This document shows positions 1 to 64,000 of a stretch of DNA of 64,000 nucleotides, piece after piece; the first letter of the stretch is position 1, and each line of letters opens with the position of its first letter. Under the pieces are notes generated by a model. The model was not told where the DNA came from, searched no databases, and saw only the letters and a program-made list of their open reading frames with translations. Made by a program: the position numbers and the translations under genes. Source of the stretch: an uncultured Phycisphaerales bacterium (GTDB lineage: Bacteria; Planctomycetota; Phycisphaerae; Tepidisphaerales; Tepidisphaeraceae); NCBI GenBank assembly GCA_963758525.1, contig CAVWVQ010000002.1, forward strand, positions 128,001 through 192,000, given 5' to 3'.

Positions 1-70
1 ACTCGCCGCCAGCAGCCCGCTGTTCCAGATAAAGCTGCTTCAGATAGTTCTCGACCGTGATGGTTGCCAC
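1..70 (-). CDS. mntR: DtxR/MntR-family metal-dependent transcriptional repressor, N-terminus only (runs off window start)
   Basis: Not in the ORF track. The reverse strand from GTG at 70 reads MATITVENYLKQLYLEQRAAGGE, matching the DtxR/MntR N-terminal ENYLK motif; it is divergent from mntH. Confidence 0.75.
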   Translation of the reverse strand, partial: MATITVENYLKQLYLEQRAAGGE

Positions 71-118
71 GCGCGACGTCCTTTTTTGTCATCTAAAACA
101 TACGGACCAATCGGCCGA

Positions 119-147
119 TTGACAAATAGCTTAGTGGTCAATATTAT
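119..147 (+). promoter_or_regulatory. sigma70-type promoter for the mntH operon
   Basis: TTGACA (119-124), 17-bp spacer, TATTAT (142-147), 57 nt upstream of mntH. Confidence 0.75.
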
Positions 148-149
148 AG

Positions 150-165
150 TTTTGACTCATCAAAA
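150..165. promoter_or_regulatory. putative MntR/DtxR-family operator
   Basis: Palindrome TTTTGA-CTCA-TCAAAA just downstream of the -10 box; a degenerate copy (TTTTTGTCATCTAAAA, ~83-98) lies upstream of mntR. Confidence 0.65.
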
Positions 166-204
166 TGCGATAGTTGAGTATTCGAATGGAGCAGAAGGCA
201 TAGC

Positions 205-1632
205 GTGGACAGCCGGACCGCTGAAACCCTGAATTACGCAAACGCGCCCGCCGCAGCGAGCCGCGGCGGGCATCTTTCGCTGGAGGGAATGCACGGCTCG
301 GTGCAGACGCCCCACCAGAGCGCAGGCTTCTGGAAGCAATGGCGCGTCTATGTCGGGCCGGCGTTGCTGATCAGCATCGGTTACATGGACCCGGGCAACT
401 GGGGCACCGACCTGTCGGGCGGCGCGTCGTTCAAGTACGACCTGCTCTGGGTGGTCGCCGTTGCCAGCCTGATGGCGATCTTCCTGCAGGTGCTCTCCGC
501 CCGCCTGGGGGTTGTGACCGGCAGGGACCTGGCGCAGTGCTGCCGCGACTGGTATCCCAGATGGACGCGCTGGCCCAACTGGCTGCTCTGCGAACTGGCG
601 ATCGGCGCGTGCGATCTGGCCGAAGTGCTCGGCAGCGCCGTCGCCATCAATCTGCTCACGCATAATCACATCACCATCTTCTGGGCCGTCGTCATCACCG
701 CCGGAGACGTGCTGCTGCTGCTGGCGCTGCAGCGCTACGGCATGCGCGCGATCGAGTCGGTGGTCCTGGTACTGATTTCCACGATCGCGCTCTGCTACTT
801 CATTGAACTTTTCGTCATTCCGCAAACCAGCCCCAGCTTCCTGGAGATGGGACATGCGCTGATCACCCCCGGCTTTCGGCATGCCGGGATGCTGTACGTG
901 GCAATCGGGATCATCGGCGCGACGGTGATGCCGCACAATCTTTACCTGCACTCGGCGCTGGTGCAGAGCCGCAAGTTCCAGAAAGACGACGGGGCGATTC
1001 GCGTCGCCATCCGGTTCAATACCATCGACTCCAGCGTCGCCCTGACCATCGCGTTTTTTGTCAACGCCGCCATTCTCGTGCTCGCCGCCATGGTCTTCTA
1101 TGGCAAATCGAGCGTGACCGTCGCGGGCGGGCAGGTCGTCCCTTTCAATGATGACACGGACTGGATTCGCGTCGCATACCTGACGCTTGCCCCGCTGCTG
1201 GGCGTTGCCGCCGCCAGCCCGCTTTTCGCGATCGCGCTGCTGGCCAGCGGTCAGGCCAGCACCATTACCGGAACACTGGCCGGCCAGGTCGTGATGGAGG
1301 GCTTCATGCATTGGAAGCTCTCGCCATGGGTGCGCCGCATCATCACCCGCCTGCTGGCAATTATCCCCGCCATTCTCGTCATCGGCGTCCGAGGCGGCGG
1401 CAGCGTGAACGACCTGTTGAACTTGAGTCAGGTGGTCCTCGCCCTGCAGTTGCCATTGGCGATGTTCCCCCTGCTTCATTTCACCAGTTCAAGAAAGCGG
1501 ATGGGGCAATGGAAGAGCGGCTGGTTTCTTCTCATTGCCGGCTGGTCCAGCGCGATCCTGATCACCGCGCTGGACATCTACGGACTGCCCGACGCGTTCA
1601 AACAAGCGTGGCAGGTAATCCGCGGAGGATAA
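205..1632 (+). CDS. mntH: Nramp-family divalent metal (Mn2+) transporter
   Basis: GYMDPGNW and MPHNLYLHS motifs, GQVVMEGF signature, ~11 hydrophobic segments. Confidence 0.95.
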   Translation: MDSRTAETLNYANAPAAASRGGHLSLEGMHGSVQTPHQSAGFWKQWRVYVGPALLISIGYMDPGNWGTDLSGGASFKYDLLWVVAVASLMAIFLQVLSARLGVVTGRDLAQCCRDWYPRWTRWPNWLLCELAIGACDLAEVLGSAVAINLLTHNHITIFWAVVITAGDVLLLLALQRYGMRAIESVVLVLISTIALCYFIELFVIPQTSPSFLEMGHALITPGFRHAGMLYVAIGIIGATVMPHNLYLHSALVQSRKFQKDDGAIRVAIRFNTIDSSVALTIAFFVNAAILVLAAMVFYGKSSVTVAGGQVVPFNDDTDWIRVAYLTLAPLLGVAAASPLFAIALLASGQASTITGTLAGQVVMEGFMHWKLSPWVRRIITRLLAIIPAILVIGVRGGGSVNDLLNLSQVVLALQLPLAMFPLLHFTSSRKRMGQWKSGWFLLIAGWSSAILITALDIYGLPDAFKQAWQVIRGG

Positions 1633-1676
1633 TCGCAAAGGGTCTGCCGCCCATCGATCCGCGGTGAGGGAATCGC

Positions 1677-2102
1677 ATGTACGATGTCATTCTAATCACT
1701 CTCGACACCACTCCGACGGATCGGGCGATTATCGAGCACGTCAAGGCCCTGGCGGCGAGCATGAACAGCCGTGTGGTGCTGCTGCACGTCGCTGACGGCT
1801 GGGCGGCGCGCACCTTTGGACCCGATGCGGTGAGCCCGGAGATTGCGGAAGACACCGCTTATCTCAATAAAGTCCAAATGGATTTTGAATCGGTCGGGAT
1901 TGCGACGGACGCCGTACTTGCATACGGCGATCCAGTGAGGGAAATCGTGCGATGCGTGCACGAGAAAAAGTGCGATCTGCTTGCCATGGGCACGCACGGA
2001 CATCGTCTGATGGCCGATCTCTTTTTCGGCGTGACCGCCAGCCGGGTGCAGCACAGCATCGACGTTCCGGTGCTCTTAATCAGGGCCAGGCGGCCTGCCT
2101 GA
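1677..2102 (+). CDS. universal stress protein (USP)
   Basis: USP pattern (GDPVREI...DLLAMGTHGH...GVTASRV...PVLLI); commonly coupled to Nramp genes. Confidence 0.9.
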   Translation: MYDVILITLDTTPTDRAIIEHVKALAASMNSRVVLLHVADGWAARTFGPDAVSPEIAEDTAYLNKVQMDFESVGIATDAVLAYGDPVREIVRCVHEKKCDLLAMGTHGHRLMADLFFGVTASRVQHSIDVPVLLIRARRPA

Positions 2103-2106
2103 TCAG

Positions 2107-3024
2107 GTGAAACTGATGAGTTTCCCGCGGATGAAGATGGGGATCGCAATCATGCTCTGGAGCGCATCGGCGGCTGTCGCCAACGATCCGGCTGCCACCA
2201 GCCCCGCAGCGACCGGGCCCGAGGATAAGCGGCAATGCACGCTGTTCAACCCTGCGCCGTCAGATCAGTTGCGCGACATCGATACCGATCGTCCCGACAA
2301 GACAAATTCGCCCCACACGATCGACGCGGGCCATCTGCAGATCGAGTTCGGCCTGTTTGATTACCTCTACAATCGCGATCGCTATCACGGGGCCAACGCG
2401 CGAACCGACGCGCTCGGGCTGGCGCAGTTTAACATTCGCCTCGGCGTCCTGAACAACGTCGAGCTGAACGCGATCCTCAACCCGTATCAGTTCGAGCGCA
2501 ACACCGACAACACCGCCCGCCAGAGTTCACGTCAGACCACGTTGGGCGACACCATCATCGGCGGAAAGTTCAACTTCTGGGGCGACGATTCGGCCGACAA
2601 AGTCTGGGACACTGCGTTTGGAATTCAGCCGCAGTTCAAAATCGCTACGGCTCGCGACCCGAGCGGGAATGGCCATCCGGAACTGGTCGTCAACGTGCCC
2701 CTCGCGATCAACTTCCCGGCGGATTTTGTGCTGACCGTGCAAACCGCATCCGGCTGGGAGCGCAACAGCACCAACACCGGCTACGTCGCGAGCTGGGAAA
2801 ACTCCGCATCTCTCGATCACACGATCTTCGGAAAGCTCGACGGTTATCTCGAATACTGGTCAGCCGTCACGACGGAACGACACCAGGAAGCGGAGCAAAC
2901 TCTCGACTTCGGCGGGCTCTACACCCTCACCGACAGCCTGGTATTGGATATGGGGGTCAGCCTGGGCCTCAACCACGCGTCACCGTCCGTTGAGTGGACC
3001 GCGGGCGCGACCGTGCGGTTCTGA
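2107..3024 (+). CDS. outer-membrane beta-barrel transporter (Phenol_MetA_deg-like family)
   Basis: Signal peptide, DTDRPD...SPHTIDAGHLQIE motif, amphipathic beta strands, C-terminal aromatic residue (TVRF). Confidence 0.7.
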   Translation: MKLMSFPRMKMGIAIMLWSASAAVANDPAATSPAATGPEDKRQCTLFNPAPSDQLRDIDTDRPDKTNSPHTIDAGHLQIEFGLFDYLYNRDRYHGANARTDALGLAQFNIRLGVLNNVELNAILNPYQFERNTDNTARQSSRQTTLGDTIIGGKFNFWGDDSADKVWDTAFGIQPQFKIATARDPSGNGHPELVVNVPLAINFPADFVLTVQTASGWERNSTNTGYVASWENSASLDHTIFGKLDGYLEYWSAVTTERHQEAEQTLDFGGLYTLTDSLVLDMGVSLGLNHASPSVEWTAGATVRF

Positions 3025-3033
3025 GGGATCAAA

Positions 3034-3178
3034 TCAGGGTTCAGGGTTCAGGGTTCAGGGTTCAGGAAAATGCGGTGCGATCACTCGCGTCTCTAAGCGT
3101 TGCGGCGCATCATCCAGGCGATACCGCTCCTACCCCCTCCCTGAACCCTGAACCCTGAACCCTGACACCCTGAACCCT
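3034..3178. repeat. inverted heptamer tandem repeat (TCAGGGT)n ... (ACCCTGA)n
   Basis: About 4.7 copies at 3034-3066 and about 5 reverse-complement copies at 3140-3178, between convergent genes. Confidence 0.9.
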
Positions 3179-3186
3179 CACCGAGC

Positions 3187-4031
3187 TCACTTCGGAAAAT
3201 CCGCCCCGAGCGTCACGTCCCTCCACTCCGCAAAATCCTTCCGCATCGACTCGATTTTCTGTTGTGCGGTTTCAAACGCCATCGCCCCCAGAAGCAGCCG
3301 CAAGGGCGGGTTGGGCGACTCGACGGCCTTGAACATCGCCTCGGCGGCGCGAACTGGATCGCCGGGCTGCTTTCCGGAGTAGTCGGATGTCTGACGCCGG
3401 CGCGCGCCGGCGGTTTGAGCGTAGTCCGAGATCTCATGTTTCGTCATCTTCAGCGATCGCCCCGCCCAGTCCGTCCGGAAGGGCCCGGGCTCGACGATTA
3501 ACACCTTGATGCCCAGCGGCTCCAATTCCTTGCTCATCGCCTCGGACAAACCCTCGACCGCGAATTTCGTCGCGTTGTAGTAGCCGACCCCGGGGAACCC
3601 GACGAGGCCGCCGATCGATGAGATGTTGAGAATATGTCCGCGCCGCTGGCGGCGCATTACGGGGAGCACGGCCTTGGTCATCTCGACCAGGCCGAACACA
3701 TTTGTTTCGAAAATGGCGCGGACCTCGGCATCCTCCCCCTCTTCGATCGCGGCGAAATAGCCGTACCCGGCATTGTTCACCAGCACGTCAATCCGCCCGA
3801 ACTTCGCCTCGGCGTTCTTCACGCTCCCGGCCACCTCCTGCGGTTTGGTCACGTCCAGCGCAACCGCCAGGGCGCGGTCTTCATGACCAGCCACCAAGTC
3901 GGCCAGCTTCGATGGATCCGCGCGGTGGCAACGATGCGCAGCCCCCGGTCGAGCGCGGTCCGTGCGAGCTCTCTGCCGAAGCCCGTTGAACAGCCCGTGA
4001 TAAACCACACCGGCGAGTAATCTCGTGACAT
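3187..4031 (-). CDS. short-chain dehydrogenase/reductase (SDR); one frameshift near 3917
   Basis: MSRDYSPVWFITGCSTGFG (TGxxxGxG) in one frame joins NNAG and YNATK (YxxxK) in another; GGAG RBS before the ATG at 4031. Confidence 0.85.
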
Positions 4032-4225
4032 CGGTTGCTCCGTTGGTTGAAATTCGCATCCTACCGACCATCGCGCAAGCGGTGAACGCGCGGAATTTCC
4101 TGCGGCTTGCAATCGAACCATCCCCAGCGATAGTTGTGAATGCCGGTGACGCCTCTCTCGCTCCATCGCGTGAGCCAGGCCAATCACCGTCGGACCAGGG
4201 AATGACCAGCGCGTCAACGAGTCCT

Positions 4226-5584
4226 ATGCCGCCACATCTTCCTCTGATCCGGCGCACAATCCCGCACGTCTCCCACCCGCGGCAACAGTTGCTTTTCATT
4301 TCCGTTCTCGGGCTGACCTGTCTCTTCGGCTATCTGCTGATCTACCACCTGCATCACCAGGGCGCACAAAATGGTCATCGAGGCGACTTCCCGACCTTCT
4401 ATATGGCCGCGCAGCTCGCACGTGCTCATCAGGATATGTATCTGGCCAATCAGCATGGCAAGCAGCCGTATATTTACCCGCCGCTGATCGCCGTGCTCTA
4501 CATTCCACTCACTTATTTGCCGCTGCCGGTCGCGGCCCGGGTGATGCTCTTGCTTACCGCGGCGATGCTGCTTTCCAGCCTTTTGCTGAGCGCCAAAGAA
4601 ATGCTCTCCCGGCTCGCCGGAGGCTCAAGCGCCGCTGTCGTCGCACTGGTCGCGTTGATCGTGGCGGGGTTGAACGAAGACCAGCTCCGCGCGGTCTTCA
4701 CCATGCTGGAAACGGATGCGCTGATGCTGCTGCTGTTCACCCTCGCGCTGCGATGGCTCGATCGCGCGCCGATCCGCGCCGGTGTCGCACTGGCGCTCGC
4801 TTTCAACATCAAATACCTGAGCGTCGTCATGCTGCCGTACCTGTTGGTCCGCCGCCGCTGGCGCGCGTCCGCAACCATGATTGCCGGGAGCGTGGCGTTT
4901 GCTCTATTGCCCGCGCTCTATCTGGGTTGGCACGAGGACCTGCGCTGCCTGCGCGTCTCCACCGCAGGGTTGCTCGGCTGGATTGGCGGCGCGCCGCCGT
5001 CCGTCCACGCGGTCACTGTTTTCAAGATCACCGACGCGCTGAGCTTCTCCCTCACCAGCGGCGTTGCCCGCGTTCTGGCCGCGCATCACTTCTCGGGCGC
5101 CGAGTCCGCATTGGTCATCGGCTTCATCGCTCTTGCCTCCCTGGCGATCGCGAACATGATCTACCGTTCCGAGGGATTTTCACTTTGGCAAAGCCCGCCG
5201 GCGCAAGCCCAGGCGCGGCCCCCCTATCGCGCGCTAACGGGCATCGAATGGACCATGCTGATCGCCGCCACGTTGAGCTTCAGTCCCCAGACCAATGCGC
5301 GCCATTTGATTCTCAGCGTTCTGGTGAACACGCCGATCGTCGTGCTGCTGCTGCAGCCGTGCGGCTGGCGCAACCGCCGGCTGCTGCTCGCGGCGGCATT
5401 GATCATCTTCTTCAGCTTCGTGCTTCCCACCCGCGCTTTGACGAATCTGAGCGATCACTGCGGACTCCCCGGCGCCGGCCTGCTCATCGGCAGCCTTCTC
5501 TTTCTGGCGGCCGGCCTTCGCTTCGTGCGCATGCGCTCGCAAGTTCCTCCAGTTTCATCAGCGTGCGGCACGGTTGCGGCTTAA
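4226..5584 (+). CDS. glycosyltransferase family 87 / DUF2029-like membrane GT-C
   Basis: GDFPTFY...PYIYPPLIA motif, multiple TM helices, A-x-x-IK motif. Start uncertain (4202 or 4226). Confidence 0.75.
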   Translation: MPPHLPLIRRTIPHVSHPRQQLLFISVLGLTCLFGYLLIYHLHHQGAQNGHRGDFPTFYMAAQLARAHQDMYLANQHGKQPYIYPPLIAVLYIPLTYLPLPVAARVMLLLTAAMLLSSLLLSAKEMLSRLAGGSSAAVVALVALIVAGLNEDQLRAVFTMLETDALMLLLFTLALRWLDRAPIRAGVALALAFNIKYLSVVMLPYLLVRRRWRASATMIAGSVAFALLPALYLGWHEDLRCLRVSTAGLLGWIGGAPPSVHAVTVFKITDALSFSLTSGVARVLAAHHFSGAESALVIGFIALASLAIANMIYRSEGFSLWQSPPAQAQARPPYRALTGIEWTMLIAATLSFSPQTNARHLILSVLVNTPIVVLLLQPCGWRNRRLLLAAALIIFFSFVLPTRALTNLSDHCGLPGAGLLIGSLLFLAAGLRFVRMRSQVPPVSSACGTVAA

Positions 5585-5604
5585 AGTGCCGTTTCAGAAC
5601 CTGT

Positions 5605-5640
5605 TTAGCCGCGCCGCGAAGCGAAGCGCGTCCAATAGCG
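5605..5640. repeat. single copy of the dispersed repeat family also at 51840-51953
   Basis: TTAGCCGCGCCGCGAAGCGAAGCGCGTCCAATAGCG matches the reverse complement of ~51913-51948 with 4 mismatches in 36 bp. Confidence 0.75.
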
Positions 5641-5893
5641 CGTCATTGACGGATCGCGTCAACCTCGCAGAAATCGCCGCCGCCCGCGCTGCGCGGCACG
5701 GGCAAACAGATGACGAAGCGTGCGACAGGTTGCGAAACTGGTTCTCGGGCCAACGGGATGCATCGAGTGCGCACCGATTATCAACAGCCCCTGACTTTGT
5801 ACTATGTCCTCGAACGCACTGCGGATACCCTCTTGCAGCTGACTCAGCCGCTGTGCGGCGTGGTAATTGTACTGACGGCTTCACGGCGTCACG

Positions 5894-6061
5894 ATGGAAA
5901 TTGAAGCATTTGTATTCGTGGTGCTCGTCGTCGCGGCCGCGGTGATCGCGGTCGTCGCCGCGGGCACCAGGTCGACGAAACAGCAGCGGCTTTGCCCGGG
6001 TTGCGGCGCGCCGCACCCGGCCATCGCGCGTTTTTGCCGGCGCTGTGGGAAGACCCTTTGA
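5894..6061 (+). CDS. 55-aa membrane-anchored zinc-ribbon microprotein
   Basis: Not in the ORF track. MEIEAFVFVVLVVAAAVIAVVAAG-TRSTKQQRL-CPGC-GAPHPAIARF-CRRC-GKTL: a TM helix plus CxxC-x10-CxxC, directly upstream of the SPFH genes. Confidence 0.75.
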   Translation: MEIEAFVFVVLVVAAAVIAVVAAGTRSTKQQRLCPGCGAPHPAIARFCRRCGKTL

Positions 6062-6083
6062 TGCGCTACTCAGGGAGATGATG

Positions 6084-7724
6084 ATGGAATTGCATATGCC
6101 CAAGCCCCCCGCCGACGGGTCTGCCTCGCACCCTGGACGCTTTGCGCCGCCGGGACTGCTGCGGGTTGCGGTTCTCGCGCTGGTCTCATTTCTGGTCATT
6201 TATGCCGCGTATTTCTGGTTGATTCGGCGGGTGGTCGTGGGGCCCAATGAAGTGATGATTCTCATCAAGAAAGACGGCAGCCGGAGCTTGAGCGGAGATC
6301 AGGTCATCGTCCCGCGCGCACCCGACCAGCAGCAGGATGCCGCCGCCTATGAGGCGTGGGAGAAGGACTACGGCGACTGCAACGGCATCCTCGAACAGGT
6401 TTACCTGCCGGGGACGTATTTTGCCTTCAGCCCTGTCGATTACGAGCGGATCATCCAGCCGATCGGGAGCGCCGACGTTCCCGGCAATCAGGTCGGGGTG
6501 GTCGTGCGAAAGTTCGGCGCGCCGTTGAAGCCCGGTCAGGTGATGGCCGAGGAATCCAGCGGGCAGCGCGGGCCGCTGTCGACGCTGCTGTCGCCGGGAA
6601 AGTATTACCAATATGCCAACTCGTTTGCCTATGACATCAAGCTTGTCGATCCCGTCCAGATCAATCCGGGAAATCGCGGCGTCGTCACGCTGATGGCGGG
6701 GCAACCACCCAAGCATCCCGACGAGATGCTCGTTGCCGCGGGCGAGCGCGGAGTGCAGGCGGTGACCGAGCCGGAGGGGTTTGTCTACGCCAATCCGTTT
6801 CAGAAGCGGATCAAGCCGATCACCGTCCAATCGCAACGATTTGAAATGAGTCAGAAAGAGGGGGAAATCCGTTTTCCCTCGTCTGACAGCTTCGATATCA
6901 AGCTCGATGGCTTTGTGGAATGGTCGGTCGACCCGCAGCGGCTCCCTCTCACGTACGTGCAATATTCGGAGGGGGGCGGGCTCGTCGAATTCCTCGAAGC
7001 GAAGGTGATCCTTCCGTACGCGCGCAGCTTCTGCCGGCTCGTGGGAAGCCAGTACAAGGCCCGCGATTTCATCAGCGGCGACACCAAGCTGAAGTTTCAG
7101 CAGGAATTCGAATCGCGTCTGCGCGACGCGTGCGCGAAGCAGGGAATCATCGTGCTGCAGGCGCTGGTGCGCGACATCGTCCCGCCCGAAGAGATCAAGA
7201 GCCTGATCAACGAGCGAGAGATCGCCAAGGAGCAGATCAAGTCACTTGAGCAGCAGATCGAGGTGGCCAAAAGTCAGGCGGATCTGGTGACGCAGACCGA
7301 GACGGGAAACCAGAATCAGGAGATCGGAAACGCGAACACGGCGGTGGTCACGATCAACATGAAAGCCGAGCAGGAGCGTGACGTGGCCGTGACGCAGGCG
7401 CAGCAGGAATTGGCGGTGATGAAGCTGCACCTGGAGGCCTCGCAGAAAGAGGCCGACGCGTTGACCGCGCGCGGGCAGGCGGAGGCGTCGGTCATTCTGC
7501 TGCAGCGCCAGGCCGAGGCCGAGCCGCTCCGGCAGCAGGTCGCGGCCTTTGGCGACGGACAGGCGTTTGCCCAATACTTTTTCTATCAGAAGGTTGCCCC
7601 GTCGATCAAAACGATTCTCACCAGCACCGACGGCCCGTTTGCGGACATTTTCAAACAATTCAACACGTCATCCGGCGCTCGTGACAAGGTGAGCGGTGCA
7701 AAGGTGACCGGGGTGCAGCCATGA
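6084..7724 (+). CDS. SPFH/band-7 domain membrane protein A
   Basis: N-terminal TM, three repeated modules, SPFH core (FPSSDSFDIKLDGFVEW), C-terminal EA/QA-rich coiled coil; GGGAG RBS (start may be 6078, 6081 or 6084). Confidence 0.8.
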   Translation: MELHMPKPPADGSASHPGRFAPPGLLRVAVLALVSFLVIYAAYFWLIRRVVVGPNEVMILIKKDGSRSLSGDQVIVPRAPDQQQDAAAYEAWEKDYGDCNGILEQVYLPGTYFAFSPVDYERIIQPIGSADVPGNQVGVVVRKFGAPLKPGQVMAEESSGQRGPLSTLLSPGKYYQYANSFAYDIKLVDPVQINPGNRGVVTLMAGQPPKHPDEMLVAAGERGVQAVTEPEGFVYANPFQKRIKPITVQSQRFEMSQKEGEIRFPSSDSFDIKLDGFVEWSVDPQRLPLTYVQYSEGGGLVEFLEAKVILPYARSFCRLVGSQYKARDFISGDTKLKFQQEFESRLRDACAKQGIIVLQALVRDIVPPEEIKSLINEREIAKEQIKSLEQQIEVAKSQADLVTQTETGNQNQEIGNANTAVVTINMKAEQERDVAVTQAQQELAVMKLHLEASQKEADALTARGQAEASVILLQRQAEAEPLRQQVAAFGDGQAFAQYFFYQKVAPSIKTILTSTDGPFADIFKQFNTSSGARDKVSGAKVTGVQP

Positions 7725-9394
7725 AATCAATCTCAAATCTCATTCGCGCGGGAATCGTCTGCCTCGTCGCCCTCTGTCTTCTGTGGGAAGGGGTGAAATC
7801 GGGCGCGATGCGCGTGTATGTTCCGGAGGACAAGGCGCTGGTGGTCGTCAACAAATTCGGCGACGCGCTGCCGGGCGATCTGCTGCTGGTTCCCAAGGAC
7901 GACAATCATTACAAGGGCGTCGAGGAAGAGGTGCGCGGGCCGGGACGATATTTCCTGGATCCGGTGGAATACAACACCGAGCTTGTCGATCTTGTGAAAA
8001 TTCCCCCCGGGGATCCGGAGAAGTGGGACTGGGACGAGGCCGGCCATCTCAAGGATCCTGCCACCGCGCCGATGATCGGCCTGGTGACAATGAAGCAGGG
8101 GAAGACTTCGCCGGCCGGCCAGGAGGTCGTCGCGGCCGGATACAAGGGCATTCAGGAGGAGGTCCTCACGCCGGGAACTTACAAAATCAATCCGTATCTC
8201 GAGGAGGTAACGCTGCTGCCGGCGGCGGTCGTGCCGCCAGGATCGGTAGGCGTCGTGACGCGATTGATCGGCAGTTCGAGCGAGAACGTGGTCAGCGCGC
8301 CGATCGCGCCGGCGACAGCTCCAACGACCGCACCGTCGACACAACCAATCACCCCGCCGAGCCGGATCGTCACGGGCGAGCAACAGCGCGGAATCCTTCG
8401 CGACGTGCTGCAGCCCGGCATCTACTACATCAATCCGCGAATGATGAATGTGACCATCGTTCCCATCGGCTACGACGAGATTTCCCTCGATCATAATTTT
8501 GGGACTGCCGTCCACTTTTACACCCACGATGGCTACGAAGTGCAGGCGGACTTCACGGTCGTATGGGGAAGATCCGCAGCCGACGCGCCGGATATCATCG
8601 CCACCATCGGCGACACCGAGCAGATCGAGATGAATCTCATCGCCCCCGCGATGAAGGCCGCCTGTCAGAACGAGGGATCGAAATACACTGCGATGGAGCT
8701 GATCCAGGGGCTCACGCGATCGCAGTTTCAGGACGATCTGTCCGATGCGCTGGAAAAACAGGTCACGCCCCGTCACGTCTCGATCCTGCTGGCGCTGGTG
8801 CGCGAAATCAACATCAAGGACAACAGCACCGGCGACCAGAGCTCCGGCCTGCTCGCGACGATTCAGCGGGCGAATATCGAAACCGAAAGGCAGATTACCA
8901 ACGAGCAGAAAACCGCCACCGCATCCACCGAAGCCGAATTGCAGCAGGCATTGAAGCTCGTGGACGTGGCCCGCGAAACGGTGGCGGCCAATACCAAGGT
9001 GAAAGTCGCCAACATCATGGCCGACGGGCGCAAGGCTGCCGCGGAAATTGACGCCCAGCGCGACTTGCAAACCGCGGCAATCCAGTTGTCGGTCGCGCAG
9101 CTCGACGCCCAGCGCACTACGATTCTCGGCAAGGCGAACGCGGATGTCGCCCGGATGAAAAACGAGGCCGATGCCAAGGGCGCGTCCCTGATGGTGCAGG
9201 CGCTGGGAACGCCGCAGGCGTATAACCAGTACATCTTCGCGAAGAATTTCGCGCCCACTGACTTGCGTCTGATCTTCGCAGGCCCGGGCACATTCTGGAC
9301 AGACTTGAAGAGCTTCCAGGAAGTCGGCGCGGGAAAGCTGATTCAGCAGGCAACGCAGCCCGATCCTCCGGCTGCGGATCCCTCCGCAAAATAG
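7721..9394 (+). CDS. SPFH/band-7 domain membrane protein B
   Basis: Same architecture as protein A (FYTHDGYEVQADFTVVW core, coiled coil); ATGA overlap with the upstream gene. Confidence 0.8.
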   Translation: MKSISNLIRAGIVCLVALCLLWEGVKSGAMRVYVPEDKALVVVNKFGDALPGDLLLVPKDDNHYKGVEEEVRGPGRYFLDPVEYNTELVDLVKIPPGDPEKWDWDEAGHLKDPATAPMIGLVTMKQGKTSPAGQEVVAAGYKGIQEEVLTPGTYKINPYLEEVTLLPAAVVPPGSVGVVTRLIGSSSENVVSAPIAPATAPTTAPSTQPITPPSRIVTGEQQRGILRDVLQPGIYYINPRMMNVTIVPIGYDEISLDHNFGTAVHFYTHDGYEVQADFTVVWGRSAADAPDIIATIGDTEQIEMNLIAPAMKAACQNEGSKYTAMELIQGLTRSQFQDDLSDALEKQVTPRHVSILLALVREINIKDNSTGDQSSGLLATIQRANIETERQITNEQKTATASTEAELQQALKLVDVARETVAANTKVKVANIMADGRKAAAEIDAQRDLQTAAIQLSVAQLDAQRTTILGKANADVARMKNEADAKGASLMVQALGTPQAYNQYIFAKNFAPTDLRLIFAGPGTFWTDLKSFQEVGAGKLIQQATQPDPPAADPSAK

Positions 9395-9406
9395 GAGTAA
9401 CACCCG

Positions 9407-9808
9407 GTGCAGACACGCGAGCATGACGGAATCATCGATCGGGCCAGTTCTCATTCCGTCGCGCAGACAGTCGAGCGCGTATTGGCCATCCTTCGCGAGA
9501 AAGGCATCACTCTCTTCGCACAGATCGATCACAGCGGCGAAGCGCACAAAGCCGGCTTTGCGATGCGGCCGACGATGCTGCTTATCTTCGGCAATCCCAA
9601 GGGAGGCACCCCGCTGATGCTGGCTTCGCCGAGCAGTGCGATCGACTTGCCGCTGAAGCTTCTGGTGTGGGAGGATGCCGGGGGGCAAGTCTGGATTTCG
9701 TTCAACTCCTCCGACTACTTGCGCGATCGGCATCATCTGCCGAAGGAATTGCTGGGGAACATCGCGGTTGTGTCGGTGCTGGCGGAGCGGGCTGCGTCCG
9801 CTCTTTAG
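9407..9808 (+). CDS. DUF302 domain protein
   Basis: FAQIDHS...LLIFGNPKGGTPLM...IDLPLKLLVWED pattern; GGAG RBS. Confidence 0.9.
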   Translation: MQTREHDGIIDRASSHSVAQTVERVLAILREKGITLFAQIDHSGEAHKAGFAMRPTMLLIFGNPKGGTPLMLASPSSAIDLPLKLLVWEDAGGQVWISFNSSDYLRDRHHLPKELLGNIAVVSVLAERAASAL

Positions 9809-9845
9809 AGCGGTTGTGGTAAAAATATCCCTGAGGCCACCACGC

Positions 9846-9869
9846 AGCCGCGGATGTACATCCGCGGCT
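9846..9869. repeat. 24-bp perfect palindrome (REP-like), identical to 57231-57254
   Basis: AGCCGCGGATGTACATCCGCGGCT between convergent genes. Confidence 0.9.
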
Positions 9870-9921
9870 TAATGTATGCGGAGTCGCGGTTTGGACGAAG
9901 GACGCGGTAACCGCGCTTTGT

Positions 9922-10623
9922 TCATTCGAAATCGGAAATGTGAGCCCGCGTGACCCGGGCGCGCCCGTCCGCTTGCCATAGGCGTCCGCTGACCGCATCG
10001 AGGCAGGTGAGCATTCCCCCACCGCAGGCGTGCGTATCCAGGCAAACAGCAAATCCTTTATTCGCGGGCTTCCCCGACTTCTGCGGAGTATGGCCGCACA
10101 CAATCACTTTCCCCGATTCGTGCGGCGAAATATTCTCAAACCGTTCCCACCTCAACATATAGTCCGGCTGCTCCGCCATCGGGACATCAGCGTAGGCGCT
10201 GGCATGGACGAAAATATGCGTGTCGATCTCCAGGTAGTCGACCAGCCCGTTCGAGAGAAATATCCAGTGCTCCTCCGGCACATCGCGCGACGTTGCCCGA
10301 ACCCCACCGTACGATTGCAGCGTCGCATCCCCGCCGTTGAGGAGCCAATCTGAACGGGCGTCATGGGACTCGCGCGCCGCCAGCATCATTTGCTCGTGGT
10401 TCCCCATGATCGCGGTCACGCGGCGCAACTGCGCGGTCTTGAGAACCAGTTGGAGAACGCCCGCAGAGTCTGGACCACGATCGACAAGATCGCCAAGGAG
10501 TACGAGATGGTCGTCGGCCGCTGGCGCCGTCGCTTGCAGCAATGCTTCAAATTGCGCGAGGCAGCCGTGGATATCACCGATGACCAGCGTCCGAGAATTC
10601 AACGATTTCCTCCGAAGCGCCAC
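9922..10623 (-). CDS. PPP-family metallophosphoesterase (PrpA/ApaH-like Ser/Thr phosphatase)
   Basis: GDIHG, GDLVDRG, GNHE, CGHTP and LDT motifs. Confidence 0.9.
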   Translation of the reverse strand: MALRRKSLNSRTLVIGDIHGCLAQFEALLQATAPAADDHLVLLGDLVDRGPDSAGVLQLVLKTAQLRRVTAIMGNHEQMMLAARESHDARSDWLLNGGDATLQSYGGVRATSRDVPEEHWIFLSNGLVDYLEIDTHIFVHASAYADVPMAEQPDYMLRWERFENISPHESGKVIVCGHTPQKSGKPANKGFAVCLDTHACGGGMLTCLDAVSGRLWQADGRARVTRAHISDFE

Positions 10624-10633
10624 CGGATCATGT

Positions 10634-12005
10634 TTAAATCAGCGGCGAAAAGAGCCGCGCGGCGGTCTCGATCACGCGCCGGATCCGCCCCGCCACCGGC
10701 GGTCCGTCCGCGGCATCCTTCACGGTGTCGCCAAACCATTGCGCCAATCGACGGATTTCAGCTTCCCCGGTGAGGAAGAGCGATACTTCGTAGTCGAGGA
10801 AGAGGCTGCGCATGTCAAAATTCGCGGACCCGACGGCGGCGACCGAGTCGTCGCTGAGCACGGCCTTGGCGTGCATCATGCGCGGGACGCGCCGCACTCT
10901 CACCCCCGCGTCGGCAAGATCTCGCAAATACGGGCCGCCCACCAGATCGGCGACGGGGTGGTTCGACCGGTTCGGCACGATCACCATCACGTCCACGCCC
11001 CGGCGGGCCGCCACGCTCAGCGCCCGGGCCAGCGGCTCGTCGGGAACGAAGTACGGCGTCGCCACCCAGAACCGCCGCTCGGCGCGGAAAATCAGCGTGA
11101 GCATCGCGTCGTAAATCGGATCGCTCGCGGAGTCTGGGCCGCTGGGAACGACGCAAATGGGGACGGGGCCGCCGGCGCTGGCGGTCTGCGGCGATGGAAG
11201 CACTTCCCTGCAGGCAAACTCCCAATCCGCGCGGAAGATGGCGTCCAGCGTCGCCGCGCCCTGGCCGCTGATGAGCACCGAAAGATCGCGCCAGCGATCG
11301 GGGTTCGGGCGCGGGCCCATATATTCGTCGGCATAGTTCATCCCGCCGGTGATCGCGCGTTGGCCGTCGAAGACGGCGATCTTTCGGTGATTCCGGAGGT
11401 TGGCCTGGCCGCGGAAGGGAATATGCACGAGCGGCATGAAGCTCTCGATCCGGCCCCCCGCCGCTTTGAGCCGGGCCAGCGCGTTCCGCGGCGCTTCGAA
11501 GCGAAGCAGATCGTCAAGCAGAAGGCGGACTTCAACGCCCTCGCGCTCGTCGCGTCAGCGCCTCGACAATGGATATTCCCGTCGGATCGTTGCGCATGAC
11601 GTAGGTGACGATCCGGATGGAGTGCTTCGCATTGAGAATTTCGTTGAGGACCGCGTCATAGGCGCGAACACCGTCATCTAGCCATTCGATCTTGTCGGCG
11701 CATTCCAGCTGGCCAAGACCGTGCGCCCCAGCGAGGCCGGGAACGTTGGAAAGTTCCGCCGGCGCCGTTCCGCGTCGCACCGGGAGGTGAGACTTGGTAT
11801 TGGCCTGATGCTTGAACTTGCGGCCGCCAAACATGAGGTAGCTGGGAATTCCCAGATACGGGATGAGGATGATCGCCAGGAGCCACGCAAAGGCGCTTCC
11901 CGTCGGCCGGCGTTGCCGGAGCACCGACGCGGCAAACCAGAAGACCAGCAAATCGACACCCACTGTGAGTACGTGGTGTTCGACCGCCCAGCGAAAGAAG
12001 GCCAT
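10634..12005 (-). CDS. cls: cardiolipin synthase (PLD family); two frameshifts near 11545 and 11455
   Basis: PLDc_N region (AFAWLLAIILIPYLG) plus two HKD motifs (NHRKIAVFD, HAKAVLSD) spread over three frames. Confidence 0.85.
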
Positions 12006-12070
12006 GGCGGAAGTAGAATGGAAGCCGGCTTTAGGGTAAAGGTCCGCAAAGGCACAACGTGAAGTGAGTC

Positions 12071-13576
12071 TCAAAACGAAGTCGTGGTTGGCCGCAGCAG
12101 TATCGTCGGCGGCTCCTGATAGTTGCCGATGCGCTGCCCGATGAGCGCTGATTGCCGCGGGATGAGATACGTGATGAAGGCGGCCAGCAGCAGCCAGTTG
12201 AAGATCATCGCGGCCCAGACGCTGGCTCTGGCGAGGCGGCGCCAACCGGGGGAGAGATTCATCATCCAGTCAAATCCAAACGCGAGGCCGATGATGAAAA
12301 TGCCGCTGAAATCGATGAACGCCCGTGCGCCGAAGGCCTTGCCAAACCACCAGGCATACCACGAACTGTTGATGTACCACAGCGCGGCAAACGTCAGCGG
12401 GAGCGCGATGAGAAACCCATCACGAGACGCACCTTGTCGCGCGATTCGGTGAGCATAACCCCACACGCCAAGCAGAAGCACCGGCGACCAGAAGAACAGC
12501 CCGTGGTTGCTGGACAACATCGTCTGCCACAGCGCCGGATGCGCCCAATGGAATACCTCGCTGGCGCGATACCCGCCCATGCCTCCCCCGACGATGGCGT
12601 TGCGCGGGGCGAGGATGTGCCAGGTGATCAGTTGCAGCACGATCGGGAACGCCGCGAGTATCATGAGCGGCACGTATTTCAGAGCTTTGGTGAACAACCC
12701 GGCGCGAAGCGTCACAATCAGCGGCCAGGCGATCACGATCAATGTCACAACGTTGGTCGTTCGGCAGATGATCGACATCGAAAACGTGAAAACGATCGCG
12801 GGCCAGTGCCACCAGACAACACGCCCCTCGGCAGCCGAGCGGCTGATCCGATCCGCCAATAGAATCGTGAACATCACCCACGCCGCGGCAATCGCGTGAG
12901 CCATGAACGGCTCGCGGAAGAGGTAATACGCCCAACTGCTGCCCAGCGCGTAGACCACGGCGCCCGCCGCGATCGCGCGGCCGGGGACGTGGAAGCGTCG
13001 GGTCAGCACGTCGTCGGCGGCCGCCAGCATGCACCAGCCGAGCAGCATCACCATCCCCACGCAGAGGAACTGGTAGAGCAGGGAATATCCGTTGGGCGCA
13101 ATCAGGGACGAAGTGGTGAAATGATGAAACGCCAGAGACAACGCGTGACCTGCCAGGAATGCGGGCGCGAGCGTCATTGCCACTCCGGTCGGCCAATGAT
13201 CGCACATGCCCAGCGGGGTCTGCGGAAATTCGTAAGAATCGATCGGATGCACCCCCGAATGCCAGAGAATCTGCCGCCGAAAATCGAGGTTTCCGTCGAG
13301 CACGAGCGAAGGCATGTACACCCAGTACCCCTCCGCGTCGGTCACCACGAAGTCTAGCGGTTCGTGCGACTTGTGCGACTTAACCGCCTGGAACGTCCAT
13401 GCGAGGACGAAGAGCCCCGCAACGATCAGGGCGTAGAGACGGCGGCGGCCGCCGGCGCTGGACAGATCGAATGGGCCCGAGGCTGCGGACGAGCGGCGGC
13501 GCTCGCCGGTTGGGTTGAGCGACCAACGAGACTCTGCCAGTTCAGCATCGATGGACTGTGCGGCGGAAGAGTTCAT
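12071..13576 (-). CDS. polytopic membrane protein, probable GT-C glycosyltransferase
   Basis: DAEGYWVY-x-PSLVLDGNLDF after the first TM; HGLFFWSP and WWFG-x-AFGARAF motifs; ~10 TMs. Confidence 0.6.
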   Translation of the reverse strand: MNSSAAQSIDAELAESRWSLNPTGERRRSSAASGPFDLSSAGGRRRLYALIVAGLFVLAWTFQAVKSHKSHEPLDFVVTDAEGYWVYMPSLVLDGNLDFRRQILWHSGVHPIDSYEFPQTPLGMCDHWPTGVAMTLAPAFLAGHALSLAFHHFTTSSLIAPNGYSLLYQFLCVGMVMLLGWCMLAAADDVLTRRFHVPGRAIAAGAVVYALGSSWAYYLFREPFMAHAIAAAWVMFTILLADRISRSAAEGRVVWWHWPAIVFTFSMSIICRTTNVVTLIVIAWPLIVTLRAGLFTKALKYVPLMILAAFPIVLQLITWHILAPRNAIVGGGMGGYRASEVFHWAHPALWQTMLSSNHGLFFWSPVLLLGVWGYAHRIARQGASRDGFLIALPLTFAALWYINSSWYAWWFGKAFGARAFIDFSGIFIIGLAFGFDWMMNLSPGWRRLARASVWAAMIFNWLLLAAFITYLIPRQSALIGQRIGNYQEPPTILLRPTTTSF

Positions 13577-13691
13577 GTACTACAGAAGATCGGCGGCGCA
13601 ATCCCCGGCATTGCTATGGAAATACGCGACGTGCGCCAATGAGCTTTCAGTCAGTATCGCGTGGAGTTACGGGACGCTGCGCGATCGCGCG

Positions 13692-14298
13692 TCAATTCTC
13701 CTCCGGCGCGGAGGGCCGCGGAACCGGGGCCGGGGGCGTCAGCGGAGCCGAGCGGGGCTCGGGGACGCTCGTCCACTTGCGCCGTTTTCGCAGCGCTTCG
13801 GCAAACAGTTGAACGACCAGGGCCAACACGCAGCCGATGACAACCGAGCCGAGTCGTTGCGTGCCTGAGGTGACGACGGCATTGGGGTGGCTGAGCATGA
13901 TAATGATCAGCGACACGCAAGCTGTTCGCAGGCCCAGATCGAGCCGCAATCGCTCGCAGACAAGAACCACGATGACCAGCGCGACAAGCATCTGCCAGAC
14001 TCCATCGCCAAAAAAGCGGGCCATCAGAATCCCGACCAGGCCGGCAACGGTATTTGCCAGCACCCGCACGACAGTGGCGGCGATCGACTGCTCGAAGGCG
14101 GGCTGAATGACCAGCACCGCCGACACCAGCGCCCACATCACCGATTGAGCTTGAAAGTAGCGATATCCCATGAGCAGAAGGCCGACCGTCACCACCACCT
14201 GCGCAGTACATGGCCGCGGTGCGAAGACTGTCGCGCGTCGGTCGCGGCTCCGAGCGGATGAGCCGGAGAATGGCCTGGCGTTCGTGAGGTTCGAGCAT
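13692..14298 (-). CDS. FUSC-like / aromatic-acid-exporter-family membrane protein; frameshift near 14203
   Basis: WALVSAVLVIQP...RVLANTVAG...RLGSVVIGC pattern; N-terminus in an adjacent frame. Confidence 0.7.
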
Positions 14299-14431
14299 GG
14301 AGACGGGAGGTTACCCGGAGAAGCGAAAACAAGGCAGAGGCATCCTGGATCACCGTGGCGAAGCTTTGCTCTTCGCGAATTTCGATGATATTTTCCCCCA
14401 TGATCATGCTGTCATTCTTCCGGGAGCGATC

Positions 14432-16288
14432 ATGAAGCTGTGGATTGCAGGACTCGTCGTGCTGTTTGCAAGCGTCTGTCCAGGCGCGCCGGCAACTCGG
14501 CCGGCATCTCATTCAAGCGGGGCGACGCTGCCGGCGCCGGGCGACTTGATCCGTCAGATGCGAGCCGCCGAGGCGAAGAAGGCGGCGCTGACGAAGGTGG
14601 CGTTCTTCGATCTTGATCTGCCGGTGGTGGAGAAGCCGTCTGATTTTTCCCTCTTCGGCTCGGACGCGACGATGACGCTGCGCAATTTCATCGACCGCCT
14701 TCACCACGCGCGCGATGACAAGCAGATTCACGCCGTTCTGATCACCCTGGGAGATCACGGGCTGAATATGGCGCAGGCACAGGAAGTGCGGCAGGCGCTG
14801 ACGGAAATCCGCCGCGCGGGCAAACGGACGTTTGTCTATGCCGATTCATACGACACGCCGGGGTACATCGTCGCCAGCAGCGCCACGGATGTCTGCCTGC
14901 TGCAAGGCGGCGACATCATGATTCCCGGCGTCGGGCTCGAGGCAACGTTTTACAAGGGATTGTTCGACAAGCTGGGCGTGCAGGCCGACTACGTGCAAAT
15001 CGGTGAATACAAAGGCGCCGACGAGGAGTACACGCGCACCGGCGCCAGCGACGAACTCAAGGGTGAGTTCAACAAGCTCACGGAGTCGCTCTACGATCAG
15101 TTGATCGACGGCATCAGCCTCGAGCGCAATCTGCCGCGACAGACGGTGGCGCAACTGGTGGACGACTCGATCATCCCCGCCGTCACGGCGAAAGATCGCG
15201 GGCTGGTCGATCATCTGACCGATCAGGACAGCCTTCGTTCTCTCCTGGCGAAGGAACTCGGCAACGACGTCGATCTGGTGCACGACTATGGGGCTGCCGC
15301 CCGGCAGAACATCGATCTCTCCAGCCCCCTGGCACTGTTCCAACTGTTCAAGCAACCCGTGCAGGAAACGGATAAGCCACAGATCGCACTCATCTACGCA
15401 GATGGGGTCATCGCCGACGGCGAGGGAGATTCCGGGCTGTTCAGCGAGGCTGGAATCGCATCTGAGCCGATGCGCCGGGCGTTTCGCACTGCGCTGCGCG
15501 ACGACAACATCAAAGCCGTGGTGCTTCGGATAGACTCGCCGGGCGGTAGCGCGCTAGCCAGCGAGGTGATATGGCAGGCCGCGCGGCATCTTTCCGGGAA
15601 GAAGCCGCTGATCATCAGCGTCGGTTCGATGGCCGCCAGCGGCGGATACTATCTGGCCAGCGCCGGCGATTACATCTTTGCGGACCCGGCCGCGATCGTG
15701 GGATCGATCGGTGTCGTGGGAGGCAAGTTCGTCATTCACGATTTGTACGACAAGCTGGGCTTGAAGACCGAAGCCTTCACGCGCGGCGCCAACGCCGGGC
15801 TCTTCAGCTCAAGCCAGCCGTTTACCGATCGGCAGCGCAGAATGGTCACGAACTGGATGCGCGGCACCTACGATCAGTTCACCCAGCGCGTCATGACCAC
15901 CCGCACCGGCAAGATCAAGGACATCGATCAGGTTGCCCGGGGCAGAATCTTCACCGCCAGGCAGGCACAGGATCTGGGCATGGTCGACGAAATCGGCGGC
16001 ATAGAAGACGCCATCGCGTACACGGCAAAGAAGGTTCAGTTGGAGGCCGGGGCCTACGACGTGCGCATCCTGCCAGCGCCCCGCACATTGGCCGATCTCT
16101 TTGGAATGGGCGCCGGACCTGACGCCGCGTACCCCTTTCAGCCGAAACTCCAAGTCAGCGCCGATTCGATCTTGAACGTACTGCCGCCTGCTGCCCGGGA
16201 GATCCTGGTGCGTCAACTGCAGACATTCCGGCTGATCGAGGCGCATCCGGTGGTGCTGGTATCACCGTATGTCGTGACGTGGAAATGA
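14432..16288 (+). CDS. sppA: signal peptide peptidase SppA (67K type, S49)
   Basis: Two S49 domains, LRIDSPGGSALASE, AASGGYY and GSIGV motifs; GGGAG RBS before 14432. Confidence 0.9.
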   Translation: MKLWIAGLVVLFASVCPGAPATRPASHSSGATLPAPGDLIRQMRAAEAKKAALTKVAFFDLDLPVVEKPSDFSLFGSDATMTLRNFIDRLHHARDDKQIHAVLITLGDHGLNMAQAQEVRQALTEIRRAGKRTFVYADSYDTPGYIVASSATDVCLLQGGDIMIPGVGLEATFYKGLFDKLGVQADYVQIGEYKGADEEYTRTGASDELKGEFNKLTESLYDQLIDGISLERNLPRQTVAQLVDDSIIPAVTAKDRGLVDHLTDQDSLRSLLAKELGNDVDLVHDYGAAARQNIDLSSPLALFQLFKQPVQETDKPQIALIYADGVIADGEGDSGLFSEAGIASEPMRRAFRTALRDDNIKAVVLRIDSPGGSALASEVIWQAARHLSGKKPLIISVGSMAASGGYYLASAGDYIFADPAAIVGSIGVVGGKFVIHDLYDKLGLKTEAFTRGANAGLFSSSQPFTDRQRRMVTNWMRGTYDQFTQRVMTTRTGKIKDIDQVARGRIFTARQAQDLGMVDEIGGIEDAIAYTAKKVQLEAGAYDVRILPAPRTLADLFGMGAGPDAAYPFQPKLQVSADSILNVLPPAAREILVRQLQTFRLIEAHPVVLVSPYVVTWK

Positions 16289-16355
16289 TTTGGAATTTGA
16301 AACGTGAGTGGATTTGAAATTTGAGATCTGAGATTTCGAGATTTAAAATCTCCGA
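16289..16355. repeat. degenerate AT-rich heptamer repeat (ATTTGAR-like)
   Basis: gatttgaaatttgagatctgagatttcgagatttaaaatc shows 7-bp periodicity. Confidence 0.6.
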
Positions 16356-16379
16356 TCCTCCCCCTTCTTGGATTCCTCC

Positions 16380-16910
16380 ATGTTCGGTCTGAGCAAGGGC
16401 GATCAGCCGGTGGATGTGCAGGTCAGCAAACGCCTGTGCACCGACAAATTCAACGGCAAATACCCGCACGTCGGCCTCTACGACTGCCGGGCGCGCAAGG
16501 TCTGGATCAGCAAACCCTTGGGCGGGCAGGCGATTCGCACGTCGCACGCCCGGCTCATCACCGGCTCCGACAACGCCACCTCCACCGCCTGGAAAGATCG
16601 GTTCATCTGTTTCTGGTTCTACACCCCCCAGACTGGAGAAGGATACATCCACGGCTATCCAATCGACTGGGAAGAGGCGCATCTGCTCGTCCGCATCGAT
16701 CCCAACTGGGATTACGACCGCCAGCAGCCCGTCCCGCCTCACCTGGAAGACCACGTGAATGCCAACCTCGAACGACAGTTCAGACACGGCGACAAAATCG
16801 TCGAGTTCTTCCGTCTCTCCCGCCTGAAATATCCATTCAGCCTGCATTTTGTCGGGCAGCGGGCCGCCGACTCCCTGTTTTACGTGAAGCGGATCGAGCC
16901 GACGGCTTAA
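16380..16910 (+). CDS. hypothetical protein
   Basis: 176-aa ORF with genome-typical codon usage and globular, aromatic-rich composition; family not recognised. Confidence 0.7.
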   Translation: MFGLSKGDQPVDVQVSKRLCTDKFNGKYPHVGLYDCRARKVWISKPLGGQAIRTSHARLITGSDNATSTAWKDRFICFWFYTPQTGEGYIHGYPIDWEEAHLLVRIDPNWDYDRQQPVPPHLEDHVNANLERQFRHGDKIVEFFRLSRLKYPFSLHFVGQRAADSLFYVKRIEPTA

Positions 16911-17075
16911 GGGAGTCCTCCCTTCGCCCAAGCTGGCTTTTCGCGAATCCGCCAGTATCTGGCCACCCCCCTGTGGCGACTCCCCTTGAATGGACCACAC
17001 CTTTGGGCTAGAAAAACGTCCAACCAAAACCGACTGGCGACCGACTGCACCACTCTAAATGCGAACAGGTGTCTT

Positions 17076-19646
17076 ATGGCTGATGGAACGACCCCCACGA
17101 TCCGAACGTTTCAGGTTTTTCCTGATGTGCCGGCGCCGCTGCAGCCGCTCATTGAGCTGGCGCACAATCTCTGGTGGGTCTGGCAGCCCGACGCCGTCGA
17201 GCTGTTCCGCCGGCTGGATCGCAAGCTCTGGGAAGACGTCTACCACAACCCGCTCAAGCTGCTGGGCGTCATCACGCAATCGAAGCTCGCAACGGCGGCG
17301 GATGATGACGGGTTCCTCGCGCACATGAACCGCGTCTACTCGGCCTTCAAGGAATATCTCGCCCAGCCCGGCTGGTATCACGATGCTCATGGTGACAAGC
17401 CGAAGCTGCTGGTCGCCTATTTTTCCGCGGAGTTCGGGCTGCACGAATCATTGCCGATTTACTCGGGGGGCCTGGGAATTCTTGCCGGCGATCATCTGAA
17501 GTCGGCCAGCGAGCTGGCGATGCCGCTGGTCGGCGTCGGGCTCCTCTATCGCAACGGATATTTCCAGCAATATCTGACTGCCGACGGCTGGCAGCAGGAA
17601 GCGTATCCGGAACTCGATTTCTACAACCTCGCGATCGAGCCGATGAAATACGCCGACGGCTCGCCTGTTCACATCCGCGTCGATTTCCCCGAGAACGCGG
17701 TCTTCTGCAAAGTGTGGCGCGCGCAGGTGGGGCGAATTCCCCTGTATCTGCTGGACACCAATCTGCAGGAGAACTCCCCCGCCGATCGCGAGATCACCAG
17801 CAAGCTGTACGGCGGCGGCACCGAAACCCGCATCAAGCAGGAAATCGTCCTGGGCATCGGCGGAGTCCGGGCTCTGGCCGCGATGAACATCACCCCCACC
17901 GTCTTCCACATGAACGAAGGCCACTCCGCCTTCCTCGCCCTGGAGCGCATTCGAACGCTTCTCGATGGAAAGTCGCTCTCGTTTGACGAGGTTCGTCAGG
18001 AGGTGATGGCGACCAACGTCTTCACGACCCACACCCCGGTGCCTGCCGGCATCGATACGTTCTCCCCCGACCTGGTTCTCAAGTACTTCCGCTCGTTCAT
18101 CCCGTTGCTCAAACTCGACGACGAGGGTTTCCTGGCGCTGGGCCGCGAGGACGTCTCCAACAAGAAGCAGGGCTTCTCGATGGCGCTGCTCGCCATTCGC
18201 CTCGCCGACCATATGAACGGCGTCAGCCAGCTTCACGGCGATGTCTCGCGCAAGATGTGGCACAACATCTGGCCGTCTGTTCCCGCCGACGAAGTGCCGA
18301 TCCGCCACATCACCAACGGCATTCACACCCGCACCTGGCTCTCGCAGGACCTGGCGTACATCCTCGACCGCTATCTCAGCAGCGAGTGGATGACCAACCC
18401 CTCAGACAACACCGTCTGGGAAGGCATCACGCAGATTCCCGACGAAGAACTCTGGCGCGCCCACGAACGCTCGCGTGCCCGCCTGGTCAGTTGGGCACGG
18501 CAAACCCTCCGCGACCAGCTCGTGCGCCGCGGCGCATCCTACGACGATGTCGCGTCGGCAGATCAGGTGCTCGATCCCGAGGCGCTGACCATCGGCTTTG
18601 CCCGTCGCTTTGCCACGTATAAGCGCGGCACGCTGCTCTTCCGCGACATGGACCGGCTGCGCAAACTCATCGAAGACTCGCGCCGCCCGATTCAGTTCCT
18701 CTTTGCCGGCAAGGCCCACCCCGCCGATCACGAAGGCAAAGACCTCATCAAGCAGATCGTCAATTTTGCCCGCGACCCGGCCGTGCGCCGCAAGATCGTC
18801 TTCATCGAGAACTACGACATGAATGTCGCCCGCTATCTCGTGCAGGGCGTCGACGTCTGGCTCAACACCCCGCGCCGCCCGTACGAAGCCTCCGGCACCA
18901 GCGGCATGAAAGCGGCCGCCAATGGCGTGCTCAATTGCTCCGTTCTCGACGGCTGGTGGGTCGAGGGCTACGAGCCCGACCTCGGCTGGGCGATCGGGCG
19001 CGGCGAAAGCTACAGCGATCCCAATTACCAGGATCATGTCGAGAGCCTGGCGCTCTACGATCTGCTCGAAAAGGAAATCATCCCCACGTTCTACGCGCGC
19101 GGCGTCGATAACAACCCGCGCGAGTGGATCAGCCGCATGAAGAACTGCATGCGCCGCCTGGCCCCGGTGTTCAACACCAACCGCATGGTGCGCAACTACA
19201 CCGAGAAGTTTTACATTCCCGCCCTCGATCGCGGCGAAGTCCTCGCCGCCGATTCCCTCAAGCGCGCCATCGCGCTGTCTCATACAAAGGACAACCTGCA
19301 TCTCCGCTGGGGCGGGATCAAGATCGTCGGGGTTCACACCAGCGGCAACGGTCATTTCAAAGTCGGCGACAGCATGCAGGTTGAAGCGATGGTCGATCTG
19401 CCAGGCTTGGTTCCCAGCGATCTGCTCGTGCAGCTCTACGCCGGCCCGATCAGCGCCAAGGGGGAAATCGAGCAGCCCCAGACGCTGGTCATGACGCTGG
19501 CTCGCACGCTGGCCGCCGATCGCCACCTGTTTGTCGGAAAGATTGACTGCCGCGTCAGCGGCCGTCAGGGCTTTGCCATCCGAGTGTTGCCAGGGAGCGC
19601 GGATCTGGTGACGCCGTTTGAGCCGGGATTGATCGTCTGGAATTGA
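17076..19646 (+). CDS. glgP: alpha-glucan (glycogen/starch) phosphorylase
   Basis: YFSAEFG...YSGGLGILAGD, GFARRFATYKR and EASGTSGMK (PLP lysine) motifs. Confidence 0.95.
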   Translation: MADGTTPTIRTFQVFPDVPAPLQPLIELAHNLWWVWQPDAVELFRRLDRKLWEDVYHNPLKLLGVITQSKLATAADDDGFLAHMNRVYSAFKEYLAQPGWYHDAHGDKPKLLVAYFSAEFGLHESLPIYSGGLGILAGDHLKSASELAMPLVGVGLLYRNGYFQQYLTADGWQQEAYPELDFYNLAIEPMKYADGSPVHIRVDFPENAVFCKVWRAQVGRIPLYLLDTNLQENSPADREITSKLYGGGTETRIKQEIVLGIGGVRALAAMNITPTVFHMNEGHSAFLALERIRTLLDGKSLSFDEVRQEVMATNVFTTHTPVPAGIDTFSPDLVLKYFRSFIPLLKLDDEGFLALGREDVSNKKQGFSMALLAIRLADHMNGVSQLHGDVSRKMWHNIWPSVPADEVPIRHITNGIHTRTWLSQDLAYILDRYLSSEWMTNPSDNTVWEGITQIPDEELWRAHERSRARLVSWARQTLRDQLVRRGASYDDVASADQVLDPEALTIGFARRFATYKRGTLLFRDMDRLRKLIEDSRRPIQFLFAGKAHPADHEGKDLIKQIVNFARDPAVRRKIVFIENYDMNVARYLVQGVDVWLNTPRRPYEASGTSGMKAAANGVLNCSVLDGWWVEGYEPDLGWAIGRGESYSDPNYQDHVESLALYDLLEKEIIPTFYARGVDNNPREWISRMKNCMRRLAPVFNTNRMVRNYTEKFYIPALDRGEVLAADSLKRAIALSHTKDNLHLRWGGIKIVGVHTSGNGHFKVGDSMQVEAMVDLPGLVPSDLLVQLYAGPISAKGEIEQPQTLVMTLARTLAADRHLFVGKIDCRVSGRQGFAIRVLPGSADLVTPFEPGLIVWN

Positions 19647-19800
19647 TTCGTCAATCTCGACCGGTTACCGTCGGGTAAGGGCTTCGATCAGCCTCGCGTC
19701 AAGTCGTCGGGGAGTCAGCATGCGCCTGGTATCGTACTTCAAAACAGTCGGGGTGACTTTGCGCTGACCGAAGCGATGCCTCGGGTGAGGGAGGTGCCAC

Positions 19801-21449
19801 ATGATTATCGGGAAATGCGGCAACTGCCACCGTCAATGCGGAGCCTTGGAACTGACGCATCGATGGGGCACGCACATCGTCTGCTTCCAGTGTTATGAGA
19901 TCCTGCTGCGGCAGGCTTCTGCCGTTCAACGCGCTACGTTTCCGGAATCCGAGCCAATACCGTATGCGACTCCGGTCGTCGATCACGTTTGCTCATCTTG
20001 CATGGAGCCGCTTTCCGAATCGGACGCCGCTGGCGGGCTGTGCGACAACTGCGCGTTAGCCAGTGCAGTCCAACAGACAACCAGGCGGCGCCGACGGCAC
20101 CGTCGGAAGACGCCTTCATTGCTGTGGGCCTTCATCGGACTCGCCGCAGCAGGCCTGACTTTTTGGTGGACGTATCCGACGATCAAATCGTTACTGCAAC
20201 GCAGTGATGTGGCGCAGCCGGTTGCTCAGACTGACGTAAGGGCGACCGAGGAAATTGTCGAATTCTCCGAGCTGGTTTCAGAGGGTAACCGATTCTTCGC
20301 CAGCGGCGACTACGCACACGCCAAAGAGAAATACGCAACGGCCCGGCAGTTTGTTATTGCGCATCCTCAACCATCGCTTGACGCTCGTGTTCAGCAACTT
20401 GATGAGTCCATTGAAAGGATGAGCCAACGCAAAAAGACGATGCAGGGTGGGGGTATATTTTCTGAATCATCTATTTTCGACGATGGGCAGGCTCTGCCGC
20501 CGGACGGTGAGGGCGACCCAGACCCTCCCAAATCGGCCGAGGAGGCGAAGACAGCGACCGTCGGTTTTGCTCCGCCGCTCCCGGTCGAGCCGCCTGCCGC
20601 GACGTCCGTCGGGCCGGCGGTGTCGATGCCTGCGACTGGCGGGATCAGTCAAAAAGCTCCCGTCCCTGCCGTCTCCCCTCCGGACGCGCTGGAACAGGCG
20701 TGGGAGATCGACCGTAGCGGAGACGCAGCGCGCGCATTATCAGCATTCCGAAAGGTGCTCGCTCTGCGTCCTTCCAGCGCGGACGCGCGCCTGGGGGCTG
20801 GACACTGCCTGTGCAAATTGGGCAACTACAAGGAAGCCGCGCCATATTTGGAAGCGGCGCTGTCGGGCGGACAGCGGCTGGGACGCATGTTCGCGTTCGA
20901 TCTGGCCGCCACTTATTTGCGCCTCGAAATTCCAATGCGATGCGGTCGGGAAAAATTCTCCGGCAGTTTCTTCAGGAGAATCACTCAGACGAGGAGGCGC
21001 AGAACGCGCTCGGCACGGCGTTGAGCCACGCCGGCGAACGATCACGGAAGCTGCAGGCGTTTGCGGATCTCTTGCAGTTTTACCGCGACAATGATGATCA
21101 ACTTGCAGCGCATCGAAAGGACGGTCTGCGTCGCTGGGGAACGCGGTGGGTGGACGAAGCGACCGCAAGGAGGAACTGGCAGGCCGTCACTGGTGCGTAC
21201 GACGCCGTTCAAAGCGCCGAGCGAGCTTACGATCATGCATCCGAGGCCAAGGCAAAGTCGTCGAATCAATTGCACGAAATTCTGACTGACCTGGGTTTGC
21301 ACGGGAGCTTGGAATATCAATCGGCCGCGCGACAATATGAGTCGGCCGTCCGTAACGAAGATGATGCAGTGCATAATCTCGATCGAGCCCGCATGGAACT
21401 GTCGCGAACCGAGCAACCCCCTTTTCCTGAGTCGATCGATGCGCAATGA
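19801..21449 (+). CDS. Cys-rich (Zn-finger) / TM / TPR protein; frameshift near 20935
   Basis: Four CxxC motifs at the N-terminus, TM (LLWAFIGLAAAGLTFWW), Pro-rich linker, TPRs continuing in the 20811-21449 frame. Confidence 0.6.
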
Positions 21450-21614
21450 CGTGCGCCGCCTGTGTACGGGGATGCTCGCGGTTTTCCGAGAGACAGCATA
21501 ATTGCACCAAGCAAGCTGGGCAGCCGGGGCGAGCAAAATCGAAAGCAATGCAACCCCTGCTGGACTTTCGTCTCTCTTGCGCGACAATGCTCCCCACTTT
21601 AGGAAAGGACTTAC

Positions 21615-21953
21615 ATGGCAGAGGAAACGCAGCCCCCCACGGATGACAAGCAGAGCGTTCACGTCATGCTCGACGAGCGCGAATTGCGCACGAGCTTCGC
21701 GAACGGTTACCGGATTCACACCACCGCCGAGGAAGTGATTGTTGACTTCGGCTTCAACCTTCTCAACCCCAACCCGCAGGGCGGCCAGCAACAGATGCTT
21801 TTCCGCGTCAGCGACCGCGTGATCATGAGCTACGCGAGCGTGAAGCGGCTCACCGGATCGCTCAACCAGCTGATCCTGCGCTACGAGCAGCAATTCGGCC
21901 CCATCGCGGTCCATCGTGATCCGACGGCGAGCGGCCCGAAAGCGGTTCGGTAG
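21615..21953 (+). CDS. DUF3467 domain protein
   Basis: FAN...TAEEVIVDFG...RVIMS...KRL...YEQQFGPI pattern; AAGGA RBS. Confidence 0.85.
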   Translation: MAEETQPPTDDKQSVHVMLDERELRTSFANGYRIHTTAEEVIVDFGFNLLNPNPQGGQQQMLFRVSDRVIMSYASVKRLTGSLNQLILRYEQQFGPIAVHRDPTASGPKAVR

Positions 21954-21957
21954 ACAA

Positions 21958-23514
21958 TCAGGATGCAAGTCGCGCCGCTTGCGGCGCGATCTCCTCGTCA
22001 TAGATATGGGCGAGTATTTCGTCCGCTCCGATCGGCTGATTCCCAAGTTGCCGCACTTCGATGGACGCGGCAATGGAGCCGAGGAACGCCGCTGCCTGCA
22101 GCGATCCCCCTGCCGCCAGACCGAGGCTTGCCGCGGCGAGCAGCGCATCGCCGCAGCCGAGCGGATCGATCGCGGTGCCGGCCAGCGCGGGAATGTATTC
22201 GCTGCGCAGGCGTCCCTCGGCTGCTTGATCGTCGCGATCGAAAGTAACCAATCCCTGTTTGCCCAGCGTAATCATTGCCTGACGCGCTCCGGTTGCGTTC
22301 AGCAGGTTCCATACGACCGCCCCCAGGCCGTTGGCAAAATCGTGCTGGGATTCGCGCACTTCGCGCTCCGTCGGACAGAGCAGATCGACGTCCCGGAAGC
22401 GAAGCAGATTGCTCTGGCGTCCGCTGACGTCGGCTGAGAGCACAGGCACGCGCTGACGAAGTGCCGGCAGGATGCGGTCGAGCAGCCCGCCGGTGATCTG
22501 TCCGTAGCCGAAGTCGGTGAAGATCACCGCGGCGGCGCCATCCGCTGCCGCCAGAATCTTCGAGGCAAGCAGGCCTTCGAGCTGCGAATCCGCCGGCGTC
22601 GCGGCGCCTTCATCGACCTTGAACAACTTCGTCTGATCGGCGACATACCGATGCTTGCAGACCACGTCGCGTCGACCGGCGTAGCATTGCACGTCGACGC
22701 CGCCTGCTCGCAATCGCAATTCAATCTGCCCCGAGAGATGATCGTCGGCCAGTGAGCTGATCAGAGTGGGCTGAGCGCCCATTCGCGCCAGATGCAGGGC
22801 AACGACGCCCGCCCCGCCGTCGTAGTCTCGTTGCTCCATCGCCCGCAGGGAGAGCATCGGCCCTTCGCCGGCAACGCTCGTCGCGTCACAAAAGTGATAG
22901 CGGTCGAGAATGTAGTCCCCCACCACCAGCACGCGCATCCCCCGGCGGCGCTGGAGCAAATTTCCCAAATGCGATGATGAGAGTCCGTACCGATCCCGCA
23001 GACGCGCCACCTTCTCGTCGTTGAAGACATCCTGCCGCGGCATGGTGCCGATCAAGGCGGTCGAGGAATAGACAACCTCGCCGCTGGAGAGCACCACGCG
23101 CCCGCCATGCCGCATGACCGTCTCGCGCTCCGCGAGAAAGCGCGAATCGTTATTTTTTTCGTACTCCCGGCCTTTGACGTAAATGTCGGGCCGCAGCGAT
23201 TCGAGCAACGGCTGAGCCGTCGGATGCGGATTGATGTAAACGCAGTCGACGCATTCCAGCGCCGCGAGGCTCGCCGCCCGAAGATCGTCCGGAATCAGCG
23301 GCCGGCTCGGCCCCTTGTCAACCTGAGCGTCCGAACTCACCGACACGATCAGAATATCCCCCAGCGACCTGGCAAACTGCAGATGCTGAATGTGTCCGGG
23401 ATGAACGATGTCGAAACACCCGTGGCAGTGAACCACGGTTTTATTTGCCGCGCGCGCCTTCGCCCGCAGATCGGTTAGTGCATTGAGCGTGAGCGTCTTC
23501 GAATTCGCAAGCAT
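21958..23514 (-). CDS. bifunctional nucleotidyltransferase / PfkB sugar kinase (RfaE/HldE-like, reversed domain order)
   Basis: N-terminal HGCFDIVHPGH (HxGH); C-terminal DPLGCGDA PfkB anion-hole motif. Confidence 0.85.
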   Translation of the reverse strand: MLANSKTLTLNALTDLRAKARAANKTVVHCHGCFDIVHPGHIQHLQFARSLGDILIVSVSSDAQVDKGPSRPLIPDDLRAASLAALECVDCVYINPHPTAQPLLESLRPDIYVKGREYEKNNDSRFLAERETVMRHGGRVVLSSGEVVYSSTALIGTMPRQDVFNDEKVARLRDRYGLSSSHLGNLLQRRRGMRVLVVGDYILDRYHFCDATSVAGEGPMLSLRAMEQRDYDGGAGVVALHLARMGAQPTLISSLADDHLSGQIELRLRAGGVDVQCYAGRRDVVCKHRYVADQTKLFKVDEGAATPADSQLEGLLASKILAAADGAAAVIFTDFGYGQITGGLLDRILPALRQRVPVLSADVSGRQSNLLRFRDVDLLCPTEREVRESQHDFANGLGAVVWNLLNATGARQAMITLGKQGLVTFDRDDQAAEGRLRSEYIPALAGTAIDPLGCGDALLAAASLGLAAGGSLQAAAFLGSIAASIEVRQLGNQPIGADEILAHIYDEEIAPQAARLAS

Positions 23515-23674
23515 TCATCTCTCCGGCCGCCAGCGGGGCGTCAATGGAATCAGATGAAATATCGGCCACGCCTCTTGCGCAGCGTGAATAGTTATGGGAC
23601 CAAGGAGCGGTCAAGGACGACGGAAGGGGCGGAGCGGAAGGTTTGCCAATTGAAATAATTGAAATAGAGCAAAT

Positions 23675-23932
23675 TCAGGTGCCCTCGGCAACGACGATTA
23701 CGCGCGAGTGCTCCGGCAGGGTGACGCGAGGATCGACGAGGCGGATCACCCCATTTTCAACGATGCCCGGCAGGGCCAGAGGGTGCCGCGTCGATTGGCG
23801 CAAGTGGTGTTCGACGGGCGTGGGAACAGCATCCGATGGAAGTTGAGGCGGCGGAAGAGGGGGCTCGGCAGCGATGGTCTCGTCAAGCACTCGCCGCGAG
23901 GCGCTCCGCGTATCGGGTTCTATACTATGCAT
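23675..23932 (-). CDS. putative antitoxin with C-terminal DUF104/AF2212-like motif
   Basis: GIVENGVIRLVDPRVTLPEHSRVIV resembles the DUF104 pattern; it lies 12 bp downstream of a BrnT-like gene. Confidence 0.55.
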   Translation of the reverse strand: MHSIEPDTRSASRRVLDETIAAEPPLPPPQLPSDAVPTPVEHHLRQSTRHPLALPGIVENGVIRLVDPRVTLPEHSRVIVVAEGT

Positions 23933-23944
23933 CGCAGAATCCCT

Positions 23945-24202
23945 TCAATAGGCGGTAATCACGAAAATCAGAGTCTGTTCCAATTCGGCAAACCCATTGG
24001 GGACATCATCCTCTTCACGATCATACCGCCAGATAACCCATATCCGACGGCCTGAAGGCGTCGCCGCATACATGATGAAGGAACCGTCGCGACATTCCTG
24101 GAGACTGAAAACGCTTTGAAACGAAGCCTCGACTTCCTCGGCCGAAAGTGCGTGGGCACCGATCTTCGCGAGATTCCGGTCGATCCATTTGAATCGCCGC
24201 AA
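23945..24202 (-). CDS. BrnT/DUF497-like toxin
   Basis: F-x-W-x-x-x-N-x-x-K-x-x-x-H-x-L-S-x-E-E-V-E...T-x-S-G-R-x-I-x-V-I...FVITAY pattern; GGAGG RBS before the TTG. Confidence 0.65.
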   Translation of the reverse strand: MRRFKWIDRNLAKIGAHALSAEEVEASFQSVFSLQECRDGSFIMYAATPSGRRIWVIWRYDREEDDVPNGFAELEQTLIFVITAY

Positions 24203-24390
24203 GGTTTTTTCGCCTCCGAACCGCTCAACGCCTTACATCGTGCCCCCGATCCAGCTTGATCTCAAGCGCGGCCGTCAACCGCCTACTTTACACTCGCACG
24301 GAAGTCCGTGACTTCCGCCAGCATCTTTCCTCACCCTCTCGTACGCCTCTGTCCGATAACCATGACTGGCGGAGGATCCGCCGCTTTCAG

Positions 24391-26752
24391 ATGACTACTC
24401 AATCCCCCACCGCCGAGACGGACCTGGTTGCACACGATCTTCTTGCCGCCCTCCTGGGCGGAGACCTGCGGCTCGCAGCGGAGCGAGTCGCGCCGCTCAC
24501 GCCCGAGTCGCTGCTGGAGACGGCTCATGCGTGCATGCGCGGGCGGCGATGGGCTGACGCAGTGTGGGTGTTTGACCGCATTGAAACGCGCGGCGCCGAC
24601 GCCGAGGTCAAACGATGCTTCTGTAACAACCTGGCGGGCCTGCAGGTCAACCGTCCGCAGGTCTATCAGACGATCGTCACGCTCCCGACGGAAACACGTT
24701 GCTGCATCGGTTCCGCGGCCGATGGGCGGCCGACGATTATTCTCCGCCGCGCCAATGGCGAGCGCGTCTGCCTTTCGCCGGGCAACGATCCCCTGGCCAA
24801 CGTCTCGCAGGCGATCCGGGATCTGAAACCGGCTATCGAACAAGGCCTGCCCTTGGGGCTTTGCGGGATTGGCGATGGCTATTTGTTCAACCATCTCGCG
24901 CACCATCCGCCAAAGCTCTTTCTCAAGATGGAACAGGCGGTCTTTCTGATCGAGCCAGATGCGCAGGTGCTGCTGCATTGCCTGATGATCCACGACTACA
25001 CCGGCCCCGCCGGTCCGATTCAGCAGCGCCGCTTCCGGTGGTACGTGGGCTCGACCTGGCGGGAAGACATCACCCACGTTTTGACCAACGACCCCTATCT
25101 TCCCTGTCCCGCCGTGACGGTCTGCCAGGGTCTTGAGAGCGCACCACTCGCCGCGGCGCTGCGCGATCTGAGCCAGGTGATGGTCGAGCGCGACGCGCGA
25201 TTGAAAGCGCAGGTGGACGCCTATTACGCGGAGCTTGCCCGCGAGGAACTTGCCGCGCTGCTCGGCCCGCGCCCGCCTCGCCAGCCGCGCGTGCTGCTGA
25301 TGACCACCCGGTTCTCGACGGTTCTTCAGTATTCCACGCGCGATGCCGCCGACGCTTTTGAAAAGCTCGGCTGGGAGGCGCGCATCCTCATCGAGCCGAC
25401 CAATCACCATCGCCTCATGCACTCGGCCACGCGCAGCGAACTGGCGAACTTCAGGCCGGATCTGGTCTTCCAGATCGATCATCTTCGCCATGAGCATCCG
25501 GGGCTGTTCCCCCCGACGCTTCCGTTCGCCTGCTGGATTCAGGACCATCTGCCCAATCTCCGCACGCAGGAAGCCGCCCGGTCAATCTCCTCCAACGATT
25601 TTGTGCTGACCGATTCACCGGCGATGTATGGCTCGACTTTTTCATATCCTCGCCGGCAGTGCATCTCCGTCGCAAAGTTGACGCGCATCCCGCCGCGCCC
25701 CGTCGAGGACCGCGCAACGCAAGGCGATGATCTGGTCTTCGTTTCCAATGCATCGCATGTGCCCGCGAAGATCATCGCGGAGCGAACCGCCGCATATGAC
25801 GGCACGCCGCAGGGAAGGGCGTTGCTGCAGGAATGCGCCCGGCGACTGGTCGATCTGTATGCCGCCGAGCAGAATGTGCCAACCTATTTCGAGTTGCTGG
25901 AGTTAATTCGGCAGGTTCGCCGCGACACCGCCGCGCCGATCGGCGTCGCGGAATTTGACGCCATCGCCGCATGGCTCTTCCATCCGCTCAATGACGCGCT
26001 CTACCGCCAGCAGGCGCTGCGCTGGGCGCGCGATGCCGCGGACACAATGAGTCTTTCCTTCGCGATTTACGGCAACGGCTGGGAGGAGCATCCTGACTTT
26101 GCGGCATATGCCCGCGGCCCGGTGCAGTACGGACCCGCGCTTGAGGCGCTGACGCGCGCAAGCCGGTTCAATCTGCAGATCGTGCCGTATCTCTGCCTGC
26201 ACCAGCGGCTGCTCGACGGGCTCGTGGCCGGCGGATTTTACCTGATTCGCCGGCATCGCGCCGATACCGTCGCCCGCCAGTTGCTCGAATTCCTGCTCGC
26301 TCACGTCCCGACCGCACACAAGCTCGAGCTTGCCCGACGCGCGCTTTCAGAGCCGTTCCGCGGCGAACTCGACAGGCTGGCGGCGGCGCTCAAACCTGCG
26401 ATTGCCACCAGCGAACAGGATGATCCGGTCGAGGCTGTCCGTGCCTGGCATGAAATGGGATTGGTGGAGCGCGACCGGCAGATTTTGCCGCGCTTCGACC
26501 TGACCAGCTTTGACGACGCACAGAGTCTTCGACTGGCGATCGCGCGCTTCACCGCCGATCCGGATTTGCGGGAGCAGGTGCAGCAGGAGCAAAGGCAGCA
26601 GCGTCGCCGACCGGTTCACGTATGAAGCCGGCCTCGGCCGCGTCGTCGCGAAAATGCACGAACTGCTGTCGGACTCGGATATTCCGCCGAAATCCAAGAT
26701 CGAGCACCCGCGCGCATTTGCCGCCGGAGGTCGCACACGGAGAGCGGTCTGA
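24391..26752 (+). CDS. large glycosyltransferase-like protein (Maf-like Rossmann region plus CgeB-like GT-B C-terminus); frameshift near 26595
   Basis: GIGDGYL...VFLIEPD region, then PDLVFQID...WIQD...IYGNGW...SRFNL...HQRLLDGLVAGGFYL. Confidence 0.6.
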
Positions 26753-27937
26753 TGAAGCTCAGCTACGTGATCATCACCCGCAACCGTCGCGGGCGGCTGC
26801 TGGAGACGCTTGGGCGGCTGGAAGAACATACACCGCTGGCACCGGGGCAATGGGAAACGCTTGTCGTTGACAATGCTTCCGACGACGGGTCGATCGCAGC
26901 GGTCCAGTCAACGTTTCCGCACGTGCGTACGATCGCCCTCGCCGCGAACGAGGGGATGCCCGCGCGCAATCACGCCTTCACGCAGGCGCGCGGGGAGTTT
27001 CTCTTCTCGCTCGACGACGACAGCTACCCCGCGGCCGGCGCTGTTGCCGTCGCGTTGAATTTTCTCGCCTCGCGTCCGCGCGCGGCGGCGCTGACGGGCC
27101 GGGCGGTGCTTCCCAACGGCAAGTGGGAAGCCAGCGCGTTGCCGCGCGTGATTCTCGGGGGAGCCTGCGTGCTGCGCCGATCCGTCATCGCGAACATCGG
27201 CGGCTTCCCAGCCGAATTCTTCCGCCAGGCGGAGGAATACGATCTGAGCTTTCGCATCTGGCAGCGCCGGATATTCCGTCGAGCGTTGCGAAGAATTGAT
27301 CTTCCGCCACGACAAATCCACCGAAGGACGCAGCTCTGCCTTGACGCATCGGATGGATCTGCGGAACAACCTTATTCTGATCGAGCGATATCTGCCCCGC
27401 AGCCTGCGACGCGATTTTCGCCACGACTGGATTCGACGCTATGCCGCCCTGGCCCGGTACGACGGCTGCGAAGACGCCGTCATCGACGCATTGCGCGATG
27501 CCCGCGTCTGGGCGAAGCAAGAGCGTGATACCGGCCGAAAGACGCTTCCGCCGCTCCTGATTGAAAAGCTGTTTGAGCTGGAACGCCAGGGCGACTTAGT
27601 ACGTCGTTGGAAACGTCTGCACGCGATTCGCTCGGTTGTCATCGCCGATTTCAGCAAAAACCTGTACGCCACCTGGCGGGCCTGCAGCCTGGCGGGGCTT
27701 CAAATCACCGCCCTGGCGGATGACCGCCCCGCGTTTGCCGGTCGATCGCATCGCGGGGTTCCGATTCTTGCTCTGGGCGAAGCGATCGGCCTCGGAGCCG
27801 ACGGCATCATTCTCTCCAACATCAATCCCGCCCAGATTGACGATCGACTTGCCGCGATAAGAGCCGCGTATGCCGGGCCGATTCTTCGATTATGGGAGCC
27901 CCGCTTTTTGGCGCAGCCGGGAACATTGGCGGCATGA
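26752..27937 (+). CDS. GT2 glycosyltransferase; frameshift near 27265
   Basis: YVIITRNR, VVDNASDDG, LDDD and EEYDL motifs; C-terminus in the 27296-27937 frame. Confidence 0.85.
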
Positions 27938-29624
27938 TGCGGATTTTCAACGAGACGACCATGCAAGACACGATCAACCTCACCGACCCCACGCTCGCCG
28001 CCACGTTTGAAGTCATCTATCTTGGCCCGACGCTCACGAAACTGCGCCCGATGCGCAGCAATGCGATCGACGTTGGCGCGCATCGCGGCGACGTCACCGC
28101 GGCGCTGGCGGACCTGGGCTTCCGCGTGCTGGCGATCGAGCCGCAACCCATGATGACCCGCAGGCTCGCCGATCGGTTCCGATCTCTGCTCGACCAGGAC
28201 CTCCTGCACATCGAGCGCTGTGCCGCATCGAATCGTCGCGGTGTCGGCAGCATGTATCTGGGGTCTGCCAGCACGGTCAACACCCTGGAACGTGACTGGA
28301 CGCGCGTCGCATTTCCCGATGAATTTCGCGCGCCGAACAGATGGACGTCCCGCTTTACACCATTGCCGAGCTGGCTGACGCCGCCGGGTTCGAGCGACCG
28401 GCGTTTGTAAAGATTGATGTCGAAGGACACGAGCTTCCAGCGCTGGAGGGTCTTTTCCGCCAGACCTGCGCCAATGAACCGCCGCCAGTCGTCATGTTCG
28501 AGGCCAACCAACGCTTTCCTGATGCCGTGCGGCAGTGTCTGTCGCTGCTGGAGGCAACCGGGTATGGGCCGTTCGATATCTTCATTCGCGAGGGAATCGC
28601 GCCGATCGCGGCGGAACGCTTCACCGGGGCGGAGCTTCCCGCCGCCTGGAATGCGTGCAACTCGCGATATTTTTACGCAAACATCATCGCGTATCATCGG
28701 TCGGTCGATTCAAACATCCTCCCTGCGAGCCCCATCACGTTTCTTGAGAATTACCAGCTCGAATCGGCTCGCGACGTCCTGCGGCGCAGACTGCGCCTCG
28801 AACAATCCGAGCCTACCCCCGTTCACGCGATCTGGTCGGAGGCGCGGCAGGAGCTGCGCAAATACATTCTCGAAGCCGACTGGCGCAACTTTCTCAGTCA
28901 CCCCGTGTGCAAGCACATGTTCTTCCGCGGCCGATGGGGTCCCGGGCAGGATCACGAGTTGGCCTCGCTTTCCTCCACCGCGTTTGGACGAGGCTTGCTC
29001 GAGACACACCGCGATCCTTCGGCCGGCGTCCCGCGCATCAGCGAAAAGCTTCCGGGACTGAGCACCAACATGCTCGGCATGCTTTATTACCTGCAGCGCG
29101 TCCACCAGCATTGCGAAGGCTCGCTGCCGGAGAGGTTCATCGAGGTCGGCGGCGGCTACGGCGCTTTTGCGTTTGCCTGGATGCGGCAGAATCCCAGCGC
29201 GTCATATGTGATCGTCGATCTGCCGGAGATGCTGGCGATTCAGCATTATTTTCTCACGCTCGCGCTGCCGGGGCACCGCGTCGTCTTCGCCGCCGACTCG
29301 GACGCTCGGCCGGAACCGGGGCAGATTCTGCTGCTGCCGGCGCGGCGGCTCAGCGAGTTGCCGCTCTCCTGCGACCTGCTGTTTTCGACGTTCGGTTTTT
29401 CCGAACTGCCGCGTGAACTGCAGAAGCAGATCGAGTCGACGGCGTACTTCAACGCCTCGCGCATCTTTCTCACCGGGCAATTTGCAAGCGAGTTTCCCGA
29501 GTTGAAGTTGGTGCATCATGATGAGGTCGTAGGCGCTGCCCGCCAACGATTCAGCCATGTTGACGTCGAGCGATTCCACACGGGCGACAACTATCTTTTG
29601 ACCGCAAGCCGTTCCGCTGCCTGA
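27934..29624 (+). CDS. FkbM-family methyltransferase fused to a putative sugar O-methyltransferase; frameshift near 28335
   Basis: IDVGAHRG...IEPQP...VKIDVEGHE (FkbM), followed by IEVGGGYG...IVDLPEM...FSELP. Confidence 0.75.
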
Positions 29625-29650
29625 TGCGATAAACCCTGGAGGAAACGAAG

Positions 29651-30668
29651 ATGCATCCGAAATTCATGGATATTCTCTGCTGCCCCGAGACCGGCGAACG
29701 CTTCTCCCTGGAGATCCGCGAGCAGCGCGTCAATGGCCTGATCATCACCGGAGCACTGCGCACCCGCGGCGGACGGAATTATCCGATCGTGCGGGGCGTG
29801 CCGCGATTCGTGAATGAAGAGGCGTACGCCGACAGCTTTGGCGTCGAATGGAATCGCTGGCCGCGAACGCAGTTCGAGTTTGAAAACGTCGGCCGGCCCA
29901 TGGAGGGGCACACGACGCGGATGTGGGAACGCATCACGCATGTCTCGCCCGACGAAGTGCGCGATCGCACCATCGTCGACTTCGGCTGCGGCCCCGGGCG
30001 GTTTCTCGACGTCGTCCGATCCAAAGGCGGATACGCCGTGGGCATCGATCTGAGCAGCGCCGTCGATGCGGCCCGTGAGAATTTTCGCAACGATCCCAAT
30101 GTGCTGATCGTGCAGGGCGACCTGCTGCACCCTCCGTTTCTCTCCGGCGTGATGGATGGCGGATACTCGATCGGCGTGCTGCATCACACCCCTCATCCGG
30201 GAGCCGGCGTGGCTTCGCTTGCCAACGTGGTCCGCTCGCAAGGCTGGCTCGCCTGCTGCGTCTACTCCAAAGATGATTTTTACGACTTCCCCTCGCTGCA
30301 GCGCCTCCGCAAGGCGCACTGCGCCCTCAAGCCCTACCTCGGCTATTCGTTTGCGACGGCGTACGCGTACGCGGCCGCGTACGGCGTCGCGCCAATGCTG
30401 CAAAAGCTCAAGGCTTTCGGCTGGTGGAGAACGGTGCAGTATATCGAGCGAAATCTGCTGCTTTGCGTGCGGCTGAAGGATCCGCGATGGCGCGTCCTCG
30501 ACATCTTCGACGCGATTACGCCGCAGATCGCGACCACGCACACGCCGCAAGAAGTGATGCAATGGCTGGAGGAGGCCGGTTGCAACGAAATCCGAACAAC
30601 CTATTGGTGCCCAACGTCGTTTGCCGCGCAGCAAGGCACAGATCGCGGCAGGATCGATCGCCGCATAA
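29651..30668 (+). CDS. Trm112-like domain fused to class I SAM methyltransferase; probable +1 error near 30630
   Basis: MDILCCPETG...YPIVRGVPRF (Trm112-like), VDFGCGPGRF, SIGVLHHTP. The corrected frame ends ...AGSIAA with TAA at 30666-30668. Confidence 0.8.
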
Positions 30669-30687
30669 GAACCGAGGGCCGTCAGTC

Positions 30688-31725
30688 ATGCGCATTCTCA
30701 GCGTTGTCACCCGCAACTACTACGGCCAGCCTCAGGCGCTGGAGCCGATGTTTCTTGAGTTCACGCAGCCGTTGCTGGAAATGGGGCATGTCGTCGAGCA
30801 TTTCGATCACGTGCTGACCTGCGCACAGGTCGGGCCCGACGAATGCGCCGCTCGACTTGTCGACACCATCCGCCAGCGCGGGTACGACCTGGTCCTGTAT
30901 CAGACCGGCGGGCGTGATTTCATCAACCGCGGCGCATTCATCGACGCGGGACGCCTGGCGCCGATTGTGGGGTGGAACAGCGATGACGATTGGCAATGGG
31001 AAAGCTACACCAAGCTGATCGCCCCGCTCTTCACCTACGCGATCACGACCTACCCGCACATTTACCACGGCGCTCGCCGCGAGCATCGGAACCTGCTGCT
31101 GAGTCAATGGGGATGCCTGGAAACATACGCTCAGTTTGACCGCGAGAAGGATCTGGAGTTCACCTTCGTCGGCCAAGTCTATCGGAGCCGGGTGGCGGAA
31201 CTGCGGGCACTGAGAAAAGAGGCGTCCCTCCGCGTCTTCGGACTCGGCGCGCTGCGAGTGACGATCCCGCCGATGAACAATCGCCTGATCCGCAAGTACG
31301 TCACGAAGATAGCGCCCGCGACCAACCGGGCGCTGGCATTTCCCCAGGTGCATGAGATCTGGAACCGCAGCAGGATTTCGTACACGCCGCTCGGCGCCAG
31401 CACCGATCCGCGGATGCTTCAGATCAAGGGACGCGTTTTTCAGATGGGACTCTCCGGCACGCTGATGCTCTGTCAGGCATCGGAAAATCTCGATCCGTAT
31501 TACACCGCCGGCAAGGAATACGTTGCGTTCCACGATCCGCGCGACTGCATCAACAAGGTCCGCTATTACCTCGCGCACGAATCCGAGCGCGCGTGGATCG
31601 CCGGCGCCTACGCCGCCAGAACGCGGGCCGAACATTTGTGGAGTCATCGATTCGCGGAAATCTTCCGGAAGATCGGGATCAGTGTCCCGCGTACCACGGG
31701 TTTCCAACCCGTGCTGGCGGCATAG
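30688..31725 (+). CDS. CgeB-like glycosyltransferase (Glyco_trans_1_2)
   Basis: SDDDW, FVGQ, SRIS, QIKGRVFQ, GKEYV and EHLWSHRF motifs. Confidence 0.8.
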   Translation: MRILSVVTRNYYGQPQALEPMFLEFTQPLLEMGHVVEHFDHVLTCAQVGPDECAARLVDTIRQRGYDLVLYQTGGRDFINRGAFIDAGRLAPIVGWNSDDDWQWESYTKLIAPLFTYAITTYPHIYHGARREHRNLLLSQWGCLETYAQFDREKDLEFTFVGQVYRSRVAELRALRKEASLRVFGLGALRVTIPPMNNRLIRKYVTKIAPATNRALAFPQVHEIWNRSRISYTPLGASTDPRMLQIKGRVFQMGLSGTLMLCQASENLDPYYTAGKEYVAFHDPRDCINKVRYYLAHESERAWIAGAYAARTRAEHLWSHRFAEIFRKIGISVPRTTGFQPVLAA

Positions 31726-31818
31726 CAGAAAATGAAACTTCGCTTCTCTCTGGAAGCTTTAAAAACCAGATCTGTATTCCTCCTGATGCAGTTCGCACGG
31801 GTTGGAAACCCGTGGTAC
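31691..31818. repeat. REP doublet (REPIN-like) with 24-bp perfect inverted arms
   Basis: GTACCACGGGTTTCCAACCCGTGC (31691-31714) and its exact reverse complement (31795-31818). Confidence 0.9.
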
Positions 31819-31822
31819 TAAC

Positions 31823-33546
31823 ATGTGTGGAATCGCAGTCATCCTCCCCGGCAGCGCACTGCGAAGCAGCCGTTTCGCGATCGAGCGCATGACCGACGCG
31901 CTGGCCCACCGCGGCCCCGACGCGCAGGCGGTCGCACATCTGGACGGCTGCGACCTGGGTCACACCAGGCTGAGCGTCATCGATCTCACCACCGGCCAAC
32001 AGCCGATGACCGATTCGACCGGTCATTTCACCATCGTCTTCAACGGCGAAATTTATAACTATCGCGAGCTGCGGAGCGAGTTGGAATCGCTCGGCCATGT
32101 ATTCCACACAACCTCCGACACTGAAGTGCTGCTCCACGCCTGCATGCAGTTCGGCCCGTCGGCTCCTGAACATCTCAACGGCCAATTCGCGTTCGCATTT
32201 TGGAACGGCCACGAGCGGACGCTGCTTCTGGCCCGCGATCGCTTCGGCGAAAAGCCGCTCTACTGGGCCAGCGGGAAATCCGGCGAGCTCATTGCGGCAT
32301 CGGAGATAAAGGCGATCCTCGCTTCGGAGCTGGTCGAGCCGCAAATCGATCCCATCTCAGTGGATGCGTACCTCGGGCTTCATTACGTGCCGCCCGACCG
32401 CACGATCTACCGGAACATTCACGCGCTTCCCCCGGCACACATCGCCCAATGGAACGGCAGCCGATTATTCTGCTCTCGATACTGGCAACCCAGGATCGGC
32501 GGACCGGAGGTCGGGGAACGTGAGTCGGTGGAAGAGATCGGCCGACTGCTGCGACGTGCGGTGAAACGACAAATGACAGCCGACGTTCCCGTCGGTGCAT
32601 TTCTCAGCGGCGGTCTGGACTCGACGACCATCGTTGCGCTGATGCAGCAATCTTCCCCTCTGCCCGTCAGCACCTTCTCCGTCGGCTTCGGCAAGCTGAT
32701 CGACGAACTTCCCTTTGCGCGAGAAGCCGCGCGGCAATATGCCACGGATCATCACGAGCTTCAGATGGATATCGACGTTGCCGAGGTGCTGGCTCGGATA
32801 ACGCAGGTTTACGATGAGCCATTTGCCGATTCCTCCTGCATCCCGACCTATTTGATGGCGAGTTACGCTCGCCAGCACGTCAAGGTCGTACTCTCGGGGG
32901 ACGGCGGCGACGAGCTCTTTGGCGGATACGACTGGTATCGGCCGCTGCTGAACGAACCGGGCGGCAACGAATGCTTTCGTCGCCATTTGCTGCATTCAAC
33001 TCATGCCCTGGCCGATCGCGCGGCACTCTGGGGCGGCCGCCAGCCCCCATCCGCGCAGCAGATCACGGGCCGATATGGCTCGGAACTTTGCGGGATCGAT
33101 TCGGTCGTTTCCTTCGACTGCCATTGCTATCTGCCGGGTGACATTCTCGTCAAGGTTGACCGCGCCGCGATGGCTCATGGGTTGGAAACACGCGCGCCCT
33201 TCCTCGATGTAGACTTGGCGGAGTTCGTGCTGGGACTTCCGGCCACGCTCCGCTTCAGGGATCCCCGCCTCAAGGGCCTGCTGCGCGCGGCCTGCGGACA
33301 CCTCTGGCCAGAACCGATCCGCAAGAGATCAAAGCAGGGATTCGGCGCCCCGTGCGCGCATGGCTCGAACTCCCGGAGCTGAAGGAACTGTGGAACTTCG
33401 CCCAGCGAGCCGAAGGCCCGCTGACCGCGCTGCTTCCGGGACTTTCGAAAGTCGCCGGCGACCTGCGTCCGCAACGCAAGTGGACGTTGCTCTGTCTCGC
33501 CCAATGGCTGGAAGCGAGGACGCCATGCCTGGCCGGCCTGCGGTAA
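31823..33546 (+). CDS. asnB: asparagine synthase (glutamine-hydrolysing) family amidotransferase; frameshift near 33350
   Basis: MCGI N-terminus, HRGPD, FNGEIYN, LSGGLDS, SGDGGDE, KVDR and ETRAPFLD motifs. Confidence 0.9.
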
Positions 33547-34541
33547 GCGTGCTGCTGCCGACCTGGAACGCGATGCGGTTTCTGCCGGAGGCCGTCGAAA
33601 GCATTCTGCGGCAGCGATTTGAAGACTTCGAATGCATTATCGTCGACGATGGATCGACCGACGAAACCCCGCGATATCTTCGATCGCTCCGCGACACGCG
33701 CTTGCGTGTGTTGAGGAACAAAACCAATGTCGGGGTAACCGCCGCTTTGAACATCGGCCTTGCCGCGTGCGCTGGTCGATACATCGCCAGGATGGATGCC
33801 GACGACATTTCCCTGGTGGATCGACTTCAAACTCAGGTGCGATTTTTGGAGGTCCACCATGACATCGGCATCGTCGGATCTTCACGGCTGCTGATCGACG
33901 AGGGCGGTATGCCGCTCGGGACCGCCCCGGCAATTTCCGACGATCTCTCCATTCGATGGAAATGTCTGCTGGGAAATCCGCTCCCGCATCCGACGGTGAT
34001 GTTTCGACGCGATCTCTTGGAACGCCATCAGTTCCGTTACGACCTGGCCTTTCGATCCGCACAAGACTACGAGTTGTGGACCCGGCTGCTCCCAATCACT
34101 CGCGCCGCAAACATAGAGACGCCACTGTTGCAGTATCGCATTTGTGCGATGTCGATCAGCCGATCTCGCAAGCCGGAGCAGCTTGCGAATCACGACCGCA
34201 TTGCTGCGCTTGCCAATAGCAGGTTGTTGCCAACGTTCCCTCTTGGAATGCGGGAGATAACGAACTTACGGGGGCGCTACGGAGGCGAAAGCGTCCGCAA
34301 CCAGAATTGGAGTACCACCGATTTGGAATGGTTGGAAAAGCTCCGCGCGATGCTCGACGCCTTCCGCACTCATTACGCGGCGGACCCAGCAATTGCGCAA
34401 TGCTTCAACCGGCAGCACCGGTGGATTGAGAAGTTCAACGCCCCAGGTGCAAATTGTGACCAGTGTCCCGCCGCAGCAAAGACGCCCGGCGATCTTGCCG
34501 CCTTGGCGGTCACGCCTTTTTTCTCTCCTCCTCCGCGTTGA
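33525..34541 (+). CDS. GT2 glycosyltransferase
   Basis: VSVLLP, VDDGSTD, ARMDADD and QDYELW motifs. Confidence 0.9.
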   Translation: MPGRPAVSVLLPTWNAMRFLPEAVESILRQRFEDFECIIVDDGSTDETPRYLRSLRDTRLRVLRNKTNVGVTAALNIGLAACAGRYIARMDADDISLVDRLQTQVRFLEVHHDIGIVGSSRLLIDEGGMPLGTAPAISDDLSIRWKCLLGNPLPHPTVMFRRDLLERHQFRYDLAFRSAQDYELWTRLLPITRAANIETPLLQYRICAMSISRSRKPEQLANHDRIAALANSRLLPTFPLGMREITNLRGRYGGESVRNQNWSTTDLEWLEKLRAMLDAFRTHYAADPAIAQCFNRQHRWIEKFNAPGANCDQCPAAAKTPGDLAALAVTPFFSPPPR

Positions 34542-34728
34542 TCTGCCTGAGACCCTGCTTATGAGTGACGGCATCGGGCATATGATCCTCATGCTCGGCG
34601 GGAGTCCCTTTGTTATTGTCCAGCCGGCCCATTCCCGCTTCTTTCTCGGGTTTAGCGCGCTCGTAAACCCGCGCGGTGTCCGGAGCATTCGTCGGATTGA
34701 GGGGCCTCTGAGGTGAATTGCCTGCCAT
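34510..34728 (-). CDS. small hydrophilic hypothetical protein (72 aa)
   Basis: AAGGAG RBS before the ATG at 34728; MAGNSPQRPLNPTNAPDTARVYERAKPEKEAGMGRLDNN... Confidence 0.6.
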   Translation of the reverse strand: MAGNSPQRPLNPTNAPDTARVYERAKPEKEAGMGRLDNNKGTPAEHEDHMPDAVTHKQGLRQINAEEERKKA

Positions 34729-35031
34729 GCCTGTTCTCCTTTTTTGTGTCATATTGAATTTTAGTCGCACAGCGTATGCCGATGCGGCAATTCCGTGCAA
34801 ACGACCGATAATATATGGAGCAGAGTTTCGTGCAGTAGGCTCTATCGGCACAGATCCCCCACTCGCAGTGTCGCTGCGACGCTGGGGCGCCCAGATGCGA
34901 TGTGGCGATTGGTAAGCTCGGCCTGCGCGGTTACGATGAGCCATGCGGCGCGCTGCTCCCGCCAGGCAATGGGGTTGTGTTGTCATTGATGGGCCGGAGC
35001 GAACGGATGTACGCTCTCTGCCGCGCAAATT

Positions 35032-38000
35032 ATGCCGATTTTTGGCCGATACGAGGTTGTTTCGGAGCTTCACGCGGGAACCCCCGCGTCGGTCTTCCGC
35101 GCCAAGCTGGTGATAGGCCGCCACGCTCAGTTTGTGGTCAAGCTCCTGCAGCATGAAGACCTCGAGTCCCAGCCGCTGCGACAGGATGTCGAGGTGTTTC
35201 TCGAACAGGCACGAGCCCAGAAACAGGCTGGCGCCGATCCGCTGGGCAACTGGGCCTCGATCCACCATTTCGCCAAAACGCCAGGCGGCGCGTTTTACAT
35301 CAGCGATCTGGCCCCCGCGTCGGTCCAGACGCTGATCCAACTCTCGGTTGTTCCGACGTCCCGCGAACTCGCCCGCCTTGTGGCCGGAATCGTCCGCGGG
35401 CTGCGGACCATGCGGGAGGTCCTGAACCGCGCCCACGGCAACCTCAAGCCATCCAACGTGTTGCTCTCCTCCTTCAAGCTCGACGGAGCCAGCGTCAGGC
35501 TCACCGATCCGGCGTCCAATCTCATTGCATCGCAAGTGGGAGAAGCGGGCGACCTGCATGCGCTGGGGAGACTCATTTTCGAATTGATCGAGCATCGCCC
35601 CCCTCTTGGTGACATCGACGCCACCGTGCCTTCCACGCCGCAATGGCGGCAACTGGGGTCGGACGCAGAGGGATGGCGGCAACTGTGCGCGGATCTGCTG
35701 GCGCCTCAGGACGAAAAGAGCGAGGGACATCTCGGCGAGCTTGCCGCGCTCGTCAATAAACTCGGCAGAGCCAAGCCTGGAGGGTCCAAGCGATGGATGC
35801 TGCGAACCGCAACGGTTTTCCTCGTTGCCGGCGGCGTTGCGTCCGCATTCGACTTTCAAGCGCGACGCGAACTCTTCGCGGCCCGCACGCAGTGGATCGA
35901 CCCGCTCGCCGCGGAAATCGCAAAGCCCCCGACGATGAAGCGCTTCCGCGATGATCCGGCGCTGTGCGCCGTGATGCTCGACGTCACCGCGGCAGACGAC
36001 CCGGCCGTTGCCGCCAGCAACCAACTCTCCGACGTTCGGCCGTGGGAGATTCTGCGCGTGCGCTCCAGCCTCGCCGCCGCCGAGCGCGTCGGGACCGACC
36101 TGTCGCCAGCGCACTGGCCGGTCGCGGCGCGCCTCCGCGATGCGCAGCAGACTCTGGAGCGCTCCTCGTGGACGCAACCGGCGCACTTTGTCGCCGCCGC
36201 CTTGGCCCAGCTCAAGCCCGGGCCCGGTCTGGATTCCGCGATCTTGAATGCCATCCAGCTCGATGCCATTCTGCAAAATCAGCTGCCGGCACTGACAAAG
36301 AGCTGGGCTGATGTCGAAGACAATGCTGGCCTGCTGCAAAAGTCGAATGATGTCTACCTCTCTTCGTTCGCGACGATGCTTCGAAAATCGGCGGCGGATG
36401 CGCTGCAGCTCAGTGCAACCGGTTTTGGCGGGACGGATGTGTTGCGCACCAACAACGATCTCATCACTCGCCTTTTGACGGTCGTTCGAGACGGCTTTCC
36501 GAGTGGCATCGACGCGCCCCGATTCTTCGCGGAAGTCACTTCCAGGATTGATTATTCACATCCGCAGATCGCGGATGTGAAGAACTGGCTTCAGCGCGAG
36601 CCGTTTTACGCGAAGCAGGACGCGCAAACTGCGGCCGCCGCGAAGGAACTGCGTATCGCGCTGCGGCGCGCCCTGGATCAAATTGCCAGGCTCCATCCCG
36701 ACGCCGGGGATCGCGCGGAGGTCGAGGCGCAGCGGAAGCTCATCGAGCACGATCTCGATCTCTTTGAGCACCGCCATTTCACCAGCCACGACATGGCCGA
36801 CGGGACGTTCGTCACGCAGCGGACAGGAATCGACTCACAGATCGAATCGCTGATCGGCCACGTGCATCGCGTCGATCCGACGCCCTGGGTTGCTTCGCTC
36901 CCCACTTTGGCCACGCGCTCAGATGTCATCAACGCATACTGGGAGGATTGGAAACACGTGCTGCGCACCAGCACCGGGGAGATGGCGCGGCGAAACGATC
37001 TGTTCCAGACTTTTCGGCGTCAGACCGAGGCGCTGCGAAAAACCCTGACGGGCCTCGATGCGGATTTCCCGGCCGTCCCATCCCAGCTCGCCGGCGCGTT
37101 CGCCGCCAGCGCCGCCAGCCGCCGCGAAAGCGAGCTCGGGAAGCTTCTGGCCGCCATCGATGCGGCAGCCCCGCAGGCGGTTCTCCCCGGGCAGAAATCC
37201 GCCGCCGACAGCTATCGCCAATGGTGCGACAATCTCGTGGCGCTGGGCCACGATTTCCCCATCCGCGCCGAGCTGCTGACATTCGCGGACAACCCCGATG
37301 AGCCGTGGAAGCATACCAAAGCGGACTTCTGGAACGATACTGCCGTTCAGCATCTTGTGGCCGCCGATGTGAAGCGGCTGGCGAATCTCCGCGCCATCAG
37401 CAAGCTGACCCGCCCCGACCTGATCGATGCCGCCACCGAATCAACGGTCCCGGAGATCACGTTCGCAGCCTGGCAACTGCTCGGGGAAGCGTCGATTTCC
37501 CCGGCGTGGCCGTCGCAGGCCGGCGAGCTCGAAACTGAACGAGACATGCGCGACAAACTGGCGAGCATGATCGCCGGCCTCAAGGATCCCAAGGCGAAAG
37601 GACTTGTCGGATCCGCGCTGGCAAACCAGGGAATTGCCCGCTGGCGTCGGTTCGTGCAGTCTGCAACATCCGAGGCAATGCTGCAGCATGCAATCGAACT
37701 GAAGCGATCATTCGGCCCTGACGCAGATCTGTTTTCAGGATTGTCCGCGGCGGGGCGCTTCAACATCGCGCTCTATCTTGGTCGCCAGCAGGTGCATGAT
37801 TCCGACGACCATTCGACCGCCACATTGATCGCGGCGCTCAAGCATTCCGCGCAAGACCTGCCCGATCAGAAGCCGGTGCAGCGACTGCTCGCCCGTTTGG
37901 CGCGGCTCGACACCAAAGAGCGGTTTGCCGACCAGAATCCCGGCGACCGTTTCACGCTGGCGGTTCCCGGCGCGAATCCGCCGTTCGTCTTTCAACGCGT

Positions 38001-38982
38001 CGAGCCGCCAAACGAGCGGCCCTTCTATCTCTGCACCACGGCTGTCTCGTTCGGACAATTCGCCGGCGTGGTCCAGGCGGCAGGCGCCTGGCAGCAGACC
38101 GCGGCGTTTTCGTGGGGCGTCGCGCCGGGCCAACCGGATCTGCGACGCGGTCCGCGCGTCTGGGAGTGGCTGGCAAAGCCGGCGCTGCAGATGACGACCC
38201 CCCTCCTCTGGCTGCATCCCGACGACGACAACGATTACGCGCCCCCGTTTCGCATCGACCGCTTCAACCGCACCGCGCTTTCAGATGATGTCGGCGGCAA
38301 TCCCACGCCCGACCATCCGATGCAGCAAATTCCAGCCGAAGCCGCACTCTATTATTCCGGGCTCTGCGGATGCCGCCTTCCCACCGCCGCCGAGTGGCGC
38401 GACGCATACGCGATCTTCGAGCGTACGGTCCCGCCGGAGCGATGGAATCTTCGCGATCAGACGTGGGACCAGCAGCGCCGATACGCCGCCGACAGTGCCT
38501 CCCCGACCGTGCGCTGGCCCGACGAAGGCATTTTTCGCCCCGAGGAAGTGACCATCGCGGCAGGGGCCGATGCCAAAGCGCGCCCCGAAAACGACGGAAC
38601 CTTGTTCTTCCGTCCCGTCAACGGCCCCGGCGGCGGGACTTTCCACTCTCTGATCGGCAACGTCGCCCAATTGATCTGTGAAGCGCCGGATCAATTTGAA
38701 GACCTCGCGGATAAATCGAGCGCCGCCGCCATTCGCGCCTTCCTCGCGCAATGGCCCAACTCCTTGTTTGTCATCGGCGGCTCCGCCCTGTCACCGCCGG
38801 ACGTTCCGCTGCAGTCGCCGCTCCCCGTCGTGCACACAGACGTCGGATATGCCGACGTCGGCCTTCGCCTCGCCTTCACCGCGCCCGCCCGATCGCTGTC
38901 GGAACGATTGGCATGGATGCTCGCCGGTCAGTCCTATCTCTGGGAAAAATCCTCCCCGACCACCGCGGCGGTGGCGCAGTGA
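35032..38982 (+). CDS. membrane protein: N-terminal pseudokinase, TM, long helical region, C-terminal FGE-sulfatase (SUMF1-like) domain
   Basis: Kinase fold (RYEVV, FVVK, HGNLKPSNVLL, LTDP, DLHALG); FGE motifs PFYL, HPM, RLPTAAEW, GNVAQ, GGS, VGLRLA. Confidence 0.8.
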   Translation: MPIFGRYEVVSELHAGTPASVFRAKLVIGRHAQFVVKLLQHEDLESQPLRQDVEVFLEQARAQKQAGADPLGNWASIHHFAKTPGGAFYISDLAPASVQTLIQLSVVPTSRELARLVAGIVRGLRTMREVLNRAHGNLKPSNVLLSSFKLDGASVRLTDPASNLIASQVGEAGDLHALGRLIFELIEHRPPLGDIDATVPSTPQWRQLGSDAEGWRQLCADLLAPQDEKSEGHLGELAALVNKLGRAKPGGSKRWMLRTATVFLVAGGVASAFDFQARRELFAARTQWIDPLAAEIAKPPTMKRFRDDPALCAVMLDVTAADDPAVAASNQLSDVRPWEILRVRSSLAAAERVGTDLSPAHWPVAARLRDAQQTLERSSWTQPAHFVAAALAQLKPGPGLDSAILNAIQLDAILQNQLPALTKSWADVEDNAGLLQKSNDVYLSSFATMLRKSAADALQLSATGFGGTDVLRTNNDLITRLLTVVRDGFPSGIDAPRFFAEVTSRIDYSHPQIADVKNWLQREPFYAKQDAQTAAAAKELRIALRRALDQIARLHPDAGDRAEVEAQRKLIEHDLDLFEHRHFTSHDMADGTFVTQRTGIDSQIESLIGHVHRVDPTPWVASLPTLATRSDVINAYWEDWKHVLRTSTGEMARRNDLFQTFRRQTEALRKTLTGLDADFPAVPSQLAGAFAASAASRRESELGKLLAAIDAAAPQAVLPGQKSAADSYRQWCDNLVALGHDFPIRAELLTFADNPDEPWKHTKADFWNDTAVQHLVAADVKRLANLRAISKLTRPDLIDAATESTVPEITFAAWQLLGEASISPAWPSQAGELETERDMRDKLASMIAGLKDPKAKGLVGSALANQGIARWRRFVQSATSEAMLQHAIELKRSFGPDADLFSGLSAAGRFNIALYLGRQQVHDSDDHSTATLIAALKHSAQDLPDQKPVQRLLARLARLDTKERFADQNPGDRFTLAVPGANPPFVFQRVEPPNERPFYLCTTAVSFGQFAGVVQAAGAWQQTAAFSWGVAPGQPDLRRGPRVWEWLAKPALQMTTPLLWLHPDDDNDYAPPFRIDRFNRTALSDDVGGNPTPDHPMQQIPAEAALYYSGLCGCRLPTAAEWRDAYAIFERTVPPERWNLRDQTWDQQRRYAADSASPTVRWPDEGIFRPEEVTIAAGADAKARPENDGTLFFRPVNGPGGGTFHSLIGNVAQLICEAPDQFEDLADKSSAAAIRAFLAQWPNSLFVIGGSALSPPDVPLQSPLPVVHTDVGYADVGLRLAFTAPARSLSERLAWMLAGQSYLWEKSSPTTAAVAQ

Positions 38983-39011
38983 AAACTTCAGTTCCATCAG
39001 GACGCAGTCGC

Positions 39012-39144
39012 CCTCTCTTTCCCCCTCCCCTGGTACTCCGGGGGAGGGCCGGGGTGGGGGCGGGTGACGTTGCGAATGCCGCGCCTTTTTCGCGGTGCTT
39101 CCACACTAACCCTTCCCCGGGGTACCAGCGGAGGGGAAAAGAGG
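39012..39144. repeat. GC-rich inverted repeat element (CCCTCCCC...GGGGAGGG type)
   Basis: ccctcccctggtactccgggggaggg ... cccttccccggggtaccagcggagggg, imperfect inverted arms between co-oriented genes. Confidence 0.7.
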
Positions 39145-39155
39145 CGATCCGAAAT

Positions 39156-40046
39156 TTGCGTCCGCTGTGTCTGCTCTTTTTGACGGCAGCCGCATTCTGC
39201 CTGCTCGGTGGCTGCGTCTCGGCCCCCGCGCCAGCACAACAATTCGTCGCCCAGGCCAAGCGTCTGCACGACGATGCCCTGGCCCAGACGGTGATCCCCG
39301 ATCGCGATCTGGAGGATTACATCCAGCAGATCGGCCAGCGGATTATCGCCGCCGCCCACGAAGCGGCGCCGGACAAAACCGCCAATCCATTCTTTGCCGA
39401 TGTGCAGTTTCACCTTGTCGACTCCCCGGTGCCAAACGTCTTCACGACCGGCGGCAAGCACATCTATGTGTATGCCGGCCTCCTGCAGTTCTGCCAGAAC
39501 GAAGAGGAGCTGGCCACGGCCATGTCGCAGGCGTATGCCCACCTGGTCAACCTCGATATCGAAAATACTGGCATGAGGCCCGACGATCAGCGACCGCTGC
39601 GCGCCGACGTCTGGCAGTTCGTCATCAACCCCTACAGCAGCCAGCAGGATCTGTCGGCCGACCAACTGGCATTTCAATTCTTCGACAAAGCCGGCTGGGA
39701 CGGGACGAAATTCGAGAATCTGTTCCAGCGCGTCAACGACACCTATCACGCGCCCCCCGAGCCCAACCGATCGTCCCTGGCCGACCGAGCGGCCCATGCC
39801 CACGCATTGAGTCAAACCGCGACGCGCGCCAACCGCAGGCCTCCCGTTGCCGACCGCCGGACGTTCGCCCTGCTCAAACGCCAGGCCGCCGCCTTGATCA
39901 AGAAGCAGGCCCCGCCGCCGGAAGACGAGCTATTCCTGCTGGCAATGCCCAACCTGATTCTCTCCCACGATCTCCCCGAACAGCAGGCCGCACAAGAAAG
40001 CCTGCGTCCGCCGCCGCCAGCCGCAGTGCAGTTGGAACCGAACTGA
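39156..40046 (+). CDS. M48 (BepA-like) peptidase-fold lipoprotein, predicted inactive
   Basis: Lipobox LGGC; M48 scaffold (PNVF..GGKHIYVYAGLL...EEELA) but HExxH replaced by QAYAH. Confidence 0.7.
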   Translation: MRPLCLLFLTAAAFCLLGGCVSAPAPAQQFVAQAKRLHDDALAQTVIPDRDLEDYIQQIGQRIIAAAHEAAPDKTANPFFADVQFHLVDSPVPNVFTTGGKHIYVYAGLLQFCQNEEELATAMSQAYAHLVNLDIENTGMRPDDQRPLRADVWQFVINPYSSQQDLSADQLAFQFFDKAGWDGTKFENLFQRVNDTYHAPPEPNRSSLADRAAHAHALSQTATRANRRPPVADRRTFALLKRQAAALIKKQAPPPEDELFLLAMPNLILSHDLPEQQAAQESLRPPPPAAVQLEPN

Positions 40047-40298
40047 CGCGATAACCAGAACCAGCCGTGTCCGTCCGAATAACTGACGTGGGCTCCGCCG
40101 TTGCCTAAAGGGACGCCGGAGGGCAATGTCTCTACCGCGTATCGCTGCTGTTCAGCGTCGTGTGCGTGGCTGCAAAAAGATCGACCTAACAGCCTGCCCC
40201 TGCCGCGACAAGCAATCTCCCGGTGCTCGGGGGAGGGCCAGGCGGGAGCCAGATTGGGGAATGGCTTGGAGACACGAGATAAAATGATCTGGAATTTC

Positions 40299-40326
40299 TG
40301 TCCTGATTTGGGGTGTTGACGGATTA
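40299..40326 (+). promoter_or_regulatory. putative ECF-dependent promoter (autoregulatory)
   Basis: TGTCCTGATTT-N11-GGATTA ending 33 nt upstream of the ECF gene; same motif and spacing at 42787-42814. Confidence 0.75.
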
Positions 40327-40359
40327 GATCAGGCCATTCTTCGTTTTTGCCGGATAGCG

Positions 40360-40893
40360 ATGCAGTCATCCGATCAAATGTTCGTTCGCGTTCTGACCGG
40401 CCAACGGGTTCAGTTGATGGCCTTTATCTGGTCGATCGTGCGCGCGCCCGAACTGGTCGAGGACGTGTATCAGGATGTCTGCCTGGTGGCGATGGAGAAG
40501 CGACCCATCACCGACACCGACGAAGACCTGATGCGCTGGCTCCGCGCGGTTGCGCGAAATAAGGCGCTGCAGGCCCTGGAGCGACGTCAACGAAATCCCC
40601 GGACGATGCAGCCGGAGCTTTTGGAATTGATGGACGAGCAGTGGCAGGAGCACGACGGCTCATCCAACGGGCCGGAGCTTGAGCATCTCCAATCATGCCT
40701 GACAAAGCTCACGCCGTACGCGCAGCAGGTGGTGAATCTGCGCTATGGCCAAGGCCTGACGACCCAGAAGGTGGCCGACGCGCTGCAACGCAAGGTTGAA
40801 GCGGTCTACAAGGCGCTGGTGCGGATTCATAACGCACTGGAGGAATGCGTGCGACGACAGATCGGCGCTCAGGAGCGAGGATCGAATGCCTGA
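40360..40893 (+). CDS. ECF RNA polymerase sigma factor (PVC type)
   Basis: Region 2 (VEDVYQDV...WLRAVARNK) and region 4 (CLTKL...LRYGQGL...VYKALVRI...LEECV). Confidence 0.92.
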   Translation: MQSSDQMFVRVLTGQRVQLMAFIWSIVRAPELVEDVYQDVCLVAMEKRPITDTDEDLMRWLRAVARNKALQALERRQRNPRTMQPELLELMDEQWQEHDGSSNGPELEHLQSCLTKLTPYAQQVVNLRYGQGLTTQKVADALQRKVEAVYKALVRIHNALEECVRRQIGAQERGSNA

Positions 40894-42707
40894 AAACACG
40901 CCCACCGGGGCCGGCATGAGCGACGAAGATTTTGTGCTGCTGGTGCTGCGGCACCTGGACGATTCTCTGGACGAAACCGGCACATCCGCTCTCCACGCGG
41001 AATTGCTGCGGGATGCCGGGCGTCGCCGGGAATTTGTCTCATTGCACCTTCGCTCGGTGAAGCTGGCTGAATTGCTTCGGCCGCAGTTGTTTGACGATCC
41101 GGAGAATTCCGCGCCGGCAACGTTGGACGATGCACAGATCCTTCCCGCGTTGAACGCTCTCGATCGTGGAGACGATGGGAACGCGGAGCGCAAGGACTCG
41201 GCCGGCATGCTCACCGGCCTCACGGCGCCAAGACTACCCGACGATAGCGGTTCGGACTCGACGATAAAGGCGGCAGGGCCGATCGAGGATCAAGATGCGG
41301 CACATGCGTGGCGGTGGCCTTGGAGAGTTACGAAGTGGCGCGCCGGTGCGCTCGGCTGGGCTGCTGCCGCGACAGTGGTGCTGGCGTCCGCGATATCCCT
41401 CGTCGTGATCCTGCATCCGGGCGCCCATCCTGAGCCGCTGGTCATGGGCGCGTCCCTGGATGCAGTATGGGCCGATCCGCGGTCGGTCGCGGCTGCGGGA
41501 AGCCTCGTCGAAACCGGGGTTTCGCAATCGCTCGAATCCGGCTGCGCCGAGCTGACCGCCTCGAACGGCCTGGTGGTTGTCATTCAGGGACCGGCGACGT
41601 TCACCGTTGTAAAGGCCGGGGTTGTCGCTCTCTCATCCGGCAGGCTCACGGCAAGCGTCCCAAAACCAGCGCGCGGATTCACTGTGAACACTCCGGTTGC
41701 ACGCGTCATCGACCTCGGTACCGAGTTCGGCGTGTCCGTCGATCCATCGGGTGAAACGCAGGTCCAGACTTTTCGCGGCACGGTGTCGCTTTCGTCATCC
41801 ACGAGCCCCCCTTCCGTGCCCGCCGGCTTGATTACCGCCGGGGTCGCGCGACGCGTCAGTTCGACGGGTGACATCACGGACGTCCCGGCCAACACCACGG
41901 CGTTTGTACGGCCGCAGCAGTTCGACGACTGGAACGCGATGCCGCACGAAACGTCATTCGACCGGTGGAAGGCCTATAGCGCACGGCTTCGCAGCGATCC
42001 CGATCTGGTCGCGTACTACACATTCGACAGGAGCGAAAGCGATCCGGAGCGCTTGATCAATCTCGCGGCATCCGGGCCAGCCCTCAATGGCTTCTTGAGA
42101 GGAACGGATCGGATCCATGAACGCCCGCTATGGACCACCGGTCGCTGGCCGGAAAAGGGCGCGTTGGCCTTTACTCCCAACTCGCATGAGCGCGTCGAGA
42201 TCGAATCCCCCGTCGGTGGTCCCCTGGACTTCTCGCGCAACGCGCAGACAGCAGTCCCGTTCACCATCTGCGTTTGGCTGCGCAGAACAACAGCACCCGG
42301 TTCACTCGTCGATTTTTCTGAAGGGTGGTGGTTCGGAACAGTTCGGACTGGAACTGATTGCGGACGGATCCATCGAGGGGTCGGTAGGAAAGGTCGGGGT
42401 CGGAGATCGCCGGAGTCCCGCTTCCAAGATCACAAACAAGTGGCAACTGGTGAGCCTGAATTACGACCCGGACCACGGCAACCTCGCGTTGTATGTCAAT
42501 GGCGTTCAGGTGGCCCAAAACCCCAACGCGTCCAGAACGCTACCGCGTTCCGAGTGGCCGCTGGCCATCGGGGACCGCGAATTTCGGGTGAAAATCGCGT
42601 CCTATCTCCCGCCCATGGCGGGGCAGATTGATGAGGTGGCGGTCTTCCGCAGGGCATTTTCAGCCGAGCAGGTGAAGGAGATGTACGAGGCAGAAAAGCC
42701 GGATTAA
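40886..42707 (+). CDS. FecR-like anti-sigma factor with C-terminal LamG (concanavalin-like) domain; frameshift near 42305
   Basis: N-terminal anti-sigma helices, TM, FecR core (GFTVNTPVARVIDLGTEFGVSV), LamG (LVAYYTFD...LYVNG...GQIDEVAVFRRA); overlaps the sigma gene stop. Confidence 0.85.
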
Positions 42708-42786
42708 ACCTTGCTTTTGCTCAAAGGTAGGTATAGTCGAGTTACTCACCGGATCATTATCATTGTGAAGAAATTTCAGAAATTGG

Positions 42787-42814
42787 TGTCCTGATTTTGA
42801 TTTCGGATGGATTA
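42787..42814 (+). promoter_or_regulatory. second copy of the putative ECF promoter
   Basis: TGTCCTGATTT-N11-GGATTA in the AT-rich gap upstream of the PEP-CTERM gene. Confidence 0.75.
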
Positions 42815-42914
42815 ACGATGTGAGGCGACATGACGCAAGTCGTGCCGAGCTGGTTCGAGCCGCGGTCGTCAACGTAAGTATTGAAGAGGGATGGATTTAT
42901 CCGGAGGAGAAGTG

Positions 42915-45900
42915 ATGGCGGTCGATGTGAAGCGATATACTCGCAATGACACAATGAACGTTGGCGCCGCTGAGAAGCGCGCTCGGGCGCGGCATCGGAA
43001 GTTGCGTCTGGCGGCGGCTGCGGCGCTTCCCGTGCTCTCCGGCCTGATGGGTCGCGCCGCGCATGCCGCCAGTGGCACCTGGCTGGATACGGGAGCGACC
43101 AGCGCCAACTGGAGCGATACCACGAACTGGGCCAGCGGGACGATTCCAGGCGCCACCACCGGCACAACCGACACATCGATCGCCACGTTCAATTCGGCCG
43201 TCGGCAGCGAGGGGCTGAGCACGACGCCGATCGTCATTGATTCCGGACGAAACGCAGCTGGCATCAGCTTCGACACAGCCGCCGGCAGCTACTTCATCGG
43301 CGCCACCGGCGGCAATTCCCTCCTGCTGACCAGCGGCGGCTCCATCCAGATTCTTTCCACGCTCACGGCCACCAACGCCGTGGAAACGATCAACGCGCCG
43401 CTCGTCATCGAAGGCGCCGCCGGCACCGACACTTTCGCCAACAACAGCGCCAACGGCACGGGCGCGGCGCGGGCACGCTGGATTTCGGCGGCCAAATCAA
43501 CGGCGGCACGGCGGGCGCAACGGTCTTGACGCTGAGCGGTTCGAACACCAACCTCAACACGATCAGCGGCAATATCATCAACGGCACCGCCACAAGCCTC
43601 GCGATAGCGAAGAGCGGTGCGGGTACTTGGGTTCTTGGCGGCGCGGATAGTTATTCAGGGGCGACCAGCCTCACTGCAGGCACGCTGATTTATTCGGGGA
43701 CCTCCTCGATGAGCAGCAATTCGACGATCACGCAGTCCTCCAACACAACGCTGGAGCTTCTGAGCAACAGCAGTGGCACCTTCACCCCCTCCGCCTCCAC
43801 CGCCAACTCCACCACAACCGGCTATATCCAAACCGGTGGCGGGCCATTTAATTTCATCGCGGGCGATGTGAGCGGCAGCAATACGGGCAACACACTGGTT
43901 CTTGCGAATATGGGCCAGTTTGGTCCAGCCGGCACATCGCCGACTTTCAATTTTGCCGTCAACAACAGCGATACCCTTCAGCTTGGTTCCGGAAGCTCGG
44001 GAACAGGCTTGTTGAACGTTTTCAATAACACGACGATCAACTCCACTGTCGCGGGCGGCACGCTGTCGATTCCGGGCGGGATCACCATCAATTACCCCCA
44101 GGCTTATACGCTTACTTTCGGCGGTGCGGGAAATATCACTTCTGGTCCGATTCTCCGCGATGGCAATATCAACGTAAACGTCACCGTTGCCGGGCCGGGC
44201 ACCTTGACGGTCACCGGAACGAGCAACTTATACAACGGCACAATAACGCTGCAAGGCGGCGGCATCTTGCAGATTGGTAATGGGACCACCGGCAATCTCA
44301 GCAGCACCGCCAACCCCCTCACCTTCAGCGGCACGGGCACGATCAACTTTGACGAGCCGGCCTCCACCAGCCAGTTTATGGCCGCGCTGACCCCCAGCGC
44401 GGGTGCCGACACGGTCGAGTCCACTTATCCCGGCAGCGGCACGAGCACCCTGACGTTCTCCAACGTGGTCGCCCGCACCGCCGGCGCGTCCCTCAACTTT
44501 GTCAGCAACGGGGGCACCAATGGAACCAGCAACAAGATCGTTCTGACGCAATTCGGGGGTTCCGCGCCGACGACGGCGGTGCTCCTCGGCAACGGCTACT
44601 TTTACAACGGCAGCAGTTACGCGGCAGTGAATGCCACCGGCGGCTACGTCCGCGCTTATGGCTCGGGCGACACGGGTTATGCAACCGCCTCCGGTTCCAA
44701 CGGGATCGCCGACTCGTCGACCAGCAACGTCGCCCTCACCGGCAACGTCACGGCTCAGAATAGCGCCTCGGTCAACACCCTCAACATGGGAGCATACACC
44801 CTCGCGCTCGCCTCCAGTCAGACCTTCCAGACCAACGGCATTTTGGTGTCGGGAAATGGCTCGGCCACCATCAGCGGCGGCACCGGGCTGGAAGCGACAA
44901 CCAGCGGTGGCGAATTGGTCATCAATACCAATCTGTCCAGCGACGTTCTGAACATCAGCACGCCAATTCTGAACAACAGCACCAGCTCGCTGACTGTGAC
45001 CGGTCTGGGCACCCTGACGCTTTCCGCCGCCGGCAACAACTACGCGGGAGCGACCACGGTTGACTCGGGTACGCTGAACTTGACCGGAACCCTCACGGGA
45101 GGCACAGTCGTTACAGTCAATGCGGGTACCTTTCAGTGGAATTCGGGCGCCACCCTGTCAACCTCCGCTGTCGCGCTCAATAACGGGGGGACTCTGAGCC
45201 TGTTATCGGATTCAACTGCAACTTTCACTCCGTCGGGCTTTTACCTCAATAGTGGCTCCTACACCATCGCGGTGAACCAAGTGAGCAGCGCGGGGGCTGG
45301 CAAAACGCTCTCAATTGCCAACGAGGCAAGTAACGGCACCACCTCTACTTCTATCAACGTCAGCAGCACCTCCGGAGACACCTTGGCATTTAGTACTGCT
45401 TTCCAACTCAACGGTGTCGGAGCCGGTGCGGGTACTACAACCTTTAACCTCAACAACGCGAACGTGATTCTGAACGGATTGAGCAACACTTCTTCCGCAA
45501 CTGACGGAGGAATGGTCGTTCAGAGTACAACCGGTAACAGCTTGACGATCAACGGCACCCTCTCGACGGCCTCCAACCGGTTCTTCGGCATCACGCTCAA
45601 CAGCGGCACTTTGATTGACAACATCAGCGGGTACGCGGGTAGCAGTACTAATCGCGGATTCTATGCCAATCTCAATGGCGGCACGTGGGACTTAAACAAC
45701 AATCAGGCAGTCGGCGGCGCCACCAATGGGAACAAATTGAATATCGCGGGTGGCACGTTGGACAATACCAGCGGGTTAGCCGTGACGTTGGCGAACAATC
45801 CGCCCATCAACATCAGCGGCAGCTTCGCCTACAGCACCTCTGCCGGCACCAGCGCGAACAACTTGAACCTGGGCACGGGTGCGGTGGCATTGACCGCCAC

Positions 45901-46816
45901 TCCAACGATCACCACGGCTGGGGCTGGCACCTTGACCCTGGGCGGCGTCGTCAGTGGCAGCTATGGCCTGAACTTGACTGGCACGGGCGTGCTGGCGCTT
46001 ACCGGCGCAAATAGTTACTCGGGTGCGACCACCATCGCGGGCGGTACACTGCGAGTGAACAATACCAGCGGCTCATCTGGCACGGGCACCGGTGCTGTGA
46101 CGGTCAACGGGGGAATTCTCGGCGGCAGCGGCTTCATCGGCACGTCGGGTTCTTCCAACGGGGCGATCACCGTCAACAACGGCGGACTGATCGCCGCCGG
46201 CGCCAGCAGCTCCTCCACCGCCACCGGCACGCTGACCAGCCTGAGCACCAGCGGTGTCACGCTCAATGCCGGGTCCGGTTACAACTGGAAGATTCAGAAC
46301 GCCAGCGGCACGGCTGGTGGCACCGGGTGGGACCAAGTCGCTACCCAGGGTATTGCCTTCGGCACCGGTACGGCGCTGACATCCGCCAGCCCCTTTACGG
46401 TTTATATCCAGGGCAATCCCACGAACCTGGCTCCGGGGAGCACGGTCTTCGTGATTGCCACCGATCCCGTCGGCAACATCCCGATCAATGGGACGACTTA
46501 CTCGACGGCTTCGGCCCCCGTGGCGTTGACCGGCGCTGCGACCCCCGTGGCTCTTTCCAATCTGTTTGTCCTCAACACCTCCGGTTTCTCCGACACCAAC
46601 AGCCCGCGGGTTGGAGGAAGTTCATCGTTCACATTGGAACTCGTGACGGACAATTCTGGGGGACAGGACTTGGCGCTCGCTTACAACGCCGCGCCCGAGC
46701 CGGGCACGGCGATGCTGATGCTCGGCGGGGCGCTGCCCATGCTCATGGGTCGTCGCCGACGTCGGAACATATCCGGGAAGCCCGCTGCGATTCGCGACGA
46801 CTCGCTCCTTGCTTGA
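42915..46816 (+). CDS. large PEP-CTERM surface protein with autotransporter-associated beta-strand repeats; frameshift near 43467
   Basis: Signal peptide; G/T/S/N-rich repeats (KSGAGTWVLGGADSYSGAT, GTLTLSAAGNNYAGATTV, GVLALTGANSYSGATTI); C-terminal APEPGTAMLMLGGALPMLMGRRRRR. Confidence 0.88.
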
Positions 46817-47055
46817 CAGGTGAATTCAGAACCTGTTGAGCCGCGGTTTGACAACCCACGCCGAGTCTGAGGTACACCGAAGCCTCGGATCGAACGTCGG
46901 GCAACCCATTGAAGCATGCGATCACCCAGCAGGCGGTGATGCGGACGACGCATCGTCCAGTTGGAGGACACGCTGGGCCAGCGAACGGAATGCGTAAACG
47001 GCAGTTAGCTCAAGTCTAAAGGGCGAATGGTATTCGCGTTCCTCGAGTAGATACA

Positions 47056-48126
47056 ATGATGCATATGCGAAACCACAATTCGATGCATCGGACTGGGGGT
47101 TTTACCCTTGTCGAACTGCTGGTCGTCATCGGGATCATCGCCATTTTGGTTGCGCTGTTGCTTCCCGCCCTGGCCGGGGCCCGGGAACAGGCAAAGTACG
47201 TGCGGTGGCAGGCGTTCAGCCGCGACACGTCCATGGACCCGAACATCGCGGTCTACTTCAACCTGCAAAACGATCGCGGCGCCAACACCCTGACCAATAT
47301 GGCGGTAAACAACGCCGATGATCCCAGCTTCGTCCCGTCGCAATGCAATGCGCAGGCCCTGGATTGGGCGAATACAGCGGGTTTTCTACCGCTGGCGAAT
47401 CAGCCGTATGCACCGTCGCAGATCCAGGCGATGTGGGCAAGCGATGGGCGATTTAAGAACAAGCCGGCTTTGACCCTGTCAACCACGACGACACCGAACG
47501 CAATGTTTTACATCGGCCCCTTCGGCCGGGCCAACGGACGACTCGCCAAGCTGCTGATGAAGTCACAGCAGATCACGATCGTGTTCTGGGCCTATCTGCC
47601 GCCGTCGGCGCAGAGCGCCAGTACCAAGCAAACGTTCCTGAGGTGGGCCGGAACAAACCAGAACTATCGCGTCATGTCAATCGACTTCCCCTGGGGCGGC
47701 GATGTCCAGTGGCAGAACGGCATCGGAACTTCCGGTGCCTTTGGGGCGGGCGCGGGTGTGCCGTATTCCTCGACCGTTGCCAACCAATGGAACCTTTGGT
47801 GTTTCACCTGTGACCGGAATACCGGTCTCATGAAGGTCTACCTGAACGCGCAGTTGGTCCCGCTCGCGAACGATGTCAATACCGTGCAGTGCGGTCGGTT
47901 CGTCGTTTTCGATGAAAATGCGCCCTACTACAAAGATACCGGCAACTTCATGTTCGGGAATACACCGGGGGGCCCTGAGGATACGATCGCCGTCGATGAA
48001 CTGGCAGTGTTCGATGCGGATCTATCACCGCAGGACGTCCAGATCGTCGCCGGAAACCCGGTCACGGTTCCCGGAGTGCCCGCGGTGCGGTTCCTGCAGA
48101 TGTACGACATGGGGAACCCCAATTAG
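47056..48126 (+). CDS. prepilin-type N-terminal cleavage/methylation protein with LamG-like C-terminal domain
   Basis: [27 protein letters not shown]-terminal QWNLWCFT...KVYLN...[12 protein letters not shown]. Confidence 0.85.
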
Positions 48127-48163
48127 GCTTCCCCCGGCGCAGCACGCCATCACCGGAGTTCGA

Positions 48164-48649
48164 ATGGGTGTTCGAGAAACACTAAACCGGCAATCCAAGG
48201 CGATTGGAATTGCGTCGGCGATGATGATCGCTCTCTGCCTGGCGTTCGCCGTGACGCAGTACAAGCATGGCGGACGTCCGTCGCTCCCGCATTTCGCTGA
48301 CAAGGCCTATTACACGACTGATGATGGCGCGACATTCTTTACGGACTCTGTCAATCTGATCGCCCCTTTTGACCATCTGGTGCGCCAAGCCGTGCGGGCG
48401 CATATGTTCACGTGTGATTCGGGCAAACACCGGTGGATCGGGTATCTCGAAAAATATTCGGATGCGGACCTGAAGCGGTTTGACCCCTCCAATTCCCAGA
48501 TGGATTTCTCCCCGCCGATTCCGCTCGTGCGGCGGCCAGGTGCGGGGGACTGGGTGCCAGAATCCTCCAAGGACGCGATGTTCATCATGGATCCAAAGTG
48601 CCCTGACGGAGAGGGTGCCGGGCCCCCCCAGCCGGTGTTGCCTGATTGA
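48164..48649 (+). CDS. small membrane-anchored hypothetical protein, paralog of 50026-50505
   Basis: GGAG RBS, N-terminal TM; AYYTTDDG...PFDH...GYL...VRRPG...W-x-P...PDG...VLP. Confidence 0.75.
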   Translation: MGVRETLNRQSKAIGIASAMMIALCLAFAVTQYKHGGRPSLPHFADKAYYTTDDGATFFTDSVNLIAPFDHLVRQAVRAHMFTCDSGKHRWIGYLEKYSDADLKRFDPSNSQMDFSPPIPLVRRPGAGDWVPESSKDAMFIMDPKCPDGEGAGPPQPVLPD

Positions 48650-48799
48650 TCCACATGGAATATCCAGTCGCCTCCAGACCCTTCGCCGAAGTATGGCTGA
48701 CCCGTGAATACACTTCGGGAATTGGATCGAGCATTACTTCCTGAACTGGAGCGATTCGGATATCCAGGGGAACACTCCGTGGTGAATATTGCAGTCAAT

Positions 48800-48837
48800 T
48801 GACGCAAAATCGCATGGATTCTGCGATTTAATGCGGT
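48800..48837. promoter_or_regulatory. conserved dyad motif, copy 1
   Basis: TGACGCAAAATCGCATG is an exact match to 50581-50597; internal inverted repeat AAATCGCA/TGCGATTT. Confidence 0.55.
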
Positions 48838-48948
48838 TACCATTCAGGCAACGATCTGGCACCTCGAACGAGTCTCGCAGGCGGAATCAAGTGCAGCTCC
48901 AGCCACTTGGCATGACGCCTGTGCGCGGCGGCGCCTGGAGGCACTGAC

Positions 48949-49991
48949 ATGTCCACGTCTCATCAGCGGAAACGTCCGGCATTCTCGCTTGTAGAACTGC
49001 TTGTGGTCATTGGCATCATTGCGGTGCTTATTGCGCTGTTGCTGCCCTCGCTGGGCCGCGCGCGGTATGAGGCGCGTCGGGTCGCGTGCATGAGCAATCT
49101 TCGCCAGATCGGCCAGGCATTCATGATGTATGCGAGCGAAAATAAAGGTGCATTCCCCCGCACCTATTATTTGACGAACTTCACCTGGACGCACTCGCCC
49201 GACAGCTTTTGCGGGCTGCGCGGTTCTCGAACCCCACGTCTGCCGCTCCGTTTCTGAATCCTTCGGTGTGGAATTATGACACCGTGCTGCCGCCGTGGAA
49301 CACCGACCATCGTCCCGGCGACAACGACGTCACCGCGGCGTTGTTCCTGCTGGTGCGGCAATATGGATTGCCGGCGCAGCTCTTTGTTTGTCCCGGGCGC
49401 GACGATCCATTTTATCCCGACGATTTCAAAACTCTGGGCGTGGCTGGTGCGTCGACCGACCCGATGAAGCGCTCGAACTTCTCATCGCCTTACAACCTCG
49501 GGTATAGCATGCATGTTCCTTATCCGCCGCCCAATGCGTTTGCCCTTGGGTTTCGCTGGGGCCTGACCGCCAAACCTGGCTTCGCAATTCTGGCGGATCT
49601 GAATCCGGGCGAGCGATTCGTCGACAGTTGCGTGGTCACCCACAGCAACTTTTACATATTAGACGGCCCGACAACGCCCACCGACCCGCCGGATTTGCAA
49701 AGAATGGCCAATAGCAGAAATCACGAAAAACGCGGTCAGAACGTTCTATATGCCGATGGGCATTGCGAGTGGTCCCCGACGGCGTTCGCCGGATACAACC
49801 AGGATAATATTTATACATTGGCCGGACCGATGGGTGTGACGAGTGGGAAGACTAATCAATGGACGACCGGCGCACAGTGCTTTTACCTCGGTGCCTTCTT
49901 CATCAATAACCCCGACGACAGCATCATGCAGCCCAACGAGGGAGCTACTGTTTCCAGTGTGATGAGTGCCAGCGGATTGGGCATCAACTGA
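48949..49991 (+). CDS. prepilin-type / DUF1559-like protein with H-X9-DG motif; frameshift near 49222
   Basis: [25 protein letters not shown]-terminal NHEKRGQNVLYADGH. Confidence 0.88.
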
Positions 49992-50025
49992 GCTCACGCC
50001 ATTTTTCCCTGAAGATCGTCCGCGC

Positions 50026-50505
50026 ATGAACTTCCGTGAATTGGTAAACCGTCGCCCGAAGCTTGCAGCGGCAAGCATCATCGCGATCGCTGTTCTTGCC
50101 ATCGGCTTCTCTTTCCAGAGCAGCCGCGGCCCCAAGTTGTCCGGGCCGATCACGCAGGCGTTCTTCAGTGATGACGATGGCAAGAGCTGGTTCGCCGAAG
50201 ATATAAACAAGCCGTTTCCATTCGATCACAACGGACGGCAGGCATACCGGGCATACGTTTTTCGCTGCCAATCCGGCGATCCGTTTGTTGGTTACCTGGC
50301 AAGCTTCAGCGATGCCGGCGCGCCGAAAGGTACGACGGCTGCCCCAACCCGCAGCGAACAATTTGGCCCGCAGAAGATCCCAGTCATGCAGGTGAAGAAA
50401 CCGGGAGAGTCTAATTGGATTCCCATAGATAGCCCCCAGGGGGAGCTCATCATTGACGTGAAGGGCCCCGACGGATCGAGGCCGCTGGCGGTCTTGCCCG
50501 AGTAA
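50026..50505 (+). CDS. small membrane-anchored hypothetical protein, paralog of 48164-48649
   Basis: N-terminal TM; AFFSDDDG...PFDH...GYL...VKKPG...W-x-P...PDG...VLP. Confidence 0.75.
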   Translation: MNFRELVNRRPKLAAASIIAIAVLAIGFSFQSSRGPKLSGPITQAFFSDDDGKSWFAEDINKPFPFDHNGRQAYRAYVFRCQSGDPFVGYLASFSDAGAPKGTTAAPTRSEQFGPQKIPVMQVKKPGESNWIPIDSPQGELIIDVKGPDGSRPLAVLPE

Positions 50506-50580
50506 AAGCGATTGCTCCTCACGGCTGGAGCGCTGGCGGTCCTGCCGTCGCACGTACCCCGGAATAATTTCGCAGCACTG

Positions 50581-50619
50581 TGACGCAAAATCGCATGAAC
50601 GGCTACGCTATTTTGCGGT
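50581..50619. promoter_or_regulatory. conserved dyad motif, copy 2
   Basis: TGACGCAAAATCGCATG...GCTATTTTGCGGT; CGCAAAATCGC/GCTATTTTGCG is an inverted repeat with 1 mismatch. Confidence 0.55.
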
Positions 50620-50697
50620 AGTTTCTCTGTCGGAGCTGGAGCTGTCCGGATACCATTTGCGGCGCAGCGGAGATTTCAAGGCATTGGAGGAATCGTC

Positions 50698-51801
50698 ATG
50701 TCGAATCGCGTGAGAGTGGCAATCGTCGGTCTTGGCTTCGGAGCTGAGTTCATCCCGATTTTCCAGAACCATCCGGACGCGGAGATGTATGCCATCTGCC
50801 AGCGGAATCCGGAGACGCTGGAGAAGATCGGTGAAGTATTCGGCGTGAAGCGGCGTTACACGAAATATGAGGACGTCCTGAAGGATCCGAATGTCGACGC
50901 GGTCCATATCAACACGCCGATTCCGGATCACGCGGCGCAGAGCATCGCCGCGCTCAAGGCCGGAAAGCATGTTGCCTGCACGGTGCCGATGGCGACGACG
51001 GTTGACGAGTGCCGGGCGATTGTGGCGGAGGCGCGCAAGGCGAAGAAGAACTACATGATGATGGAGACGGTGGTCTTCTCGCGTGAATTTCTCTACGTGC
51101 GCGAGCTGTATGAGAAAGGGGAGCTGGGCCGGCTGCAGTTCATGCGTGGGAGCCATCAGCAGGAAATGGCCGGTTGGCCCGGGTATTGGGAAGGGCTGCC
51201 GCCGATGTACTACGCGACGCACTGCGTCGGCCCGCTGCTGGCGCTGGCGGATAAGCTGGCGGCTTCGGTGACGTGTCTTGGATCGGGACGCATCGCCGAG
51301 AATCTTGCCAAAAAGTACGGTTCCCCGTTCGCGGTGGAGAGCGCTCAGATTCGGCTGAAGGGTTCGGACGTGGGGTGCGAGGTCACGCGGTCGCTCTTCG
51401 AGACGGCGCGGCAGTATCGCGAAAGCTTCGACATCTACTGTGATAAAGCGAGCTTCGAGGCGCCGCTCGTCGAGCATGAGCCGCCGGTTCTGCATCGCGG
51501 GGAAACCCCCGAGAAGGTGACGGTGCCGGATTATGCGCATCGTCTGCCGGCAGGGATACAGCGATATACGACCAAGGGCGTCTACGACAGTGATGAGAAC
51601 GTGCATCTGTCGTTCAAGCAGGGAAGCGGACACGGCGGATCGCATCCGCACCTGGTGCATGAGTTTCTGCGCAGCATCGTTGAGAAGCGCAAGCCGTATG
51701 TGGATGAGGTGAAGGCAGCCAACTGGACGAGCACCGGAATCTGTGCGCACGAGTCGGCAATGTCGGGCGGCAAACTGGTGGCGATTCCGGATTTTGCGTA
51801 G
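50698..51801 (+). CDS. Gfo/Idh/MocA-family oxidoreductase
   Basis: VAIVGLGFG, VDAVHINTP, AGKHVACTVP, GHGGSHPHL motifs. Confidence 0.9.
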   Translation: MSNRVRVAIVGLGFGAEFIPIFQNHPDAEMYAICQRNPETLEKIGEVFGVKRRYTKYEDVLKDPNVDAVHINTPIPDHAAQSIAALKAGKHVACTVPMATTVDECRAIVAEARKAKKNYMMMETVVFSREFLYVRELYEKGELGRLQFMRGSHQQEMAGWPGYWEGLPPMYYATHCVGPLLALADKLAASVTCLGSGRIAENLAKKYGSPFAVESAQIRLKGSDVGCEVTRSLFETARQYRESFDIYCDKASFEAPLVEHEPPVLHRGETPEKVTVPDYAHRLPAGIQRYTTKGVYDSDENVHLSFKQGSGHGGSHPHLVHEFLRSIVEKRKPYVDEVKAANWTSTGICAHESAMSGGKLVAIPDFA

Positions 51802-51839
51802 CGACGATGACGCATTGAGCGAGGATGGAGAGCGCTTCA

Positions 51840-51953
51840 CCCGGTTAGCCGCGACGCGCAGCGGAGCGCGTATTCCGGGCATCCTGAGCTTGCAAGTCCG
51901 AGTTGCGAAACACGCTGTTGGACGCGCTCCGCTGCGCGTCGCGGCTAACCGGG
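51840..51953. repeat. 32-bp perfect inverted repeat element (REPIN/MITE-like)
   Basis: CCCGGTTAGCCGCGACGCGCAGCGGAGCGCGT (51840-51871) and its reverse complement (51922-51953). Confidence 0.9.
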
Positions 51954-52043
51954 GTGAACGCAACCGCGTGCAGATTTATCTGCGTTCGGTTACGACGGAA
52001 TCGAAGTGACGGCGGACCATTTACTCTTCGCGAAGGAGTCTGT

Positions 52044-55000
52044 GTGACAACGAGGTTTCAGGGTTGGCTGCCGCTGGCGGCATGTGCAGTTGCGATGATG
52101 GCCTTCCTGTGCCTTGGGGCAACGGACAGCGTCGGCGGCGCCGGCAATCATCCGGTGCGGCGGGTTAAGGTCCTGTTCCTCGGCGACGAGGGACACCACG
52201 TTCCCCGCGAGCGCGCCCGGCAACTGATCCCCGTCGCGTCGCGCAACGGCATCGACATCAGCTACACCGAAGACATCGGCGATCTGAATCCGGCTACGCT
52301 GAATATGTACGACTGCCTGATGATCTACGCCAACATCGAGAGGATTTCGCCGGAGCACGAAAAGGCGCTGCTGGATTACGTCGAAGGGGGCCATGGGCTG
52401 GTCGCGCTGCACTGCGCGTCCTACTGCTTCCTCAATTCGCCAAAGTACATCGCGCTGGTCGGGGCCGAATTTTCGCATCACAGCACCGGCGTGTTTCGCA
52501 CGAAGATCATTGCGCCGGATCATCCGATCATGAAGGGATTCACCGGCTTTGAGAGCTGGGACGAAACCTACGTTCATACGAAGCACAACACGGAGAATCG
52601 CACGGTGCTGGAGATGCGCGACACTGAGCCGTACACGTGGGTGCGGACGCAGGGAAAAGGGCGGGTTTTCTACACCGCCTGGGGACATGACGAGCGGACG
52701 TGGGGCAATCCCGGATTCGTGGATCTGGTGGAGCGCGGGACTCGCTGGGCGGCCGGCGATTGGGCGATGGGGCCCCAGCCGCAGCTCAAAGCATTTGAAT
52801 ATGCCGAGGCGCAGGTCCCCCGCTATCTGCAGGCCGCCAAGGGACACAACCAGGCCAGGCAGAACCAGATGCAGCTTCCGCTGGCGGAGGAAGAGTCGAT
52901 CAAGCACATGGTGGTGCCGCAGGGATTTTCGGTGAAGGTCTTCGCATCCGATCCGCTGATTTACAAGCCGATCTGCATGGCATGGGACGAGCGCGGGCGG
53001 CTGTGGGTTAGCGAAACCGTCGATTATCCAAATCAGCTCCAGGATCCCGGCAAAGGTCATGACCGGATCATCATCATCGAAGACTCGACCGGTAAGGGCG
53101 TTGCCGACAAGGTCACGGTGTTTGCCGACAAGCTGAGCATCCCAACGAGCCTCTGCTTTGCCAACGGCGGCGTGATCGTGGCGCAGGCGCCGGACATTCT
53201 GTTCCTCAAGAGCAGCAAAGGGGATGACACAGCCGACGTGAAGCAGGTGCTCTTCAGCGGCTTCGGCACGCGCGACACGCACGCGGAGTGCAGCAATCTT
53301 CGCTACGGGTTTGACGGGTGGATTTACGGGACCGTTGGTTACAGCGGATTTGAAGGAACCGTCGGGGGACAGAAGCTGCACTTCGGCGAAGGGTTCTTCC
53401 GCTTCAAGCCGGACGGCAGCAAGCTGGAATTCCTCGGCTCGACGAACAACAACACCTGGGGGCTGGGCATCAGCGAGGATAATCACATCTTCGCGTCGAC
53501 CGCCAATGGCAATCCAAGCTTCGACCTGGCGATTCCCAATCGCTACTACGAGCAGGCCGAGAATCTCAGCGCCCACGGCACGCAGACCATCGCGGACACG
53601 CCGGCGTTCTATCCCATGACGGACAAGATCCGCCAGGTCGATAATTTCGCGCTTACACCGCCGGCGCGGGAAGCGATCTCTACACCGCGCGGAGTTTCCC
53701 GCAGGAATATTGGAACCGCATCCAATTCGTCGCCGAGCCGACCGGGCATCTGCTCGGCAGGTTTATCCTGAAAAACGTCGGGAGCGCGGTTGTGGCCGTG
53801 AACGATTTCAATCTGCTGGCCAGCGACGATGAATGGACAGCCCCGATCGCGGGAGAAGTCGGGCCGGACGGCGCGGTCTGGATGATCGACTGGTACAACT
53901 ACATCGTTCAGCACAATCCGATCCCCGAAGGTTTCAAGGGCGGCAAGGGTGGCGCATATGAGACGGAGTTGCGCGATAAGTCGCACGGCCGCATCTACCG
54001 GATCGTCTGGGACGGGGCAGCTGCGCCAGGCAGATGGATCTGCGCGGCGCAACGGCAGCGCAGCTCGTGGAGGTGCTGAAGAACGACAATCTCTTTTGGC
54101 GCATGACCGCGCAGCGACTGTTGATCGAAAAAGGGGACAAGTCGATTGTGCCCGATCTGATCAAGCTGGCGGCAGACCAGAGCGTGGACGCGATCGGACT
54201 CAATACCGCCGCCATTCACGCACTCTGGTTGATGAAGATTCTCGGCGCGCTCGACGGAAGCAACGCCGAGGCGACTGCCGCGGCGGTCGCGGCGCTCAAG
54301 CACCCCTCGTCGGCGGTTCGTCGCAATGCGGCGCTGGTGCTCGCGCCGACGGCGGCCAACGCCGACGCAATTCTCGACGCAAAGCTGCTGGCGGACAAAG
54401 ACCCGCAGACGCGAAAGACCGCGCTGCTGGCGCTGGCGGAACTTCCGGCTTCAGACAATGTGGGCGCGGCAATTCTCGAGATCCTCTCGCGGAAGGAAAA
54501 CGCGGCCGACAAGTGGATCCCAGACGCGGCGACGATTGCGGCATGCAAGAATGACGCGGGGTTTCAGAAGGCGCTCTTTGCCAGCTATAAGGGATCGCCC
54601 GCCACGACGGCCCCTGCAACGCCGCAGAATTTAATCCCGAATGGTTCGTTCGAAGAGGTCGAGAACGGGCTGCCCAAAGGATGGCAGGCCCGCAATTATC
54701 AAGGCGCGCCCGCGACGCACGACGTGGTGTCGGATGCTCACGGGGGGCAACACGCTCTGCGCATTACCTCCGCCGGCGGATCAGATGCGAGTTGCTTCGT
54801 CGAAGCTCCCGTCGAACCGAACACCCAATACACGCTCTCCGCGTGGATCAAAACCGAGCAGTTGGTGCAAAGTTCCGGGCTTGGAGCTTTGCTCAATGTG
54901 CATGGCACCGAATTTAAGACCAAGGCTCTGCAGGGAACGCACGACTGGACAAAAGTTGAGACTACGTTCAACAGCGGCAAGCTCACCACAGTCAGCATCA

Positions 55001-56280
55001 ACTGTCTCTTCGGCGGATATGGCCTGGCCAAGGGAACGGCAATCTATGACGATGTGCAACTGATCAAGGGGTCGAGCGGCGCGCTGCCGGGCCTGGTGGG
55101 GTCGGTTGCGTCTGCCGTCATCGAGCACTACGCCCACCGCGCGCCGGTCGATTCGGTCGTCGCCACACTGACGGCAGTGCAAAAAGCCGACCCCCAGCTC
55201 GCAACCCTGGTGATCGACAGCCTGGCCGAGGGGTGGCCGCAGGGGACCGCGCCACAACTGAGCCCCGATGATCTCACATCGCTGCACTCTTTGATGTCGG
55301 TTTTGCCGCCAAATGATCGCACGCGGCTTGTGGCCCTGGCCGATCGTTGGGGGCGCGGCGACATCTTCGCCGCCGACGTGGAGCAGGTTCTCGAAGGGTT
55401 GCGGAAGGACGTGGCGGACACGTCGCTCGATCCAGGCAAACGTGTTGAGGCCGCCCGCAATCTGGTTGTGCTCGACGAGACGGACGCCGCGCCGAAATTC
55501 GTGCTCAAGCAGATTACGGCGCAGACTCCGCCGGACTTGCAGGAGGCACTGGTGCAGGCGGTGGGCAACAGCAAGGCCAACGTCGGTCCGCTGCTGACGG
55601 CCAACTGGACTCATTTCAGCCCGGGCGCGCAGCGCGCGGCCGTCGGACTTCTGCTCCGCAAGCCGCAGTGGACCCCCGCCCTGCTCGACGCGCTGGAAGC
55701 GCGCAAGATTCAGCTCGGCGACCTCAATCCGCAAGACCTGCAATTGCTCACGCAAAATCCCGATAAAGGCATCGCCGCCCGGGCGCAAAAGATCGAGAAA
55801 GACGCCGGCATGGCATCAAACGCCGATCGCCAGAAAGTCATCGACCAGTTCAGCGCCGCCACGGGAAAGACCGGTGATATCGCCGCCGGCAAAGCTATCT
55901 TCGAGAAAAACTGCATGGTCTGTCATACTTTTGAAGGAAGAGGCGCGCAGGTCGGCCCGGAGCTGACCGGCATCGGCACGCGCCCCAAGACCGAGCTGAT
56001 CATCAAGATTCTCGATCCCAACCGCTCCGTCGAAGGAACGTACAAGGCATGGACCGCCGAGACGAAAAACGGTGACACGTTCGTCGGCCGCCTCGCTTCC
56101 GAGAGCCTCACGTCGGTGGAGCTTGTGGATACCCAGGGCCATCACATTCTGCAGCGCAGCGATCTGAAGATTCTGCGGTCATCCAACAAGACGCTGATGC
56201 CCGAAGGATTTGAGTCGCTGGGCGTCGATGGCCTGGCCAATGTGATGGAGTACCTGCAGACGAGCAAGGTGAAGCATTGA
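52044..56280 (+). CDS. PVC-type heme c membrane-associated dehydrogenase (ThuA-like, beta-propeller, HEAT, CBM4/9-like and cytochrome c domains); frameshifts near 53650 and 54025
   Basis: GKGRVFYTAWGHD (ThuA), WDERGRLWVSETVDYPN, DWYN...HGRIYRI, NLIPNGSFEE (CBM), CMVCH...GPELTGIG, LMPEG; AAGGAG RBS. Confidence 0.88.
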
Positions 56281-56289
56281 GGGGGGCCG

Positions 56290-56488
56290 AAATCCGAACG
56301 ACGAAACCAGAATCCCCGAATCAAACCCGAATGACGAATGACTGAATGGCAAAACGCATGCATGCAAGCGACACAACGCGATGAGGATCGAGTCGCTGGG
56401 CTTCATTCGGTCATTCGTCATTCGGGCTTGATTCTGGTTTCTGATTTCGTCATTCGGATTTCACGCGCTGGTTTCGTCATTCGGATTT
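56290..56488. repeat. heptamer-based (CGAATGA/TCATTCG) long inverted repeat
   Basis: ~59-bp imperfect arms at 56290-56348 and 56404-56461, plus a partial extra arm at 56469-56488, between convergent genes. Confidence 0.85.
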
Positions 56489-56494
56489 GTGCTC

Positions 56495-57139
56495 TCACAA
56501 CCCCACCCCCGCGCGCTGAATCTGCAGAATCCATGACGGTGTGCGGCTGACGTATTCACGGATCCACTTGTCGCGCGAGAAGTAGTACCACGCGGTGCTG
56601 CCCTGCGTGAGGACGGCGACGATTGCCATCGCGCCGTAGAGCATCAGGGTAAACTGGCGGATGAAAACGGCGTTGTTTGGCTCGAAGTGGAACGCGGTGT
56701 CGCCGGCCGAGAAGTTGATTGTCAGCGGGCCGGGCGATGCGACGATCAGCGTGTCGATGTTCCAGGCGGCGTAGAGCACAAGCAACAGGCCGAGCACCAC
56801 CTGGTTGTAGCCGAGCGTGCGGGCAGCCGAAGGGTCGAGCCGGCGCAGCCGCTCGCGCGCTCGCAATTCCACAAAGGCCGTGATGATCATCGCCAGGCCC
56901 ATCCAGGTTGCGCTGATGGTGGAGAGGCCGGCGATCAATGTGACCGCGGCGAACAGCGCGATCGTCCAGCCGCTCAGCGCGGCCACGTGCACGGCGCGGC
57001 GAACCCTCCGGCAAGCCTTGCGCACCGCGGCAAGTTCCAGCATCTGTTCGCCGGTGAGAACCAACGGATCGACCGCGTCGCGCGGGGACAGTGACAACGA
57101 ATCCATCCGCATTGCATCGGATGAAGTCGCATGGGCCAT
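56495..57139 (-). CDS. hypothetical membrane protein (about 4 TM)
   Basis: Hydrophobic segments, AGGA RBS, genome-typical codon usage. Confidence 0.65.
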   Translation of the reverse strand: MAHATSSDAMRMDSLSLSPRDAVDPLVLTGEQMLELAAVRKACRRVRRAVHVAALSGWTIALFAAVTLIAGLSTISATWMGLAMIITAFVELRARERLRRLDPSAARTLGYNQVVLGLLLVLYAAWNIDTLIVASPGPLTINFSAGDTAFHFEPNNAVFIRQFTLMLYGAMAIVAVLTQGSTAWYYFSRDKWIREYVSRTPSWILQIQRAGVGL

Positions 57140-57230
57140 GAGTCCTGACGTTCCGCGTATGAATTATGGGACGCGACGGTGCGAAGTGCGGCGATCATCG
57201 CTCGTCCCAGCGCAGCGGAAAAAGCAAAGA

Positions 57231-57254
57231 AGCCGCGGATGTACATCCGCGGCT
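57231..57254. repeat. 24-bp perfect palindrome, identical to 9846-9869
   Basis: AGCCGCGGATGTACATCCGCGGCT downstream of the serine hydrolase gene. Confidence 0.9.
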
Positions 57255-57293
57255 CCGAGGAACGTCCGTTACGCTTCGACGACTGGCTGACCG

Positions 57294-58493
57294 TTACTGC
57301 ACGGCGGCGGCGACGATGTCCTGAAAACTCTGCCGCACCGCGGACGCATCGGAATTCGGGAAGTTGGCCCGCTGCACCATGAGCAGGTAGATCAGGTCCT
57401 TCTTCGGATCGATCCATACTTGCGTCCCATAGGCGCCGCCATGGCCAAATGTGCCGGGCGAGAGAGGCGCGGTAAGGCCCTGGGGGTCGCGGATGATGCA
57501 CCAACCCAGACCCCAGCCGTTGCCGGGCGTGAATCCGGTTTGCAATGGGCCGGTCTGAATGGAGGTCATCTGCGTCACCGCCTCCGGCGAGAGATAGCGA
57601 TGTCCGTCAAGCGTGCCGTTGTTGAGGATCATCCGCGCAAAGAGAGCGTAGTCTGTGGCGGTGGAGTAGAGACCCGCGTTGGGCGCGGGGTAACGATCGC
57701 GGGAGGTCACGTCCATTCCATGGAGCAGATAGACAGTCGCGGGGTTGAGCGTTCCGTCCGGCGTGCGCTCGTAGCTCGTCGCAATCCGTGCCGCCTGCTC
57801 GGCGGTGGGATAGAACGTCGTGTCTTTCATGTTCAGCGGATCGAAGAAATGCTTCTGCAGAAAGTCCGGAAACGACTGGCCGGAGATAACCTCCACGATC
57901 CGGCCCAGCGTGTTGATTCCCGACTGGCAATACTTCCAATTCGAGCCGGGCTCAAAATCGACCGGCTTGCCTGCGTATTTGGGGATCAACTCCGCCAGCG
58001 TCTTTGACGCCATCGCTTCCTCGCGACTGGCTTCCTCCATCCCCGACGTATGCGTGATCAGATGGCGGATCGTCAAATGCGCCAGCTTGCCGTCCTTTGT
58101 CTTTACGTCGGCCAACTCCGGGAGATATTTTGCCACCGGATCATCCACGGCCAGCTTCCCCTGATCCTGCAGCATCAGAATGGCGCTGGCCGTGATTGGT
58201 TTGGTCATCGACGCGATCCAGAACATCGTGTCAGGCCTCATCGGCACGTTTTTCGCGATGTCAGCCTGCCCAAAGGTTTCAACGTCCAGCACTCCCTCGC
58301 GGCTTGCGACGAGCGTCACCGCGCCAGCGATCTCGTGCTGATCGATGAACGATTGCATCTTCGGGCCAAGGCCCGCGAGCTTCTTCGGATCGAGTTGCGG
58401 GCCGGCGGTTTCGCCACGAAGGAGATTTGCGCGCAGCAAAATGATTGCGGCGGCGCACGTCAGGATCAGCCACGCGGACGAGTGATGGTTCAT
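57294..58493 (-). CDS. beta-lactamase-family (class C-like) serine hydrolase, secreted
   Basis: FWIASMTK (SxxK), LITHTSG, FEPGSNWKY, FGHGGAYGT; signal peptide. Confidence 0.9.
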   Translation of the reverse strand: MNHHSSAWLILTCAAAIILLRANLLRGETAGPQLDPKKLAGLGPKMQSFIDQHEIAGAVTLVASREGVLDVETFGQADIAKNVPMRPDTMFWIASMTKPITASAILMLQDQGKLAVDDPVAKYLPELADVKTKDGKLAHLTIRHLITHTSGMEEASREEAMASKTLAELIPKYAGKPVDFEPGSNWKYCQSGINTLGRIVEVISGQSFPDFLQKHFFDPLNMKDTTFYPTAEQAARIATSYERTPDGTLNPATVYLLHGMDVTSRDRYPAPNAGLYSTATDYALFARMILNNGTLDGHRYLSPEAVTQMTSIQTGPLQTGFTPGNGWGLGWCIIRDPQGLTAPLSPGTFGHGGAYGTQVWIDPKKDLIYLLMVQRANFPNSDASAVRQSFQDIVAAAVQ

Positions 58494-58514
58494 GGTGAAA
58501 TTGTAACGCGTCCT

Positions 58515-58714
58515 CGTGGCACGGACATCCTGCCCGTGTTGACGATACGAAACAGAAGAGAACTTCCCGATCACGAGAGCTCTCTTCTCCTCCACGCACT
58601 TGACACCGGCGGAGCCACACCTGCGCCCGTGTTAATTGCAGCAAAGAGACTCCTTCATAGCGAACATTTTATTTACTCCCTCGTCGCCAACACGGGCAGG
58701 ATGCCCGTGCCACG
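58515..58714. repeat. REP doublet (REPIN-like), GTGG type
   Basis: CGTGGCACGGACATCCTGCCCGTGTTGACGA and an inverted copy with 2 mismatches at 58684-58714. Confidence 0.88.
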
Positions 58715-58723
58715 GGAAAGCGA

Positions 58724-59302
58724 TCATACAAGGCTCTGACGAAAGCAATCGGCGGTATGGTCGTTCACCATTCCAACCGCCTGCATGAAGGCGTAGCAGA
58801 TCGTGGACCCGACGAAGTTGAAGCCGCGCTGTTTCAGATCCTTGCTCAGAGCATCCGACAGCGCGGTGTGCGCGGGTAGCGAATGGCCGGGCTTGGGCGC
58901 GTTGACGATCGGCTTGCCATCAACAAATCGCCAGAGGTAGGCGTCAAAACTGCCGAACTCACGCTGAATTTGCAGAAATGCCTTGGCACTTTGAACCGAC
59001 GATTCAATCTTCAGGCGATTGCGAATGATGCCCGCATCGTTCATGAGCGACTCCATCTTTCGGCGGTTGAATTTTGCGACGATCGCCGGATCGAATCCCC
59101 GGTATGCGGCCCGATACGCGTCGCGCTTTTTGAGAATCGTCTCCCAGCTCAGCCCGGCTTGCGCGCCTTCGAGGATGACGAACTCGAAGAGCCGATGTTC
59201 GTCGTGCAGCGGCACGCCCCATTCGGTGTCGTGATAGGCGATGCCAAGCGCCGTGGTCGCCCAAGGGCAGCGTGTGCGGGATCGGATTGCCGGGGCCTTC
59301 AT
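58724..59302 (-). CDS. tag: DNA-3-methyladenine glycosylase I
   Basis: RCPWA...YHDTEWG, LEGAQAGLSW, IIRNRLKI, GFNFVG, MQAVGMVNDH...C. Confidence 0.95.
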   Translation of the reverse strand: MKAPAIRSRTRCPWATTALGIAYHDTEWGVPLHDEHRLFEFVILEGAQAGLSWETILKKRDAYRAAYRGFDPAIVAKFNRRKMESLMNDAGIIRNRLKIESSVQSAKAFLQIQREFGSFDAYLWRFVDGKPIVNAPKPGHSLPAHTALSDALSKDLKQRGFNFVGSTICYAFMQAVGMVNDHTADCFRQSLV

Positions 59303-59398
59303 AAGCGTCCAGTGTCGACAAGTGCCGGCTGGCCGCAAGCAAACTGCGGCGATATGATGCCGCGTTCAATAATTTGCAGCGCAGCAAAGGAGTGCAGC

Positions 59399-60142
59399 GT
59401 GGCGGGAGAGACCGACCTTCATAAAACCTTGAAGAAGGAAGCGTGCCGATGGCTCTTCCGCGCGGGGTATCGATGCATCGCCGCCGAGGTGCGATTGCGG
59501 CCGCTGGGGATCATCGACGCGGTTGGAACCGGCGTGTTTCGGCCATACCAGAATTATCTGTACATGCAGCGGGAGTTGCCGCAGGTATGTTTCGTGGAGT
59601 GCAAGGCGTCTCGCGCGGACTTCCTGCGCGACACGACCGCCGATGGGCAGATGACGCTGGGACTGATGGAGCGCGAACGGAATCTTCGGTCGCTTTCCAG
59701 AAAGGCGAAGCGCGGCCGGCTGCGATCGTCGGCGGTGCGGGCGCTGGGCACGAAGATCGGGCTGGGAAAATTCGCGGCATGCCTGATGCAGCCAATGGCG
59801 AATCTGCATTACGTGCTGGCCCCATCCGGCGTGGTACAGAAGAAGGATCTTCCGGCGCGGTGGGGATTGCTCAGCTATGGAACGGGCGGAGTGACTCTCA
59901 TCGTCCGAGCCGAATGGCAGGAGCGCGGTCGGATCGAGTTTGTCGAGTCGGCCATCGCGCGAACGCTCACTGGCGATATCTATCGCGCCGATGACCGGGC
60001 CATCAATTCGGTCAACCGTGAGATCTTCTCCCAGCAGCAGACGCTTGCCGATCGCATCCGATCGATCCGCCCGCAAGTGGTGCTCGCCCCGCCGAGGACG
60101 GTGCAAAGCGGTAAGGGCGTGGACTCAATCGTCGGACAATGA
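59399..60142 (+). CDS. MmcB-like PD-(D/E)XK nuclease-fold protein
   Basis: AEV...IDAVG...VECKASRADFLRD...HYVLAP...DLPARWGLL; AAGGAG RBS before the GTG. Confidence 0.7.
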   Translation: MAGETDLHKTLKKEACRWLFRAGYRCIAAEVRLRPLGIIDAVGTGVFRPYQNYLYMQRELPQVCFVECKASRADFLRDTTADGQMTLGLMERERNLRSLSRKAKRGRLRSSAVRALGTKIGLGKFAACLMQPMANLHYVLAPSGVVQKKDLPARWGLLSYGTGGVTLIVRAEWQERGRIEFVESAIARTLTGDIYRADDRAINSVNREIFSQQQTLADRIRSIRPQVVLAPPRTVQSGKGVDSIVGQ

Positions 60143-60157
60143 TGAGTGGCGGACCAG

Positions 60158-60213
60158 GTAGCACGGCCGTCTCGGCTGTGGCCTTGGAATCACAGCCGGG
60201 ACGGCCGTGCTAC
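60158..60213. repeat. GTAG-type REP doublet
   Basis: GTAGCACGGCCGTCTCGGCTGTG and an inverted copy with 1 mismatch, 10-bp spacer, between convergent genes. Confidence 0.88.
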
Positions 60214-60248
60214 TGCAGGACTGCAAAGACCCCGTTCTGATGGACGCC

Positions 60249-60896
60249 CTACAGTATGTTCACCGCACGGGCCGCCAGCACGATGACCACGGTCAGCGAG
60301 ATGGCCGATTGCAGCATCGTCAGCACCTTGGCCCAGCGCGAGAGCACGGGCGAATCCGTCGGAGAAAATGCCGTGCTGGTGTTGAATGCCAGGAACAGGT
60401 AGTCGATAAATTCTGGGGACCAGGGCGATCCGTCGGCTTCGAGCGGGTCGTCCCGGGTCATCTGCGGAAACAGAAACGCCCCCGTTGAATGTCCCGGTTT
60501 CAGGTCGCGCCCATGCGGGCCGCCTCCGTCGAGACGCCAGTACCAATAGGCGAAGACGATCACATTGCTGACCCACAGTGTGGCGGCGGAACGCAGCATG
60601 GTTGCGGGCGCCTCCTTATGCGCAGGCACCGCGAGGACCAGCAGAACCAGCGACCAGATCATGAACAGCGTGATGACGCCGGCGAGCGCGTGTCCGAGCA
60701 ACAGATTCAGGTGATGTTGCCCGCGCCGTTGTGTGATGACGGTGGGCACGATCAGGACGAGCACGATCGCAAGCTGCAGCCAGTGGGGGCCGACTGACAG
60801 GGAAGCAGGCAACGCCAGATAGATGCCGCCCACGGCAAGCACCGCGATCGCGGCAGGCCAGCGAGGCTCGGGGTCGAGAGGCGCGTCGGATTCCAT
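60249..60896 (-). CDS. DUF1345-like membrane protein
   Basis: WYWRLDGGGP, FLFPQ, PEFIDYLFLAFNTSTAFSPTD motifs. Confidence 0.75.
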   Translation of the reverse strand: MESDAPLDPEPRWPAAIAVLAVGGIYLALPASLSVGPHWLQLAIVLVLIVPTVITQRRGQHHLNLLLGHALAGVITLFMIWSLVLLVLAVPAHKEAPATMLRSAATLWVSNVIVFAYWYWRLDGGGPHGRDLKPGHSTGAFLFPQMTRDDPLEADGSPWSPEFIDYLFLAFNTSTAFSPTDSPVLSRWAKVLTMLQSAISLTVVIVLAARAVNIL

Positions 60897-61070
60897 TCAG
60901 AGGACTTTCAGCACCACACGACCGATCAGCCAGGCAAGCAACGCCAGTGTAAAGGCCCAAATGACCACTCGGCGCCATTGAGCGGCTCTGAAGTTTACAC
61001 CACAGCGAGGACACACGCCCGAATCAGCGCCGACGATGTCCCTGCAACTTGGACATTTTCGGAGAGTCAC
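60897..61070 (-). CDS. small zinc-ribbon plus TM protein
   Basis: CPSC-x10-CPRC followed by a hydrophobic helix; GGGAG RBS. Confidence 0.6.
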   Translation of the reverse strand: MTLRKCPSCRDIVGADSGVCPRCGVNFRAAQWRRVVIWAFTLALLAWLIGRVVLKVL

Positions 61071-61150
61071 GAAACGCACTCCCAGTACGAGCGCGGCTGG
61101 TGGTGAAAATTTTAAGCGGCGGACCGCGCCAACGGAAGGTGCATGGTTCG

Positions 61151-64000
61151 TCACAGCATCAGGAAATGCGAGTCGCTTGCGGGCGTGGCCTTTTTGGGGA
61201 TTCGGGCGATGCCGAACCCGCCGGCGATGAAGCGAGTGGACGAATCGATGGCTCGGACAGTGACATTGCGAATGGCGCTGGCGGCGCCGCCGATGAGCTG
61301 GTCGTCGCTGTCGAGATAGATGCCATCGACCGGATCGACTCCGGCGGCGATCACCGAGGTGGCGAGGCTTCCGGCGACGTTGAACGTTCGGATCAAGGCG
61401 GAGGAGAAGACGTCTGCGTCCGATCCGGAGCTGCCGAATTCACCGTCGGCGCCCAGGTTGGCGCCGGCGAGAACGCGGGCATCGGAGGCGCCCAGCAGCG
61501 AGACGAAGTTGATGCTGCCGCCGGCGGCGATGGTCCCGCCGGTGACGTTGCCAAGCGAAAGGCGGTTGATCGCGCCGGTGGCAGAAAGCGTGCCGGCCAG
61601 GTCGACACCTCTGTTGACGAAGCTGCGCAGCGAACCCGCGACGGTCACATCGCCCAACGTGACGCGACGGGAGCCACCCCGCATCGTGAGAGTGAGCGTT
61701 GCGCCGGCGCGCCTGCGGTGATGACCAGGTGAAGGCCATTGGCAGCGAGGAACGCCTGTCCCGTGCCGCCGAGGATCGAGAGAGTGACGTTGGTGTTGTT
61801 GACGCTGACGGTGAGCTTATTTCGCGCGCCTGGGCTGAAAGATCCAAGCGGGGTGCCGGCGTCTTCATCCTTGGTGCCGGCGACGCTGAGCTTGCGGACA
61901 ACGCTGGACGTGGAGATGCCGTTGGTGCCAAGGACCAGATGACCGTCGGGAGTTTGCGCGGCAAACGCGGTGGCATTGGCGGACGCGGAGCCGCCACCGC
62001 TGCCGACCGGCGCGGGCAATGTCAGATCTCCAAGCAACCCGAATCCCAGGATCGGCGCGCCGCTCGGATCGAAGGCAGCCACCGCGTTCGCGCCGGCGGC
62101 GTTGGTGGTGCCGGCGACGACGATATCGCCGCCCGGCTGCACGAACACCGCGTCGGCGTCGTCATCGGTGCCGAAGCTCGCTGTCGCCAGCCCGTTGTTT
62201 CCAAAGCTGGCGATGAGGTTCCCGTTGGCGTCGAGATGAACCAGCCCGAAGTGTTTGGCGGCGGTCTGATTGGCAACGAGAATGGAGTCATCGGATTCGA
62301 TGGCGAGTCCTTCAGTATGATCGCCGGTGGTCTGCGACGCATCGGCTGTCAGTCCTGGGACGATGACAAGGCCGGCGCTACCGAAGGTGGCGTCGGCATC
62401 ACCGGCAGTGTTGAGCCGCGCGACGACAATCTGCGCGCCCGTGCTGCCGGCCGCGATCAGGTCGCCATTGCTCTGAAAGGCAACGCTGCCGACGACGTCA
62501 GTCGCGCTGCCAACATCGAAAAGCTGGCGTCCGCTCTGCCCGAACGTGGTGACGAGATTGCCATTGGCATCGCACTCGGCAAAGGCAAAGTTTCCGTCAG
62601 ACGTTCCGCCCGCCACGATCGCGCCGGCGGTATTGCTCGTTAGTGCATAGGCCGCCTCGCTCGTTCCACCGAAGCTTGTCACGCTACTTCCGCCGGTTCC
62701 GAAGGTCGCATCGAGCTGGCCCGACTCGTTGTAGCGCTGGAGAAGAAATCCGCCGCCCGATCCGGCGACGATGAAATTGGTTCCCTGAGCAAGGACCCCA
62801 TGGAATGCTTCATTTGCCGATGCCGGCGTCGTGAGCACGCCATTGACGCCAAATCCCGCAGCGACGGTGCCGTCAGCGCTGAAAAGTTCGATCACTCCCT
62901 GCGAATTGCCGCTGGCGCTGTCCGTCTGCTCGCCGACAACCACGATATCTCCGTTGGAAAGATACGCGGTTCCCTCTGCGGCAAACGGCGCCATCACCGA
63001 ATTGCCGTGATCGAACGTGACATCGTTGGGATCGGCGGGCGTCGGGATGTTGACGACAAAGCTCGTGGTCATCCCCGCCGCCGCGTTACCGCTGGCGTCG
63101 GTCACCGAGCCGGCAGTGAGGGAAACCTGATAGGTGCCGTCCGCTGCGTAGCTCCAGCCGCCGTTGAGGGGAGTGACGGAATAGGTCGCGGTGATCGTCA
63201 GCGCGTTAGTCGAAGAGCTCTTCGTTACGCCGGCGATCGCAAGCGCGCCGGATGGGCCCCGCACCGTGATGTTGGAAGCCGCGATCGTCGCGGCGGCGAC
63301 GTTGCCCGCGTCCTTGTAGATCACCACGATCTGCTTGGAAGCGAGTGAGGCGCCGGTGATCCCCGAGACGTTGATGGCCGCGGTGGGAGGCGTGGTGTCG
63401 GGGATGGGAACGTTGACGGAAAACGAAGTCGACACGGAGAAGGCCCCGTTGCCGGTGATGTCCTTCACCTGCTGATCGACCAGGCTGACGGTGTAGGCGC
63501 CGTCGTTGGCGTGCGTCCACGACGACCCGTTCGGCGGATTGACGGCATAGGTCGCAAAGACGTCATCGGGGTTGGACGAATCGATGCTCACCGCGCCAAC
63601 GCTCGCAACCGACGGCCCGGTGATTCGAAGGTTGCCGGCAGAAATCGAGCCGAGATCGATGGCGGACGGACCGGAATATTCCGCCACGACGGCCTCGTGA
63701 GCTGCCGATGACGCGATGTTGGTCGCGGTGAGTTTTGCGACGGGCGGGATAAAACTCGCCTCGATCTCCAGCGCCGGTGCGACGCCTTTTTCGCCGGAAT
63801 CAAACTGCGCGATGCCCGCGCCGGCTTTCTTCTTCTGGGCAGCCGTCAGGTCGCTGGCTTGCGTCAGGCTTTCGATTGCGAGCGAAACGATGCTGTTGCC
63901 CAGCAATTTCTGCTGCTGCAGATAGCTGGTGAGGTCAAAGGTTTGGATCGCCGCCTTTTGCGAGCTCACGACCGCAGTTGCGCCGCTGATCTCGGAACCG
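61151..64000 (-). CDS. large secreted/surface protein with Ig-like repeats and delta-60 (beta-propeller) repeats; 5' end outside window; frameshift near 61710
   Basis: Repeats RYNESGQLDATFGTGG, RLNTAGDADATFGSAG, LDANGNLIASFGNNG; two ATY...W...DG-x-Y-x-VSL...V-x-D-x-x-GN Ig-like units; frame open to the window end. Confidence 0.8.

Follow-up and report, generated by a model that had tools for sequence, protein, structure and literature searches.

In this study, we analysed positions 40299..56280 of a 64,000-nucleotide stretch (the window) of contig CAVWVQ010000002.1 from a Tepidisphaeraceae assembly (GCA_963758525.1). The original prediction placed nine co-oriented genes here, and all nine were found with their stated domains by Pfam and NCBIfam profile matches, on the forward strand. 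The first gene (40360..40893) encodes an ECF sigma factor of the TIGR02989 family, which we class provisionally as ECF46-like from the published description of that group and a TIGR02989 score just above the cut-off (125.4 versus 124.55 bits). It is followed by a gene for a one-TM anti-sigma factor (40886..42707; transmembrane helix at residues 158-176), in which a FecR domain (PF04773) is combined with a C-terminal LamG lectin-like domain (Laminin_G_3, PF13385). The third gene (42915..46816, its start picked by a ribosome-binding site in the sequence) encodes a Gly/Thr/Ser/Asn-rich protein of ~1300 aa with PATR repeats (PF12951 and TIGR02601) and a PEP-CTERM sorting tail (TIGR02595, 16.8 bits versus a cut-off of 16); its first Atlas match is a PEP-CTERM/PATR cluster (0.96), the C-terminal tail has the PEP-TM-basic order and exosortases are encoded in the genome. 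Pilin 1 (47056..48126) is intact, joins a prepilin helix (N_methyl, PF07963) to a LamG domain (Laminin_G_3, PF13385) and has 36 homologues at E<=1e-10. Next to it lies the gene for partner 1 (48164..48649), an unnamed bitopic membrane protein with a small beta domain. Pilin 2 (48949..49991; PF07963, 28 bits; PF07596, 31.8 versus 23.3 bits) has a prepilin cleavage motif followed by PF07596, as in DUF1559 pilin-like proteins. It had been called an H-X9-DG pilin, of which the pilin and DUF1559 parts hold; the spacing here is H-X10-DG, and none of the 7 matches to TIGR04294 (H-X9-DG) in the genome falls on pilin 2, although its close homologues carry the JGI name 'H-X9-DG protein'. Partner 2 (50026..50505) belongs to the same unnamed family as partner 1 (32% identical), and neither matches a Pfam or NCBIfam family. 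The last two genes encode a Gfo/Idh/MocA NAD(P) oxidoreductase (PF01408; 50698..51801) with no signal peptide or TM helix, and an exported protein with ThuA, DUF7133 propeller, HEAT, CBM4/9 (CBM_4_9) and cytochrome c parts (52044..56280), which resembles PVC-type dehydrogenases. The REP-like palindrome between them (51840..51953, no strand assigned) is found in ~109 places, and this palindrome and that at 56287 are genome-wide repeats that are not specific to the locus. In the profile search, no SusC/D or TonB receptor was found among the nine genes, as foreseen; however, the locus cannot be called self-contained, as genes for a glycoside hydrolase, a lyase, a transporter, a pilus motor and an exosortase are all missing from it.

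Four of the nine genes are split by five frame breaks in this assembly. These lie in the anti-sigma gene (near 42240-42315; a single ORF in a paralogue and on contig L134), in the PEP-CTERM gene (near 43467, placed with a paralogue), in pilin 2 (near 49224-49236, where full-length homologues span both pieces) and, twice, in the dehydrogenase gene (near 53643-53654 and 54041-54052; one ORF in the same-genus genome G001). Five breaks in ~14.6 kb compare with 2.2 expected (Poisson p 0.075), and splits also affect 12 of 75 conserved genes in other parts of the assembly. Judged by this background split rate, the breaks at the locus are probably assembly errors.

It had been claimed that two shared cis motifs tie the genes together. 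The motifs are real, each full motif occurring exactly twice in the 6.47-Mb genome with both copies at the locus on the forward strand, but they do not tie all of the genes: motif A (40299..40326 and 42787..42814) precedes the sigma and PEP-CTERM genes, and motif B (48800..48836 and 50581..50618) precedes pilin 2 and Gfo. Neither of the two pilin genes nor the dehydrogenase gene has a match to motif A upstream, and upstream of Gfo there is one poor match with two mismatches. Motif A is predicted to be a locus-private ECF promoter with -35 and -10 elements, through which the sigma factor would control its own gene (copy 1) and the PEP-CTERM gene (copy 2). Motif B, an imperfect dyad in its first copy, has a half-site also upstream of the two closest pilin 2 paralogues; it is a putative operator of a second regulator and would mark a separate pilin 2/Gfo sub-module. 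A single regulator for both motifs was rejected. Scans for sigma-70 promoters and terminators at the locus gave chance levels. When cognate sigma and PEP-CTERM upstream regions were compared across the genome, a bipartite motif of at least 17/19 was shared in 6 of 11 comparisons versus 0 of 108 non-cognate ones; no such pair was present in the other five or in L047, L064 and L068 (13-15 of 19). The sister loci have their own, different motif pairs, and five of the six patterns are present in 2-3 genome copies at their own locus only, once also ahead of a pilin gene, while L134 has its own pair at 19/19. These cognate pairs support, at the level of sequence-based prediction, the earlier claim that the ECF sigma controls the PEP-CTERM gene.

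The last part of the locus behaves differently in relatives. The idea that all nine genes form one unit is rejected because the Gfo-dehydrogenase pair occurs there without the cassette: in G001 and G002 the two genes adjoin in reversed order, and sigma, PEP-CTERM and partner genes are all missing in 20 kb. Gfo orthologues are found in 5/30 relatives and 41/300 genomes of the phylum, and at 5 of 29 phylum loci Gfo adjoins a dehydrogenase-like gene, where the short distance searched, 1.5 kb, gave no matches to pilins, partners or sigma factors. Gfo scores far below the cut-offs of the BT2158/2159 models (38 versus 750 and 37 versus 650 bits), its best solved relatives reach only E 1e-16 to 1e-17, and our searches found no solved relative of the N-terminal dehydrogenase piece. 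We suggest that a second sub-module under separate control is made up of pilin 2, partner 2, Gfo and the cytochrome c protein, and that both of its enzymes, which likely oxidise sugars or glycosides, are swappable cargo.

The locus is one of 11 look-alike cassettes and is not unique. The core that the cassettes share consists of an ECF46-type sigma, a FecR-lectin anti-sigma, a PATR/PEP-CTERM protein, a pilin-like protein and an unnamed partner, and it is present at every one of the 11 TIGR02989 sigma loci in the genome; exactly 11 TIGR02989 sigmas score above the cut-off, and these are the 11 that adjoin the FecR genes. All 11 FecR genes lie <10 kb from a partner (random mean 0.70) and 10 of them <10 kb from a large PEP-CTERM gene (random mean 0.61), and 26 of 29 partners lie no more than 1.5 kb from the start of a pilin (random 0.76). 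A pilin follows directly, within 6 kb, after 12 of the 19 large PEP-CTERM genes, and many pilin-partner pairs are found away from any PEP-CTERM gene; the genome has 51-67 pilin-like genes, about half of them with partners. On the independent contig L134 the same five core genes stand in the same order at 26-57% identity, so that conservation of gene order holds for the core and fails for Gfo and the dehydrogenase, which stay together without it. The partner family is expanded in this genome, with 28 copies versus 0-5 in 30 relatives. In most of these relatives a single orphan partner lies next to housekeeping genes (hldE-like, DUF883, Rce1-like and aminotransferase genes), although there are 15-77 prepilin matches; an orphan partner in a pilus-machinery operon was not seen among them. 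Five sigma-FecR-PEP-pilin loci of relatives have no partner and are flanked mostly by DUF1549/1553/1501 genes, not hydrolases, and in G025 seven sigma-FecR pairs stand without a pilin or PEP-CTERM gene nearby. IS110 elements have inserted in sister loci, where a truncated partner and fragments of enzymes are also found.

The original pairing of pilins with partners is supported by gene proximity, a predicted complex and co-divergence. Partner 1 was modelled by AlphaFold2 with a pLDDT of 91, and its complex with pilin 1 scores 0.63 versus 0.02 for the best of 3 controls, none of them a non-cognate pilin. Of solved pairs, 116 of 157 reach this score mark, as do 2 of 215 mismatched pairs; with the alignments used here these counts are only rough. 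In the complex runs at least 77% of contacts agree and the partner pLDDT is at least 77, with TM helices present in both chains. From this model, partner 1 is predicted to bind pilin 1, with its linker lying on the LamG domain, where it could mask a binding face. Fold searches with the partner returned no similar complex; the best Foldseek match has E 0.3, VIA-align gave nothing at Z>=5 with matches spanning the TM helix only, and the Atlas returned unnamed clusters only, under 0.9. As the model used in these searches includes the TM helix along with the globular part, they do not demonstrate a new fold. The divergence of pilin heads is correlated with that of their partners (Mantel rho 0.28, p 0.0014, 19 pairs), for which co-duplication alone suffices as an explanation. 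For a modelled pilin 2 paralogue, type IV pilins or pseudopilins fill the first 20 places among the structural matches and 27 of the 38 listed, EpsG, PulG and GspK among them; the best has Z 4.9, which is under the tool's clear-match level (rmsd 3.3, 118 aligned residues), and the best Foldseek match has E 0.76.

A carbohydrate substrate had been suggested, and this is supported because the sister cassettes are rich in glycan-degrading genes. GH, PL or pectinesterase ORFs make up 31/140 beside cassettes versus 3/144 in random regions (Fisher p 6e-8), a comparison that favours enrichment in so far as core genes were dropped from the cassette ORFs and nothing from the random set; such genes occur in 13/20 cassette regions versus 2/20 random ones, where neighbouring regions are not independent. 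Among the regions of 18 other clusters examined, 12 have glycan-degrading genes and 6 have none. SSF, MFS and ABC transporters flank several cassettes and 3-keto-disaccharide hydrolase genes lie near some sister loci. In addition, seven TonB-dependent receptors and an OprB porin are encoded outside the locus and could carry out uptake; none of the receptors is on the contig of the window, and their distance to the nearest FecR or partner gene is at least 29.7 kb. SusD (PF07980) and STN (PF07660) gave 0 matches in the genome, which is 91% complete, and the controls matched in B. thetaiotaomicron and in 4 genomes, respectively. Furthermore, three PilT above the cut-off, four secretins, two prepilin peptidase matches and two exosortases were found in the genome.

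Taking together the gene content, its repetition, the order on L134, the private motif pairs, the glycan-gene enrichment and the pilus motors encoded elsewhere, along with predicted pilin-partner binding and predicted folds, we propose that the cassettes are glycan-induced capture modules on a shared type IV pilus machinery, a model to which we give an even chance of being right. According to this model, the lectin domain of the anti-sigma factor would bind a sugar fragment, upon which the ECF46-like sigma is likely freed and would turn on the PEP-CTERM and pilin-like genes through the locus-private promoter, with read-through from the PEP-CTERM promoter possibly reaching pilin 1. The PEP-CTERM protein may then act on the cell surface as a particle-binding scaffold, and the partner may serve as a membrane chaperone that loads the pilin onto the pilus. 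The pilin-like protein would be a substrate-specific capture tip on the machinery that the cell's pili share, drawn back by retraction through a secretin.

The main rival model, which we consider rather unlikely, holds that pilin and partner are cargo-specific pseudopilin tips for a type II-like export of the PEP-CTERM protein and enzymes; the cassette would still be glycan-induced, and sugars would enter through ordinary porins and transporters such as the TonB receptors and OprB mentioned above. This model accounts equally for the data behind the original idea that pilin-like proteins and partners may replace SusC/D. The position of pilins directly behind PEP-CTERM genes is consistent with this, as are the EpsG, PulG and GspK fold matches, and PEP-CTERM proteins of this kind, which lack their own barrel, presumably need an exit route. 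However, the head of pilin 1 is lectin-like and not a plain pseudopilin head, and many pilin-partner pairs stand apart from any PEP-CTERM gene. Secretion systems have no need of pilus retraction, for which the three PilT motors provide the capacity. An export role would find a parallel in the verrucomicrobium Verruconatronum, where an alginate-induced cluster includes a pulG-like pseudopilin that has 67 homologues and the type II system is read as serving enzyme export in the accessible text (PMC13274419). Alternatively, the cassettes could encode a substrate-matched coat of PEP-CTERM adhesin and lectin-tipped pili that merely holds the cell on a particle and has no part in import. PATR repeats mark passenger- or adhesin-type beta helices, PEP-CTERM proteins have been tied to surfaces and biofilm (PMC1569441) and the Akkermansia MUL2 pili have been read as attachment devices (PMC13174399), both according to the accessible text; however, adhesion leaves unexplained why about half of the pilin-like genes have distinct partners and regulators and why transporters flank several cassettes, and it seems improbable to us. 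That the loci are a decaying, lineage-specific accumulation of duplicated and shuffled pieces, this copy being a chimera that is dead in part and whose genes do not work together, would fit the 28 partner copies, the surplus of frame breaks, the debris in sister loci and the missing hydrolase, but conserved genes elsewhere in the assembly are split too, both motif pairs are intact and the five-gene order and promoter logic recur on L134, which makes it the least probable of these explanations.

Planctomycetes and verrucomicrobia are major polysaccharide degraders. Reviews state that the players by which they import glycans without SusC/D are unknown (PMC12673574, accessible text). The cassettes supply candidate parts for such import, the partner family is a marker for finding such loci and the predicted pilin-partner pair can be tested in vitro. 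Going beyond the capture model, we tentatively raise the rather doubtful possibility of a third glycan-uptake design in PVC bacteria beside SusC/D and ABC systems, in which dozens of interchangeable lectin-tipped pilins, each with an undescribed membrane chaperone to hold it, would share one retractile pilus and draw polysaccharide in through a secretin, and a private ECF46 circuit would sense the imported fragment and induce its own tip, scaffold and enzymes. A set of sigma-promoter pairs that all differ from one another, combined with anti-sigma factors that sense sugars, would moreover be usable as orthogonal switches. A literature search, with most subscription papers outside its reach, found no account of the cassette or of the partner family. 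Jogler 2012 and Wiegand 2020 reportedly define planctomycete ECF groups and may cover the cassette neighbourhood.

Among known systems, the closest regulatory parallel is ECF46, in which the gene at +1 from the sigma encodes a one-TM FecR anti-sigma with Laminin_G_3, proposed to be a periplasmic carbohydrate sensor, and whose neighbourhoods include rhamnosidases (Casas-Pastor et al., 2021; PMC7826278). The same kind of anti-sigma stands at +1 here; however, PEP-CTERM, pilin and partner genes are not listed in the accessible part of that description. ECF46 has no group-wide promoter, which was read as a possible lack of autoregulation (PMC7826278), whereas each paralogue here appears to have a private promoter that stands ahead of both its own gene and the PEP-CTERM gene, and such predicted privacy could explain why no shared motif emerged. 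With regard to the pilins, it has been reported that planctomycete DUF1559/SBP_bac_10 pilin-like proteins are expanded, prepilin-bearing and scattered over genomes, and the 'fishing rod' hypothesis proposes that pili bind polysaccharide and draw it to the periplasm, with the players stated to be unknown (PMC8567305, PMC12078418, PMC12673574). The accessible text of those papers makes no link to a regulator, cassette, partner family or enzyme set, for which the present loci offer candidate genes. The MUL2 and Verruconatronum cases likewise show PVC pilin-type proteins in glycan foraging without SusC/D, as far as their accessible text goes, but MUL2 is a single machinery locus, whereas here only variable tips and partners are encoded and the machinery lies elsewhere. 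The pairing of a Gfo/Idh/MocA enzyme with a ThuA domain resembles the 3-keto-glycoside pathway of ThuAB and BT2157-2159 in its accessible description (PMC8121099), although our Gfo falls far below the BT2158/2159 cut-offs and Gfo and the ThuA protein are predicted to be in different compartments.

The Verru_Chthon cassette consists of many repeats of pilin-like genes beside very large PEP-CTERM proteins with autotransporter-type repeats. To our knowledge no sigma/anti-sigma pair or partner belongs to it, and it is a four-gene cassette (TIGR02596/02598/02599/02600) whose proteins differ from those found here: our pilins score 20.3 and 24.2 bits against protein D (TIGR02596; cut-off 70). Protein A (TIGR02600) gave 0 matches in the genome, and the control matched nowhere either. 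Bacteroidota PULs combine an ECF/anti-sigma pair with SusC/D, and FecIRA is a cell-surface signalling system. Like these, the present genome has a large set of paralogous loci, in each of which a separate sigma/FecR pair (an ECF sigma with an adjoining FecR-domain anti-sigma, as in FecIRA) goes with surface proteins and interchangeable glycan-degrading cargo. However, neither SusD nor STN domains were found in the genome, no TonB receptor lies within 29 kb of a FecR or partner gene, and this copy has no SusC-like transporter, SusD-like lipoprotein or glycan-degrading enzyme; instead, pilin-partner pairs together with a PEP-CTERM protein occupy the slot of the receptor, and a lectin-like domain is part of the anti-sigma factor itself.

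In this study, we show that the locus at 40299..56280 in the window is one member of a cassette family within its own genome. The nine co-oriented genes of the original prediction are all present with the domains named there: an ECF sigma factor, a FecR-LamG anti-sigma factor, a PEP-CTERM protein, pilin 1, partner 1, pilin 2, partner 2, a Gfo/Idh/MocA enzyme (Gfo) and a ThuA/propeller/CBM/cytochrome c protein (the dehydrogenase), the last with DUF7133 and HEAT matches as well. Profiles made from the window's proteins gave 29 matches to the partner, a small membrane protein, in 20 clusters of this genome, together with 67 pilin-like matches, 31 ECF matches and 11 FecR genes. Exactly 11 sigma factors score over the TIGR02989 cut-off, and these same 11 are located about 1 kb before the 11 FecR genes. 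All 11 FecR genes lie <10 kb from a partner (random mean 0.70) and 10 of them <10 kb from a large PEP-CTERM gene (random mean 0.61), and 26 of the 29 partners lie <1.5 kb from a pilin start (random mean 0.76). The anti-sigma tails differ, with LamG in four, NPCBM in one and unassigned sequence in the remainder, and LacI, GntR or AraC-type regulators take the place of the sigma factor at other loci with a pilin, a partner and a PEP-CTERM gene.

Several further genes were seen near the cassettes. A conserved D-2-hydroxyacid dehydrogenase gene is found in seven cassette regions (L001:7720-8964, L005:4303-5364, L015:8314-9399, L016:4241-5329, L017:7881-9005, L018:8328-9428 and L019:2605-3687), directly after the PEP-CTERM gene in six and mostly before the pilin, and several genomes have large DUF4159 proteins next to pilin-partner cassettes (L007, L014, L132, L135, L140, L141). 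Upstream of the locus, window positions 35032-40046 encode a 1316-aa protein that begins like a kinase and ends like an FGE-sulfatase, followed by an M48 peptidase-like lipoprotein; both are co-oriented with the locus and neither was seen at sister loci. REP-like palindromic repeats of two families, each present at about 110 places in the genome, lie at 51840-51953 and 56287-56488. From reading the sequence, we also named two tandem band-7-like membrane proteins (6045-9394) and an extended glycosyltransferase/asparagine-synthase-like cluster in which several reading frames seem to be broken (21958-34541).

Motif A (TGTCC, 17 bases, GGATTA) has two copies genome-wide, one before the sigma gene and one before the PEP-CTERM gene. 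Across the family, we compared the upstream regions of 10 sigma genes with the upstream regions of the 11 PEP-CTERM genes that adjoin them; the remaining sigma gene, which has no PEP-CTERM gene beside it, was excluded. A bipartite motif matching at >=17/19 positions was found in 6/11 cognate pairs and in 0/108 non-cognate pairs. Five of the six patterns have only 2-3 genome copies, all inside their own locus and in one case also before a pilin gene, and the sixth has one exact copy plus one near copy at the neighbouring sister locus. As the patterns were derived from their own copies, independent evidence comes only from the third copy and from the lack of matches in the rest of the genome. 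The metagenome contig L134 has its own sigma/PEP-CTERM motif pair (19/19), and no shared upstream motif pair was found in regions L047, L064 and L068. The motif pairs read as private, autoregulated ECF promoters. In the portion of the ECF46 description used here (PMC7826278 supplement), the anti-sigma architecture is the same and a group-wide promoter was not found. Motif A was not found before either pilin or before the dehydrogenase, and pilin 1 may be expressed by read-through across a repeat element. Positions 42856, after the putative PEP-CTERM promoter, and 46838, before pilin 1, share a short word with two copies in the whole genome; this pattern was drawn up post hoc, and a repeat element is present in the region of its second copy.

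Pilin 2 and Gfo are each preceded by motif B, an imperfect dyad. Five copies of its half-site were counted in the genome: two in the locus, two ahead of the two paralogues nearest to pilin 2 and one within a coding sequence. The motif marks a second sub-module under a separate putative regulator. Copies of an IS110 element were seen in two sister cassettes (L002:2-1153 and L007:10984-12144); in one cassette the insertion separates motif B from its pilin, in the other the anti-sigma gene from the pilin. The idea of a single nine-gene unit had to be given up, since both same-genus genomes carry Gfo next to the dehydrogenase in reversed order and without a cassette. Gfo orthologues are present in 5/30 relatives and 41/300 phylum genomes, with a dehydrogenase-like gene beside Gfo in 5/29 phylum loci; the two genes form a genuine unit of their own, independent of the cassette. 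The combination of Gfo and ThuA is reminiscent of 3-keto-glycoside catabolism as outlined in an excerpt of PMC8121099, and orthology of Gfo to the 3-keto-glycoside enzymes fails. A signal-like hydrophobic stretch is present in the dehydrogenase only, not in Gfo.

Conservation of gene order was borne out for five core genes: in L134, an independent contig, sigma, FecR-LamG, PATR/PEP-CTERM, pilin-LamG and partner are ordered as in the window, with 26-57% identity. In L047, from an assembly titled as Verrucomicrobiae, a divergent PATR gene was seen together with sigma, FecR, two pilins and three partners, and 9/15 pilin-LamG metagenome loci include a partner, several of these loci seemingly coming from the same organism and so not being independent. 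Among 19 FecR-centred regions from relatives, five (in G001, G002 and G008) lack a partner but combine sigma and FecR with a pilin and a short PEP-CTERM gene, and the relative G025 has seven sigma-FecR pairs in four regions without a pilin or PEP-CTERM gene near. Across G025, 35 FecR matches were seen in sigma-FecR pairs; in the four regions read (L075-L078), a fucosidase and a 3-keto-disaccharide hydrolase are close to one of them. In other loci of relatives, LamG is common to the anti-sigma factor and the PEP-CTERM protein of one locus (L064:7542-10977), and HpiC1-like domains are shared by a large neighbour and two PEP-CTERM proteins of another (L068:4094-17918).

The partner was found in 17/18 same-family genomes compared with 1/12 others, the former figure resting on the unpublished genome G004, the only one of the 18 without it. 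Relatives have 0-5 copies compared with 28 in the genome under study, and most have a single orphan partner adjoining housekeeping genes (L032, L036, L039, L041, L043, L044, L046, L050), despite 15-77 prepilin matches. The partner thus dates far back in the family, and some lineages recruited it into cassettes. In many Tepidisphaeraceae the orphan was seen next to hldE-like, DUF883, holin-X-like or Rce1-like genes; no partner match was found at the hldE-like gene of the genome under study.

At E<=1e-5 the partner family has 380 members, and no Pfam domain was found in any of the 120 listed. The protein has one TM helix, two mostly conserved cysteines and an S-x-D-x-G-x-T-W motif, which we take to be Asp-box-like; its predicted fold (pLDDT 91) has no clear match among solved structures. 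The predicted fold of an intact paralogue of pilin 2 (pLDDT 92) is consistent with a pilin core with a large insert, pilins or pseudopilins making up 27 of its 38 structural matches (best Z 4.9, rmsd 3.3, 118 aligned). Complex prediction for pilin 1 and partner 1 scored 0.63 compared with 0.02 for the best control, a mark reached by 116/157 solved and 2/215 mismatched pairs, these counts being only rough for the alignments used here. With at least 77% of contacts agreeing between runs and a partner pLDDT of at least 77, the model packs the TM helices together, places the partner linker (36-46) on the LamG domain and supports binding of pilin 1 to partner 1. Pilin heads and partners also co-diverge (19 pairs, rho 0.28, p 0.0014), which co-duplication alone would equally give.

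A link to carbohydrates is suggested by 20 regions beside 18 other clusters (core genes left out), in which 31/140 ORFs (28/137 with split pieces merged) match a glycoside hydrolase, lyase or pectinesterase family, compared with 3/144 in 20 random regions (4/144 if one deacetylase is included; Fisher p 6e-8, manual count). The families are GH2, 28, 29, 35, 43, 78, 115, PL4 and alginate-lyase-like, and some clusters are flanked by SSF, MFS or ABC sugar transporters; no such enzyme ORF is present in 6/18 clusters or in the window's locus. The genome encodes 4 secretins, 2 exosortases, 3 PilT and has 11 T2SSE-family and 2 prepilin peptidase matches. We propose that a periplasmic sugar fragment would bind the lectin-like domain of the anti-sigma factor and free the sigma factor, which would then transcribe itself and the PEP-CTERM gene from the putative private promoters. 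Sorting would take the PEP-CTERM protein to the surface, to serve there as a scaffold, and the partner is predicted to hold the pilin in the inner membrane; from there the pilin would join a shared retractile pilus as its specific tip, and this pilus would bring the glycan in. We give this role of pilin and partner an even chance. The main alternative, that pilin tips select proteins for export, is a good deal less probable, and in the available part of PMC13274419 the induced pseudopilin of a verrucomicrobial alginate cluster is discussed beside type II export. Adhesion alone seems unlikely.

Five frame breaks split four of the nine locus genes (anti-sigma, PEP-CTERM protein, pilin 2 and, twice, the dehydrogenase), each break being spanned by full-length homologues. 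This is somewhat above background, with 5 in about 14.6 kb against 2.2 expected (p 0.075), given 14 breaks in 92 kb, hitting 12 of 75 conserved genes elsewhere in the same assembly (6.47 Mb, 91% complete, 6% contaminated). Assembly error is the more probable origin of the breaks, and decay of the locus is the least probable of the readings considered, slightly behind adhesion.

Taken one by one, the parts are already known, namely ECF46 pairs, pilin-like proteins, PEP-CTERM sorting, the fishing-rod idea and Verru_Chthon cassettes. The papers, as far as their accessible sections go, describe expanded pilin-like proteins (PMC8567305) and PEP-CTERM sorting (PMC1569441, PMC4960237) and propose the fishing rod (PMC12078418, PMC12673574). 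In the searched literature we found no account of how these parts are combined, nor any of the partner family or the putative private promoters, and the interest resides more in the cassette family than in the window's copy. SusD and STN have 0 matches in the genome (91% complete), and its 7 TonB receptors all lie >29 kb from any cassette gene. As for the description as a PUL-like unit, the locus falls outside the PULs as a class, yet would work like one.

What the first reader, a model, noticed from the sequence alone, without database searches (positions are those of the whole stretch)
41963..48126. Anti-sigma sensor and pilin-like protein share one LamG-type domain: possible pilin-coupled cell-surface signalling system
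Seen: the C-terminal domain of the FecR-like anti-sigma and the body of the first prepilin protein align motif by motif. The pairs are RWKAYSARLRSDPDLVAYYTF / [26 protein letters not shown] / LTNMA; W-TTGRWPEKGALAF / [21 protein letters not shown] / ITIVFW; KWQLVSLNYD..GNLALYVNG / [31 protein letters not shown] / [20 protein letters not shown] / QMYDMGNP. The match includes a RW-x-A-[YF]-S-x5-DP lead-in that is not part of the generic LamG core as I know it. Established: in FecI/FecR/FecA-type signalling the anti-sigma periplasmic region contains an STN-fold subdomain like the signalling domain of its TonB-dependent transducer. Inference: no TonB-dependent receptor is encoded here. A pilin-like protein carrying the cognate domain may take that role, through homotypic LamG contacts or a shared ligand, linking a pilus/pseudopilus-like apparatus to ECF activation.
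Basis: partly seen in the sequence, partly recalled or inferred. Interest (0 to 1): 0.85.

Follow-up and report, generated by a model that had tools for sequence, protein, structure and literature searches.

The report
Sugar-sensor cassette with a lectin pilin
A known type of planctomycete sensor switch (ECF46-like sigma factor plus a membrane anti-sigma with a lectin-fold tip) sits beside a pilin-like gene carrying a distant relative of the same domain; the two are homologous, but they likely are a sugar sensor and one of the surface proteins it controls, not a matched signalling pair.

Summary
The homology is real. The two LamG domains align end to end (19% identity; profile-profile probability 99.7, E 5e-26) and share a lead-in helix and GR-x3-K-x-AL motif absent from most other LamG domains.

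The cognate-pair idea is not supported. This genome has 11 paralogous sigma/FecR cassettes: 4 anti-sigmas and 4 pilins carry this domain, and only this locus has both. Of 74 FecR-LamG loci surveyed, 1 had a pilin-LamG; 21 further loci had none. The window's anti-sigma ranks its neighbour pilin 37th of 90 domains, and the pilin's sandwich core is closer to LamG domains of other secreted proteins. The sigma/anti-sigma pair fits ECF46, already proposed to sense carbohydrates. The pilin resembles lectin-bearing modular pilins such as S. sanguinis PilC.

What remains interesting: all 11 cassettes have a prepilin gene nearby, with no STN-type transducer in the genome, and one other lineage has a closely matched sensor/pilin LamG pair. 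Binding could not be modelled.

The parts
40360..40893 (+). ECF sigma factor, Rhodopirellula/Verrucomicrobium family (ECF46-like)
   Evidence: TIGR02989 125.4 bits, over cut-off; one of 11 such genes over cut-off in the genome, each beside a FecR gene
40886..42707 (+). FecR-like anti-sigma: N-terminal cytoplasmic part, one hydrophobic segment (about residues 155-177), FecR domain, C-terminal LamG domain with lead-in helix from 41963; frameshift near 42279-42299, probably an assembly error
   Evidence: PF04773 and PF13385 in two frames; intact paralogs; a contig with two extra letters behind 42279
42891..46816 (+). Large secreted protein with autotransporter-type beta repeats and a PEP-CTERM tail; frameshift near 43468-43529
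   Evidence: PF12951, TIGR02601, TIGR02595; a contig with one extra letter behind 43468
47056..48126 (+). Prepilin with class III signal (G|FTLVE, F at 47101); one helix (residues 18-58) runs straight into a LamG/ConA-like domain
   Evidence: PF07963 + PF13385; AlphaFold2 model pLDDT 86.4, pTM 0.86; fold matches
48164..48649 (+). Small protein with N-terminal hydrophobic segment, no known family; pilin-partner gene
   Evidence: no Pfam or NCBIfam hit; 24 of 29 genome matches begin under 2 kb after a prepilin start
48949..49991 (+). Second prepilin, DUF1559 type, no LamG; frameshift near 49210-49257
   Evidence: PF07963 + PF07596; intact paralog in L001
50026..50505 (+). Second pilin-partner gene
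   Evidence: partner profile 140 bits

Best explanation
This is one of 11 paralogous ECF46-like cassettes in the genome, in which the anti-sigma likely senses a periplasmic glycan through its own lectin-fold tip and the pilin is likely a regulated surface lectin rather than its signalling partner. Shown: the gene order sigma, FecR anti-sigma, PEP-CTERM protein, prepilin, partner; interchangeable C-terminal domains on the anti-sigmas (LamG in 4, NPCBM-like or other in 7); interchangeable heads on the pilins (LamG in 4, mostly DUF1559-type otherwise); the same lead-in LamG module also on a Ser/Thr kinase and on secreted proteins. Predicted: the module's N-terminal helix continues the pilin's long helix in register, which would explain how it was grafted onto a pilin without a linker. 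Inferred: ligand binding releases the sigma factor, which transcribes the neighbouring PEP-CTERM, pilin and partner genes; the pilin is processed by prepilin peptidase and displays its lectin head in the periplasm or on a type IV filament. The shared domain reflects old module shuffling among envelope genes, not pairing.
For: ECF46 is described with one-helix FecR-like anti-sigmas bearing Laminin_G_3, proposed to sense carbohydrates (PMC7826278 supplement). 11 of 11 FecR genes have a TIGR02989 sigma beside them and a prepilin within 10 kb; 18 of 65 prepilins lie in 3.4% of the genome. Only 1 of 4 FecR-LamG loci has a pilin-LamG, while 2 of 7 other FecR loci do. Survey: 74 of 78 loci are FecR-LamG, 19 have a prepilin, 1 a pilin-LamG; only 3 of 48 Verrucomicrobiota loci have any prepilin. 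0 of 21 further loci have one. In 141 genomes of the order, pilin-LamG is in 3, anti-sigma-type LamG in 8, both only here. Pilin core profile: best non-pilin scores 70-82 bits on other secreted LamG domains, against 34 for the window anti-sigma and 44.5 for the best of 98 FecR domains. Fold neighbours include the arabinan-binding domain of AbnA (5hon, Z 18.1) and PilC (7oa7, Z 12.7). Prepilin peptidase and 4 secretins are present.
Against: No ligand is known for either domain, and a ConA-like fold also serves protein binding. No promoter or expression data show that the sigma factor controls the pilin. The window's arrangement recurs intact in L129. A second lineage (L047, L051) has sensor and pilin domains 35% identical, with the in-cassette or orthologous sensors ranked 1st and 2nd of 98. 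Of 12 pilin-LamG loci with readable context, 4 have a same-subfamily anti-sigma, though these are two cassette lineages. The 44 control domains were partly chosen by similarity to the pilin, so they are a stiff control, not a random one.
Confidence: 0.68

Rival explanations
1. One reading: the pilin's LamG binds the anti-sigma's LamG and replaces the TonB-dependent transducer.
For: Same subfamily; both heads would face the periplasm before pilus assembly (established pilin biology); no STN domain in the genome; arrangement repeated in L129, L047 and L051; the PupR STN / PupB NTSD precedent (PMC7186176).
Against: 73 of 74 and 21 of 21 FecR-LamG loci lack a pilin-LamG; 8 of 12 pilin-LamG loci lack the sensor. 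Ranks are 37 of 90 and 7 of 98 for the window pair, and the clades are separate. In PupR both subdomains, not the STN alone, form the binding site.
Confidence: 0.07
2. Prepilin-like proteins of any head type (mostly DUF1559), with their small partner, are the upstream input of these sigma/FecR switches in Phycisphaerae, acting on the FecR subdomain; the LamG match is incidental.
For: 11 of 11 FecR loci have a prepilin within 10 kb; 16 of 25 Planctomycetota loci in the survey do; the 7 TonB-dependent barrels are unlinked and no STN was found.
Against: Only 3 of 48 Verrucomicrobiota FecR-LamG loci have a prepilin; 47 of 65 prepilins lie away from FecR genes; linkage is equally expected of target genes.
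Confidence: 0.12
3. Sensor and pilin bind the same glycan independently, so the cell senses what the pilin then captures.
For: Fits the L047/L051 pair, whose central strands are closely alike (35% identity, E 4e-45; ranks 1-2 of 98).
Against: In the window pair the core is the least alike part. Sensors from other families without pilin-LamG score nearly as high on the L047 pilin (134 and 129 against 141 bits). The L042 pilins of the same subtype sit beside a non-LamG anti-sigma.
Confidence: 0.13

Closest known systems
ECF46 sigma / anti-sigma group (Casas-Pastor et al. 2021, PMC7826278 supplement)
   Same: PVC-phylum ECF with a one-helix FecR-like anti-sigma at +1 bearing Laminin_G_3; proposed carbohydrate sensing
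   Different: The passage read lists rhamnosidase and sulfatase neighbours; 'DUF1559' and 'N-terminal methylation' were not found in the stored, cut file. Here PEP-CTERM, prepilin and partner genes follow
FecI/FecR/FecA and PupI/PupR/PupB cell-surface signalling (PMC7186176)
   Same: ECF sigma, one-helix anti-sigma, FecR domain
   Different: No STN/FecR_C subdomain and no STN-bearing transducer; a lectin-fold domain takes the C-terminal place
Modular lectin pilin PilC of Streptococcus sanguinis (PMC9934059; modular pilins PMC8179133)
   Same: Class III signal peptide plus ConA-like domain; structural match Z 12.7, rmsd 3.4, 200 aligned; PilC is stabilised by a small partner pilin
   Different: PilC has a pilin module and an Ig domain before the lectin; here the lectin domain is predicted to replace the pilin head directly; the small neighbour here is not a pilin
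RsgI anti-sigma factors of cellulolytic clostridia (abstract starts of PMC6852018, PMC10328401)
   Same: Paralogous anti-sigmas acting as polysaccharide sensors with their own binding modules
   Different: Sigma-I/RsgI families, monoderm envelope, not FecR-like
Planctomycete N_methyl + SBP_bac_10 (DUF1559) proteins (PMC8567305)
   Same: Heavily expanded prepilin-like family; the second pilin here is one
   Different: The first pilin has LamG in place of DUF1559

Membership tests
ECF46 | ECF sigma of the PVC type | tested here: met
   TIGR02989 over cut-off
ECF46 | Anti-sigma at +1 with one membrane helix, FecR and Laminin_G_3 | tested here: met
   the helix is read from the sequence, no predictor run
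ECF46 | Assignment by the ECF46 group HMM or ECF tree | not testable with these tools
   group models not available
Canonical FecIRA-type cell-surface signalling | C-terminal STN/FecR_C subdomain in the anti-sigma | tested here: not met
   no PF16344 or PF07660 match in the genome, 91% complete; none on intact paralogs
Canonical FecIRA-type cell-surface signalling | Linked TonB-dependent transducer with N-terminal STN | tested here: not met
   7 barrels, none near a FecR gene (nearest about 38 kb), no STN
Modular type IV pilin | Class III signal peptide with G|F and E5, long N-terminal helix | tested here: met
   PF07963, TIGR02532; helix 18-58
Modular type IV pilin | Separate pilin beta-sheet module before the grafted domain | tested here: not met
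   the model runs from the helix directly into the LamG sandwich
Modular type IV pilin | Processing and incorporation into a filament | not testable with these tools
   peptidase and secretin genes present; assembly untested
LamG/ConA-like lectin | ConA-like beta-sandwich fold | tested here: met
   PF13385; Z 18.1, rmsd 2.8, 202 aligned to 5hon
LamG/ConA-like lectin | Carbohydrate binding | not testable with these tools
   needs a binding assay
   exception L047/L051

The most novel reading that the evidence does not exclude
In Phycisphaerae, prepilin-like proteins and their unnamed membrane partner stand where TonB-dependent transducers stand in other phyla: they capture glycans on a type IV filament and feed the signal to ECF46-type anti-sigmas. 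In some cassettes the sensor's own lectin domain was copied onto the pilin, so both read one ligand or touch each other.
Probability: 0.17. Interest if true: 0.85.

Novelty: new variant of a known kind. Interest (0 to 1): 0.4.

Why it matters
Planctomycetes degrade polysaccharides, and their large prepilin-like families have no assigned role. These cassettes give a concrete, testable unit: a lectin-tipped sensor, a PEP-CTERM surface protein, a pilin with a swappable head and an unnamed partner, repeated 11 times in one genome. The helix-capped LamG module moving between anti-sigmas, a kinase and pilins is a modest new example of how pilins gain binding heads. A pilin acting as signal transducer would be a new mode of cell-surface signalling, but the comparative evidence does not favour it.

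Tried and rejected
Complex prediction of the intact L129 pair was not available; no model was made. The all-protein profile search never ran, so the architecture survey is not exhaustive. A first genome-collection scan with the four in-genome pilin domains found nothing. A four-sequence fold was poor (pLDDT 57.9) and was replaced. An AU test did not reject a single origin of all pilin-LamG domains (p 0.158), so two independent grafts are not claimed. Both trees are quick trees on thinned sets: 75 of 134 lead-in domains and 39 rows. I looked by eye for a shared promoter upstream of cassette genes in four loci and saw none. No RNA holder was listed. Two ECF papers on planctomycetes were not held, so their text was not seen. 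The idea that P0002 and P0136 form one cassette because of equal contig length was dropped, as P0136 groups with L001.

Full report
Anatomy. The window lies on contig C2 of a 6.47 Mb genome, 91% complete. Relatives carrying the domain are titled Planctomycetota and Verrucomicrobiota, and one prepilin hit is named Tepidisphaeraceae; placement in Phycisphaerae is my inference. On the + strand lie an ECF sigma (40360-40893, TIGR02989), a FecR-like anti-sigma (40886-42707), a beta-repeat PEP-CTERM protein (42891-46816), a prepilin with LamG (47056-48126), a small partner gene, a DUF1559 prepilin and a second partner. Three of these genes are frameshifted. Contigs of one public run show extra letters at two of the breaks, and paralogs are intact, so assembly error is likely. 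For comparisons I read the anti-sigma with X at 42299, about six codons from the place the contig indicates.

The observation. The two domains share 19% identity, well above 1000 shuffles, and their family profiles align with probability 99.7. A profile of 33 pilin domains ranks all four FecR-LamG anti-sigmas of the genome above its other LamG domains per domain (47, 42, 30+16 and 25+23 bits against 13 or less), but the window's own anti-sigma is not the best. Splitting that profile shows where the likeness lies. The first 95 residues (lead-in helix to GR-x3-K-x-AL) pick out FecR-linked domains (median 15.4 against 0.15 bits). The sandwich core scores higher on LamG domains of other secreted and PEP-CTERM proteins (up to 82 bits) than on any of 98 anti-sigma domains (max 44.5; window 34.2). 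The controls were partly selected by similarity to the pilin.

What the domain is. A scan of the genome collection with a mixed alignment kept the best 80 of 222 confirmed matches, 78 loci. 74 are FecR-LamG genes, 66 with a sigma in the DNA held; the other four are a pilin pair, a Ser/Thr kinase, a secreted-looking 717-residue protein and a stand-alone domain (the last three read from sequence). So this is mainly the sensor tip of PVC anti-sigmas, occasionally found on other envelope proteins. The supplement of PMC7826278 (passages read, file cut when stored) describes ECF46 with exactly this anti-sigma and proposes carbohydrate sensing. An AlphaFold2 model of the pilin (pLDDT 86.4) has one helix from residue 18 to 58, so the lead-in is the end of the pilin's long helix, followed directly by a ConA-like sandwich. 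Fold neighbours are generic ConA-like domains: neurotoxin binding-domain N-halves (Z up to 19.3), AbnA domain 4 (Z 18.1), CBM40, pentraxins and PilC (Z 12.7). A shared fold shows no function.

Are they a pair? The genome has 11 FecR genes, each beside one of 11 TIGR02989 sigmas. Four carry LamG; the others carry NPCBM-like or unassigned domains. Four prepilins carry the LamG head. Only the window has both; two pilin-LamG genes follow NPCBM-like anti-sigmas and one stands alone. In the survey 1 of 74 FecR-LamG loci has a pilin-LamG (1 of 48 with at least 8 kb downstream). Of 23 more loci, 2 duplicates of earlier ones were dropped, and 0 of 21 have one. In 141 genomes of the order the pilin type was found in 3 and the anti-sigma type in 8 (5 checked as FecR-LamG, 2 partial matches unchecked), overlapping only here; many genomes are incomplete and at most 16-19 candidates were scored in each. 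Of 15 pilin-LamG loci seen (L053 and L134 dropped as duplicates), 3 end under 1.1 kb upstream and were set aside; of 12, 4 have a same-subfamily anti-sigma, 3 another FecR and 5 none in the DNA held. The window anti-sigma ranks its pilin 37th of 90, and the pilin ranks it 7th of 98 at 15.5 bits. Trees put the window-type pilins in their own clade (100) apart from the window-type anti-sigmas (99).

Results against my reading. The cassette recurs intact in L129. In L047 and L051, one orthologous cassette in another family, pilin and sensor domains are 35% identical and rank each other's sensors 1st and 2nd of 98, though sensors from unrelated loci come close. And prepilins of any kind are strongly tied to these switches: 11 of 11 loci here, 16 of 25 Planctomycetota loci, but 3 of 48 Verrucomicrobiota loci. 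The genome has 7 unlinked TonB-dependent barrels and no STN or FecR_C match, so the canonical input is indeed missing.

Mechanism. Most likely the anti-sigma binds a periplasmic glycan with its own tip and releases the sigma (inferred; as proposed for ECF46, and as described for RsgI sensors in abstract starts seen). The sigma would then switch on the neighbouring PEP-CTERM, pilin and partner genes (inferred from linkage only). The pilin would be a lectin-headed modular pilin like PilC (PMC9934059 and PMC8179133, passages). The head and the sensor tip are each swapped freely among paralogs (shown), which explains the shared domain without contact.

Literature and novelty. Searches for FecR + laminin G + ECF + Planctomycetes, for DUF1559 + PEP-CTERM, and for related term sets returned no paper on this cassette or on the shared subfamily; the library lacks most subscription papers and two key planctomycete ECF papers. 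PMC8567305 (passages) documents the expanded prepilin/DUF1559 family; PMC7186176 (passages) confirms the STN precedent; PMC2754498 (passages) added nothing on linkage. Verdict: real homology, known parts, an apparently undescribed combination; the matched-pair signalling model is unlikely. Interest 0.4.

Noticed in passing
window 48164-48649 and 50026-50505; 29 matches in the genome: An unnamed family of about 160-residue proteins with an N-terminal hydrophobic segment; 24 of 29 matches begin under 2 kb after a prepilin start. No Pfam or NCBIfam hit; Atlas look-alikes are hypothetical Planctomycetota clusters. A likely pilin chaperone or assembly partner.
   Followed up: partly
window 48800-48816 and 50581-50597: An exact 17-base intergenic repeat upstream of the DUF1559 pilin and of the oxidoreductase gene; one two-mismatch copy lies in the paralogous cassette L001, and none elsewhere in the genome. 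It could be an operator or a relic of duplication.
   Followed up: partly
L047:4198-10588 and L051:4325-10717: Cassette sigma, FecR-LamG, PEP-CTERM (LamG + PA14), DUF1559 pilin, pilin-LamG in which sensor and pilin domains are closely alike; the best place to test a shared ligand. L051 is a complete chromosome.
   Followed up: partly
L058:8285-10765: The same helix-capped LamG domain at the C-terminus of a membrane Ser/Thr kinase, close to the L047 subtype.
   Followed up: partly
L043:9206-10015 and L044:9544-10446: A further pilin-LamG type without the lead-in helix, whose core resembles the window pilin's core more than anti-sigma domains do.
   Followed up: partly
L004:6426-9182 and L001:13415-16212: Transposase-like insertions interrupt or precede pilin genes in two paralogous cassettes.
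   Followed up: no
G000:C3:1010604-1031705: A 7034-codon open frame with three LamG repeats, two nearly identical in score and size.
   Followed up: no
window 35032-38982: A 1316-residue ORF with a kinase-like N-terminus (by eye) and a C-terminal FGE-sulfatase-like domain upstream of the cassette.
   Followed up: no
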